This document shows, in pieces, positions 1 through 64,000 of a DNA stretch of 64,000 bases. Numbering within the stretch: position 1 is the first letter of the stretch; every line of letters starts with the position of its first letter. A model generated the notes under the pieces. It was not told where the DNA came from and made no database searches. It saw only the letters and a list, made by a program, of their open reading frames with translations. The stretch comes from Octopus sinensis (Eukaryota): NCBI RefSeq assembly GCF_006345805.1, contig NC_043018.1, positions 21,452,001 through 21,516,000 of the forward strand, given 5' to 3'. The translations under genes were made by a program, and so were the position numbers.

Positions 1-178
1 TTATTTTAAAAATCGTAGACTCATCGTAGACGCGCGCTAATACCCAGAAGGGCTTGATATGAATAACGACTATAAGATACCCGAATTTGGTTAAACTGCA
101 CCGCAAAATGTGGGAGTAGTTAGGAATCTAATTCGTAGGAGACGGATACTCACACAACTTCACTTTTATATATATAGA
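1..178 (-). mobile_element. Non-autonomous Helitron family 1, 5' part (cut by window edge)
   Basis: Reverse-complement match to the complete copy at 2734-3130; A|TC 5' end at 178. Confidence 0.8.
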
Positions 179-649
179 TATACATTGGCATTTAAAAAAA
201 CACCATATAAAGATTATCGTGTTTTTATTCCATATTTTGACGCCTGAAGTGATGGATATTGGCGTGACTGAAGACATAAATTTGATATTGTTCGAAATGA
301 CTTTTTTCTTATTACTAATTCACACATTTGTACGAACAACATGAATTGCATCGCATAAATTATATAGTTGATACACACACACACACACAGATGTGCGCGT
401 GTGTAAACAAGAGAGAAAGCGGTAAGGAGAACAAGCCGAGAAACAAAGAGAACGAGAGAAGAAAACGAAAGCTGGAGTAAACAAGTGTTGAAGGAGTTCT
501 CTTGATTACTAACACTATATCATCATCAACCAGTTTGGACTTTGCGCAAGAGAAAGTCTACTGAGCTTTTTATATAAATACCGTTCGAATCTGATAAGTA
601 TGTAACATTTAAATTATTCATTGTAGCTGTATGTGAATAAGTAATAGCA

Positions 650-1052
650 ATCATCATCATCATTGTTCGACCGTGGTCGAGACAATGGAATTTGCCATGC
701 TACGCCAGACTTCACGGTCCATCATGGCATTACGGAGGTCCTGTTGCTGGACGCCTGTATCTCTGGAGATTACATGAGGGTAGGAGAGTGTGCGCCCTCT
801 GGTATTGCGAGTAGATGGCTTCCAGAGGAGAAGAGTAGAAATTACTTCTTTTTCAGCTCTACAACAATGTCCAGCAAACTGGACTCTCCTACATGCCTGT
901 ATCCCTGGAGATTACATCAGGGTAGGAGAGTGTGCACCCTCTGGTATTGCGAGTAGATGGCTTCCAGAGGAGAAGAGTAGAAATTACTTCTTTTTCAGCT
1001 CTACAACAATGTCCAGCAAACTGGACTCTCCTACCTTTCACAAGGTAGGAGA
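650..1052 (-). mobile_element. RTE-clade LINE 3' fragment with internal 142-bp tandem duplication and (GAT)n tail
   Basis: Minus strand reads RRVQFAGHCCRAEKEVISTLLLWKP...YPDVISRDTGVQQQDLRNAMMDREVWR*, an RTE ORF2 C-terminus; duplicated unit starts at 753 and 895; foldback hairpin at the 5' junction (about 1023-1052). Confidence 0.75.
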
Positions 1053-1780
1053 GTAATAGCAATAGACAGAGTATGTTATGGTAATGATGATGGTGGCAGT
1101 GGTTGAGCTTAAGCCGTTTGTTGCCTGTTTGCATGTGTACAGTCCAAGATCCGCAAAGAGAGAGGATAACCGGAATGATTTACTGATTTTCACTTTACAT
1201 CTCATCGATTGTATTTGATGAAAGTGAATCATTCGAGCTTTTGTAGTGTTTGTTTTCTGGTTAATGCAAATCGGTTGCTAAGATGAAAATATTACCGCTG
1301 GACATTATTCCTATACGTTTTTCATTAGTTCCCGAAAGATGTTCTTATTTTCTAACTTTATGACGAGACATTCGCATCCACCAAGCGGCTAGTCTCCGCA
1401 ACAGAGCATGACTGTTGCTTCCTGCTCCATGTTAGAATATTTAGCCAGTTGTGCTTTAAGCGGGTTGCTGAAAGCAGAATCCCAGGATGGCAATGGCGTA
1501 GGTCGCAGGTCCAGGGGAGGTTGCTTTTAATGCTTGTTGCGGAATATGGACCCATGCATAATTTTCTTTTGGTATGAGACCTATACTCGGAGTACCTGTT
1601 CCTCAATTCTTTTCCAAGCTATTCCTCACCGAGTGCAGTTGCTGAAATACCTAATAGATAAAGGAAATAGGGATCCCATTAATGAAAACAGATCCGTAAT
1701 TTTCTGCTCTGTCAGTGTTGGAATGGAGAAAATATCGATTGCATGATTTTGTATGGGACGATCATATGACATAAGTCTGT

Positions 1781-1900
1781 CAGGTTGTACCCTCACCCTG
1801 ACCACGGCTTTCAACCGATTCTGATGAAACTTGACACACACATAGCCCAATGTCATAATTCAAAACTAACATAGCGAAAATTTTGAAAAGTTCCCCAGTT
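1781..1900 (+). mobile_element. Helitron family 2 fragment
   Basis: Inverted match to 3661-3778 of the complete element at 3402-3803. Confidence 0.7.
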
Positions 1901-2223
1901 TTTGGCTATAATGTTTATTCAGGAATTAGATTCCTGTGAAATGTGAAGGTAAGGCTGTTCTTGGATATAGAAAATAGGGAAAATATTTCTGACTGTACAT
2001 TTCACGCACAACATTTCGTCAAGTGCAAATGCGGCAAACCTGATGTAATTGTTTCGGGTGCAGAAATAAAAATATAGTTACAGAAGCCAGATACATTTGA
2101 AGTAAGAACATTTCATTCGCATTTAACAGTATGGAAAATATTTATGGATAAATGCTTCGAGACCTTCAACTAAATTATATATTTACATTAATACTTATAG
2201 CTATCGCTGCAGTAAGCTGTTTT

Positions 2224-2609
2224 GTGGAAGCACTCCGTCGGTTACGACGATGAGGGTTCCGGTTGATCCGAATCAACGGAACAGCCTGCTCGTGAAATTA
2301 ACGTGTAAGTGGCTGAGCACTCCACAGACACGTGCACCCTTAACGTAGTTCTCGGGGATATTCAGCGTGACACAGAGAGTGACAAGGCCGGCCCCTTGAA
2401 ATACAGGTACAACAGAAACAGGAAGTAAGAGTGAGAGAAAGTTGTGGTGAAACAGTACAGCAGGGATCACCACCATCCCCTGCCGGAGCCTCGTGGAGCT
2501 TTTAGGTGTTTTCGCTCAATAAACACTCACAACGCCCGGTCTGGGAATCGAAACCGCGATCCTATGACCGCGAGTCCGCTGCCCTAACCACTGGGCCATT
2601 GCGCCTCCA
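2224..2609 (-). mobile_element. tRNA-derived SINE family A, full length
   Basis: Head GGAGGCGCAATGGCCCAGTGG...GGTTTCGATTCC with A and B boxes; 14-bp TSD cagtaagctgtttt at 2210-2223 and 2610-2623. Confidence 0.9.
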
Positions 2610-2733
2610 CAGTAAGCTGTTTTACTAAATATATAAACGGTTAAGTTGAAAGCTAGGATTTTCATTGAAATAAATTTGAATATCTAAAATATCATTGCTG
2701 CCTAAATTTCAGTTGTACACCTTTGCGACTTTA

Positions 2734-3130
2734 TCTTTATATATAAAAGTAAGGTTGTGTGCTGTCTGTCTCCTACGATTTAGATTCCTAACTACTCCCA
2801 CATTTTGCGGTGCAGTGTAACCAAAAGCGGGTATCTTATAGTCGTGATTCATATCGAGCCGTTCTGGGTATTAGCGCGCGTCTACGCTGAGTCTACGATT
2901 TTAAAAATAATTTACCATCATTTTTTTCCATTTTAATGCATTTTTTCGCTATTATATAAGGGAAGTAACTCTCTAAAAATGTCTACGATGAGTCAACGAT
3001 TTAAAAAAATTACCATCATTTTTTTCCATTTTTAATGCATTTTTTTGCTATTTTTTGGCTATAACTCTCTAAAAATGCTTATATAGTTATTTCCCTTACA
3101 AACCCGAGCAACGCCGGGCGATACTGCTAG
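2734..3130 (+). mobile_element. Non-autonomous Helitron family 1, complete
   Basis: A|TC start, subterminal hairpin cccgagcaacgccggg (3103-3118), CTAG|T end, no TSD. Confidence 0.88.
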
Positions 3131-3194
3131 TTAAGAATAAAGCTTCCGTTTTTAATGACTCTCGTTGTTATATCTCTACATCAACAGGCGCATA

Positions 3195-3258
3195 ATGAAA
3201 AGCATCAGTGTCCTATTGCTTTGTGCATTCATTTCATACACCTTCGCGGATAAACAAA
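3195..3258 (+). CDS. Secreted cystine-knot (knottin/agatoxin-like) precursor, coding exon 1 (signal peptide)
   Basis: Acceptor caacag at 3187, ATG at 3195, MKSISVLLLCAFISYTFA-DKQ, donor A|gtaagt (phase 1). Confidence 0.75.
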
Positions 3259-3401
3259 GTAAGTATAATTAGAATTTTCTTGTGATTCACAGTCTTCTGA
3301 AATAAAGAGGGGGAAAAGAGGGAGGATAAAAAGGCGAAGAGAAGAAAAATGAATAACGTTACTTCGGCGGTCTTTCGGAGGTGACGCCTGTTTATTTGTA
3401 A

Positions 3402-3803
3402 CTAGCAGCATAGCCCTGTGTTGCCCAGGTATGTAAGAGCCCCTAGTATGCACCGACTAATCCCAATCTAGTCCTTTCCCTCTAGTGTGTAAGTTGCAAT
3501 GTCTTCTCTTCACTGGAATACGTCTGTATATACGATGTTCCTAGCTGTCCCTTTGGGCGATAAAAAGGTCGAGTTGTGTCCCCTAGACAGAAAATGTGTT
3601 GCATATAAAAAGCTTAGATTCTCGACCCCATGTCGAATTTATCGATTTTTTTTTTCAGAACTGGGGAACTTTTCAAAATTTTCGCTGTGTTAGTTTTGAA
3701 TTATGACATTGCGCTATGTGTGTGTAAAGTTTCATCAGAATCGGTTGAAAGCCGTGGTCAGGGTGAGGGTACAACCTGAAACTGCTGTTTATATAGAGAG
3801 AGA
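3402..3803 (-). mobile_element. Non-autonomous Helitron family 2, complete
   Basis: Minus strand: A|TC at 3803, hairpin cctgggcaacacagggc, CTAG|T at 3402. Confidence 0.85.
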
Positions 3804-4076
3804 TTACAGCTTTCAAATAACTCCATATTTATCTACACTACGCATGGACCCTATATTCGGAATTACGCTTGCTGATTAAACATTTAATTAACAAAGTTGC
3901 TGACCAATTCGTTTATATACAAATCGGGAGGACTTTTAATGGCGTGCTTGAACCTGTTACTGCTATTATCTACGATCGTTCAGTTTTTCAGTTGTCAGAC
4001 GAAGAATGGCGAATCTTCACTGATGACGGATTAATCTTTTGATATAAAAGAGGATTACTAATTACTGATTGGCACA

Positions 4077-4632
4077 AGGCCAGCGATTTCGTGGCAGATT
4101 TCGTCTGCCGTTACGTTCTGAGTTCAAATCCCGCCGAGGTCGACTTTGCCTTTCATCCTTTCGGGGTCGATAAATAAAGTACCAGTTACGCACTGGGGTC
4201 GATGTAATCGACTTAATACCTATGTCTGTCCTTGCTTGTCCCCTCTATGTTTAGGCCCCTGGGGGGTAATAAAGAAATAGGTATTTCGTCTGTCGTTACA
4301 TTCTGAGTTCAAATTCCGCCAAGGTCAACTTTGCCTTTCATCTTTTCGGGGTCGATAAATAAAGTACCAGTTTCGCACTGGGGTCGATATAATCAAATTT
4401 ATCAGTTTGTCCTCTCTGTGTTTAGCCCCTTGTGGGTAGTAAAGAAATAGGTATTTCGTCTGTCGTTACGTGCTGAGTTCAAATTCCGCCGAGGTCAACT
4501 TTGCCTTTCATCCTTTCGGGGTCGATAAATAAAGTACCAGTTTCGCACTGGGGTCGATATAATCGACTCAATCCCTTCGTCTGTCCTTGTTTGTCCCCTC
4601 TATGTTTAGCCCCTTCTGGGCAGCAAAGAAAT
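4077..4632 (+). mobile_element. SINE family B, head-to-tail trimer
   Basis: About 170-bp units with B box GAGTTCAAATTCC, restarting at ggtatttcgtctg. Confidence 0.85.
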
Positions 4633-4843
4633 ATATACCTAGAATATCACTAATACAACAGATGTCCTCATTTGTTTCAAAAGATTGTAATTCCTGGTGA
4701 GGGCCAGGTACGGAATAACCATTAACGAGTCCCAAGGTGAAACACTGCAGCTTGTCGGTCTCCATCCAGAAGAGGGCTGTATCTCACATGGTTAATTGTA
4801 CGTAGGTCGTTCCAGAGTAGGAAGCCTACAGAAATTCTTCATA

Positions 4844-5226
4844 GACGCAGGAGTGGCTGTGTGGTAAGTAGCTTGCTAACCAACCACATGGTTCCGTGTT
4901 CAGTCCCACTGCGTGGCATCTTGGGCAAGTGTCTTCTGCTATAGCCCCGGGCCGACCAATGCCTTGTGAGTGGATTTGGTAAACGGAAACTGAAAGAAGC
5001 CTGTCGTATATATATATGTATGTGTGTGTGTTTGTCCCCCTAGCATTGCTTGACAACCGATGCTGGTGTGTTTACGTCCCCGTCACTTAGCGGTTCGGCA
5101 AAAGAGACCGATAGAATAAGTACTGGGCTTACAAAGAATAAGTCCCGGGGTCGAGTTGCTCGACTAAAGGCGGTGCTTCAGCATGGCCGCAGTCAAATGA
5201 CTGAAACAAGTAACAGAGTAAAGAGT
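4844..5226 (+). mobile_element. CORE-like tRNA SINE family C with internal microsatellite
   Basis: Head GCAGGAGTGGCTGTGTGGTAAG, CORE-like ttgggcaagtgtcttct, tail (aaagagt)n; many copies in the window. Confidence 0.85.
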
Positions 5227-5477
5227 ATATATGCTCTAAAGAATAAAGTTAAGAACATTGTATATACTGAAGTTCTGTAAATGTTTTATAATTTTCGTAC
5301 AATACATATTGTCTATATTACTTTTTGTATTTAGATATTCTATATAATACCTTGTAACAACTTTTATTGTAAGGAAAACGGGTATTACAATAGATGCCAA
5401 TATGTGCCTTATGAATACATTTCAACACTTCAACACCGTACAAACCGGGTCGAGGGGGGGGGGCGCTAGTATATATT

Positions 5478-5514
<37 letters not shown>

Positions 5515-5518
5515 AGTG

Positions 5519-5557
<39 letters not shown>

Positions 5558-5568
5558 TAACATACATA

Positions 5569-5805
5569 TTGGAGACCACAGATTACAAAAGGTGGAGAAG
5601 TTTACCTATCTGGGCTCTACCGTCACCTACAACCTATCCCTTGACGCTGAGCTCAATATACGCATTGGCAAGGCAGCTGCTGCGATGGCCCAACTCTCCA
5701 AACGGGCTTGGGACAACAATAAGCTGACCAAGACCACGAAAATGAAGATCTACCAGGCATGTGTACTCAGCACTCTACTGTATGGAAGTGAGACCTGGAC
5801 GCTAT
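5569..5805 (+). mobile_element. RTE/BovB-type LINE ORF2 fragment
   Basis: KVEKFTYLGS...DAELNIRIGKAAAAM...KMKIYQACVLSTLLYGSETWT; flanked by (TA)n. Confidence 0.85.
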
Positions 5806-5816
5806 ATATATATATA

Positions 5817-5850
<34 letters not shown>

Positions 5851-5858
<8 letters not shown>

Positions 5859-6344
5859 AAAATAGTAAAGTGTGAAAAAACGACAGAAGGCTTAAATGTT
5901 AAAAAATATATATATTTGTGTCAAAATGTCTGGAGAATATTGGAAAAATTTTTTTCCTTTCCTTAAAATGACATAATTTTAAAATTTTTAAAGAAATTAC
6001 CGGTTTCGCGTGTAGCTTTTCAAATTTCTTGTGACGTTATGTTTATATTGCATGGAATTATCGTTGTTTTTATTTCCAGGAGATTTCTAAATAAGGGGAG
6101 GTAGTGAGTGATCTCCTGGAAATAAAAACAACGATAATTCCATGCAATATAAACATAACGTCACAAGAAATTTGAAAAGCTACACGCGAAACCGGTAATT
6201 TCTTTAAAATTTTAAAATTATGTCATTTTAAGGAAAGGAAAAAAATTTTTCCAATATTCTCCAGACATTCTGACACAAATATATATATTTTTTAACATTT
6301 AAGCCTTCTGTCGTTTTTTCACACTTTACTATTTTCTTATATAT
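5851..6344. repeat. Near-perfect foldback (about 234-bp arms, 26-bp spacer); probable Penelope-like terminal repeat
   Basis: 5851-6084 is the reverse complement of 6111-6344; abuts (TA)n; each arm carries a hammerhead fold. Confidence 0.8.
6165..6204 (+). ncRNA. Minimal type-I hammerhead ribozyme, U3:A8 core variant (mirror copy on minus strand at 5991-6030)
   Basis: AAGAAAU-UUGAAAA-GC/UACAC/GC-GAAA-CCGG-UA-AUUUCUU: 7-bp stem I, palindromic stem III ACCGGU, GUA cleavage triplet. Confidence 0.7.
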
Positions 6345-6379
6345 TCACCCACGTGCTTTACCAAACAAACTTTCTTATC

Positions 6380-6425
<46 letters not shown>

Positions 6426-6902
6426 AGAAATTGTACAAAATGATGTATGCATTCAGTGAAAAGAAGACAAAAAGATTCTTCCGATGTGACAAGACACCTT
6501 TGATGCAAATCTGATGAGGTGCCTCTCCTATGTCTAAAACTACAAACATTACGTGAATTTTCATTCAGAATTTTTGCGTAACTTGGCTCTGCAAATAGAT
6601 CTGATACAGAAACAATTGTAACGAAACCTTAAACATGTGTTAAAAGAATATTTTTTGTTGTCTTCTTCTTTTCACTGGAGTATTTACTCTCCGCCAAACA
6701 TAATTTTACGGTACAATCGTCGTGAAACTTGCATGTTCTACACCTGTGGAATTACGGGTTTGGCCTGGAAGCCAACAGTGTTGACAGGCCAGTATTCGGA
6801 ACGAGTGCTTCTCTGGAAAGAGCCCAACTTCACACCCTTCCTAACCTTAGACTTTTGTTATACATACATACATACATATTTTTTTCTCTCCTTGTTTTCT
6901 AT

Positions 6903-6944
6903 GTCCCTTTCTGTAGAAGAGCGTAGGCTCGAAACGTAAAAGAC
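6903..6944 (+). ncRNA. Hammerhead-like motif in a repeat terminus (atypical core CUGUAGAA)
   Basis: CUGUAGAA-GAGC/GUAG/GCUC-GAAA-CG-UA-AAAGAC; second copy at 38444-38485 in the same approximately 150-bp repeat. Confidence 0.4.
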
Positions 6945-7672
6945 TTTTTTCTATTCCTGAGCGTTATACAAATACATCTGTTTGTTTTGTACACCACCTG
7001 TCTTCGTCTTCTGTTGTTTTTTTCGTAAACTCTCCCTATATATATATATATAAACCGTATGTAAGCCATGCAAAGTCAAGAACATTCTATTCGATAGGCC
7101 CGTGCTTCGATTCCTTTTCGCCGTAACTAGGTAGCGGCGCGCTACAAAGTGAATCGAATGAGTGTAGGCATTACCCCTAATGCTTCTTCTAATGTTGCTG
7201 GTTCGTTGGAAGAATTTCATTGGTCAACAGTATCACAACGCTGAACGCAGAGCTTTAGCGTGTGAGTATATTTCTTAATGTGGACTCGACTCCAAACGGA
7301 CAGTGCATAGTGCCAGTGAAAAGTTACAATAGACAAGATATGAAACATTACTTTTAATGATAATAATTCAGTTGTTTATGATATTGGTAATATCGACATA
7401 TATCAAGATGAATGCTACGTTCAGCTCTTTGGAATACAGTAAATGTACGACAGCTGCTGATTTTGTCTGAATGAATGTCAAGCAAAATGCAACTGGTGTT
7501 TAAAAATTAATTAAATTAAATTGATTAAAAGTTACGGAGATGTACTTGCATAGCAAGTGATTTAATCTGAGATCGTGTGCTGAAACGAAAACAATTGCAG
7601 CGTGGAAGGTGTTTATAAGCCATTTAAGAAACACACAAAAGCCGTTCGATTCACTTCAACATTTAAGTTTAA

Positions 7673-7723
7673 TTTATCAAAATATTTTCGTCGCTTTAAG
7701 ACCGCGACCTGTTCACTGACAAA
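7673..7723 (-). ncRNA. Minimal type-I hammerhead ribozyme, G3:C8 core variant
   Basis: Minus strand: UUUGUCA-GUGAACA-G-GUCGC/9nt/GCGAC-GAAA-AUAU-UU-UGAUAAA; palindromic AAUAUU stem III. Confidence 0.6.
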
Positions 7724-8359
7724 AAATTAATTAAAAATTATCCTAAAAATACGATACTAATTATTTAACAGTATTTCGCCCGGGAATCTCAAAAGTTTGT
7801 GACATTCGTCTCGTTTTATTCATGACTATCGGAAATACCATATTCCTCCTCATACATTGGGGTTAACTTTACTATCGTTTATGTCCAAAATAGCCATCAC
7901 TACAGTGGTCAGCCATATAAACTGTAGGTGAGAGGAAATGTGAGTTCCAGTCATCACGATGCTGCATCTTTTGTCAGACGATATAATTATAAGTAAATTC
8001 CGGTAATCTCCGGCAAATTCCGACAATTTACGGAAATCTTTTTTCCCAAAAATTCACAAAAATTTTTGAAACTTTCCCCCAAAAAATTTTTGTAAATTTT
8101 TGAAAATTTTCCCCAAACATATTTGAAAATTTATCCAAAAAATTTTAGAAAATTCTCCCCATATAAATTTTGAGGAAAAGTTTGAAATATTTTCAAAAAT
8201 TTTTGGAAAAAATTTTCAAAAATTTTCAAGGAAAATTTTCACAAATTTTTGAGTAAAATTTTCAAAATTTTGGGGGAAATTTTCAAAACGTTTTGGGGGA
8301 AAATGAAATGTTTGCTGAGCGCTACATGGTATTTTGTTTAAGTCTAATTTTTCTTTCAG

Positions 8360-8420
8360 ATGTTACTCAACGATATCAACAAAGAGGAGCTAACGTAAGT
8401 TTGAGTAAAGTGACTAAAAG
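8360..8420 (+). CDS. Knottin precursor coding exon 2 (propeptide)
   Basis: ttttctttcag acceptor, 61 nt phase 1 to 2, (N)VTQRYQQRGANVSLSKVTK, donor AG|gtaaga. Confidence 0.7.
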
Positions 8421-8479
8421 GTAAGAAATACATATCTGCATCTCATATTTATTTAATTTACTATTGGCAAAGAGGTAAG

Positions 8480-9075
8480 GCAGCGAGCTGGCAGAAACGT
8501 TAGCACGCCGGGCGAAATGCGTAGCCGTATTTCGTCTGCCGCTATGTTCTGGGTTCAAATTCCGCTAAGGTCGACTTTCGGATCGATTAAATAAGTACCA
8601 GTTACGCACTGGGGTCGATATAATCGACTTAATCTCTTTGTCTGTCCTTGTTTGTCCCCTCTATGTTTAGCCCCTTGTGGGCAGTAAAGAAATAAGAAAC
8701 GTCACGCCGGATGAAATGCTTAGCGGTATTTCGTCTACCGCTACGTTCTGAGTTCAAATTCCTCTAAGGTCGACTTTCGGATCGATTAAATAAGTACCAG
8801 TTACGCACTGGGGTCAATATAATCGACTTAATCTCTTTGTCTGTCCCCTCTATGTTTAGCCCTTTGTGGGCAGTAAAGAAATAAGAAACGTCACGCCGGA
8901 TGAAATGCTAAGCGGTATTTCATCTACCGCTACGTTCTGAGTTCAAATTCCACCGAGGTCGACTTTGCCTTTCACCCTTTCAGGGATCGATAAATTAAGT
9001 ACCAGTTGCGTACCGAGGGTAATCTAATCGACTGACCCCGTCCCCAAAAATTTCGGGCTTTGTTCCTAGAGTAGA
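8480..9075 (+). mobile_element. SINE family B tandem array (3 units)
   Basis: Repeated B box and body; units restart at agaaacgtcacgcc. Confidence 0.85.
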
Positions 9076-9766
9076 AAAGAGAATTGACAAAGCGGTAAGC
9101 TAGCAGAATCATTAGAATAGGGAGGACCATTTCTTCCAGGTTTCGGGTCGATGAAATGCCAGTTGAGAATTAGCGTCGATAGAATAAATTTGCACCCTCC
9201 ATCAAGGTTTGAGGTCTTGTGCCTCTTGTAGAAAGGTTATTAGTATTGGCGCAATTATATTCTGGGACTCTTTCTAAATTATACTTTTTATTTCTTTTAT
9301 GTGTTTCAGTCATTTGACTGCGGCCATGCTTGAGCATCGCCTTTAGTCGAACGAATCGATCCCAGGACTTATCAACAATTACCTTTTCTTTCTCTACTCT
9401 CCAAAAAGGAACCACCTGACCACCATGTTTCTAAAACTACCCATCCTTTATCTTCCATTCGCTTGGGTATTTCAGCTACTGTTAATGATATCAAATTTAC
9501 CTTCAGCTCGTGTTTCGTGTCCTTCTACATATATTTCCCCAAATATATGTAGAAAGAGTTGAGCCTTGCTCGAGGACACGAACCGCTACCGGGAATCGAA
9601 CTGAGGACCTTAGGATCGTGAACAAAATACCCTAGCCAGTAACCATGTACCTACACACACATAAATGCATATGTATATTAAATAGATAGATAGATATGCA
9701 ATGTGAATTGATATTTAATATTTGATAGCATTCCTTTGTATTTTCTTCTTCCTTCTTTATTTGCAG

Positions 9767-9983
9767 TAAGAACGGTAAGAGCATGTATGATGAATGTACA
9801 GGAGATTATTGTTATCTACACGAGCTTATACCACGCCGCCAGTGCTGTCAAAATTTAGTATGTGTTTGTAGTGTTTTAAGGCATAACTGCTGGTGTAGTT
9901 CACAAAATGTGATTCATGTGATTAATAACGGCATAATCCAGACTGTAGCCTCTATCCTGAGCTCCCTCGTAATATCATATTGA
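9767..9983 (+). CDS. Knottin precursor coding exon 3 (8-Cys domain plus hydrophobic tail, stop)
   Basis: Long polypyrimidine acceptor ending at 9766; phase-2 frame open to TGA: KNGKSMYDECTGDYCYLHELIPRRQCCQNLVCVCSVLRHNCWCSSQNVIHVINNGIIQTVASILSSLVISY*; AATAAA near 10224 and 10320. Confidence 0.75.
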
Positions 9984-10540
9984 CATTTCACCCGTGTCGT
10001 GAGTATGGAATATAGATAACAGTCGTCGGGTAGTTGACAAGCAAGAAGAAAAATGGCGGCATCACGATGATACAGCATTAAATCTATTCAGCTTTAGCAG
10101 CAATGCGTACGCGATATCAATACACGTAAATTCAACTACTACTTACGTTTACTAATATTACTATACATATTGATACTATCACAGATTACCAAATACTATA
10201 ATGATAAATCTAACAGCATCAATAAACATCAAAGAAACTGAACAGATTACACTTCCGGGTAGGATTTTGCTTCATAATTTCCGGTGGAAAAAAGTAATTT
10301 TTGCATGAAGAAGACTGTAAAATAAAATAATATTTCAAGCTGTTTAAGAGCAAAGTAAAGCTAATTAATTACCTAATGCATAAAGTAAAATTACTTACAA
10401 TTACAATATATTATAATTGTTATAGAAATTATTGTAATGATTTCTAATGGAACCAAAATTAAATAAATATATCAACTAAGACAATATATCAATGTTTCTT
10501 TTCTTCCTTGCTGCAACTGTTTTTTTTTTTTCATATGATA

Positions 10541-10925
10541 CTAACAGTATCGCCCGGCGTTGCTCGGGTTTGTAAGGGAAATAACTATATAAGCATTTTT
10601 AGAAATGTAAAGTATAATAGCCATCTCAATATGGCTAACCACAAAGGGGGGGGTGTTACTGTAGCTTTTTACGTTCTGAGATTTAATAATAAATTTTTAG
10701 AGAGTTACTTCCCTTATATATGCCAAAAATGCATTAAAAATGGGAAAAATTGATGGTAATTTTTTTTTAAATCGTAGACGCGCGCTAATACCCAGAAGGG
10801 CTCGATATGAATCACGACTATAAGATACCCGGTTTTGGTTAAACTGCACCGCAAAATGTGGGAGTAGTTAGGAATCTAAATAGTAGGAGACAGACAGCAC
10901 ACAACCTCTCTTTTATATATAAAGA
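10541..10925 (-). mobile_element. Non-autonomous Helitron family 1, complete
   Basis: Reverse-complement match to 2734-3130; 3' end TTAG|T (CTAG mutated). Confidence 0.85.
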
Positions 10926-11399
10926 TATATGGTTACCTTTAGATTTTATATTGTAATGGCACGCTATGTTATTGCAACAAATTGTCATTATTAGCGTCGC
11001 TTAATACCTGGATCTCCCATCTCAGCAGATATATGATGATAGTCGAATGAATTATGATTACTTTGTCTTTTGACATACATAGTGCGTCTGTCATTGCCAC
11101 ATTAGTTAATATGTTCTTGTGAGTTTAAGATACTTGGGCTTGATTCGATTATGATTTGGCTGTTTCGCGTTTAATGTAACTATTGTAGCTAAAAATCCAG
11201 AACCGCTATATATTGACTGATGATACAGTATGGACGGATTTTCGAAGTCCAATAATACCCTGCACACCTATTTAATTATGAAGATTTACAAACATACTTT
11301 CTCAGTGAAACTCAATATACCTATCATTATAGATAATACCAAATGTTCCTTTTCGGACTTTTCATAATGTGATACAGGTCTTTGGTATAGAAATTGCAT

Positions 11400-11491
11400 G
11401 CGGCTGAAGAGAGCTTTAAACCATCTGTTATGTCGATTATACATTGATGTAAGAATAAGTTGTTTTATAAAGCTTGAAACATGTGTACCGC
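11400..11491 (+). ncRNA. Type-I hammerhead ribozyme fold, canonical C3:G8 core
   Basis: GCGG-CUGAAGA-GAGCUUUA/49nt/UAAAGCUU-GAAA-CAUGUG-UA-CCGC. Confidence 0.62.
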
Positions 11492-11536
11492 GACATCCTT
11501 TGTGATCTGTTTTCTATTTCATTTGATACATATTAC

Positions 11537-13552
11537 AGGGGGTAGAAGGCAACTGGACGTTTCTAAGGAACAACCTGCTGAGAGCCACTAACCAGATCTG
11601 TGGCTGGTGCAAAGTCCCCTCAAGACCCAAAATAACGTGGTGGTGGAACAATGTTGTAGACAGGGCTATTAGAGAAAAGAGACAGGCTTGGAAGGACTGG
11701 AAGAATCTTGTTAGCAGGGAATTGTATCAGACTGCCAAAAGAGAAGCTAGGAGACAGGTTTATTTAGCCAGAGGGGAAGCAGATAAGAAAAAATTTGCCA
11801 ATGATCTGCGCCATGAGGACCAAAGACTTGAGGTATTTCGTGTTGCAAGACAGTGTGTGAGAGAGAATCGTGATGTGGTAGGAGAGAAATGTGTTTGCAT
11901 GGATGATGGTTCACTTGCGCTAAATGAGGATGCAAAGAGAGAGGTGTGGAGATGCCACTATGAAAGGTTGCTGAATGAAGAAAATGGGATAAAGAGAGTC
12001 TGCCAAATGTCAACCCAACAGAGGGACCAGCTATCCGAGTTGACAGTTCCTTGGTAATTAAGGCAATTAGAAGCATGAAGACAGGGAAAGCCCCAGGCCC
12101 ATCAGGAATTACTGCAGAGATGCTTAAAGTGTCTGGTAGTGTCGGCTATAGCCTAGTCACCCGTATAGTTAACCAGGTAATACACGGAGTCATACCCAAT
12201 GACTGGTGTAGCAGCATAATAGTCAACTTCTACAAAGGTAAAGGTGATGCCTTAGATACAAATAATTACAGAGGTATCAAGCTGTTGGATCAGGTAATGA
12301 AGGTTACGGAGAGGGTCATAGCCCAACTAATTAGAGAGAGTTAGTTTGGATTCGTGCCAGGGAAAAGCACCACTGATGTCATATTCCTGGTAAGACAGCT
12401 GCAGGAGAAATATCTAGCCAAAGATAAGCCCCTGTACCTGGCTTTCGTCGACATGGAGAAAGCCTTCGACAGAGTCCTCCGATCCCTTATCTGGTGGTCA
12501 ATGAGGAAACTAGGGATAGATGAATGGTTAGTGAGAGCTGTGCAAGCCATGTACAGGGACGCTGCTAGTAAGGTGAGGGTTGGCTACGAGTACAGTAAAG
12601 AATTCCGGGTAGAGGTAGGGGTCCACCAAGGTTCAGCCCTCAGCCCCCTCCTATTTATCGTAGTCCTCCAGGCAATAACGGAGGAATTCAAGACAGGATG
12701 CCCCTGGGAGCTCCTCTATGACTGCTGAGGATATGCGTAAGCTCGCAAGAAATGAAGCCAGTATGCTCCGATGGATGTGTAATGTCAGTGTTCATACTCG
12801 ACAGAGTGTAAGTACCTTGAGAGAGAAGTTGGACCTAAGAAGCATCAGTTGCGGTGTGCAAGAGACGTTTGCGCTGGTATGACCATGTGGCGAGAATGGA
12901 TGAAGATAGTTGTGTGAAAAAGTGCCACACCCTAGCTGTTGAGGGAACCTGTGGAAGAGGCAGACCCAGGAAAACCTGGGATGAGGTGGTGAAGCACGAC
13001 CTTCGAACTTTAGGTCTCACCGAGGAAATGACTAGAGACCGAGACCTTTGGAAGTATGCTGTGCTTGAGAAGACCCAGCAGGACAAGTGAGACCATCACC
13101 CATGGCCTCAGTCCACTTATGCATACCTTTCCTTCTTGGGACACAAAATCCAACTTGTGAAGACCTGTTGAGGCAAGTGAAAATCAATCAAATCAAAATC
13201 GATCAACATGAATGGAAATTGCAGCTGTGATACCAGTGCTGGTGGCACATAAGAGAACCATCCGAACGTGGACGTTGCCAGTGCCGCCCTGACTGGTTTC
13301 CGTGCCGGTGGCACATAAAAAGCACCATCCGACCGTGGCCGTTTGCCAGCCTCGTCTGGCACCTCTGCCGGTGGCACATAAAAAGCACCCACTACACTCA
13401 TGGAGTGGTTAGCATTGGGAAGGGCATCCAGCCATAGAAACATTGCCAGATCAGACTGGGCCTGGTGCAACCTTCTGGCTTCCCAGACCCCAGTTGCACC
13501 GTCCAACCCATGCCAGCATGGAAAGCGGACGCTAAACGATGATGATGATGAT
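11537..13552 (+). mobile_element. 5'-truncated, degenerate RTE-clade LINE (ORF2, 3'UTR, (GAT)n tail)
   Basis: TWWWN tether; RT motifs KAPGPSGIT, NYRGIKLL, FVDMEKAFDRV, GVHQGSALSPLLF; C-terminal GRGRPRKTW...DRDLW; frameshifts and a deletion at YADD (about 12722). Confidence 0.93.
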
Positions 13553-13815
13553 CTTGTAGCTTTCAGATTTTGAAGAAGTAACTGTTTATTTTTAGAATGA
13601 TATTGTAGGACAGGTATGAGAAGCCGGATTGGACTTGTGTGAAGATAAAAAGGTAAAGCAGGTAGAATATTTTGACCAGATATGGCTGGTTTAAATACTA
13701 AAGGATTAAGGGCCCCAGAAAAATGTTTATTTTAGATTTATATATTGCAAGAAACAGCTGGGTTCCTTTCTCCAATATTTGAATATTTTACATAGTTCAA
13801 CCTATAGAAATTGAT

Positions 13816-14686
13816 ATCATCATCATCATTTAGCGTCTGCTCTCCATGCTAGCATGGGTTGGACGGTTCAACTGGGGGTCTGTGAAGCTGGAAGGCTTCG
13901 TCAGGCCCAGTCAGATCTGGCAGTGTTTCTACGGCTAGATGCCCTTCCTAACGCCAACCACTCCATGAGTGTAGTGGGTGCTTTTACGTGCCACCGACAC
14001 GGGGGCCAGACAGAGCTGGCAACGGACACGAACGGATGGTGCTTTTACGTGCCACCGACACGGGGGCCAGACAGAGCTGGCAACGGACACGAACGGATGG
14101 TGCTTTTACGCATCACCAACACGGGGGCCAGACAGAGCTGGCAAACGGCTACGAAATGGATGGTGCTTTTTACGTGTCACCGGCACGGGGACAGGCGAGG
14201 CTGGCAACGGACACGAACAGATGGTGCTTTTACGTGCCACTGACACGGGGGCCAGACAAAGCTGGCAAACGGGCACGAACGGATGGTGCTTTTACGTGTC
14301 ACCGGAATGGGGCCAGGCGAAGCTGGCAACGGAGGCGAACGGATGGTGCTTTTACGTGCCACCGACACGGGGGCCAGACAGAGCTGGCAAACGGCCATGA
14401 ACGGATGGTGCTTTTTACGTGTCACCGGCACGGGGCCAGGCGAGGCTGGCAACGGACACGAATGGATGGTGCTTTTACGTGCCACCGACACGGGGGCCAG
14501 ACAGAGCTGGCAAACGGCCACAAACAGATGGTGCTTTTACGTGTCACCGGCACGGGGCCAGGCAGAGCTGGCAACGGACACGAACGGATGGTGCTTTTAC
14601 GTGCCACCGACACGGGGGCCAGACAGAGCTGGCAAACGGTCAGGAACGGATGGTGCTTTTACATGTCACCGGCAGGGGGGCCAGTA
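13816..14686 (-). repeat. RTE 3' end with its approximately 61-bp UTR repeat amplified into a minisatellite (about 12 units)
   Basis: (ATC)n tail complement, then units ttttacgtgccaccg...cggatggtg from 13981 to 14680 in two alternating variants. Confidence 0.88.
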
Positions 14687-14900
14687 AAACAAAATAGGAA
14701 TTTTGAAAGAAGGTTCAATAAAACTAGTTTTTAAATGTCAAATAGCTACGGGGATCCACCAGAATAAAATAGTAATCAAAGGGGGTCCATGGATAAAGAA
14801 TGGTTAAGAAACCCTGACCTAAACCAATGGTTCTCAAGTGAGTCCTTAAAATATTTTGTTGTTAAAATTTATCTACAATAAATAGCTTATACTTCTATAG

Positions 14901-15382
14901 GCGCAGGAGTGGCTGTGTGGTAAGTAGCTTGTCTACCAACCACATGGCTCCGGGTTCAGTCCCACTGCGTAGCACCTTGGGCAAGTAGCCTTTCTACAAA
15001 GAAAGGCTGAGGACGCTCGACCTTTGTTCTCTTGAAAAACGCCGCCGCCATGGTGATCTCATTCTCGCCCACAACATCATAAGCGGGAAGTGTAACCTCT
15101 CGAAAGAGCTGTTCTTCACTCCTGCTCCGGAGCGTCGGCTGTGGGGTCATTCCGAAAAGCTCTACCTGCGACGATTTCATCTCAATCGAAGAAGAGGAGC
15201 TTTCTCCGTCCGGGTTGCGGATCCGTGGAACAAGCTGCCAGACGAGATGGTGAAGATGCCGACGACCGCTTTGTTCAAAGCCTCCCTGGACCTCAAGTGG
15301 CCTGAACTCTTTACATGAACACCACCCTGTACTTAACTCCATGTCCCCCTACATGGCCTTGCTATTTGCTTTTGAGCCAAAT

Positions 15383-15426
<44 letters not shown>

Positions 15427-15499
15427 ACCTCGGGCCGACCAAAGCCTTGTGAGTGGATTTGGTAGACGGAAACTGAAAGAAGCCCGTCGTATATATGTA

Positions 15500-15553
<54 letters not shown>

Positions 15554-15750
15554 TGTGTGTGTTTGTGTGTCTGCATTTGTCCCCTAGCATAGCTTGACAA
15601 CCGATGCTGGTGTGTTTATGTCCCCGTTACTTAGCGGTTTGGTAAAAGATACCGATAGAATAAGTACTGGGCTTACAAAAGAATAAGTCCCGATTAAAGG
15701 CGGTGCTCCAGCATGGCCGCAGTCAAATGACTGAAACGAGTAAAAGAGTA
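14901..15750 (+). mobile_element. SINE family C interrupted by a CR1 insertion
   Basis: Head at 14901-14997; continues after the CR1 at about 15425 (taacctcgggccgacc). Confidence 0.85.
14999..15424 (+). mobile_element. CR1-clade LINE 3' fragment, family a, (TAAC)n tail
   Basis: ERLRTLDL..LEKRR..GDLI...RVADPWNKLP; near-identical to 28601-29045 and 38930-39484. Confidence 0.88.
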
Positions 15751-15920
15751 TAGTACACTAAATATTAAGAAAGAAAAAAATTATACAATTCCTAATAATA
15801 TTTAATTATAAAAATACAATAGGAGGTCCAGCAGAGTAACCAAAAGGGTCCATAGATAAAAAAAGAGAGAGAAAGAGGGGACAATACGAGGACAGACAAA
15901 ACAAACATTGGGGTCAGGGT

Positions 15921-16403
15921 GGATGGAAGCACTCCGTCAGTTACGACGACGAGGGTTCCGGTTGATCCGAATCAACGGAACAGCCTGCTCGTGAAATTAA
16001 CGTGTAAGTGGCTGAGCACTCCACAGACACATGGCGTTAGGAAGGGCATCCTGCCAGATCAGACTGGAGCCTGGAGCAGCCCCTGGCTTCCCAGACCCCG
16101 GTCAAACCGTCCAACCCGTGCTAGCGCGGAAAACGGACGTTAAACGATGATGATGATGATGATGACGACAGAGAGTGACAAGGCCGGCCCTTTGAAGTAC
16201 AGGTACAACAGAAACAGGAAGTAAGAGTGAGAGAAAGTTGTGGTGAAAGAGTACAGCAGGGATCACCACCATCCCCTGCCGGAACCTCGTGGAGCTTTTA
16301 GGTGTTTTCGCTCAATAAACACTCACAACGCCCGGTCTGGGAATCGAAACCGTGATCCTATGACCGCGAGTCCACTGCCCTAACCACTGGGCCATTGCGC
16401 CTC
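15921..16403 (-). mobile_element. SINE family A interrupted by an RTE 3' end (about 16032-16165)
   Basis: Matches 2224-2609 on both sides of the (GAT)n-tailed insert. Confidence 0.8.
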
Positions 16404-16846
16404 GGGGGGGGGGGGGGGGGGTCAGGGTATCGAGTGAGACGAAACGTATGAATAAACAAACAAACAATTAAAATATATACAATTAAATGAGAATGAGTGA
16501 TTTAGAAAAAATGAAGCGGAGGACGCGGTCGACCTCAAAAACCACATACTCACCATATTTCACGAAACACACTTTGCGACAGGCATTTCTTCTCCAGCCT
16601 TATTTTCTGTTTCATGTGGAAAATGAAAAAGTCAAAGGCAAACTGCACCCTCTGCAGGGCACATATAACAAGAAAATACTTGAATATTTTTAATAGTGCG
16701 ACCCACCTGCCTGATGAAGAACCATGGCTAGTGTGGATCACTTCTGAAAAAAAGGTTACCCATGCCCAGTTTAAAATAACACACAACCGTTTCTAAATAC
16801 ACTGTCTTCAAAATACAGGATATGGTCATAACTGGAACGTCTTTAA

Positions 16847-17502
16847 CCCTTTAGTGTTTAAACCGGCTGTATCTGGCCCAAATATTCTACACATTTTATG
16901 CTCAAACTGGCCAGAACCAGCATCTCACACCTACCCTGCAATGTCATTCTAAAAATAAGCAATTATATCTTTCCCATCTTGAAGCTACAAAATAATATCA
17001 GAAACTTTGTTTAATCCTCTCATGACTGTATTTATTTTGAGATGATCTGTGTTTCTTTCAATTACGTTAAATATAACAAAGACTTTAGTAAAATAACTTA
17101 GTCATCATTCAGCTAGTGTTAGGAACATAAATTGTGACTAAGGCTTGATGGGAGATTTTAATTCAAAACTTATGAAAACAAGACATTAGTACTACAGAAA
17201 AAATTGGTGGGCGTGCACACATACATACTAACACACATCACATCATTTTTATAAAATTCAAAGTTTCATTTTCTAAATACATTTGTAATAAGTGTCCTCT
17301 CTCCTCACCCACGGAAATACCGTGTCGACAGCAAATTTCGATATAATCAGAATCTACATTACCTGTTAAGTATTTGAAGAAAATTTCATTAAAAAAAAAT
17401 TCAATTTTTCTGGAAGTCGGTGGGGCATTTTTGTGTAGATATGCCCAATATATATATATATATATATATTACTTTTGACAAATTAATCTGAACACCAAAG
17501 GG
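16847..17502. mobile_element. piggyBac-like MITE, composite
   Basis: TTAA|CCCTTT...AAAGGG|TTAA (TTAA at 16843 and 17503); contains a segment duplicated at about 18500-18705. Confidence 0.7.
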
Positions 17503-17890
17503 TTAATCATGGGTCTGCTCAGTAGGATCTGATCTGGATGACACTTAAAGTGGCGAAATTAGGGCATTTTTTATGAATAAAATCATACAGTGAAAGGGAA
17601 AGATACCGAACAATGCCGTTATGGATATTCAAGACGAGATGGTCATTACCGGAACGCATTTGATAAATAGGTTCTGTTCAATCAGGCAGTCCCGTGTCTA
17701 AGCAACGATAATCTAATATAACAAAGTGCTGGGCGGTTGCTTTGAACAGCCATTTGTAATCATATGAAATAATAAAATATTTAACTTGTCAATCACATCA
17801 CAAGTTAGTTTATAAACTGATACATTGTTAATTAATTAGCAACGGACACTTATTAAATCAAAACAACAACCAATAAAAAAAAAACAATTT

Positions 17891-18301
17891 GGATCTTTTC
17901 GGTTTGAACGGCAGTTTTTTCTAGCGGTGTCATATGAAATTGTCACCCATAATTATGACCCTAGTATCGATCTATTGCATTTCAATCTGTTTTAGGGTTA
18001 GGGGTGGGGGGAAGGGTATCTCTTTTTCTTCACAAATGTAAATAAACCCAATCTGTTTCTTAAACGAGGGACATATTCATACGGCACAGAATGTTTTTTT
18101 TACCTCAATGGACGTCATTGATTGGTTGAAATTGCAGATATTGAAGAAAAAACAACAAATATCTTACAAACCATGGAATTTTCTCAATAAAGCCAAGAGA
18201 AAAAGATGTTTTATAAACACATTCTACCAGTATACGAAGTTTAAAATCTTTTAGTTACCTAGAAATTATGTTAAAAATTGCCGTTCAAACTGAAAAGATC
18301 C
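17891..18301. mobile_element. MITE with GGATC termini (hAT/MULE-like)
   Basis: TIRs ggatcttttcggtttgaacggca / tgccgttcaaactgaaaagatcc; 8-bp TSD aacaattt; relatives at about 27355-27560 and 51343-51976. Confidence 0.75.
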
Positions 18302-19385
18302 AACAATTTGATTCATTAAATAAAAAAAAACATACGAAGATAATGAACAATACAGGGCATACCTACATAAATGTACCCCACTTATTTTGTTCCCTCATAA
18401 TTTTCAGTAAAAAAGATATTTTGAAATGAAATTTTCTATAATGACCTGCCAATTGGTGTAGATTATGATTATATAGGAATTTAATGTGTAAAAAAAAAAA
18501 ATTGGTGGGCGTGCACACATACATACTAACACACATCACATCATTTTTTATAAATTTCCAAGTTTCATTTTCTAAATACATTTATGTAATAAGTGTCGAC
18601 AGCAAATTTCGATATAATCAGAATCTACATTACCTGTTAAGTATTTGAAGAAAATTTCAATTTTTCTGGAAGTCGGTGGGGCATGTTTGTGTAGGTATGC
18701 CCAATATATATATATAATATATATATATATATTATATATATATATATAAATATATAAAACTCTAAGTTGAACTCGTTTTCCTTTTGGCAATTATTTTAAT
18801 ATAATTATTTCAGAAACATAATTTATTTCTTATATTGAATTATACACAAAAAATCCACCTTTCCGAAGTTGAACTTTTTCAGAAACGGAGGGAAATTCAA
18901 ACGTCCATATTTGGAAGAATAAGTATAATAATAGGCACAATGGCATTTTAACTGTGGAAATTAAGATAACAATATTAACAAAACTAAAACAACAGAATTA
19001 ATTGTTAATTTAGACAACGAATCAGGCACAATAATGATACAATTAGAAAGAAAATTGTCGAAAAGAAAAGCGGATGAATGAAATTAAATGAGTGGGCTGG
19101 ATGGATGGATTTGGGGTTAGTTAGTCAAGAGAATAACCCTGGTATGTGTAATTTACAAACACTCATATCTCTTGATGTTCTGAGTTCAAATCCGGCTTGA
19201 GTTGAGGCCGTTGCGTGTAAATTGCTTCAGAGAGGGGCTGGACTGTTTTGTATTATATGTTTATGTGTGTCGGTTTCATATGTTCCCTTGTGGTTGTTTG
19301 GAACCTCTGCATTGGATCTCCCAAGTGCAATTAGATATGCAGCAACACTTTATTGCATTACGTATGTGTGTGATTGTGTTCCTAG

Positions 19386-19773
19386 TGGAGGCGCAATGGC
19401 CCAGTGGTTAGGGCAGCGGACTCACGGTCATAGGATCGTGGTTTCGATTCCCAGACCGGGCGTTGTGAGTGTTTATTGAGCGAAAACACCTAAAAAAGCT
19501 CCACGAGGCACCGGCAGGGGATGGTGGTGATCCCTGCTGTACTCTTTCACCACAACTTTCTCTCACTCTTACTTCCAGCTTCTGTTGTACCTGTATTTCA
19601 AAGGGCCGGCCTTGTCACTCTCTGTGTCACGCTGAATATCCCCGAGAACTATGTTAAGGGTACACGTGTCTGTGGAGTGCTCAGCCACTTACACGTTAAT
19701 TTCACGAGCAGGCTGTTCCGTTGATTCGGATCAACCGGAACCTTCGTCGTCGGAACCGACGGAGTGCTTCCAC
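19386..19773 (+). mobile_element. SINE family A, full length
   Basis: Reverse-complement match to 2224-2609. Confidence 0.9.
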
Positions 19774-20434
19774 CATGGCTAGACACCTATACTCGCGAAA
19801 TATCTTGGTCAGCCCGAGGCGGACCAAATATTATGATTGGAATTTATTCTTAAGAATATCGATCTGATATACTGACGAAACAAACTTTACATGTAGCGCT
19901 CAAAAACATTCTGGTTACTCAACTTTATTGGATCAAACGACAGTTTTTGTCATATATTTTATACTTTTTATACTTAAAAAAAAAACCCCATCAGTGAATA
20001 TTAATGTCTTTATTATCTCATCAATTTTCTTTATCAGATTATCTTCTTAAAAAAATATAATCATGTTCATGTTTGTAATTAGGTTTTTTTAGTTATAAAC
20101 CTACAGGTGGACATTAAAATAAGTATTTGTAGTCGATATGATCAATTTCGAATCAATAGCTGACACCTATATAAATAAAAAGAATGTGTGTGTGTGTGTG
20201 GTTGGGTTACTGTAACAGTAATATGTGATAGCCAAAATGAAAAAAACAAAAAAGATCAGGGTTAAATGTCAGTTTGAATGTGCAGAGTGTGGCGACACAA
20301 TTTAGAAGAAAATTACTTTTGTGAGGCACTGAAGTGCAGTTCGTCCACGTTTTACCCGTCTATTTATATTTCTTCACTTATGTGGTCGCTGAAGTACAAT
20401 AAAAAGATTAATAACCACAGACTTAATAATCATA

Positions 20435-20500
<66 letters not shown>

Positions 20501-20515
20501 CATATATAAAGAGAC

Positions 20516-20735
20516 CGATAGAATAAGTACTCGCCTTTAGTCGAGCATATCGACCCGGGGACTTATTCTTTGTAAGCCCAGTACTTATTCTATCGGTCTC
20601 TTTTGCCAAACTGCTAAGTGACGGGGACGTAAACACACCAGCATCGGTTGTCAAGCAATGCTAGGGGGACAAACACAGACACACAAACATACATATATAC
20701 GACAGGCTACTTTCAGTTTCCGTCTACCAAATCCA

Positions 20736-20740
<5 letters not shown>
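20516..20740 (-). mobile_element. SINE family C, partial
   Basis: 3' half of family C with microsatellite. Confidence 0.75.
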
Positions 20741-20786
<46 letters not shown>

Positions 20787-20897
20787 CATGTATGTATGTG
20801 AGGGACAGACTGTGTTTTATCTGTTCGTGTGTATAATGTATGTATGTATATAATGTGTGTGTATCAAGAGGGAATGTCAATATAGTCCGATGGTCAT

Positions 20898-21647
20898 TTA
20901 GACTCGTAGGTGATATCTGGGCCGACGTCGTTTCGTGGTGCAGGTGGTATTTTTCAGCCAGACTTCAGCATTTTCTCTCTCTGATTTCACAACTGAACTG
21001 AAATCGAATTCGATTAGAGTCGGTACAGTGGTCAGAACTGTAACTCTATAATGTTTAACTTTCTCGATGGGATTGCCGTGAAGGGTGAGCTTCTTGAGGT
21101 TTGTCATCGGCCGAAACTTTTCCACTTCACTCAAATTCTCTAAACAGTTGCCATGCAAGTAAAGTATTTGCAAACAGTGAAATTCGTTTAGTTCTTCTGG
21201 TACATTAGTCAATAGGTTAAACGATAAATCCAACCAAGACAGTTGTAACGGTCGGAGGAAGAGAGAAAACACGATCTGTTTAAGTCCGACAATCGTTTCC
21301 AAAGAATTATTATTCAAACGGAGACACTTACTGCGAGATTTCCGATGTCTTTTCCCAGAAGAGTCCGCAAAACAATTAATAGGTTTCGCCGTGTTCGGAA
21401 AATCTTCCTCGTCTTCCTCGTGGTCAATGTCGCCTATAGTAGTTGCTTTTGCTTGCTTTATTTCATCGATCAACTCTTCGATATCATGTGGGCTTCGACA
21501 AGACTCTTCGCGTTTATCATCGCCGATGATATCCGAGACATACTTCAAACTTCGAAAGGAGAAATCAAGCGGCTTCAAGTCATTACCATAGGATTTGTTT
21601 ATCGTCTTAAGTGGTTGTTTTCTGTTTGGTATAGATTTTAAAGCCAT
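20898..21647 (-). CDS. LRRC51: Leucine-rich repeat-containing protein 51, single coding exon, 249 aa
   Basis: PLDFSFRSL, CLRLNNN, SWLDLSFNLL, ILYLHGN, KLTLHGNPIE..KHYR..VL, FDFS.V.K.ER..AEVW match the family; splice acceptor ttctttcag ends at 21650, 2 nt before the ATG. Confidence 0.88.
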   Translation of the reverse strand: MALKSIPNRKQPLKTINKSYGNDLKPLDFSFRSLKYVSDIIGDDKREESCRSPHDIEELIDEIKQAKATTIGDIDHEEDEEDFPNTAKPINCFADSSGKRHRKSRSKCLRLNNNSLETIVGLKQIVFSLFLRPLQLSWLDLSFNLLTNVPEELNEFHCLQILYLHGNCLENLSEVEKFRPMTNLKKLTLHGNPIEKVKHYRVTVLTTVPTLIEFDFSSVVKSERENAEVWLKNTTCTTKRRRPRYHLRV

Positions 21648-22439
21648 CACTGAAAGAACGAAAGAACTGCATGTAAGTTATACGCACCTATGTAAAACTT
21701 ATATTTACACCTGTGTGTATACGTACGTATACACATGTGTGTATACGTATGTATAAAATATTTGAAATATTCACAGTTCACTCATGGTCCAGCTTGAGTG
21801 AGTATTTTTTTTGTGTTGTGAAGGGAGTTATTTTTCGTCCCTCCACATATAATTCTAAATTCTGGTTTCCTTGTGCTACTTGATGCCAAAAATACCTTAC
21901 TCCATGCACACCTGAGGGCGTGACGTAGTGGAAGAAGTATTGGTTATGGTGTACAGCTTCCCAAATATTTGAATCTCAAACAACCACAGAAACAACAAAG
22001 TGAACTTTCAAATACCAGACTTACTTGAGAGAAAAGTTTATCGTTTAAACAAAACGAAAAGGTAAAAATAATCGTTTAAAAGTTAATAAAGAAAACTAAG
22101 TTGTGCTTACTGGAATGTATGTGTGATTTAAATCCTTTTTTTGGTGTTTGGCAAAAAGTAATGGAAACGTTGATATACTCTGGACTGGCACGCAGGATTG
22201 TTTTGAAGTTTAAAAAGTTTTTGTCTTATTCATCCAAATTTGAAAAAGAGCTGAAGATAAAGGCTTATATATTCCCATGTGTGGACACAAATGGTTTAAA
22301 GTCGTTAATCCAAAGTAATTAGACAGAGACAAATAGTATTATTTTAAAGGGAGCAAAGGAGAATGAATTAAACTCATAAACAGCAATGTTGTGAATGACA
22401 ACGGTCGTGATATGTTAATTAGAAAAATTAAGACGAGGA

Positions 22440-22527
22440 GACGATCTGATTGGTTGATTTTCGTAACGTCACACGGGCCAAGCCGGACTCGCAGCACAGT
22501 CGCGCTTCTCGCTGTTCCCCGGGTAAC
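22440..22527 (-). promoter_or_regulatory. CpG-rich candidate LRRC51 promoter with RFX X-box-like site
   Basis: GTTCCCCGGGTAAC at 22514-22527, CCAAT (attgg) near 22449 and TAACGTCA near 22464 in a local CpG cluster. Confidence 0.4.
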
Positions 22528-22538
22528 TACGGAAGGTC

Positions 22539-23097
22539 GAGCTGGCAGAAACATTTAGCACGCCGGGGCGAAATGCTTTGCGGTATTTCGGCTGCCGTTA
22601 CGTTGTGAGTTCAAATTCCGCCGAGGTCGACTTTGCCTCTTTCATCCTTTCGGGGTCGATAAAACTAAGTACCAGTTACGCACTGAGGTCGATGTAATCG
22701 ACTTAATACCTATGTCTGTCCTTGTTTGTCCCCTCTGTGTTTAGCCCCTTGTGGGTAATAAAGAAATAGGTATTTCGTCTGCCGCTTTCATCCTTTCGGG
22801 GTCGATTAAATAAGTACCAGTTACGCACTGGAGTCGATATAATCGACTTAATCGGTGTGTCTGTCCTTGTTTGTCCTCTCTGTGTTTAGCCCCTTGTGGG
22901 TAATAAAGAAATAGGTATTTCGTCTGCCGTTACGTTCTGAGTTCAAATTCCGCCGAGGTCGACTTTGCCTTTCATCCTTTCGGGGTCGATAAATTAAGTA
23001 CCAGTTACGCACTGGGGTCGATGTAATCGACTTAATACCTATGTCTGTCCTTGTTTGTCCCCTCTGTGTTTAGCCCCTTGTGGGCAATAAAGAATTA
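22539..23097 (+). mobile_element. SINE family B trimer inside a single 17-bp TSD
   Basis: ggtaactacggaaggtc at 22522-22538 and 23098-23114. Confidence 0.9.
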
Positions 23098-23715
23098 GGT
23101 AACTACGGAAGGTCACATCAACTTAAAATTAGATCTATCACTCGTTTCAGGCATTTGACTGCGACCATGCTGGGGCACTGACCCGAAGGGTTTTAGTCAA
23201 ACAAATCGACCCCAATACTCATTTTTTAAGCTTGGCACTTATTCTGCTGGTGTGGTTTGCCGAACCGCTAAGATACGGGGACCTAAACAAACAAACACCG
23301 GTTGTCAAGCATGGTAGTGGGGGAAAACAAACACAAACATAAACACGACGGTCTTATTTCACTTTCCGGGTTTCCGTCTACCAGATCCGCTCACAAAGCT
23401 GGTACTACTAGCGAATACTGGTCCCGGTACGCGCAGTCGCGCATCCGCGCTAGCTAGTCGTAAGTAGTCGATCCTACAACGACTAGAGCATATGCAAATG
23501 AGTTAATTGGCGCATGCGCGATACATACTTGTATGTAGTTTTTTTAACTAAAACAATTATTTTTTAAAACAATGTATATGATTTTTTTTACACAAATTAA
23601 ATATTTTTTGAACAAAGTGAATCATTTTTTAAACTTATTTAATTTTTTTTATAAACAAACTAAGATTTTTTTTTTTGAAAAATGTATATAATTTTTTTAC
23701 ACAAATTAAACAAAT

Positions 23716-24118
23716 GCGCAGGAGTGGCTGTGTGGTAAGAACCACATGGTTCTGGGTTCAGTCCCACTGCGTGGCATCTTGGGCAAGTGTCTTCTGCTAT
23801 AGCCTGCCTCGGGTCGACCAATGCCTTGTGAGTGGATTTGGTAGACTGTCGTATATATGTATATATATATGTATGTACGTGTATGTATATGTTTGTGTGT
23901 CTGTGTTTGTCCCTCTAGCATTGCTTGACAACCGATGCTGGTGTGTTTACGTCCCTGTCACTTAGCGGTTCGGCAAAAGAGACCGATAAAATAGTACTGG
24001 GCTTAAAATAAGTACTGGGATAAAATAAGTCCTGGGGTCGATTTGCTCGACTAAAGGCGGTGCTCCAGCATGGCCGCAGTCAAATGACTGAAACAAGTAA
24101 AAGAGTAAAGAGTAAAGT
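23716..24118 (+). mobile_element. SINE family C
   Basis: Head, CORE-like segment and tail match the family. Confidence 0.85.
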
Positions 24119-24264
24119 AAATAAAAAGCAAATAGCCAATAAAAAAAAATGGAATATCTCACAGTTCTTGCAATTCATTCGAAAATGTCACCAAACAATA
24201 AAATAAAATGTTGAAGTTCATTTGAGTTCCTCGAATGTGAACCGTTCTGAACACACACGCACGC

Positions 24265-25470
24265 ACACACAGACATATACATACATTCACATGCATGCAT
24301 TTATATATATATATACACATGCATACATACACACATACATACATATATGCATGCATGAATACATACATACACACATACATACATACATACATACATACAT
24401 ACATACACACATACACACATACATACATACATACATACATACATACACACACACATACATACACACATACATACATACATACACACACATACATACACAC
24501 ATACATACATACATACACACACACATACATACACACATACATACATACATACATACACACATACATACACACATACATACACACATACATACATACATAC
24601 ATACACACATACACACATACATACATACATACATACATACATACATACACACATACATACACACATACATACATACATACACACCACATACATACACACA
24701 TACATACATAATACATACACACATACCACATACACACACATACATACATACATACATACACACATACATACACACATACATACATACATACATACACACA
24801 TACACACATACATACATACATACATACATACACACACACATACATACACACATACATACATACATACATACACACATACACACATACATACATACATACA
24901 TACATACACACATACACACATACATACATACATACATACATACATACATACACACATACACACATACATACATACATACATACATACATACACACACACA
25001 TACATACACACATACACACATACATACATACATACATACATACATACACACATACATACATACACACATACATACACACATACATACATACATACATACA
25101 TACATACACACATACTACATACATACACACATACACACACATACATACTACACACATACATACAATACATACATACATACACACATACACACATACATAC
25201 ATACATACATACATACATACACACATACATACACACATACACACATACATACATACATACATACATACACACATACACACATACATACATACACACATAC
25301 ATACATACACACACACATACATACACACATACATACATACATACATACACACATACATACACACATACATACACACATACATACATACATACACACACAT
25401 ACATATACATACAAACATATACACACACACATACATACATGCATAAATACATACATACATGCATATACTA
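24265..25470. repeat. Giant compound (CATA)n/(CACATA)n microsatellite, about 1.2 kb
   Basis: Direct inspection; source of the spurious MYVC/HTYI ORFs. Confidence 0.97.
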
Positions 25471-25862
25471 CACTCGCGGAGTGGTTGGCGTTTGGAAGGG
25501 CATCCAGCCGTAGAAACTCTGCCAGATCAGACTGGAGCCTGGAGCAACCCTGGCTTCCCAGACCCCGGTCGAACCGTCCAACCCGTGCTAGGGCGGAAAA
25601 CGGACGTTAAACGATGATGATGATGATGATGCATATATACATACACACATACATAGATACATAAATATATATCTCGCACGTGCGATACAAGTATGTATTG
25701 CGCACGTGCGATACAAGTATGTATCGCGCATGCGCCAATCAACTCATTTGCATACGCGCAATTCGTTGTAGGATCGACTACTTATGACTAGCTAGCGTGG
25801 ACGTGCGACTGCGCTTGTGCACGCACCGGGACCAGAATTCACTAGTAGTACCCACAAAGGTA

Positions 25863-27100
25863 GGACAATTGGCTCAAATGTGGCCGTTTTTGCCACACTC
25901 GAAGCATCGAGGTCTCCTACACTAGACTATTATAGGAAGTCTTGTCTTTTCCCCAAGGATAATGTTTTCCACGATCTCCTCAAGGGTTTGTGGTACCGCT
26001 TCAATAATAATTTCTAGAACTTGTCCCTTCCAATTCTGCTGTTGTATTTTTGATGCTTCAAAAATGGTTATTTTATCTTCTAAGCCCATTGTAAGGGCCG
26101 CATCGATTTCAGGTGGAATATCTTCTATGGTAATTCTTTTCTACACTCTAGGCACAAGGCCCGAAATTTTTCGGGAAAGGGGCCAGTCGATTAGATCAAC
26201 TCCAGTACACAACTGGTACTTAATTTATCGACCCCGAAAGGATGAAAGTTGAAGTCGACCTCGGCAGAATTTGAACTCAGAACATAAAGGCAGACGAAAT
26301 ACCTATTTCTTTACTACCCACAAGGGGCTAAACACAGAGGGGACAAACAAGGACAGACAAACGGATTAAGTCGATTATATCGACCCCAGTGCATATCTGG
26401 TACTTATTTAATCGACCCTAAAAGGATGAAAGGCAAAGTCCACCTCGGCGGAATTTGAACTCAGAACGTAGCAGTAAACAAAATACTGCAAAGCATTTTG
26501 CCCGGCGTGCTAACGTTTCTGCCAGATCGCCGCCTTCTATGGTGACTCATGAAGTGCGTCTGCCTAGGTATGTAGGCAGCAGCACTATATCTGTGGTTTT
26601 GAGCAGTTTCGCTGAGTGTACCTTTGCCTTTTCTTCACTCTTGAAGTACACAATAATTGTTGCAAATATTCTTCTTCTTCTTGTGATGAATTCAATGTCT
26701 TGCCAAATAGGCTGTGGACACTTTTCTACTTGCTCCTTCGACGCCTTGTCAAGCTTAATATGAGACTTTTAAAAACAATAGTTTTCCTGGCTATATTGCT
26801 TATCAATTTACCAAGGAGAGTGTCTTTTATATGGTTCGCCTAGCTTTCAAACAGTTTTTGGTGTTGTATCAACGTTGCTGGTTCAATATTTAATTTTTCC
26901 TTCTGAATTCCAGCTGCTCCTGTGAATTTAATTTTATGTTTGTTCACTGGGTTGTTCTACAGTAGGCGGCACATTCACATCAGACTTTGGTTCAGGAACG
27001 GACATTATTCTCCTCAACCGAGAACATTTTCACAGTTTTCGTAATATTTTTCTCCAAGGGCATTTTCGCAGGTTTCTCTTCTACAGAAGAGCAATACATC
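25863..27100 (-). pseudogene. Decayed non-LTR retrotransposon ORF1 (RRM-like region plus CCHC zinc knuckle)
   Basis: Minus strand ...IFATIIVYFKSEEKAK...VTIEDIPPEID...RRPRCFECGKNGHI*ANCP with stops; frame continues across a SINE B insert. Confidence 0.65.
26132..26533 (-). mobile_element. SINE family B dimer
   Basis: TSD cttctatggt at 26122-26131 and 26534-26543. Confidence 0.85.
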
Positions 27101-27895
27101 ATTTTGGGATAAATTTGACGCAAATAAAATAAAAAATTATCCCCTCCTCACAGAGGGGAATAACGTTCACAAAGTCTACCAAACACAGATAACAAAATGT
27201 TTTATAATAACACACAACAAAATATAAGTACTATTTAAGAAGAGTGGTCCCGGTGCGCATACTCACACATCCGCACTAGGTAGTCAAGACTAGTCGATCC
27301 TACAATGACTACCTAGCAAAGTAAATAAAACACAAAATAAATAATGTTTGGAAATTTTCGCATGGACCGGCAGATTTTTTAAATAATTTCTTTGTAACTA
27401 AACACTTTTAAACTTCGTATACTGGTAGTATGTGTTTATAAAACATCTTTTTCTCTTGGCTTTCTTGAGAAAATTCTGTAGTTTGTAAGCTATTTCTTGT
27501 TTATTTTCTTACATTTCGGCAATTTCAACCAATCAATGACGTCTATTGAGGTGAATTCAATATCTCCGGAGTGTTGTCAACGACAAATATAGCTATGTAT
27601 TTCCTCCACAACAACCTTCTCTACTCAAAACCCTTCCCTCGTAGTATTACCCCTACCTACCTTATAGCAGCAACATTTCCCCTCCTTGGGTTTTTGGCTT
27701 GAGAGCAACACTGTACCCTCAGTAGTGCCAGTGACATGAGTAAAGCACACAGCACAGTGTGTAAAGTGGTTAGCATTAGGAAATGCATCCAGCTGCAGAA
27801 ACCATGTCAAAGCAGACACTGTGGAACAATACAGTCCTCAATGCATTGGGTCTTCCTCGAACTGTCCATCCTATGCCAGCATGGAACATAGACAT

Positions 27896-28479
27896 TAACC
27901 CTTTAGTGTTCGCATTATTCTACCAAAATTAATGCTTTCCCATCCACTTTGTTTTGAACTAATCATGCATTATCTTGTAGCTTTGAGATTTTGATGAGGT
28001 AGCTGTTAATTTTTAAAACGATAGTGTAGGGTTGGTGTGAGACACCAGATCTGGCTAGTTTGAACATAAAACAGGCAGAATACTTTTGGCCGGATATGGC
28101 CAGTTTAAATGCTAAAGAGTTAAATGATGATGATGATAATGATACAATGCATGTAATATATATCGATAGCAATATACTGAAAGGTAAAGGGACAAACAAG
28201 AGTTATCTGCTAGAAATACATCATATAAAACACACATTTATATGATGGCCTTGACCCCTTCGTTACCAACCCGGCTGAAACCGGCTCTGGCTCTTTAGTT
28301 TAAATGTCTTGTTTACATAAGTTTTGAATTCAAATCTTCCACTAAACCGTAGTCACAATTTATGTTCCTAACACTAGCTTAATGATAACGAAGATATTTT
28401 ACTAAATTCTTTGTTATATTTAAAATAATTGGGAGAAACACAGAACATCTCAAAATAAATACAGTAATGAAAGGGTTAA
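27896..28479. mobile_element. Two piggyBac-like MITEs
   Basis: TTAACCCTTT...AAAG(A/G)GTTAA ends; two subfamilies; further copies at about 41860-42331, 46122-46320, 56270-56640 and 57970-58510. Confidence 0.7.
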
Positions 28480-28600
28480 GAAACAAACATTTTACACACC
28501 ACAAGATCAGAATGTGCAACTTTGTAAATACAAATATTGGTACACAGGGTGTTCAGGTTACATTTCAAGATATTTTTTATGTCTCCTTCCTTCAGGAATA

Positions 28601-29045
28601 ACCCGCATGGTTCATGGTCTCAAGAATTTGTCTTATGAAGAAAGGCTGAAGACGCTCGACCTTTATTCTCTAGAAAAACGCCGCCGCCGTGGTGATCTCA
28701 TTCTCGCTCACAACATCATAAGCGGAAAGTGTAACCTCTCGAAAGAGCTGTTCTTCACTCTTGCTCCAGAGCGTCGGCTGCGGGGTCATTACGAAAAGCT
28801 CTACCTGCGCCAATTTCATCTCAATTGAAGGAGAGGAGCTTTCTCCGTCCGGGTTGCGGATCCGTGGAACAAGCTGCCAGACGAGATGGTGAAGATGCCG
28901 ACGACCACTTTGTTCAAAGTCTCCCTTGACCTCAAGTGGCCTGAACTCTTTACATGAACACCACCCTGTACTTAACTCCATGTCCCCCTACATGGCCTTG
29001 CTTTTTGCTTTTGAGCCAAAAAATTAACTAACTAACTAACTAACT
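28601..29045 (+). mobile_element. CR1 family a 3' fragment
   Basis: TRMVHGLKNLSYEERLKTLDLYSLEKRRRRGDLI; (TAAC)n tail. Confidence 0.88.
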
Positions 29046-29359
29046 TTGTGATGTTGAACAGTCAGTGATGTTGGAGAGTTGAATAAAATTTATCTGACAT
29101 GAAAGACTAGAAGCCATCTGAATATTGAACCCTCTCATAGGTTCACATTACAAAGGCTCTCTCTCATATTCATACTCCCTATTGAGTAACCTTCCATGCC
29201 CCTTTATTTTGCATCATGGAATGGAAACATGACATTACCCTTCTACACACGCATTTTTTCTGCTTCACTATCCTGTAAAAGAGTACTTCATAGTTTTGGT
29301 TGTGAAGCTGTAGAATATTGGCATAGCTTTCTTTTTATTTTTTGTTTTTCCCTTTGCTA

Positions 29360-29707
29360 AATCGACCTGTCTCCTACCTTTGGACAAGTGTACCACCATA
29401 CATTTTGGGAGAAAAAACCCTGCGTCCACATACTCCCTCCACAACACTGAACACCTTTTTGATCTCCATGTGTCTAACACACGTGGACATGCCTACAAAG
29501 TCAGAAAACAACACAGCTCCCATGACTTTCGGAAACATTTCTTCACGCTCAGAGTTGCTGATGCATGGAATAAACTGCCTGCGTCAGTTGTTGACTGCCA
29601 TGACACTGCATCCTTTAAGGCCCTCATGCTTTCCGAAATCCGCCGAAACTACACCTGATTATATATACACTTTAGATGAGTTGTAGTGCACCTGAGCACT
29701 GTACACA

Positions 29708-29753
<46 letters not shown>
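29360..29753 (+). mobile_element. CR1 family b 3' fragment with (TTA)n tail
   Basis: DKCTTIHFGRKN...NTRGHAYKVRKQHS..DFRKHFFTLRVADAWNKLP. Confidence 0.82.
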
Positions 29754-29756
<3 letters not shown>

Positions 29757-30083
29757 TTTCTTCAAGCTACAAGCTGTCCCCATTCTTTCAAATCCTTCAA
29801 GATGTCTCTGCTTTTATAGTTCTGTATACTTCTCTGTTCAACCATCACATCACCCTTCACTTGACTGGCATTTTGTACCAGGCACAGATTTATTCTGCGG
29901 CTCGAAACGAGCTGCCTTATATCAACTTCCAGTTGTCCTCTCGCTCCGACTTCTCATCAAAGGCTTTAATTAGTTAGTCACACCTCCACCTGTTTCAAGG
30001 ATCTCTAGGTTTCAAAGAAAGCTGTCAGACCTTCAAGCTCTGCCTCTCAAATCACTAAGTGTGAACCTATATTTTTAAGTCCA

Positions 30084-30315
30084 AGGCGGCGAGCTGGCAG
30101 AAACGTTAGCACGCCGGACGAAATGCTTAGCGGTATTTCGTCTGCCGCTACGTTCTGAGTTCAAATTCCGCCGAGGTCGACTTTGCCTTTCATCCTTTCG
30201 GGGTCGGTAAATAAAGTACCAGTTTCGCACTGGGGTCGATGTAATCGACTTAATCTGTTTGTCTGTCCTTGTTTGTCCCCTCTATGTTTAGCCCCTTGTG
30301 GGCAATAAAGAAATA
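30084..30315 (+). mobile_element. SINE family B monomer
   Basis: 16-bp TSD tatatttttaagtcca at 30068-30083 and 30316-30331. Confidence 0.92.
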
Positions 30316-30568
30316 TATATTTTTAAGTCCATTCTTTACCAGAAAATGACTCTGCATTCCCAACTATCTTGGGGCTGAGAATAAGAATCTCCTCCAAAAT
30401 GTTTTTTCTCAATTTTATGAAAATAATCTTAATCTGGACCTTCGAAAACTTATCTCTGAAAACTTCAATTTGAAGAAACAATTATCCAGAACTTCCCTCT
30501 TCAACCATCACGTCATCATTTATCTGGTAGTCATTTTCACCAGGTACAAATTTGTTCTGCAGCTCTAC

Positions 30569-30965
30569 ATAATATAATATAATGATATAATATAATGAAA
30601 TTATTGTATACAGTGCTCAGGTGCACCACAACTTGTCAGAAAGTGCGTATAAAGTACATGCAGTAATGTAGAAATGTCTGGAAAGCGAACAATGTATGAG
30701 TCAGATACATGCTTGTGTGTGTATGGAGGGGAGAAAATCAGGTGTAGTGTTGGCGAATCTCAGGAAGCATGGAAGTTTTGAAGGATGCAGTGCTCCGACA
30801 ACTAACAACTGATGCCGGCAGTTTGTTCCATGCTTCAGCAACTCTCAGCGTGAAAAAATGTTTCCTGAAGTCATGGGAGCTGTGCTGTTTTCTTACTTTG
30901 TAATTATGTCCACGGGTGTTAGACGGGTGGAGTTTGAAAAGGTGCTCAGAGTTATTGTTTGTACA
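30569..30965 (-). mobile_element. CR1 family b 3' fragment, inverted
   Basis: Reverse-complement match to 29480-29710. Confidence 0.8.
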
Positions 30966-31139
30966 TGAGCCGCCTCATATGAACTTCCAATTGTCCTCTA
31001 TCTCTTCTTTTCATCAAAGGCTTTTATTGAAGCATTTAATTAAGTACATCACGTCTCCAACTATTTTAACGATACCTAAGTTTCTAGGAAATCTCTCAGA
31101 CCTTCAATCTCCAAGTCTCAAATCACTAACTTCCAACCT

Positions 31140-31356
31140 TTCTTCTTTCTTTCTTTTCTTTTACTTGTTTCAGTCATTTGACTGTGGCCATGCTGGAGCA
31201 CCGCCTTTAGTCGAGCAAATAGACCCCGGGACTTATTCTTTGTAAGCCCAGTACTTATTCTATCGGTCTCTTTTGCCGAACCGCTAAGTGACGGGGACGT
31301 AAACACACCAGCATCGGTTGTCAAGCAATGCTAGGGGGACAAACACAGACACACAA

Positions 31357-31389
<33 letters not shown>

Positions 31390-31561
31390 CATATATACGA
31401 CAGGATTCTTTCAGTTTCTGTCTACCAAATCCACTCACAAGGCATTGGTCGGCCCGGGACTATAGCAGAAGACACTTGCCCAAGATGCCCCGCAGTGGGA
31501 TTGAACCCGGAACCATGTGGTTGGTAAGCAAGCTACTTACCACACAGCCACTCCTGCGCCT
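31140..31561 (-). mobile_element. SINE family C, full length
   Basis: Family match; ends cctgcgcc at about 31560. Confidence 0.88.
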
Positions 31562-32309
31562 ATGTTGTTAAGTCCATTCTTTACCTGGGAAGAACTGTGC
31601 ATTCACAAATAGCTGTCTATCCCATTTCGTAGTTAGAATGTAGCCAATCTGGCTTGTGGGTCACCAGATTCATAGTTTATCAAATAGCTGGTAGGTTTCC
31701 CGGAGTTCTGAAGTGAGGGTTGACAAAAACAGGGTGGCATTGAGAATAAGAATGTCATCCAAAATGTTTATTCTCAATTTTATGAAAATAATCTTAACCT
31801 GAACCTATGAAAACTTATCTCTGAAAAGTTTAATTTGAAGAAACAATTATTCAGAAATGAGGAATCAGTCTGGTGTGGGGCGCTAAACTATACATATGCC
31901 TTGTGTTTTTCCTTTGTGATCTCTTCTATTTTATATTTGGGGTCATTGTTTGTGTAAATATTTGACAAATTTAGAATATTTCTGAGTATAAAGAATTAAT
32001 AACTTATATTATTGTATAACATTTAATGTGTGAAGCATTTAAAAGACATTAAGCAATACAGAGAGTGTAATTACAGGATGTGATATTCAAGAAAGAATGT
32101 GTAGGGTTATCAGGAGGAGGAGATTCGGTATACAGCTCCTTACATCATGGAAAACAAACTGCATGAGTGGTCAAGAAAGGAGTGGAAGGTGAATATTGCA
32201 AAAATAGAAGAAAAAAGTCTAGAATTTTTGGAAATATTGAAGTCACAATTTCCATTGCATAAAACAGGAATATTAAATAACTGGCAAACAAGAAACTACC
32301 CTTTTCCTT

Positions 32310-33260
<951 letters not shown>

Positions 33261-33429
33261 TTACTTTTTCAAGAGAGGGACAGTCATAAGATCTCATCTC
33301 TTTTATCAGATGTGGGGAAATAAATTCTATAATTTTCTCACTCTTTTTTTTTTACTACTTTTCTTCTCAAATTAGTACATTTTTCTTGCTTTTGTTCTTA
33401 TATGTCATTCCTTCTACTGCTGTATTTCT

Positions 33430-33935
33430 GTCCAGTGTTAACCTTTGTTTAGCAACACTCCCGCAAATTTATGCAACTTTAATCAGCACACAAACTTCTC
33501 TACGAGAAGTTATGCGTCGATCTTCCAAAATGGCAGCCTCAACTTGACAGACAGATGCCTCATCAATGGCAGAAGGGGTGCGACCAGATCTGGGAGCTGT
33601 TTCCACAGAGTTCCGACCATGTTTGAATTCACAATGCCAGCGTTTTACAAGGTCATATGGTGGGGCATCATCACCATAAGTTACTTTCATTTCATCAAAA
33701 GTCTCCCGTGGTGTGCATCATTTCAAATACAAAAACCGGATCACTGCTCGACACTCAACATGCTCCATTTCCCACTTGACTCATTTCAAACACCTGTAAA
33801 TCAGAAACCACAATTAGTTCGGAGCTGTAATTTGCCACCTAATCTATAGAGATATCAATAATTGCACATGCAAAATTTCAGCTAGATCAAACAAAGGCAA
33901 GTGGGTCAGAGACATTACTTATTGAACGCCCCTCG
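33430..33935 (-). mobile_element. Mariner 5' fragment (TIR plus HTH part of transposase)
   Basis: TA|CGAGGGGCGTTCAATAAG TIR; YGDDAPPYDLVKRWHCEFKHGRNSVETAPRSGR...ILEDRRIT. Confidence 0.85.
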
Positions 33936-34341
33936 TACTTGACACTCCAGCTAGTAATGTTCAGAAATTTTGCTAATAATATTATTTCAGAGCAAAAATT
34001 TCACAAGAATTCTTCCACGGATTGTAGAAACAATGCTATACATCTGTTTTGTAGAATATTTTCCTTTAGTCTTTAAAACATGGTAGATATTGAGGATGCT
34101 TCATCTGTCATTTGATGTTCTGAAATTATAGAGAAACGACAGTGTAAGATGTTGAGGCTACTTAAAAAATACAGATTCATTTCTATTGAGACAAACTGTA
34201 GAAACAAACATTTATCTTAACAAACTGAGCTGGATGCCAACACTTCCATAAAGAACTGCTGATCTCTCAAAGTAGATGGAAAAAGTGAAAGAAGACAAGG
34301 AAGAAGTGCTGATGAGCTAACTCAAGATGCTGAACCAGGCA

Positions 34342-35133
34342 TCTTGGAGTTTACTGTATCACCTGAAATGTGAATCTTGGAGTTTACTGTATCACCTGAA
34401 ATGTGAATCTTGGAGTTTACTGTATCACGTGAAATGTGAATCTTGGAGTTTACTGTATCACCTGAAATGTGAATCTTGGAGTTTACTGTATCACTTGAGA
34501 TGTGAATCTTGGAGTTTACTGTATCACGTGAAATGTGAATCTTGGAGTTTACTGTATCACCTGAAATGTGAATCTTGGAGTTTACTGTATCACGTGAAAT
34601 GTGAATCTTGGAGTTTACTGTATCACGTGAAATGTGAATCTTGGAGTTTACTGTATCACCTGAAATGTGATTCTTGGAGTTTACTGTATCACCTGAAATG
34701 TGAATCTTGGAGTTTACTGTATCACGTGAAATGTGAATCTTGGAGTTTACTGTATCACCTGAAATGTGAATCTTGGAGTTTACTGTATCCCGTGAAATGT
34801 GAATCTTGGAGTTTACTGTATCACCTGAAATGTGAATCTTGGAGTTTACTGTATCACGTGAAATGTGAATCTTGGAGTTTACTGTATCACCTGAAATGTG
34901 AATCTTGGAGTTTACCGTATCACCTGAAATGTGAATCTCGGAGTTTACTGTATCACCTGAAATGTGAATCTTGGAGATTACTGTATCACCTGAAATGTGA
35001 ATCTTGGAGTTTACTGTTTCACCTGAGATGTGAATCTTGGAGTTTACTGTATCACCTGAAATGTGATTCTTGGAGTTTACTGTATCACCTCAAATGTGAA
35101 TCTTGGAGTTTACTGTATCACCTGAAATGTGAT
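34342..35133. repeat. 33-bp minisatellite, 24 copies
   Basis: Unit tcttggagtttactgtatcacctgaaatgtgaa; open as (SWSLLYHLKCE)24 on + and (HISGDTVNSKI)n on -. Confidence 0.97.
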
Positions 35134-35769
35134 AGGGTAAACATTGAGATGCTTGGCATCCCGTTGTACTTAAGAAGACGCATACTCAACAGTAGAAGTA
35201 TTCTGACTCATCCCTCTGGTGGCCAAAAGCACTTGTGACCCTTCTTCAGAAAAGGGGATGTGCAGTGCTATGTTAAAGCACATAAGGAACCAAAATTGTC
35301 CGAAAAATGCCAACCGAGAATCCTTAAGACTGACGTTAGTTTCGTCAGTCTCTGTTGCAATCATCAGTTAAGCCAGTTCGGTGTTCGGCTATTTCCTGAC
35401 CAGTTTCTTTATTAATGGCTGATTTAGCGATTTGCTAATGTGTATACACAAAATTAATGCAAACAGCAGGTTGCAATGTTTCCCGAAAAAGGAGAATTAA
35501 AATTGTTACTAAATGTGACTTGGGTGTTAAAAAATACCTACCTTGCTAGAAATAATAGCTGCTGTTGACAGCTGATGATGGCAGTGGAAATTACCAAAAC
35601 TGACATCAGCATTTTTCGGACAATTATGGTCCCTGTGAGTGTATGTTTACATTCATGTGTGTTAACTACAGCATTAGTGCATTTTAGGTCTTATTTCTTG
35701 CAATTTAGGAGTTTTTTTAATACTCTAGTCAAATTTAGTGGTGTGTGTGTATATATATATATATATATA

Positions 35770-36160
35770 TTTTTTACTTTTTTATTTGTTTCAGTCATTT
35801 GACTGTGGCCATGCTGGAGCACCGCCTTTAGTCGAGCAAATCGACCCCAGGACTTATTCTTTGTAAGCCCAGTACTTATTCTATCGGTCTCTTTTGCCGA
35901 ACCGATAAGTGACGGGGACGTAAACACACCAGCATCGGTTGTCAAGCAATGCTAGGGGGGCAAACACAGACACAGAAACATACACGCACACACACATATA
36001 TACGACAGGCTTCTTTCAGTTTCCGTCTACCAAATCCATTCACAAGGCATTGGTCGGCCCGGGGGTATAGCAGAAGACACTTGCCCAAGATGCCATGCAG
36101 TGGGACTGAACACAGAACCATGTGGTTGGTTAGCAAGCTACTTACCACACAGCCACTCCA
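35770..36160 (-). mobile_element. SINE family C
   Basis: Family match; a partial opposite-strand copy follows at 36160-36350. Confidence 0.85.
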
Positions 36161-37229
36161 TATATATATATGTGTGTGTGTGTGTGTGTTTGTATTTGTC
36201 CCCCTCCTAGCATCGCTTGACAACCGATGCTAGTGTTGTTGACATCCTCGTAACTTAGCAATTCAGCAAAAAAGATCGGTAGAATATGATCTCAAAGCTG
36301 TGCCCAGCATGGCCACAGGCTAACGACTGAAACAGTAAAAGATAACAGATATGAAGGTGCACTACCTAGTGATTACAGCAGGGCAGTGCACTTGCGATCG
36401 AAAGATCATGGGTTCAATTCCCGAGCCGGGTGGCACGTTGTGTTCTCATGCAAAAACACTTCATTTCACGTTGGTCCAGTCCACTTAACTGTAAATGGGT
36501 GGCCACATGACGGAATAGCCCTCCAATCAGGGGAAATGCTGTCTAGCCAGCAGGGCAGCATCATTCCAAAGGTAAAACGATGCAAAGCGCATTGTGACTA
36601 GCGATGTGCAACATCCGATAGTCCGGTCGATCACGTGGTGTGTGTATGTATGTATTATTAATAATCGGCTGTAATTAGAGACTCAAGTCGAGAGTTTTTG
36701 GTAGTGCTAACATACAAAATTCTCAGCACTTGACAAAAAGAAAAAGACTAGTTTCAAGGTGGTGCTCCAGCATGGCTGCAGTCTAATGACCGAAACGTTT
36801 TGAGACCTATTTTTTGTTTGCACCATCAAACCACAGTCGTTTTGGCAACATTTATAGCCCCCACCCACCACGAGCAGATGAAGGCATTGGGTCCTAAAGT
36901 ATTTATTTACCGACAGCAAGTCAGAGGAAACATAGATCAGAATTCGGCCCCTTAGACTTGTAGGGCTTCTGGGTAATGCTCCCTGTGACCCTGCCCTAAA
37001 ACGGTTCCGCACCAAATACACACACGTATTCCTTTACTTGTTTCAGCTGTTTGACTGCGGCCATGATGGAGCACCGCTTTGAAGGGTTTAAGTCGAACAA
37101 ATCAACCCCAGGACTTATTCTTTGTAAGCCTAGTACTTATTCTGTCGGTCCCTTTTGCCGAAACGCTAGCTTAAGGTGATGTACACACACCAACACCAGT
37201 TGTCAAGCGGTGATGGGTGGGGACACACA

Positions 37230-37332
37230 CATACATACATATGCATATATATATATACATATGCATATATATATATATATACATATGCATATATATATAT
37301 ATACATATGCATATATATATATATACATATGC

Positions 37333-37364
<32 letters not shown>

Positions 37365-37740
37365 ATATATATATATACATATGCATATATAATATATATT
37401 ATATATATATATATATTATATATATATATATACATATGCATATATATATATATAACATATGCATATATATATAATATATATATATATATATGCATATATA
37501 TATATATATATTATATATATATATATACACATATGCATATATATATATGCACATATATATACATATGCATATATATATATGCATATATATATATATATAT
37601 ATAATATATATATACATATGCATATATATATATATGCATATATATATATACATATGCTTATATATATATACATATATACACACACATATGCATATATATA
37701 TACACACACACACACACACATGCATATATATACATATGCC
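37230..37740. repeat. Compound (TA)n/CATATG microsatellite
   Basis: Direct inspection. Confidence 0.95.
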
Positions 37741-38232
37741 TCTCTCTCTTGGTCACTGCTTCTGTCCTCAGCCTTCCACCCTCCTTGGTCCCCTCTCTCT
37801 CTGTCCCTCTTTCCCTCTCTCTTACACCCTTCTCTCTCTTACCCTCTTGCGACTTGCTGCCTCAGCCATTCTGTTGCCATCGGCCGCTTGTTCAACATGT
37901 GTCTCCTCACCCAAAAAGTAATTATTTTTCCACGCTTGCTGATAAATTGTTTCTGTGTCTCCTTTTGTCTCAAAGCCGTAGGGCGCCTGTGTCATCCTTG
38001 TTTTTAACCGTTACTGTCCTCAAAGAAGTTTTTTTTCGTTTCATGTTCGTCTCTGTTGCGTTGCATTCTTTCCTTCTGGGGCTGGCTGATTCAGAGCGGA
38101 TCTCAGAATTAAACAGCCGAAATCTGCAAAGAGGAATCGGTTTCTGACTGAAGAACGAAGACTTTGAATGACCCATCTGTCTCTTATGTTCGTCCCTTCA
38201 TGTATTTCACGTTATTTATTTATGTAAAGGTT

Positions 38233-38283
<51 letters not shown>

Positions 38284-38302
38284 TGCATATATATACATAT
38301 GC

Positions 38303-38337
<35 letters not shown>

Positions 38338-38342
38338 ACACA

Positions 38343-38383
<41 letters not shown>

Positions 38384-38443
38384 GTTGCCATGATAGATCG
38401 TTAGCCACAGCACACATTTTTTTTCTCTCCTTGTTTTTTCTGT

Positions 38444-38485
38444 GTCCTTTTCTGTAGAAGAGCGTTGGCTCGAAACGTAAAAGAC
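38444..38485 (+). ncRNA. Second copy of the CUGUAGAA hammerhead-like motif
   Basis: Stem II GAGC/GCUC kept while the loop differs (GUUG vs GUAG); flanks match 6875-7035. Confidence 0.4.
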
Positions 38486-38929
38486 TTTTTCTATTCCTGA
38501 GCGTTATACTAATACATCTTTTTGTTTTGTACATCACCTGTCTGTTGTTTTTTCCATAAACTCTCCCTCTCTATATATATATAGGAGGGGCTTTTTTTCA
38601 GTTTCCGTCTATGAAATCCACTCACGAGGCTTTGGTCGGCCCAAGGCTGTAGTAACCGTTGCACAAGGTGCCATGCAGTGGGAATGAACCAGGAACCATG
38701 TGGTTGTATATAATATAATGTTTCTGTAATTTCTCCCCAACCACTGTTATAAGTTAGAAGGATGTAACTTAGCGGTCCGATAATAGACCAATTGAATAAA
38801 AAGCAGACTTTATTAACAAAATAACTACTCGGGTTAATTTGTCCGAGTAAAAAAGTCCTCAAGGCGTTGCCCCAGCATGGCCGCATCAAAAACTGAAGCA
38901 CGTAAAAAAGGTAAGTCGGGGCGAGTTGA

Positions 38930-39484
38930 ATTTAAATCAATGACATAACGTTAGTCGCCTTTCTATATTGGAGTACGGGATTCAAGCCTCTTCTCCTTAT
39001 CTCCTCAAAGACATACAGCATCTCGAAAGAGTCCAGAAGCTGGCTACCCGCATGGTTCATGGTCTCAAAAATTTGTCCTATGAAGAAAGGCTGAGGACGC
39101 TCGACCTTTATTCTCTTGAAAAACGCCGCCGCCGTGGTGATCTCATTCTTGCTCACAACATCATAAGCGGAAAGTGTAACCTATCGAAAGAGCTGTTCTT
39201 CACTCCTGCTCCAGAGCGTCGGCTGCGGGGTCATTCCAAAAAGCTCTACCTGCGACAATTTCATCTCAATCGAAGGAGAGGAGCTTTCTCCTTCCGGGTT
39301 GCGGATCCGTGGAACAAGCTGCCAGACGAGATGGTGAAGATGCCGACGACCGCTTTGTTCAAAGCTTCCCTTGACCTCAAGTGGCCTGAACTCTTTACAT
39401 GAACACCACCCTGTACTTAACTCCATGTCCCCCTACATGGCCTTGCTATTTGCTTTTGAGCCAAATTAACTAACTAACTAACTA
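38930..39484 (+). mobile_element. CR1 family a 3' fragment (longest copy)
   Basis: EYGIQASSPYLLKDIQHLERVQKLATRMVHGL...; open frame to the stop; (TAAC)n tail. Confidence 0.9.
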
Positions 39485-40495
39485 TGGCGTAACAAGACAG
39501 CTTCTACATGGTCACTGAGCATGCTAGAAATAGCAGCCAAATCTTACTCAAACCATAGCGGGCCGTCTGAGAAAACAAACATTCGCTAATTAGGTCAGTG
39601 TTTAACTATTATTGGGAAATAGCAAACAGTGGTCATAGCTGGAATGCCTTTGAGCATAGATAAATCTGCTCATGAAAACTAAGGGAAGTAAATCTTCCAC
39701 TAAGTGATTAGAGTTATTTCCCTTGTGTAAAAAAAAAAAAAAGCAAGCAAATGTATTAGTGGACAATAACGTCGTTAGTAGATAACGGGTTATTTTGGGG
39801 ATCATTACATTTTTGATGGCGAGAGTGATAAGGGAGTGTCCGTAACGCGATGCAGAACAAATAGATCGTTTGTGAAGTCACTGATTTTTCGGTTTTCACG
39901 GTTTCTTTTCGTTTTGCACACAGCAAATTACGTGTTTAGAAGTTTAAAATAAGAGAATGTTACCCTCACCGACATTTAAAAAATAAATTCTTTTTACATA
40001 TTTATGCAAAATATTTAACTGATAATTTACAAATTACTATTTTAATAAAATTCTTTTATTCACAAATTATTTCAAAAACAAAACAAATAACTGAGTTTAA
40101 TAATCATAATAAAAAGACCATTAAAATGTTCCTGAGTGCATCTCATGCTATTTTATAGAAAATATTTCTAATTTTACTCATTGCAATATATGCCACCTTT
40201 AGACATTTCAACAACAAACTTGTCTTAATATTTTACTGGAAACTTAGCTAACTTTTTTTTTTCTTCTTCTTTATTTTATTTATTTTTTTTTAATTGTTTT
40301 TGTTTGGTTTTGTTGTTTTCTCTTCTCAGCAAAATCTTAAAAGGTTGGTTTGATACTTCCAGATCACGACTCCAGAATTTCAGGAAAAGTTTGAAAAACA
40401 GACAAACAGATTTTATTGATAACAGCAGTTTCAATTTGGTATGAAATAAATTTACAATTGTTTTTGTTCATTATCTTTTTTATGCAGACACAGCC

Positions 40496-40533
<38 letters not shown>

Positions 40534-42440
40534 AATAAATTCCCCTCAAACGGTCTCACAAAAACTTACACGCAATCACACTAAAGTGGTACTTCCCGGA
40601 TACTTTATTGAATATTTACCAGAATCTTTCAGTGAACCCACAGTTAAAAAAAAAAAATATTGAGGGAAGATTTTTTTTTCTTTCCTTAAAAAAAAAAAAA
40701 AAAAAAGAGGGGAGAAAAAGACCCAACGTGGAGACAAAACCCACTCAAATTCTTCATTTTTGAAGCTATCACAACAACAATCAACTAATTTTTAAATAAT
40801 GTCACATCCACTTGAGTTTCAGTTTTTTTCTTTTTTTTTTTTTTTGTCAAATCTGAATTAAGGCATTACTTCTGCTGATGGAGCCCAAAGTGATGTAAGG
40901 GCTTTAAGGCTGTGCCATTGATAGCTTTGAGCAGAAAGATGAGGGAGATGAAGAACAATAATATTTTATTTTTAAAAATCTGAAATAAAACAACTGTTAG
41001 GGTAAGTCTAGTCTCATTTTATAATAACTTGCTATAATAATAATAATAATAATAATAATGGTTTCAAATTTTGGCACAAGGCCAGCAATTTTTGGGAAGG
41101 GGCTAAGTCAATTGTAGACCCCAGTGCTCCACTGGTAACTAATTCATTGACCCTCAAAGGATCAAACTCAGCACGTAAAGACATACGAAATGCTGCTAAA
41201 GACACACTAATGTGCTAACGATTCTACCAGCTCACCATCTTTCAGATTTTGGCAGACTGCCAACAATTTTAAGGGAAGAGGCAAGCCAACCACAATGTTT
41301 AACTGGAACTTTATTTTATCCATTCTGAAAGGATAAAAAGCAAAGTTGACCCATGGTCGGATCGTGAATCCTAAATATAGAAACAGAAGGAATGCTGCTG
41401 AGCATATCTGCTAGGTTGCAGCCTTTATTTCCAATAATAATAATTCTACGATAAGTACAAGCCCAAAACTTTGGAGGGAGAGGGTTAAACAATTACATCA
41501 AATCCCAAGTGTTTAATTAGTGCTTGTTTTATCAACCTCTGGAGGAACGAAAGGCAAAGTTGACCACGGCAGAATTTGAACTCAGAATGTCAAGACCTAA
41601 AAGAAATGACACTGAGCATTTTCCCCAGCATACTAACAATTATAACTTGTTGGACTAGATTAACAGGTCAGATTAAGCCAGAATTTATGCTAGAAAGAAA
41701 AGTAAATGGTCAACAATTTAAAGAAGTTTTCAGATTATGAAAACTTACCCAAGAATCTACACTGGAGGGTTTTGTTCCATTTATTAAATTTTTAACAAAA
41801 TCAGCAATGTAATTGGGGTGAGGGTGTTTGTATGTGGGGGGAAAAAATCATTTAGATTTAACCATTTTGTTACCATATTTATTTTGAGACGCTTTGTGTT
41901 TCTTTCAATTACTTTAAATATAACAAAGAATTTAGTAAAATAACTTGGTTATCATTAAGCTAGTGTTAGGAACATAAATTGTGGCTAAGGTTTGATGGAA
42001 GATTTTAATTCAAAACTTATGAAAGTAAAACATTTGTAGCCAGAGCCAGTTTCAGCCAGGTTGGTATCAAAAGAGTTAAGAATTGTTTCTCTATTATATA
42101 TTTTAACCTTTTTGCTACCATATTTCTGCTGAGATGCTCTGTGTTTCTTTCAATTACTTTAAATATAACAAAGAATTTAGTAAAATAACTTAGTTATCAT
42201 GAAGCTAGTGTTAGGAACATAAATTGTGGCTAAGGTTTGGTGGAAGATTTTAATTCAAAACTTATGAAAACAAGACATTTGTACTCAAGGCCAGAGTCGG
42301 TTTCAGCCAGGTTGGTAACGAAAGGGTTAATTTAATCTGTTGGTTTAAACCTAGGATCTTATTTGATGTGGACTCCATTCATTGATTTAACTCAGTAACT
42401 ACATCTTAATGTAACACTAGAGAGCTATGCAACTTAAAGA

Positions 42441-42477
<37 letters not shown>

Positions 42478-43941
42478 ATTAAGGTGTACTCAGTTAGGAA
42501 CATATTATTAGAGTACAAAATAAGGCTCATTCACACTTAGAATTACCAAATAGCCAGTAGTATTATGGTATACTTCCAATTCTAGGCTTAGGCATTCATC
42601 GTGTGTGAAAATGTTTACTAGATTCAAAATTGGATGTGTTAGCATCAAAGTGAAAGGTTTACTTACCTGAGGAGATGCAACTGGATCCTATTATACAGGT
42701 AAACTGTTGCTTAATTTAAATCTTGTATATATGTGGATCTATGTAGTGTTTATTAAATAGCTGTTTAAATGTACCCCTTCTTCTTGACTATATATATATA
42801 TTTCAAATTTTGGCACAGGGCCAGAAATTTTAGGGGAGGGGGCAAGTTGATTATATCAATCCCAGTGTTCAATTGGTATTTATTTTATTGACCCCAAAAA
42901 GATGAAAGGCAAAGCTGACCTCAGTAGAATTTGAACTTAGAACATAAACACAGGTGAAATGCTGTTAAGCATTTTGCCTGGCGTGCTAACGATTCTGCCA
43001 ATTTGCTGACTTATTTATTAATGGTTGTTTTTATGTGAGGGAGGGTTACAAATAAAAAAAAAAAAAAGCTTAATTGAAGGATCACTCCAATGCCTTTCAG
43101 TAGAATAACATATTTATTCCTGTTTTTTTTTTCTTTCTTTTCATACAAGGAAAACGGTTAATAGTTACTACGACAGCGATGAAGGCTACATTAACTGAAA
43201 ATTCGAAGTTACTGTCAACCTTTTCCTTGTAAAAATAACATAGATATAGAAAACCAGAATTCTCTGAAGAAATAACTGCAGAAACAGTAAGAGGAAGAAA
43301 AAAAATTCAATAAATAGAATGAGACACTCTAAGAGATAGAATTCAAAGAATTTAGAACAATGTTCTTAAAAATTGTTATCATTTTAATGTCCCTTTAAAA
43401 TGCTATCCCCTGAAAATATTGAAAAAACAAACACCCCTTCCTTCATGGAAACTGTTATCAGGCGTAAAAGAGACCATAGATGAGTGAAGAACTCTTAGAA
43501 AACAAAAGTTTGCAACACAGGTTCAATTCTTGAGTGAACCAATAACATTTGTTGGATGAGGGAGGGAGGGAGGGAGAGAGAAGCGGCATTTTAATTCATA
43601 TTGCATTGGACCAGTCACTGGTTCACTGTATTTCCAATGCCAGTGAGAGTGACAAGGGAGTGTTAACCTGATGCAGAACAAATATAACAAAGGATTTTCA
43701 GAAGCACTTTTTAAAAAAAATTTTCTTTTTTAGTTTTCTCAATGTCGATATCCTTTATCAATACACACTCTTGTACATACATATACACACTACAAATGTT
43801 AAATTAAGGTTATTATTTTAAAGCAAGTTTAAGATTAACAGAACATTTGTTGATGGTGTGACTACATACAGAGAGTAGTCAAATTTGTGAAGATCTAGTT
43901 GAGTGGGACTTCACACACGCTCTCTGATTGTCTATATAAAT

Positions 43942-43977
<36 letters not shown>

Positions 43978-44544
43978 GTGTGTACAAAATGCACACACAC
44001 ACACACACACACATATCTTTTCAGTACCAAATGTTGGAGAAAAAAAAACTACTTAATATCATTGTAGAAATTAATGTTACAGTTTAATCAAGTCAGTCTC
44101 CTGCTAACCTTAGTTCCACAACATGTCTGAGGACCCTGGGCACCCTCAGGAGAAACTCAGACTGACTCAAATCAAAATAAAAGTATTACATTTATATAAT
44201 AACCTCCACACACATGCACATACATACCTAAGCATCTCCATCCACCAAATGACACTGAGAAAGCCTTTGGTCAACCGAAGGCCATAGTGGGAGTCACAAG
44301 CTAAGGTGCCACAGGATGCCAACTTAACGACACCACCAAACCAGCACCAAAGACACAATATTTTACTTATATACACTTCACAACGTGTTCAGGTAGAAGA
44401 GGTTCCCTTCATCACCAGTGTTGGAGGGCCTTTGGCCTGGCGATCCGTCGGTTATGTCAAGTGTTCCTGTTGATACGATCAACAGAACAGCCTGCTTGTG
44501 CAATTAAAATGCAAGTACTCCAGACACACGGATCCTAAGCATAG

Positions 44545-44893
44545 TCTTTTTGTTTTTGTTTTTAGCACTTGTGCTGGTGGCAAGTGAAGCATTCGAGCGA
44601 GGTCGTCGCCAGTGCCGTTGAACTGGCTCCTGTGCAGGTGGCACATAAAAAGCACCATTTGGGCGTGGCCGTTGCCAATATCACCAAACTGGCCCTCATG
44701 CCGGTGGCACGTAAAAAGCACCCACTACACTCTCGGACTGGTTGGCATTAGGAAGGGCATCCAGCTGTAGAAACTCTGCCAGATCAGACTGGAGTCTGGC
44801 ACAGCCATCTGGTTCACCAGACCTCAGTCAAATCGTCCAACCCATGCTAGCATGGAAAGCGGACGTTAAATGATGACGACGATGATGATGATT
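44545..44893 (+). mobile_element. RTE 3' end
   Basis: Matches 13230-13552; (GAT)n tail. Confidence 0.82.
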
Positions 44894-45370
44894 CAGTGCA
44901 ACACCCAATGTGATATAGCTGGCCCATTTGAATTACAGGTACCACTCACTTTTGCCAGCTGAGTGGACTGGAGCAACATGAAATAAAGTGTCTTGCTCAA
45001 GGACACGACACACCACTGAGAATTGAACTTACAACCACAAGTTGAATACTCTAACCATTGAGCCATACTCCTCTCATAAAAAAAAGCTATAAAAAAAAGG
45101 CCCTATTCTTCTCCATGGGTAGGGATTAGATTATCAAAGAGAGGGCACAGTATTGATGTAAGCACCACCATGACCACCACCGCTAACAACATAAATTACC
45201 GAGTGGTTGATGAAGAAATGATAATGAGGACACTAGGAATGTCCTGCAGCTATAACGATAAAGCTGTGAATCACATACGGCCATGCTGGAGCATGGACAA
45301 TTAAATCTTACACCAACCAACAGCATTTATTAACAAAAGCAAAAATATTTTACAATGGCTGGAAAATAAC

Positions 45371-45413
<43 letters not shown>

Positions 45414-45576
45414 ACACACACACACACGTATAAATACATGTGTTTGTATATGCATACACATAGGTATGAAAATAAATATATAGAAATGTACATACATATA
45501 CAACGTGTGTGTGTGTGTATAGATACATGTGTGCATACATGTATATAGATACACATATGCTTATATGTGTGTGTGC

Positions 45577-45627
<51 letters not shown>

Positions 45628-47394
45628 AAATTTAAAAACAAAACATACAGGTGTAACAGAACAACAGGTAACAAACGGTTTGCTATTTGGTTGCTGATTG
45701 CCTACAGGTGAAAGCTGGTAGTGAAACTGTGCAGCAACGAGAGAAGGATGCATTTAGCATATGCAGTAAGTGTAAAGAGTGAAAGAGGAGGGGGAGAAAG
45801 GAGGGAAAGAAAGAAGCAACTATTGAAAGAGTTCCGACCATCTGTGGCAGTTTCTTAATGTTTGCCAATCAACAGGTAAGATAACAGGTGTGAAAACAGT
45901 TAATCCATAAATAACATGTTTAAAGAATGGCACTTTCTAGTAGTTAGTTACTGAAACTACCAAGAACAACAATAATAACAACAACGTTGTTTGATATTCC
46001 AGTTTATGTCGGGGTTTTGACAAACTGGTTCCAACAATTGAGAATATACAAGATTTTGGTTAACAAAAACATAACAGAAATGGAGGGGAAAAAAAATAAG
46101 ATAAAGAGGGGTAAAAATGGTTAACCTTTTAGCATTTAGATTACTCTGTGAAATGTAATGCTTAGATAAGGTTGACAGCAATATGAATAAATATTCATAT
46201 TGCTTTGAATTAACCATGAATTCCCTCCTTGCTGTGAGGGGCCAAATCTGGTCAGTTTGAACACAAAACATGTAGAATAGTTTGGCCAGATTATGGCCAG
46301 TTAAAATGCTGAAGGGTAAAATATTTGTGGGAGATATGTCAATTAGGGTTTAGTAGAGAAATGTGAGCTAATGAAGTAATTAATAGAGAGAGCTAATTTA
46401 ACAAATCTAACAGTGCAATTTAAGAGTCAAGAGAGAAGTTTCAAAGAATTTGATTGTTTTCCAGAGATTTGAATCAAGGCAAGCATTGTAGTTGTAGAAT
46501 TAGTGAGCGGTCAAAGGTGACCCAGATCTAATTAAAGGTTTTTGGCACTGATACCAGTCATTAAATGGGGGAGTAGGTTTTTTTTTTTTTTTTGGTTTTT
46601 TCTTTATATTTGTAACAAGTTGCGATTGAAGACAGAAGAAGACGCAGCTAAAAGACTTTGATGGATGGTGGAAAAAAAAAAATTTATTAACCAACAATTT
46701 TTGAAATGTTTCGTCATTTAAAATGACAATTACTATTTTTTTTTTTTTTTAAATATCAATAAACATTCTTTCTAACACAGAATAAGAAAATAAAATTAAT
46801 TTTGACATCTTTTTTGTTTGTTTTAGATTCAACTGTTGTTATTAATATCATCATCATCATTATTATTATTATTATTATTACCATCGTTATTCTCATATTT
46901 CTGAAAACTTCACAGCTTTCTTTAAAAAGTCACAATTTTTTGTTTTGTTAGATTTCATACTGTATAAAAAAGAGAATTAATAAATAACTTTAAAAAAAAA
47001 AAAAATCAGTCACTTTACTGTGAGAGAAAATATTTAAAAATTACAACCATTTTTTTTTTGTTTGTTTGTTTTACCTTCAAACTTTGTTTCAGACAAAAAA
47101 AAAAAAAAAAAAAAAAAAAGAAAGAAAGAGAGAGTTTTTTATAAGATAAAAGAACAAAATCCATGCTACTTTGATGCAGCTTGAGAGATTTGCAAAGTTG
47201 GTGGAGAAACGAAGAAAGAACTGAAGATGTCTGCAAGTAGGGGAAGGAGGGCTTGTACCACTTGGAGCAAGCAGAATATTTGTGGGGGGAAAATTTTGGT
47301 ACAGGGGGAAAGAGAGCAAGAAACACACCTGCAAGTTCACCCTGCATCACACAAGTTTTTGCATTCGTGAAAAATCTGTAACATGTGGTTTGCT

Positions 47395-47440
<46 letters not shown>

Positions 47441-47446
<6 letters not shown>

Positions 47447-47772
47447 GGAAATGAAGAAAATGCTGACAAAATAATTTAAGTAAGGGAGAGTGTGTATTTA
47501 ATTAGGTGAAAGTTCTTTTTACCGGTTGCGCATTTGTTATGCTTATCAAAAGATATTTTTTTTAAAAGAGATAGAGTTCCTTTCTTATAGATTTTTTTCT
47601 CTTATCTCATAAAAAAATCTATCAGAAAGGAACTCTATCTCTCTTAAAAAAATATCTTTTGATAAGCATAACAAATGCGCAACCGGTAAAAAGAACTTTC
47701 ACCTCATTAAATACACTCTCCCTTACTTAAATTATTTTGTCAGCATTTTCTTCATTTCCTTTTTTTTATATA
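47441..47772. repeat. Foldback (about 160-bp arms, 12-bp spacer) with a degenerate U3:A8 hammerhead in each arm
   Basis: 47651-47696: UUGAUAA-GCAU/AACAA/AUGC-GCAA-CCGG-UA; abuts (TA)n. Confidence 0.7.
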
Positions 47773-47801
47773 TCACAACTCGTGTTCCACATCTCCTTTT
47801 T

Positions 47802-47876
<75 letters not shown>

Positions 47877-48614
47877 TATGCATGTGTGTGTGAGTTTGTT
47901 GTTGAAGCAAGTTTAAGAATAACAAATGCACCAACACGGAGAGTAGTGTCAAATATATTGTAAAACTCATACAGACTGGGACTTTGAAGTTTGCCTGAAA
48001 GTTTACTTAACAGGCCAAACAAGCCCGCAGGCAAAACTTAAAAGTCCTAACCTAGACAACAGAAATTTAAAACCATTACACACACACAGAGCAGAGTGTA
48101 CAATGCAATAAAGTATTCCTCTGATGATCTGTTGGGTTTTCAGCATCCAATTGCAAGGGAACACCCAAGCAGCAGAGATTGCAAATAACCACAATGGTGA
48201 AACATATGTAGGGAATAAATGATGTCAGCTTGTGTGTGCGTGTACATAAAATAGTATCCTGTATGTATTAATGTGTATATACTATAGAAAGCTGGAAAAT
48301 TGTGGTGTTTGCCTTGAGAAAGCATTTCATATATACAAGATACTTTCTTGAGATGAATATCACAGTTTTGGGGGTTTCTACAGTATATATGCATTAAGTA
48401 AGATATACAGAATGCTACTTTGAGATAAGACTCCTTCCATAACGAATAACAAATACATACATGTGTGTGTGTGGTTAGATACTCGGAAACAGGGAGGGAG
48501 ACAGAAAGAAGTGTTCAAGTAAATAAGTAGGTGGCGCTGAAGTAGTTTATAGCTAAAGGGAGGAGGAGATGAAAAGAAGAGAAGAAAGATGGAGATGGAG
48601 AAAGAAGTCAAAAC

Positions 48615-48660
<46 letters not shown>

Positions 48661-49174
48661 CACACACAAAGAGAAAAAAAAAGGAGGCGAGATGTAACAT
48701 ATGAAAACCAAATCCTGAAGATATACAATCCAAAGGACAAAGACATGATTATTGCTTGTTGTCCTCCTGGGAGTTTTGTCTTCGGGGAATATGGTAAATA
48801 TCTCAGTGGGAAAAAAAACAAAAAAAAACAAAAATGAAACACAGAACCGGGTAACAGACATTTTCTGCTGTCAATTTTAAACAGGTTTTCTAAGAATTTA
48901 ACACACAGCAGACAACCATTGTTCCTCAGGCAGTTCCAGTTTTTTTTCTTTAACAAAAACAACAATAATAACAACAACAAATTCAGGAACATTTAATATC
49001 TACAGTGAAAGCAAGATTCTTCAGAGAAGCATGGACAGTTGGCAAGTCAGAAGATTTTTTTTCTCCAATATATGTGTGTGTGTGTATGTATGTATGTATA
49101 CATGCATACACATATATATATATACATACACACAGATATACATATATAAGTATATACATATATACACATAAATG

Positions 49175-49213
<39 letters not shown>

Positions 49214-49383
49214 GAATGCATATGTGCATTATGTATAACAATATGCATATATCTATATATAGCTATATACATGTATGCAAATTTATGCATGTACAAATGT
49301 ATGGGTACATAAATGTTTTCGTGTGTGTGTGTGTATATGTATAGACACATATGTACACATATATACACACAAATATGCATGTA

Positions 49384-49432
<49 letters not shown>

Positions 49433-49601
49433 AATACACAAAATACAAAACTTCTTTGGTACTCAAAGAAAACCTTTTCCTTTTTACAATACAGTAAAAT
49501 CATGTTTGTGTTTTTTAAAAAAAAGTTTTTATATTTCACCAAAATTTGAAAAAAAAAAACCCCAATTAAAAATGTCTGTATTTTTGTTTTTTTTTATCAT
49601 C

Positions 49602-51244
49602 TCAAATTTTACCCGGCTTAGCTGGATGGCATATGGCATCAGATTTGGTACTTTCTCTGTAACATTTCGAACATAAAGAATTTCTGTCAAGGCTTCCGTA
49701 GAACTCGCATCCTTTCGTCAGGCAATGAATTGGCGTGTTGGCGCCGTCCACCCCTGACACATACAACAAGCTGGTTTTGTTTGCGCAATCCATAACCGAT
49801 TCGGCCTGATTTAAGTTGTTCTTCTTAAAACTCAGGTAGTCCACGTTGTCATAGTCAGGAGATGGTGTACGACAGCAGGGTTGGTTGTTGTTGACCACTA
49901 TCGGCAAACCCCTCTCGTTCAACGCTAGTTGAGGCTGGACAGGTGTAAACTCACACGACGAAGAAACAGTAGTAGTACTAGTAGCCGCAGTGGTACTACT
50001 AGTAACTGTAGTAGTTGCGATAGATGTAGATGTAGTAGTAGAGGTAACAATAGTGATATCTTCATGTGAAGGTATGTTAGTCGACAACTGTTTCATCTCG
50101 CTGTTGAGGTCTGCATCCACGTCTTCTCCCCCGTAACTGTTGGTACTGCCGCCGCCGCCAGCCAAGAATTCCAGTGAAGAGGGACGTTGCTTGCCGAATG
50201 TTGCAGGCAGAGTCTGGGAGCCGCGCTGCTGCTCAGGCACACTCCTCGTTACCATGCCAACACTGGTTGTGGGAATAGTGTTACACCCCTTGTCCATGGC
50301 ACTGGTGAAGAACTTGGACTTGCTATGCGTCTGTGCGTACATGGGAGCCGGGATCTGCTCAGACCATTTTCCATGACAAGGGTATGTATTGTAAATACCA
50401 CCTACCTGACTTTTGCTTTTCTCCTGGTTCATCGCCTGCTGTTTTTGCTGAGAGTAACACTTAGAGCACAAATACGAGGTTTCCACAGTCCCGTACATAT
50501 TACAGTCCGTTGTAACACACTTGGTCGGTAAACAAGACCTCTCCCGACGGTTTACAGCACCGCGACCGAATCCTTCCTCTTCACGTTTCCGACGACTTTC
50601 AACCTCTTTCTCAAATCTTTTATTTGCATTGAATAAATAATTACGAATTAGTTCTTTTTGAACTGAAGTTTTGTTTGTTGACAGTTTGGCACATAGGACT
50701 TTGTCTCTCTCGAGAAACATGGCTATACTAATAGTTAGTTTCGTACTTTGAGTGACCCCACCCCCGACCGACGTTGGTCGACTCAACTTTTCACCGACTT
50801 CCGGGGGTAACAACTTCCCCGATTTACCAATGCTGAAGTTCTTTTTCAGTTTTTTCCCCATTGATTTACCGATGCTGCCAAACTGTTTGGCAACTGTTTG
50901 CATCTGTTGACTCATCCGTTTCTCCTTCAAGTCTTTCTTCTTCTCTTTCGCCGTCGTATTCCCCGACACTGAACCTCCACAGCTACTCACATCACTCTGA
51001 TCCGATTCGTGTGAGCCACAGGATTTCTGGTCCATACATTCAGTGTCTTCCAATTCATTAGGGTGGGTCATTGGCAACCAATCAAGCTCCAAATAGTTCT
51101 GTAGAAGCAGAAGTCGTTCATCTAAACCAAGTTCTGAAGGTTGAGGATTCTTTTCGTGCATCTTCCAGTTTATTTTATCCGTTGGATCATTCGGGAAGTG
51201 GATTGGGAGAAGTTCAAAATTAGGATCAACCAGAGGAATTGCAG
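49602..51244 (-). CDS. OTUD7B: OTUD7/Cezanne-like deubiquitinase, last coding exon (two A20-type zinc fingers)
   Basis: Acceptor ttttccag, phase 1; AIPLVD..FELLPIHF, VAKQFGSIGKSMGKKLKKN (Cezanne signature); two Cx4Cx11Cx2C fingers. Confidence 0.88.
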
Positions 51245-51342
51245 CTGGAAAAAAAGAAGAAAAAAAACCAATTAATCTTTCCAATTAAATTAATTAAATC
51301 GGTAGATTTAAACAACAAAATGTAATTCAATTTATCTGAAAA

Positions 51343-51525
51343 GTTGGATCTTTTCACTTTGACTGGCAGGGAGTGGCTGTGTGGTAAGTAGCTTGTTTAC
51401 CAACCACATGGTTCCGGGTTCAGTCCCACTGCGTGGCACCCTGGGCAAGTGTCTTCTACTATAGCCTCGGGCTGACCAATGCCTTGTGAGTGGATTTGGT
51501 AGACAGAAACTGAAAGAAGCCTGTC

Positions 51526-51573
<48 letters not shown>

Positions 51574-51976
51574 GTTTGTCTCCCTAGCATTGCTTGACAA
51601 CCGATGCTGGTGTGTTTACGTCCCCGTCACTTAGCGGTTCGGCAAAAGAGACCGATAGAATAAGTACTGGGCTTACAAAGAATAAGTCCCGGTGTCGATT
51701 TGCTCGACTAAAGGCGGTGCTCCAGCATGGCCGCAGTCAAATGACTGAAACAAGTAAAAGAGTAAAGAGTAAAAGAGTAACTAAAAAAATGTTGAACTTG
51801 AAATTGCCGAAATGCAAGAAATTAAACAACAAATATGTTACAAACTACAGAATTTTCTCAAGAAAGCCAAGAGAAAAAGATGTTTTACGTAACACATTCT
51901 ACCAGTATACGAAGTTTTAAATTTTTTAGTTACATAGAAATTATTTTTAAAATCTGCCGGTCAAAGTGAAAAGTTC
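51343..51976. mobile_element. GGATC-type MITE carrying a SINE C (51369-51780)
   Basis: TIR cttttcactttgac(t/c)ggcag at both ends; flanking tgaaaagtt repeat. Confidence 0.7.
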
Positions 51977-52382
51977 TGAAAAGTTACCATTCTCATCATC
52001 GATGGCGAAATCATTTCAATGGCCACTTCCTCCTCATGGAGTGGATGGGATTTTGTTGAGGCAGATTTTTCTATGGCTGGATGCTCTTCCTGTTACCAAC
52101 CGTCACCTGTTTCTCACTAAGGTAATATTTCCCTTCTTACCAAACGTGTTTTCAGGGAAGATTGGGAATGAAGGGCACAGCTTGCAGGACGGGGACATTT
52201 TTTTTTTTTTACAATTATTATACAGTGACAAGGTATGGAGACAATAACACACACACACACACACACCACACACACACAATGGGCATCTCTCATCTTCTGT
52301 CAACCACATCCACTCACATGGCTTTGTTTGGCCTAAGGCTATAACAGAAGATGTAGATATCATCATCATCATCGTCGTTTAA

Positions 52383-52863
52383 CCCTTTAGCATTCAGATT
52401 AATCTAACAAATGTAATGTTTATTGAGCCTCGTCTGGCACCTGTGTCGGTGGCACATAAAAAACACCATCCGAGCGTGGCCGTTCGCCAGCCTCGTCTGG
52501 CACCTGTGTCGGTGGCACATAAAATCACCCACTACACTCTCAGAGTGGTTGGCGTTAGGAAGGGCATCCAGCTGTAGAAACACTGCCAGATCTGACTGGC
52601 CTGGTGCAGCCTTCGGGCTCCCCAGATCCCAGTTGAACCGTCCAACCCATGCTAGCATGGAAAGCGGACGTTAAACGATGATGATGATGATGATTATTTT
52701 GAATTCATCATGCACTATCACATAGTTTCAAGATTTCGATGATGTGACTGTTTATTTTAAAAGTGACATAGTAGGATAGGTGTGAGAAGCCAGATCTGGC
52801 TGATTTGAAGATAAAACAGGTAGACTTTTTTGGCCAGATATGGCTGGTTTGAATGCTAAAGGG
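52383..52863. mobile_element. piggyBac-like MITE nested in an RTE 3' end and itself carrying an RTE 3' end
   Basis: TTAA TSD at 52379-52382 and 52864-52867; inner RTE at about 52426-52692. Confidence 0.8.
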
Positions 52864-53183
52864 TTAATGTCCCGTTTTCCATGTTGGTATGGGTTGGACA
52901 GTTTGACAGGAGCTGACCAGCCGAAGAGCTGCCCAAGCTCTAAATTTGTTTTGGCATGGTTTCCTCAGCTGGATGGCCTTCCTAACATGCCAACCTCTTT
53001 ACAGAGTGTGCTGGGTGCTTTTATGTAGCCCTGGTACAGGTGTTTTTTACATGGCCCGCAAAATTAGGATCACTCAGCTGGAGAAGGACGTAGGGGACAG
53101 GCCCGTATGCAAGGGTAACCATGCTTTTATTTATCTTGGCATGTCTTCTCAATCAAACTGACTGGTTTGTGTATTTATGTGTA

Positions 53184-54066
53184 CGAGGTCTGACCAATAA
53201 GTGTCCGAACAGTTGCCATAGTAACGAAGCTAAAGCATGCAGTGTGAAGCCACAGGGCACAGATTGACCGTGAACATTGCTGTGCATGCACACTATGTTT
53301 TAATGTTCTAGCTCACTTCTGATGTTTACAGCAGTGCTTGGAAGGAAGGTGTGTAGCGTGTTATCATCGCATTGACCATGACAGAGAAAGTTGTCATGGC
53401 GATACTGCTCAGAGGCCGATGCAAAGTTGTATGGAGAGGAGTGTATGAGCTGCACACAAGTGTATGAGTGGTCCTGATGTTTTGATGATGGCTGAGAAAA
53501 TGTCGATATTGATGAACATTCTGGGAGACCCATGACCAGCAGGACTGAGAAAGACATTGCAGATGTGCATCTGCTGAGAGGCGAAATTTGTTGAATCCCC
53601 ATCTGTGAGTTATCAGAAGATGTGCAGATTAGTTACAGTTCAGTTCAGTCCGTTATCACTGAAGGTTTGGGTACGAGATGCGTGTCTGCCAAGTTTGTGC
53701 CAAAACTGATTTCAATTGACCAAAAAGACACTTGGGGTTTCAGTTGCACAAGATCTTGATTGTGTCGAGAACGGCGAAAACATTTTGAAAACTTTGCGTA
53801 GGCCTCTGAGCAGGTATTGGCAAGCTTTTGGCAAAATTTGATGCAGATTTTCTGCTCAACTTTCTCTGTCATGGTCAATGTGACACTCACTTGCTACACA
53901 CCTTCCTTCCAAGCACTGCTGTAAACAGTGGAAGTGAGTTAGAACATTAAAACTTAGTGCACCTGCACAGTAGAGTTCAAGGTCAATCTGTGCTAAGTGG
54001 CTTCAGTCTATGTGCTTTAGCTTTGTTACTATGGCAATAGACCAGATACATATTGATCAGACCATG
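53184..54066. mobile_element. Mariner derivative with two inverted 5' ends
   Basis: TA flanks; approximately 210-bp inverted arms each reaching the ATGACAGAGAAAG start; decayed transposase ...SGRP...VSAKFVPKL between them. Confidence 0.8.
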
Positions 54067-54734
54067 TATGTATATACTGGGTCTGTCTTGAGCAAGACAC
54101 TTTATTTCACGTTACTCCAGTTCACTCAGATGCCGACAATGAGTTGTAACTGTATTTCAAAGGGCCAGCCTTGTCATGCTGAATCTCCCTGAAAATAAGA
54201 GTACACATGTCTGCAGAGTACTCGGCCACTTACACGTTAATTTCATGAGCAGGCTGTTTCGTTGACCAGATAAACTGGAACTCTCATCGTCATAACCGAC
54301 AGAGTCTCAGTAAAGGGTCTGTGTATCTTTTACTTGTTTCAGTCATTTGACTGCAGCCATGCTGGAGCACCGCCTTTAGTCGAGCAACTCAACCCCGGGA
54401 CTTATTCTTTTTGTAAGCCCAGTACTTATTCTATCGGTCTCTTTTTGCCGAACCGCTAAGTGACGGGGACGTAAACACACCAGCATCGGTAAACACACCA
54501 GCAAGGTAAATAATGTACATAATTCCTCATCTCTTAAATATAGAACTGTGTGTGTATAAAAATATATATATATATATATATATATAGATATATATTGGTA
54601 AAACAGTAAGATAACAAAAGAAAGAAAGAGACCTCAATATTATGTAAATAGAGGAAATTTATCTATAAAATAATATGTTACATTACTCGATAGTAACTCA
54701 GAGTTTTATCTTGGCTATCGAGTAATGTAACATA

Positions 54735-54779
<45 letters not shown>

Positions 54780-55006
54780 TTGAATAAAGTTACATGGTCT
54801 GGCTTTCATGTTTTTTATTATTGTATTTTTTAAAAAATGCTTTTTTTTTTACAAACTTGAAGTGTGTTAAACATTAAAAAAATATTTTGTAATGTACATA
54901 AAGTTCAATTAGTGCTTCCATACTTTCATAGTAATCATCAGACTTTGAAATGTACTTAACTGACAGTTAAGTTCATGACAACTGTAGTAAAATGACAGAC
55001 TTTTTC

Positions 55007-55055
<49 letters not shown>

Positions 55056-55057
55056 TA

Positions 55058-55119
<62 letters not shown>

Positions 55120-55408
55120 TAAACACAAGGACAGAACTTTTCGGATCATGCCCACATGTGACTAAATTTCTGTTACGTTTTTGGTCCCCTAAAGAAAACA
55201 GCTAGAACATGCTTTCTATGTTATGTCCCAAGAAGGTTTTTTTATCTCATCACACATTTTATATATTTTTTATATATTTTTTATGTATTTTTATATAATT
55301 TTTATGGCGAAAAATGCGAGCGATGTATAAGTATGCAGGCAAACAGAGTTATAACACAGTAATTTCCCTTTGTATAACGGTATTTTTTCATAGCGTTTTC
55401 AAATAGCC

Positions 55409-55468
55409 AGATAACCGAAGAGATGTCGTGGATTCCCTCTTCGGCATCTGAAACTCAGAGTTTTATCT
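55409..55468 (+). ncRNA. Degenerate type-I hammerhead fold
   Basis: AGAUAA-CCGAAGA-GAUG/19nt/CAUC-U-GAAA-CUCAGAG-UU-UUAUCU; truncated foldback relative at 54670-54730. Confidence 0.4.
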
Positions 55469-55493
55469 TGACTATCGAGTAATGTAACATATT

Positions 55494-55549
<56 letters not shown>

Positions 55550-55690
55550 TGCATACCCTCACAACATTCATATCTGTGACCCTTCTAAGGTAAAAAAAAC
55601 AAAAAAACAAACCCAAGGTCGAGAGAGATCAACCTGGCATTTGGGTGGCAAACAGAAGCAAAAATGGGGTTTATGGAAAAGCATCAATAC

Positions 55691-55989
55691 CTGAACACTC
55701 TGAGAGTTTATCACTGTAGCAATCAGTTGCCATGGGCACCAGAGCAGAGAAGTGTGCAGCATCATAGGTGAGTAAGAGTGGTGTGTGGTTCGAGGTGTGG
55801 CAATCACATTCTAGCGGCAGGTAGATCCCTCCGAATGGGATGGGTGCCAATGCTTCTCCATTAGCATCACGAAGAACTGTATCAGCAACAACGATAATTG
55901 GTCTTTGGAGAACATGAGCAAGTACAAAAACATGGAATTCCTCCAAACTTTCATAGACCACAGGCGATGTGCCTGATGGTGATTTCAAA
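55691..55989 (-). CDS. OTUD7B: OTUD7 exon (catalytic His motif)
   Basis: [26 protein letters not shown]...[13 protein letters not shown]...YDAAHFSAL; phase 2 to 1, canonical AG/GT. Confidence 0.93.
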
Positions 55990-56639
55990 CTGGAATAGCA
56001 GAAAAAAAAAAAAAAAAAACAAGTCAAAATATTTTAATTAAAATGTCTGAGATAAATTGCTAATAAGATTTTAATTAGACTAATGTATTTGATGAGCTAT
56101 AATTAGCACTTTTTCCCAGCAAAAAAAAAAATTCAAAAATTCACCTCAGGTTTTATATGCAAAGTTGGTCCACCTATACGCTGATTTTGGTCCAAGATGC
56201 TCACTACACCTTGCTAATTCTAATCCAGATGGCCTCGTCTACCTGAATTAAAGCTCTTACCATTCAGATACTTGCTTTGAATTAATCATGCATTATCTCT
56301 TAGCTTCAGGATTTCAAAGATGATTTCAAAGATGTTTATTTTTAGACTGACATTGCGGGTAAGTGTGACAGGCCAGATCTTGAAAATAAAACAAGTAGAA
56401 TATATCTGGGCTGGACATAGCTGGTTTAACCCTTTAACATTCGGATTACTCTGCCAAGTGTAATCCTTATTCACATTATTTTGAATTAATCATGTATTAT
56501 CTTACAGTTTTGAGATTTTGACAACGAAGTTGCTTATTTTTAGAATGACATTGTAGAATAGGTGAGAGAGGCCAGATCTGGCCAGTTTGAACATAAAACA
56601 GGTAGAGTATTTGGGCTGGATATTGTCAGTTTACTCTCT

Positions 56640-57044
56640 TTTATTCTTTTACTTGTTTCAGTCATTTGACTGCGGCAATGCTGGAGCACCGCCTTTAATC
56701 GAGCAACTTGACCCCGGGACTTATTCTTTTTGTAAGCCCAGTACTTATTCTATCGGTCTCTTTTGCCGAACCGCTAAGTAACGGGGACATAAACACACCA
56801 GCATCGGTTGTCAAGCAATGCTAGGGGGACAAACACAGACACACAAATACACACACGCATATATATATATATACATATACACGACGGGCTTCTTTCAGTT
56901 TCCGTCTACCAAATCCACTCACAAGGCTTTGGTCGGCCCGAGGCTATAGCAGAAGACACTTGCCCAAGGTGCCACGCAGTGGGACTGAAATCGGAACCAT
57001 GTGGTTGGTAAACAAGCTACTTACCACACAGCCACTCCTGCGCC
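56640..57044 (-). mobile_element. SINE family C, full length
   Basis: Family match. Confidence 0.88.
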
Positions 57045-57084
57045 TAATGCTAAAAAGTTAATAATAAATAGTATTTACTTGACA

Positions 57085-57840
57085 TCATCATCATCATCGT
57101 TTAACGTCCGCTTTCCATGCTAGCATGGGTTGGACGGTTCAAAAGGGGATCTGGGAAGCCAGGAGGTTGCACCAGGCTCCAGTCTGATCTGGCAGTGTTT
57201 CTACAGCCGGATGCCCTTCCTAATGCCAACCACTCCGTGAGTGTAGTGGGTGCTTTTTACATACCACCGGCACAGGTGCCAGGGGAGGCTGGCAATGGCC
57301 ATGATCGGTTTGTGCTTTTTTATGTGCCACCGGCAAAGGTGTCAGGGGAGGCTGGCAATGGCCACGATCAGTTGGTGCTTTTTTATGTGCCACCAGCACA
57401 GGTGCCAGGGAAGGCTGGCAATGGCCACGATCAGTTGGTGCTTTTTTATGTGCCACCGGCACAGGTGCCAGAGAAGGCTGGCAATGGCCACGATCAGTTG
57501 GTGCTTACTTACGTGCCACCGGCACAGGTGCCAGGGGAGGCTGGCAACGGCCACGATCAGTTGGTGCTTTTTTATGTGCCACCGGTACAGGTGTCAGGGG
57601 AGGCTGGTAACAGCCATGATCAGTTGGTGCTTTTTTATGTGCCACCGGCACAGGTGCCAGGGGAGGCTGGCAATGACCACAATCAGTTGGTGCTTTTTTA
57701 TGTGCCACCGGCACAGGTGCCAGGGGAGGCTGGCAATGGCCACAATCAGTTGGTGCTTTTTTATGTGCCACCGGCACAGGTGCCAGGGGAGGCTGGAAAC
57801 AGCCACGATCGGTTGGTGCTTTTTACGTGCCACCGTCATG
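57085..57840 (-). repeat. RTE 3' end with a 63-bp minisatellite (about 9.5 units)
   Basis: Unit gtgcttttttatgtgccaccggcacaggtgccaggggaggctggcaatggccacgatcagttg. Confidence 0.88.
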
Positions 57841-59584
57841 TATTTACGCTTGGGTGATTTTTTGCATTTTTTCAGCTGTGACTGTTAATTTAATTTCTAG
57901 ATTTCGTTATATTTTCAGCCATAGATGAAGTACTTTTATAATGTTTTGTAACAAACTTCTACATTGCTTTAACCCTTCAGCATTTAACCCTTTCGTATTC
58001 AGATTATTTTGTCAAATGTAATGATTTTTCATTGACATCGTTTATAATTAATCATGCTTTATTTTGTAGCTATAAAGTTTTGATGATGAGATTGTATATT
58101 TCTAGAATGGCATTGAAGGGTAGGTGTGATAGGTTGGATCTGACTAGTTAGAACATAAAGCAGGTAGAATATTTGGGCTGGATATGGCCTGTTTAAATAC
58201 TAAAGGGTTACCGTATTTATTTTGAAATACTAAAGGGTTACCGTATTTATTTTGAGATGCTCTGTGTTTCTTTCAATTAATTTTAAATATAACAAAGAAT
58301 TTAGTAAAATAACTTGGTTATCATTTAACTAGTATTAGGAACATAAATTGTGACTAAGGTTTGGCGGAAGATTTTAATTCAAAACTTATGAAAACAAAAC
58401 ATTTGTACTAAAGAGCCAGAGCCGGTTTCAGCCGGGTTGGTAATGAAAGGGTTAAACCGGCCATATCCAGCCCCCAATTTTATGTTCAAACTGACCAGAT
58501 CTGGCCTCTCTCACCTACTCTAAAATGTCATTAAAAAAATAACAACAGCAGCAAACATCACTGAACTCTCAAAGCTACAAGGTGATACATGCTTAATTCA
58601 AAACAATGTGAATAAATAAGCATTATAGTTGACTCTGTAGTAAATCTGGTTATTGAACTGGTGAGATTGTTGAATACAGAAGACTGGAAATGACTGGCTG
58701 TAAATAGGCTTTACTCTTCTAAGAACGAGGGTCTGGTATCTGTCATTAGTTGTTTTAGTCATGAACCTAGCTGACCAGGAGTCAGCCACGTTTAGATAGT
58801 ATTCCAAAGCCTCGTTTTGCGACTTTCTGGCGAGATGATGGAAATAATTGCAAGTAGTAATAATAACAGTGATTATTACCACAAATTTATTGTGGAAATA
58901 TGACTGGTTCATAACAATTGGTTGAAAAAAAAAAGCAAAAAACCAGTTATTAAAATAAGTAATTGAACACTGATGGTAGGCATTTTAAATCATCTGAAAA
59001 TTCAAAGAAACAAACTTGTTATTGATTGATTGATTCTAGTTTCAGCTAATGAGCTGTGGCCATGCTGGGGCACCGCCATTATATCATGTTTTTAATCAAA
59101 AAATTAGCAGAATGGGTTTTTTTTTTTCATGGAATGATTGATAAGAAAATGGGATCCAAACATGGCCACTACCATCCGACTGAGTGGCGTAAAGGTACTC
59201 GCCACCGAACTCCAGCCTCTGGCTCACAAATGTGCCATCCTCCTCTTTACCAGTACTATGGGGGGAGGGGGGAAGCATATAATCCACAGACACTGGGAAA
59301 CTGGCCCCTATAATTTTATATGACTCAGGAAGGATCTCGACTCCTTTTTTAAAATTTTATCCTAGAGTTACATTGGTCATGGATGAGACAGCATATCATA
59401 TATCGGTTTTAGGAAGAGTAGCCAACTGTAGGAACGATGCTAAAGCTGGAGCTATTGCTCGACACAGCTTGTCGGATCTTGTCAGACCATTCCAATCCAT
59501 GCCAGCATGGAAAAATGGATGTTAAATGATGATGATGATGAGAGCGGTGGTGATGGTGGTAACGACAGTGATGATGATAATGAG

Positions 59585-59865
59585 TTCATCATCATCATCG
59601 TTTAGCATCCGCTTTCCATGCTAGCATGGGTTGGACGGTTCAACTGGGGTCTGGGAAGCCAGATGGCTGCACCAGGCCCAGTCTGATCTGGCAGTGTTTC
59701 TACAGCTGGATGCCCTTCCTAACGCCAACCACTCCGTGAGTGTAGTGGGTGCTTTTTACGTGCCACCGGCACGGAGGCCAGACAAGGCTAGCAAACGGCC
59801 ACGATCGGTTGGTGCTTTTTACGTGCCACCGGCACGGGGGCCAGGTGAGGCTGGCAACGGCCAAA
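59585..59865 (-). mobile_element. RTE 3' end with the unamplified two-unit repeat
   Basis: Matches 13310-13552. Confidence 0.82.
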
Positions 59866-60065
59866 ATGTGCATCATAAAAAATATCACTGAGGTCACAAG
59901 ATGGAAACTATTGCTCTGAGATGTTGATCATAAAAGAAATGACAGGTGTTTTATCACGTGAATTTATTGGAATAGAGAAAGCATAAAGTTGAATATAATA
60001 CCACCACCACCACCAGCAGCATTACAAGCTCCTGCACTCCCACTACTGGTGCTATTTCAGCTTAC

Positions 60066-60214
60066 CTTTGGTTAGCTTGAGATGAAGGGGACGACGAAGG
60101 AGATGAGGCACTGCCAGTAGTTGTAGACATAATAGAACGAGGTTTAGGAGACGCTAACTTCAACAAATTACTCCATTCACTTTTCCATTCATCTTCAGAG
60201 AAAATCAAACCAGA
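60066..60214 (-). CDS. OTUD7B: OTUD7 exon
   Basis: SGLIFSEDEWKSEWSNLLKLASPKPR...; phase 0 to 2; ttccag acceptor and gtaag donor. Confidence 0.9.
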
Positions 60215-60599
60215 CTGGAAGTAAAAAAAGAAAAAAAAAAGAGAGATGAGTTGGGTTGATAAAGGAGGAACATTCAAGGATAGGATTTTGGGTGTGAAAT
60301 ACCATTTTAAGAAATATTGCATAGAGAATTTAAAAAAAACCAAGTTTTCAGTAAATTAACACTTAATATATAAAAATACACATCATCTCCGTAACATATT
60401 GCAGCTTCTAGTTTTTTCAATAATACATGTACATTATGTATGTCATGTAGATGAAGATTTTAATCTACAGTTACTTCTATTACATATTTTGTATTATATA
60501 TATATAATAATAATAATAATATTAGGGAGTATAACTCCAAACTTACAGGGAAAAAAATCAATTTAGTATTAAATCAAATTTCACAATATAAATGTATAA

Positions 60600-60824
60600 T
60601 ATATATATAAATTAGAGAAAAACCACTATTAGGCAATTCAAACAATGATAGACATAAACCAAATCATATAGAAAAATAAAATATATTATAAAACATATAT
60701 CTAGATCACAAAAAGTACAAAATAATGTACTTTTAGTGATCTAGATATATGTTTTATAATATAATTTATTTTTTCTATATGATTTGGTTTATGTCTATCA
60801 TTGTTTGAATTACTTAATAGTGTT

Positions 60825-60835
<11 letters not shown>
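60600..60835. repeat. Foldback in (TA)n, related to 61105-61420
   Basis: About 110-bp inverted arms starting tagagaaaaaccactatta. Confidence 0.75.
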
Positions 60836-60862
<27 letters not shown>

Positions 60863-61104
60863 AACAAGTTAAAGATAATGCTCTATACATATTCTTCCTT
60901 TATTGGAGAAAATCTGGCTTACAGCTGTTTCCAGTAATCGTTATAGGTACGTTACTGATAGGTACTATTGATCAATTGAGATGACATATGAACAACCCAA
61001 GAAAAATAATGCTACATTCATCAGAGCCATTTCTGGTTATAACAAGCAGAGCACAGAATATATATATATATATTATATATATATATATATAATATATATA
61101 TATA

Positions 61105-61420
61105 TATTATATATATTAGAGACAAAACCACTATTATGCAAATCAAACAAAGAAAGACTTAAGCCAATACATAAAATAATTTATATAAATTAAAATTTAA
61201 CAATTATAAATAACCACTACGATAGTTCATAGTTTAAAACTCAACAAGAAGGTTTTGAATCCACCTGAAGAATGTCTCAAAGATGTGCTGACACGAAACG
61301 ATCGTAGTGGTTATTTATAATTGTTAAATTTTAATTTATATAAATTATTTTATGTATTGGCTTAAGTCTTTCTTTGTTTGATTTGCATAATAGTGGTTTT
61401 GTCTCTAATATAATATAATA
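61105..61420. repeat. Foldback in (TA)n with a hammerhead at the centre
   Basis: About 118-bp inverted arms, about 75-bp spacer. Confidence 0.78.
61261..61310 (+). ncRNA. Minimal type-I hammerhead ribozyme, canonical core
   Basis: CCAC-CUGAAGA-A-UGUC/13nt/GACA-C-GAAA-CGAUCG-UA-GUGG; palindromic ACGAUCGU. Confidence 0.68.
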
Positions 61421-61494
61421 TTTTACTATAAAATTGGATTCAATCCTAAATCTGATTTTTCCCTGTGAATTTGGATTTATTCCCTAATATTTAT

Positions 61495-61583
<89 letters not shown>

Positions 61584-61753
61584 GGTCTACTGGCTTAGAG
61601 GTCCCTTAGGTTTCAAAACCCATATTTGCAGGCATTAAATAATTGTCTACAAATATGGTTTTTGAAACCTAAGGTATCCCCTAACCAACAGTAAAATCAT
61701 GTAAACAAAAAAAACAGTAAGAAAGAAGGCCACCAGTGAAGGTGACCCCTTAC

Positions 61754-61881
61754 CTCCTTGTTCAGAAGGGTCTGCTGCCACCGCCAACGTCTGTACAGTG
61801 CCCCTCGATAGATTTCCTTTGTCATCGTGTCATAAAGAGCTTTACGAAGTATCAAATCTCTATCTTGCACACCCCACATAG
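61754..61881 (-). CDS. OTUD7B: OTUD7 exon
   Basis: MWGVQDRDLILRKALY...LYRRWRWQQT..NKE; phase 1 to 0. Confidence 0.93.
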
Positions 61882-62325
61882 CTGTCGGACAAATATAAGA
61901 GAGAAAACAACATCAGTTCTTTGTTGAACGTCACAGGACGGTTTCGAATTTTGGCACATAGCCAGCAATTTCGGGGGGGGGTAGGTTAAGTCGATTACAT
62001 CAACCCCAGTGTTCAACTGGTATTTATGTAAAGATGGGCAAAATGTTGCTAAGCATTTTGCCAGCTTGCTGCCTTAGAAGGGAACAATACAGGTTTCAAA
62101 TTTTGGCACTAGGCCAGGTGATTACATCGACCCCCCAGTATTCAACCGGTATTTATTTTATTGAACCAAAAAGGATAAAAAGGTAATGTCGACCTTGGTG
62201 AATTTGAACTCAGAATGTAAAGACAGACAAAATCCAGCTAAGCATTTTGCCCAGCATGCTAATGATTCTACCAGCTTTCTGCCTTAGATGGAAGGAATAT
62301 TGGAGATGTTTTGGAAACCCTACAT

Positions 62326-62645
62326 CAGGCGTTCTCAACCATTTTTTAATTAAGGACTCCTTTGATTACTATTTTATTATGGTGGACCCCTGTAGCCATT
62401 CAATGTTTAAAAACTAGTTTTATAGAAACTTCTTTCAAAATTCCTATTTTGTTATACACACATGAACTTGTGTAGATGGAACTATGTAAGATGTTGGAAA
62501 AAGAAACCTAACTGTTTCTTGCAATACAAACCAATACATACATCCAAAGAAACAATTTTTTCAGAGACCCTTAAAATACTATTGTGGATTCTCAAAAATC
62601 TTATATGGACCCTGAAGAGCCATATGAACCCTTGTTGAGAAACAT
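62326..62645. mobile_element. hAT-like MITE
   Basis: CAGGCGTTCTCAAC / GTTGAGAAACATTG TIRs; degenerate 8-bp flanks ccctacat / cccaacac; partial relative at 14687-14817. Confidence 0.55.
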
Positions 62646-63383
62646 TGCCCAACACCACCGTCATCCTCTCTCTTCTCTTTCTGGCAGACCACAAATGACC
62701 AAAATGGTAAGGCATCAGAAGACAATCAGCAATGTTGCCCTTGGTTCACATTACACCACTCTCTGTGTGTTGTAATGTCAGAGACAAAGATCTCCCTTTT
62801 CGCACTTGAACAGCCACAGTCTACCTAGCTGTTAACGGGTACCACATCAACAGAACCAACTCAACACTGTGAACAGCAGTGGTGATCATGACAGATCTCC
62901 ATCCACCACCACAACCACCAGGGCAAGTGTCTTCTGCCAAAGCCCTGTGAATGGAAACTGGAAGAAACCCATCATATACATATAATAGATGCTCGACCCA
63001 CACATTTGATAGTTGTTTACACCCAGTTTGGCTTACGATTAAAGAGGTTTTAGTTGTGACCATTCCACAGGACAGCATATATAGGACTGTGTATGACATA
63101 ATGGAGAATTTAGCTGTTATTTCTAGCAGGTACAGCTACTACATATACTGAAGCTCCCGTCTCATTTTTATTGTTTCATTTATGATGATGATGAGGAGGA
63201 GGAAGAGGAGGAAGTGTCGGGTGATTGACCTGAACAAAAGAAAATAGATGAGGTCAACATCCGAATGAACGGTTTCCCATCTTCACCTCTCATTAACATC
63301 TAATTAACTAACATGACGCCATTAATATTCAGCAGGGTTAATGAGTACATTCATTAATGAGAGAGTCGACAGCGGGTACTCAC

Positions 63384-63482
63384 CTAACGAAGCTGCATGT
63401 AAGAGACAATTACCATCACCAGTTGTAGCCATTGGCATTAAACGTTGACAAACACCTACAGTTGACCACCAGTTTAAACGGC
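63384..63482 (-). CDS. OTUD7B: OTUD7 exon (catalytic Cys motif)
   Basis: [33 protein letters not shown]; 99 nt, phase 1 to 1; ttttcag acceptor and gtgagt donor. Confidence 0.94.
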
Positions 63483-63589
63483 CTGAAAACAGATTCAGCA
63501 ATCATTAGAAAATACACTCATAGATAAAGATAGTTTTGTATATATGTATGTATTGGTGTGTGTGTGTGTGTATGTGTGTGTGTATGAAT

Positions 63590-63870
63590 ATATTACATAC
63601 ATATAAGAGGGATGACCACTAAGTGGACATCCATTATGCTAAAGGTAGACCCCATATGGTCTGACCACTAAGAAAAGATTGTCCTCAAGAAAATTCAGCA
63701 AACACCAGAAAGTAAGCGATCAAGACAAATGAAAAGATACAAAATATAAAGATATGAAGAATTTTCTTGAGAACAATCTTTTCTTAGTGGCAAGACCATA
63801 GGAGGTCTACTTCTAGCATAATGGATGTCCACTTAGTGGTCATACCTCTTATATGTATGTAATATATTTC
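63590..63870. repeat. Foldback element next to a microsatellite
   Basis: About 105-bp inverted arms, about 65-bp spacer. Confidence 0.75.
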
Positions 63871-64000
63871 TGAATCTTCAGATTTTTCAATATGCTAGGC
63901 CACTGGTTTTAAATTGATATTAATCAAATTAACATTCAATTTTTCACCCTTATTATTTTAAATTTGAATATATATATACACACACACAAACATATACATA

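Follow-up and report, generated by a model that had tools for sequence, protein, structure and literature searches.

The 64,000-nt window of the Octopus sinensis genome analysed here contains, at positions 3195-9983, a real three-exon gene that encodes a 113-aa secretory precursor (Table 1). A first-pass annotation had proposed this gene from its splice sites, its intron phases (1 and 2) and its 113-aa product, and our own reading of the sequence, together with scripted splicing, reproduced that model in every detail: the spliced exons total 342 nt and translate, up to the stop codon, into the same 113-aa peptide that had been given. The proposed cysteine pattern was likewise verified in the translated product, and the list of open reading frames shows just the last 66 aa (9783-9983), as had been pointed out.

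Table 1. Features of the three-exon gene, in window coordinates
Feature	Position	Strand	Description
Exon 1	3195..3258	+	64 nt; ATG at 3195; M1-Q21 and base 1 of N22; GTAAGT follows
Intron 1	3259..8359	+	5101 nt, phase 1; donor GTAAGT, acceptor tttttctttcAG
Exon 2	8360..8420	+	61 nt; rest of N22 to K41 and two bases of S42; preceded by tttttctttcAG
Intron 2	8421..9766	+	1346 nt, phase 2; donor GTAAGA, acceptor tttatttgCAG
Exon 3	9767..9983	+	217 nt including TGA stop; last base of S42, K43-Y113
8-Cys knot domain	9795..9896	+	C52-C85; Cx4Cx10CCx4CxCx6CxC
C-terminal tail	9897..9980	+	S86-Y113, SSQNVIHVINNGIIQTVASILSSLVISY; last 16 residues hydrophobic

Exon 1 encodes the signal peptide, MKSISVLLLCAFISYTFA, which by the -3/-1 rule is likely cleaved after A18 (T at -3, A at -1). 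Exon 2 encodes a variable pro-region with two N-glycosylation sequons, N22-V-T and N33-V-S, and intron 2 then interrupts codon AG/T (S42), between K41 and K43. Exon 3, preceded by a polypyrimidine tract and CAG, carries the eight cysteines (C52, 57, 68, 69, 74, 76, 83 and 85), after the last of which the protein continues for 28 residues, ending in ...LVISY.

The gene has a syntenic orthologue in O. bimaculoides, LOC128250516 (P0001, isoform X2), which is annotated at a collinear locus and has exons of 64, 49 and 217 nt, identical splice-site contexts and 66% identity. Whether another cephalopod has a Cys-conserving orthologue, a point on which the first-pass annotation had made its model depend, is answered by this locus, which keeps all eight cysteines. 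Exons 1 and 3 are equal in length in the two species, and exon 1 shares 68-81% identity with its counterparts across the O. bimaculoides family. Exon 2 measures 61 nt here versus 49 nt in the orthologue, an in-frame difference of 12 nt, and intron 1 measures 5101 nt versus 1393 nt, having grown through insertions of repeats and retroelements; the DNA flanking the two orthologues is 87-92% identical. Since an annotated collinear gene with matching exons and splice contexts and an in-frame indel exists in O. bimaculoides, the gene is not a chance product. It had been described as hidden, which fits in part: the O. bimaculoides orthologue and four paralogues are annotated, although under the label "uncharacterized protein".

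Between the orthologues, coding sequence diverges faster (83.8% nucleotide identity) than introns (87-92%), and the overall dN/dS is ~1.0, an estimate based on just 53 substitutions. By region, dN/dS reaches 2.3 for the pro-region but only 0.38 for the tail, where four of the 28 residues differ between orthologues, and the substitutions are unevenly spread (17/36 versus 4/28 in the tail, Fisher p = 0.007).

The gene is a member of a small family of tandem duplicates that has been seen only in Octopus. O. bimaculoides has five annotated loci, and two further copies of exon 3, both unannotated, lie in a 45-kb cluster; O. vulgaris has two gene models; an exhaustive search of 1.84 billion protein representatives returned no family members beyond these two species. 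The earlier term "cephalopod knottin" is too broad for a family found only in Octopus. All eight cysteines are invariant across nine family sequences, and cysteines and tail are conserved in at least eight paralogous copies. While the loops and the pro-region evolve rapidly, the tail is conserved: paralogue identity is 57% in the tail versus 14% in the loops, and, cysteines and signal peptide aside, the tail is the family's most conserved part. The tail seen in the first-pass annotation is real, and it is conserved between orthologues as well as paralogues. In three paralogues (P0002, P0003 and P0005), KR lies ahead of the knot, 5-6 residues from the start of exon 3, whereas the P0001/window pair lacks a dibasic site, the window reading AAA AG/T AAG (K-S-K, with Ser as the split codon). 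In O. bimaculoides, one pair of signal and pro-region exons is followed by three alternative knot-encoding last exons, which might diversify products through 3' exon choice. The protein collection holds no transcript-derived copy of any family member, and because every entry stems from genome annotation, the annotated isoforms are the sole basis for expression.

Spiralian CCWamides and the agatoxin-like peptides of arthropods (ALP, U8-agatoxin type) are orthologous (Thiel et al. 2021, PMC8557429) and make up an ancient protostome signalling family for which neither receptor nor function is known so far (PMC8557429, PMC13311285). We lean towards reading the knot domain as a divergent branch of this CCWamide/agatoxin-like peptide (Toxin_9-type) family. 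In support of this idea, hhalign aligned the octopus family with spiralian CCWamides at a probability of 95.6% (E 1.3e-8, 40 columns, all eight cysteines aligned). The alignment scored 36.9, whereas shuffling the other columns around fixed cysteines gave a mean of 16.6 and at most 31.1 (z ~5); none of 150 shuffles reached the observed score, whether or not the cysteines were fixed. With single sequences, BLASTP of the window protein against octopus CCWamide gave E 0.02, and the sole Pfam match of the window protein was Toxin_9 (PF02819; 13.0 bits, E 0.13). This score and that of P0004 (14.4 bits) are below the gathering threshold of 21.3 bits, which canonical CCWamides pass at 23.5-25 bits; neither protein matched any other knottin model in Pfam. 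Furthermore, the motif CCxGLxCxC is common to the octopus family and mollusc CCWamides.

The precursors and genes are also alike. In both groups, three exons encode a short precursor of about 90-115 aa; exon 1 supplies the signal peptide and the last exon the 8-Cys peptide, and the pro-peptide is not conserved. Both groups have the framework C-x4/5-C-x9-13-CC-x4-6-C-x-C-x5/6-C-x-C. The intron phases, 1 then 2, are those of the published Lottia and Notospermus CCWamide genes, and a phase-2 intron at the boundary of pro-peptide and mature peptide is a conserved trait of CCWamide/ALP genes (PMC8557429). In CCWamide/ALP precursors, the C-terminal peptide is freed at a basic site that is located at the last intron or interrupted by it, and this peptide has an amidated aromatic C-terminus soon after Cys8 (W/F-G-[K/R] or end) and often an aromatic residue between Cys6 and Cys7. 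Unlike these, the window protein and P0001 have both lost the dibasic site, and all octopus family members lack the amidated aromatic C-terminus (...LWG[KR]) and any Gly-basic signal after Cys8; where CCWamides have a short amidated end, the octopus family has its conserved hydrophobic tail of 28-30 aa. The Cys6-Cys7 segment of the window protein, SVLRHN, has neither an aromatic residue nor the CCWamide NLW motif, and P0002 and P0004 have Phe there. Canonical CCWamide is slowly evolving, whereas the octopus family is fast-evolving and tandemly expanded, and Octopus retains a separate canonical CCWamide gene (O. vulgaris CCWamide). Against the kinship, small Cys-rich domains can converge.

The first-pass annotation had likened the peptide to agatoxins and to AgRP. 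Agatoxin-type peptides are indeed its closest sequence relatives, given the Toxin_9 and omega-agatoxin matches, both below significance, and the hhalign result, and the spacing CCx4CxCx6CxC is common to both. Omega-agatoxin IVA/IVB chains were the only PDB matches of the single protein (E 0.1-0.9, not significant) and ranked second to fourth in the PDB search with the family profile. Their last six cysteines (PDB 1IVA, 1AGG, 2NDB) have the identical spacing CC-x4-C-x-C-x6-C-x-C and, like the window protein, they extend C-terminally past the last cysteine; however, their tail has about a dozen residues versus 28, there is no sequence similarity outside the knot, and they are spider venom-gland products from a different phylum. 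The likeness to AgRP, which has a CxCx6CxC-like segment inside its cystine knot, found no support: six family members gave no match to Agouti (PF05039) in Pfam even at E<=10, and the agouti domain, a vertebrate family, has a 10-Cys framework as against only eight cysteines here. Knottins have disulfides I-IV, II-V and III-VI, the third of which threads a ring, together with a beta-hairpin. AF2 predicted a beta-hairpin on VCVCS/NCWCS (pLDDT ~78) in a model of low overall confidence (pLDDT 55 with the tail, 67 for the core alone), and Foldseek found no PDB match for this low-confidence model.

GPI-anchored proteins carry an N-terminal signal peptide and, near the C-terminus, a triad with small residues at omega and omega+2, then a polar spacer and finally a hydrophobic stretch. 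The hydrophobic stretch of the octopus tail spans ~14-16 aa at the extreme C-terminus, with no cytoplasmic residues (Kyte-Doolittle means of 1.9-2.5 for the best 15 residues and 1.2-1.9 for the best 19), and it could direct GPI attachment or form a short anchor helix lined with Ser/Thr. One candidate omega site, SSQN, lies right next to the last knot cysteine (Cys85), and Q or N in its omega+2 position makes it a poor GPI site; another, NNG, has good residues and no spacer. The tail is also far more strongly conserved than one would expect of a GPI signal and nothing more.

We consider it rather probable that this gene, the orthologue of LOC128250516, is a functional secretory-precursor gene descended from the CCWamide/ALP family, in which a conserved tail has replaced the amidated end. 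The precursor would consist of a signal peptide, a short pro-region that evolves fast and can be glycosylated (encoded by exon 2 and the beginning of exon 3), the knot and the tail. It would enter the ER and lose the signal peptide after A18, and four disulfides of presumed knottin topology would make the knot; the tail may keep the knot at the membrane, where its variable loops may act locally on a putative channel or receptor, with target and tissue both conjectural. We further speculate, with much less confidence, that CCWamide duplicates in Octopus took on a conserved GPI/anchor tail in place of the amidated end and became membrane-tethered and cell-autonomous, their diversified loops conferring different channel/receptor specificities. 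Lynx1/Ly6-uPAR prototoxins are GPI-anchored endogenous modulators of ion channels with a toxin fold. Lynx1 has a three-finger fold unrelated to knottins, so any likeness would lie in the concept alone, that is, a disulfide-rich toxin-type domain with a signal peptide and a hydrophobic C-terminal segment able, perhaps, to retain it at the cell surface; GPI anchoring, which experiments have established for Lynx1, is hypothetical for the octopus family.

Another reading, possible if unlikely, is that the gene encodes a soluble secreted peptide of venom/saliva, antimicrobial/defence or pheromone/reproductive type, whose tail is a propeptide or sorting signal removed in maturation, or else a hydrophobic, membrane-partitioning extension of the mature peptide. 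Tandem duplication, lineage restriction, constant cysteines with hypervariable loops, faster divergence of coding sequence than introns and a pro-region omega above 1 favour a toxin- or defence-type peptide, as this pattern is the usual signature of such families. The KR processing site that paralogues retain before the knot and the alignment of PDB omega-agatoxin chains to a few residues beyond the last cysteine point in the same direction. However, no basic or other recognisable cleavage site lies between knot and tail, a discarded propeptide is unlikely to be the family's best-conserved segment, and literature searches turned up no such octopus knottin from salivary glands and no mention of these loci.

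It is also conceivable, though we judge it still more doubtful, that the cysteine framework is convergent and that the knottin was born in Octopus, with no descent from CCWamide/agatoxin-like peptides. Secreted proteins in general often have a phase-1 intron after the signal peptide, every single-sequence test was below significance, and the window protein lacks both the defining C-terminus and the Cys6-Cys7 NLW motif. Against this idea, the hhalign signal survives when only the non-cysteine columns are shuffled, CCxGLxCxC recurs in mollusc CCWamides, exon number and exon roles are the same, the phase-2 intron lies just ahead of the mature peptide, and Toxin_9 is the only knottin model matched.

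Finally, we regard it as highly improbable that the locus is decaying or non-functional, or that it is an artefact of gene prediction common to two genomes: the overall dN/dS of 1.0, the lack of transcript-derived entries in the protein collection and the loss of the paralogues' KR site in this orthologue pair would fit it, but the open reading frame with its start and stop, the eight cysteines and all four splice dinucleotides are retained (P = 0.0006-0.008 for frame, cysteines and splice dinucleotides under neutral drift simulated at the local divergence), the length difference in exon 2 preserves the frame, the tail shows low omega within an uneven spread of substitutions, and cysteines and tail are conserved among the paralogous copies.

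The CCWamide/ALP offshoot that we favour, an Octopus branch that is tandem, fast-diversifying and equipped with a novel, strongly conserved hydrophobic C-terminus, would illustrate how a neuropeptide scaffold can be repurposed. Should the tail prove to tether the knot at the membrane, octopus would provide the first natural example of a tethered knottin modulator, and such octopus knots would be the knottin counterpart of Lynx1 prototoxins and a natural version of engineered "tethered toxins". If, instead, the peptides are secreted, they would be candidates for a family of octopus toxins, defence peptides or pheromones that has yet to be described. On the practical side, cephalopod annotations miss, or leave uncharacterised, small multi-exon Cys-rich genes, and the octopus branch could offer a handle on the targets of the entire CCWamide/ALP family.

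Joining the three exons of the window gene (intron phases 1 and 2) gives a 342-nt coding sequence that translates into 113 amino acids plus a stop, identical to the three-exon product proposed in the first-pass annotation, which is thereby confirmed. Only the last 66 amino acids of this protein (9783-9983) appear in a mechanical ORF list. Its mature part contains eight cysteines, at residues 52, 57, 68, 69, 74, 76, 83 and 85. The spliced protein had one match in a collection of 5.8 billion sequences, namely P0001, the Octopus bimaculoides orthologue annotated as "uncharacterized protein LOC128250516 isoform X2" (109 amino acids), which aligns along 100% of the query at 66% identity and retains every one of the eight cysteines. 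A protein identical to that of the window was absent from the same collection, indicating that the copy in the source genome is unannotated or that its annotation is not public. The gene was thus rightly described as hidden with respect to its source genome, but not beyond it, since P0001 is annotated in O. bimaculoides. The exons of the orthologue measure 64, 49 and 217 nt; their phases agree with those of the window gene, their splice-site contexts are nearly identical, and their lengths differ only by 12 nt in exon 2, a change that keeps the frame. Furthermore, in neutral-drift simulations run at 10-16% divergence, the start, open frame, stop, eight cysteines and four splice dinucleotides jointly survived in 0.06-0.8% of trials. 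We conclude that the window gene is a real gene. All family members in the collection derive from genome annotation (NCBI, UniProt) and none from assembled sequencing runs; the numbered isoforms in the NCBI models imply putative RNA support for the family genes. A perfect GTAAGT within exon 2 is conserved in O. bimaculoides. Its use as a donor would bring a TAA of exon 3 into frame, with a truncated protein as the outcome; the site may reflect unproductive alternative splicing.

Coordinates of the window gene and of other features of the window
Feature	Position	Strand	Details
Exon 1	3195-3258	+	64 nt; ATG at 3195; GTAAGT directly after
Exon 2	8360-8420	+	61 nt; tttttctttcAG before, GTAAGA after
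GTAAGT within exon 2	8395-8400		perfect
Exon 3	9767-9983	+	217 nt; long pyrimidine tract and CAG before; TGA end
SINE-like element	4098-4566, 8504-8966, 22634-22929, many more sites		about 170-200 nt; core ...GTTCTGAGTTCAAATTCCGCCGAGGTCGACTTTGCC...
LINE-type retroelement fragment	11722-13090	+	broken reverse-transcriptase frames (Pfam RVT_1)
Two related GC-rich minisatellites	13977-14684, 57245-57835		61/122-nt and 63-nt units, about 9-12 copies
Leucine-rich-repeat open frame	20898-21650	-	250 aa; Pfam LRR_9, LRR_4, LRR_8
(ATAC)n microsatellite	24277-25465		1.2 kb
84-nt repeat	32315-33230		11 copies
33-nt tandem repeat	34341-35132		highly regular, 24 copies, 95% matches
A20-type zinc finger open frame	49602-51284	-	560 aa

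A profile search identified four further O. bimaculoides loci on the same chromosome (LOC128250514, -536, -517 and -541; P0002-P0005), to which HMMER over all 1.84 billion representative proteins added only two "hypothetical predicted proteins" of O. vulgaris, one of them a chimeric model joining several tandem copies. Judging from these searches, the family appears to be small and restricted to Octopus; literature searches on the LOC identifiers, and on cystine-knot or salivary peptides of octopuses, gave no relevant result. The eight cysteines are common to all members, as are a signal peptide (consensus MK.ISVL.FC.F.SY) and a tail (consensus SSQN.IHV.N.G..QTV...L.F.VNLPSY), and the pro-region is variable, with a K-R end shortly before Cys1 in most paralogues. 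In the window gene, intron 2 splits AG/T between two lysine codons, which is what an eroded arginine (AG/R) cleavage codon might look like. Coding identity between the orthologues is 83.8%, below that of most surrounding non-coding blocks (mostly 87-92%). For this pair, dN/dS is 1.0 over the whole coding sequence, 1.4 in the signal peptide, 2.3 in the pro-region, 0.75 in the knot with its invariant cysteines included, and 0.38 in the tail. Amino-acid changes between the orthologues affect 17 of 36 pre-knot and loop positions versus 4 of 28 tail positions (Fisher p = 0.007), and paralogues share 57% identity in the tail and 14% in the loops. The resulting picture is one of fixed cysteines and tail, with loops and a pro-region that change at or above the neutral rate; it is suggestive, on small counts and short of proof, of diversifying selection.

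The last 14-16 residues of the tail are hydrophobic, with a best Kyte-Doolittle mean of 1.9-2.5 over 15 residues and of 1.2-1.9 at best over 19, and this stretch is the very end of the protein, with no residues after it. A classical transmembrane helix would fit such a tail less well than a GPI signal or a marginal anchor. A GPI signal, however, meets several difficulties: the candidate site SSQN, put forward in the first-pass annotation, adjoins the knot and would have Q or N as its omega+2 residue; the N-N-G triad, which looks better, has no room for a spacer; and the conservation of the tail far exceeds what a signal needs. In the AlphaFold2 model of the exon-3 peptide (pLDDT 55) the tail forms a low-confidence helix; the model of the knot alone has a pLDDT of 67. 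Foldseek searches of these models against the PDB gave no usable match (best E above 6 for the exon-3 peptide, none for the knot alone). An amphipathic-helix reading was set aside: the hydrophobic moment was only weakly above that of shuffled sequences, a fraction of 0.04-0.18 of which equalled or exceeded it. The main rival to retention at the membrane is that the peptide is secreted in soluble form, its tail being either a propeptide or an extension that partitions into membranes. With modest confidence, we favor the reading that the tail may serve to keep the knot at the membrane.

L001, the locus of P0001 on O. bimaculoides chromosome CM046622.1, is collinear with window positions 194-11,209, and its flanks and introns are about 84-92% identical to those of the window at the nucleotide level. 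Together with the matching exons and the neutral-drift result, this collinear annotated orthologue indicates that the window is the locus orthologous to L001 in a species closely related to O. bimaculoides; it is less likely that the window gene is instead an unannotated old duplicate. In O. bimaculoides, LOC128250514 and LOC128250517 lie less than 45 kb downstream of the orthologue on the opposite strand. Because collinearity ends at 11,209, this paralogue cluster, just downstream there, is not in the window, and tblastn with all members matched the window gene only, with no second family copy in the 64 kb. L001 also contains two unannotated knot-plus-tail copies of exon 3 (16974-17177 and 21955-22089, both on the minus strand; CM046622.1 about 29,191,082-29,196,290). 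Counting the last exon annotated for LOC128250514, three knot-encoding exons thus follow one exon-1/exon-2 pair, all three on the same strand. The extra copies may serve as alternative 3' exons or may be dead.

As expected for octopus DNA, the window is repeat-rich, with 38% G+C. The LINE-type fragment starts about 500 bp past the end of collinearity, and the SINE-like element is present in both introns of the window gene and also in the O. bimaculoides loci. Long spurious ORFs arise on both strands of the two minisatellites, and long artefactual ORFs from the 33-nt, 84-nt and (ATAC)n repeats. The best matches to the A20-type frame were mollusc OTU domain-containing protein 7B (identity at most 44%), and the protein search returned no cephalopod protein among them; this frame probably represents the large final exon of an octopus OTUD7B-like deubiquitinase. 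The leucine-rich-repeat frame is likely an exon of a gene for such a protein.

Spiralian CCWamide neuropeptides have been shown to be orthologous to the agatoxin-like peptides (ALPs) of arthropods in a previous study (Thiel et al. 2021, PMC8557429), whose supplement provides mollusc sequences, including a canonical O. vulgaris CCWamide, and documents for Lottia a phase-1 intron followed by a phase-2 intron. The structure of the window gene agrees with that of CCWamide/ALP genes, including this order of phases. In Pfam, the window protein matched Toxin_9 ("Spider toxin") alone, below threshold (13 versus 21.3 bits), and in the PDB omega-agatoxin IVA/IVB chains alone (E 0.1-0.9), which ranked second to fourth with the family profile (E 0.3-0.5). 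Since canonical CCWamides score 23.5-25 bits and so exceed the Toxin_9 threshold, the sub-threshold Toxin_9 matches seen with the window protein point toward the CCWamide family. Moreover, hhalign aligned 23 spiralian CCWamide mature regions with nine octopus-family sequences over 40 columns across all eight cysteines (probability 95.6%, E 1.3e-8, score 36.9). This score was reached in 0 of 150 controls with all core columns shuffled (mean 9.3, maximum 15.9) and in 0 of 150 with only non-Cys columns shuffled (mean 16.6, sd 4.1, maximum 31.1), so that non-Cys residues, for example in CCxGLxCxC, carry signal. Pure convergence of the octopus family with CCWamide/ALP seems unlikely. The agatoxin likeness first proposed from the DNA thus drew support from the profile alignment and from the sub-threshold Toxin_9 and omega-agatoxin matches; the accompanying relationship to AgRP/agouti was rejected, as a Pfam Agouti search was empty even at E<=10.

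Unlike CCWamide, however, the window protein has neither an amidation signal nor an aromatic end, extends for 28 residues after Cys8 and has no NLW-type aromatic in the Cys6-Cys7 loop. In addition, the KR site is lost in the window/P0001 pair, the octopus family falls under the Toxin_9 threshold, and canonical CCWamide is kept as a separate gene in Octopus. In view of these departures, we class the octopus family as a putative divergent offshoot of CCWamide/ALP, and not as CCWamide proper.
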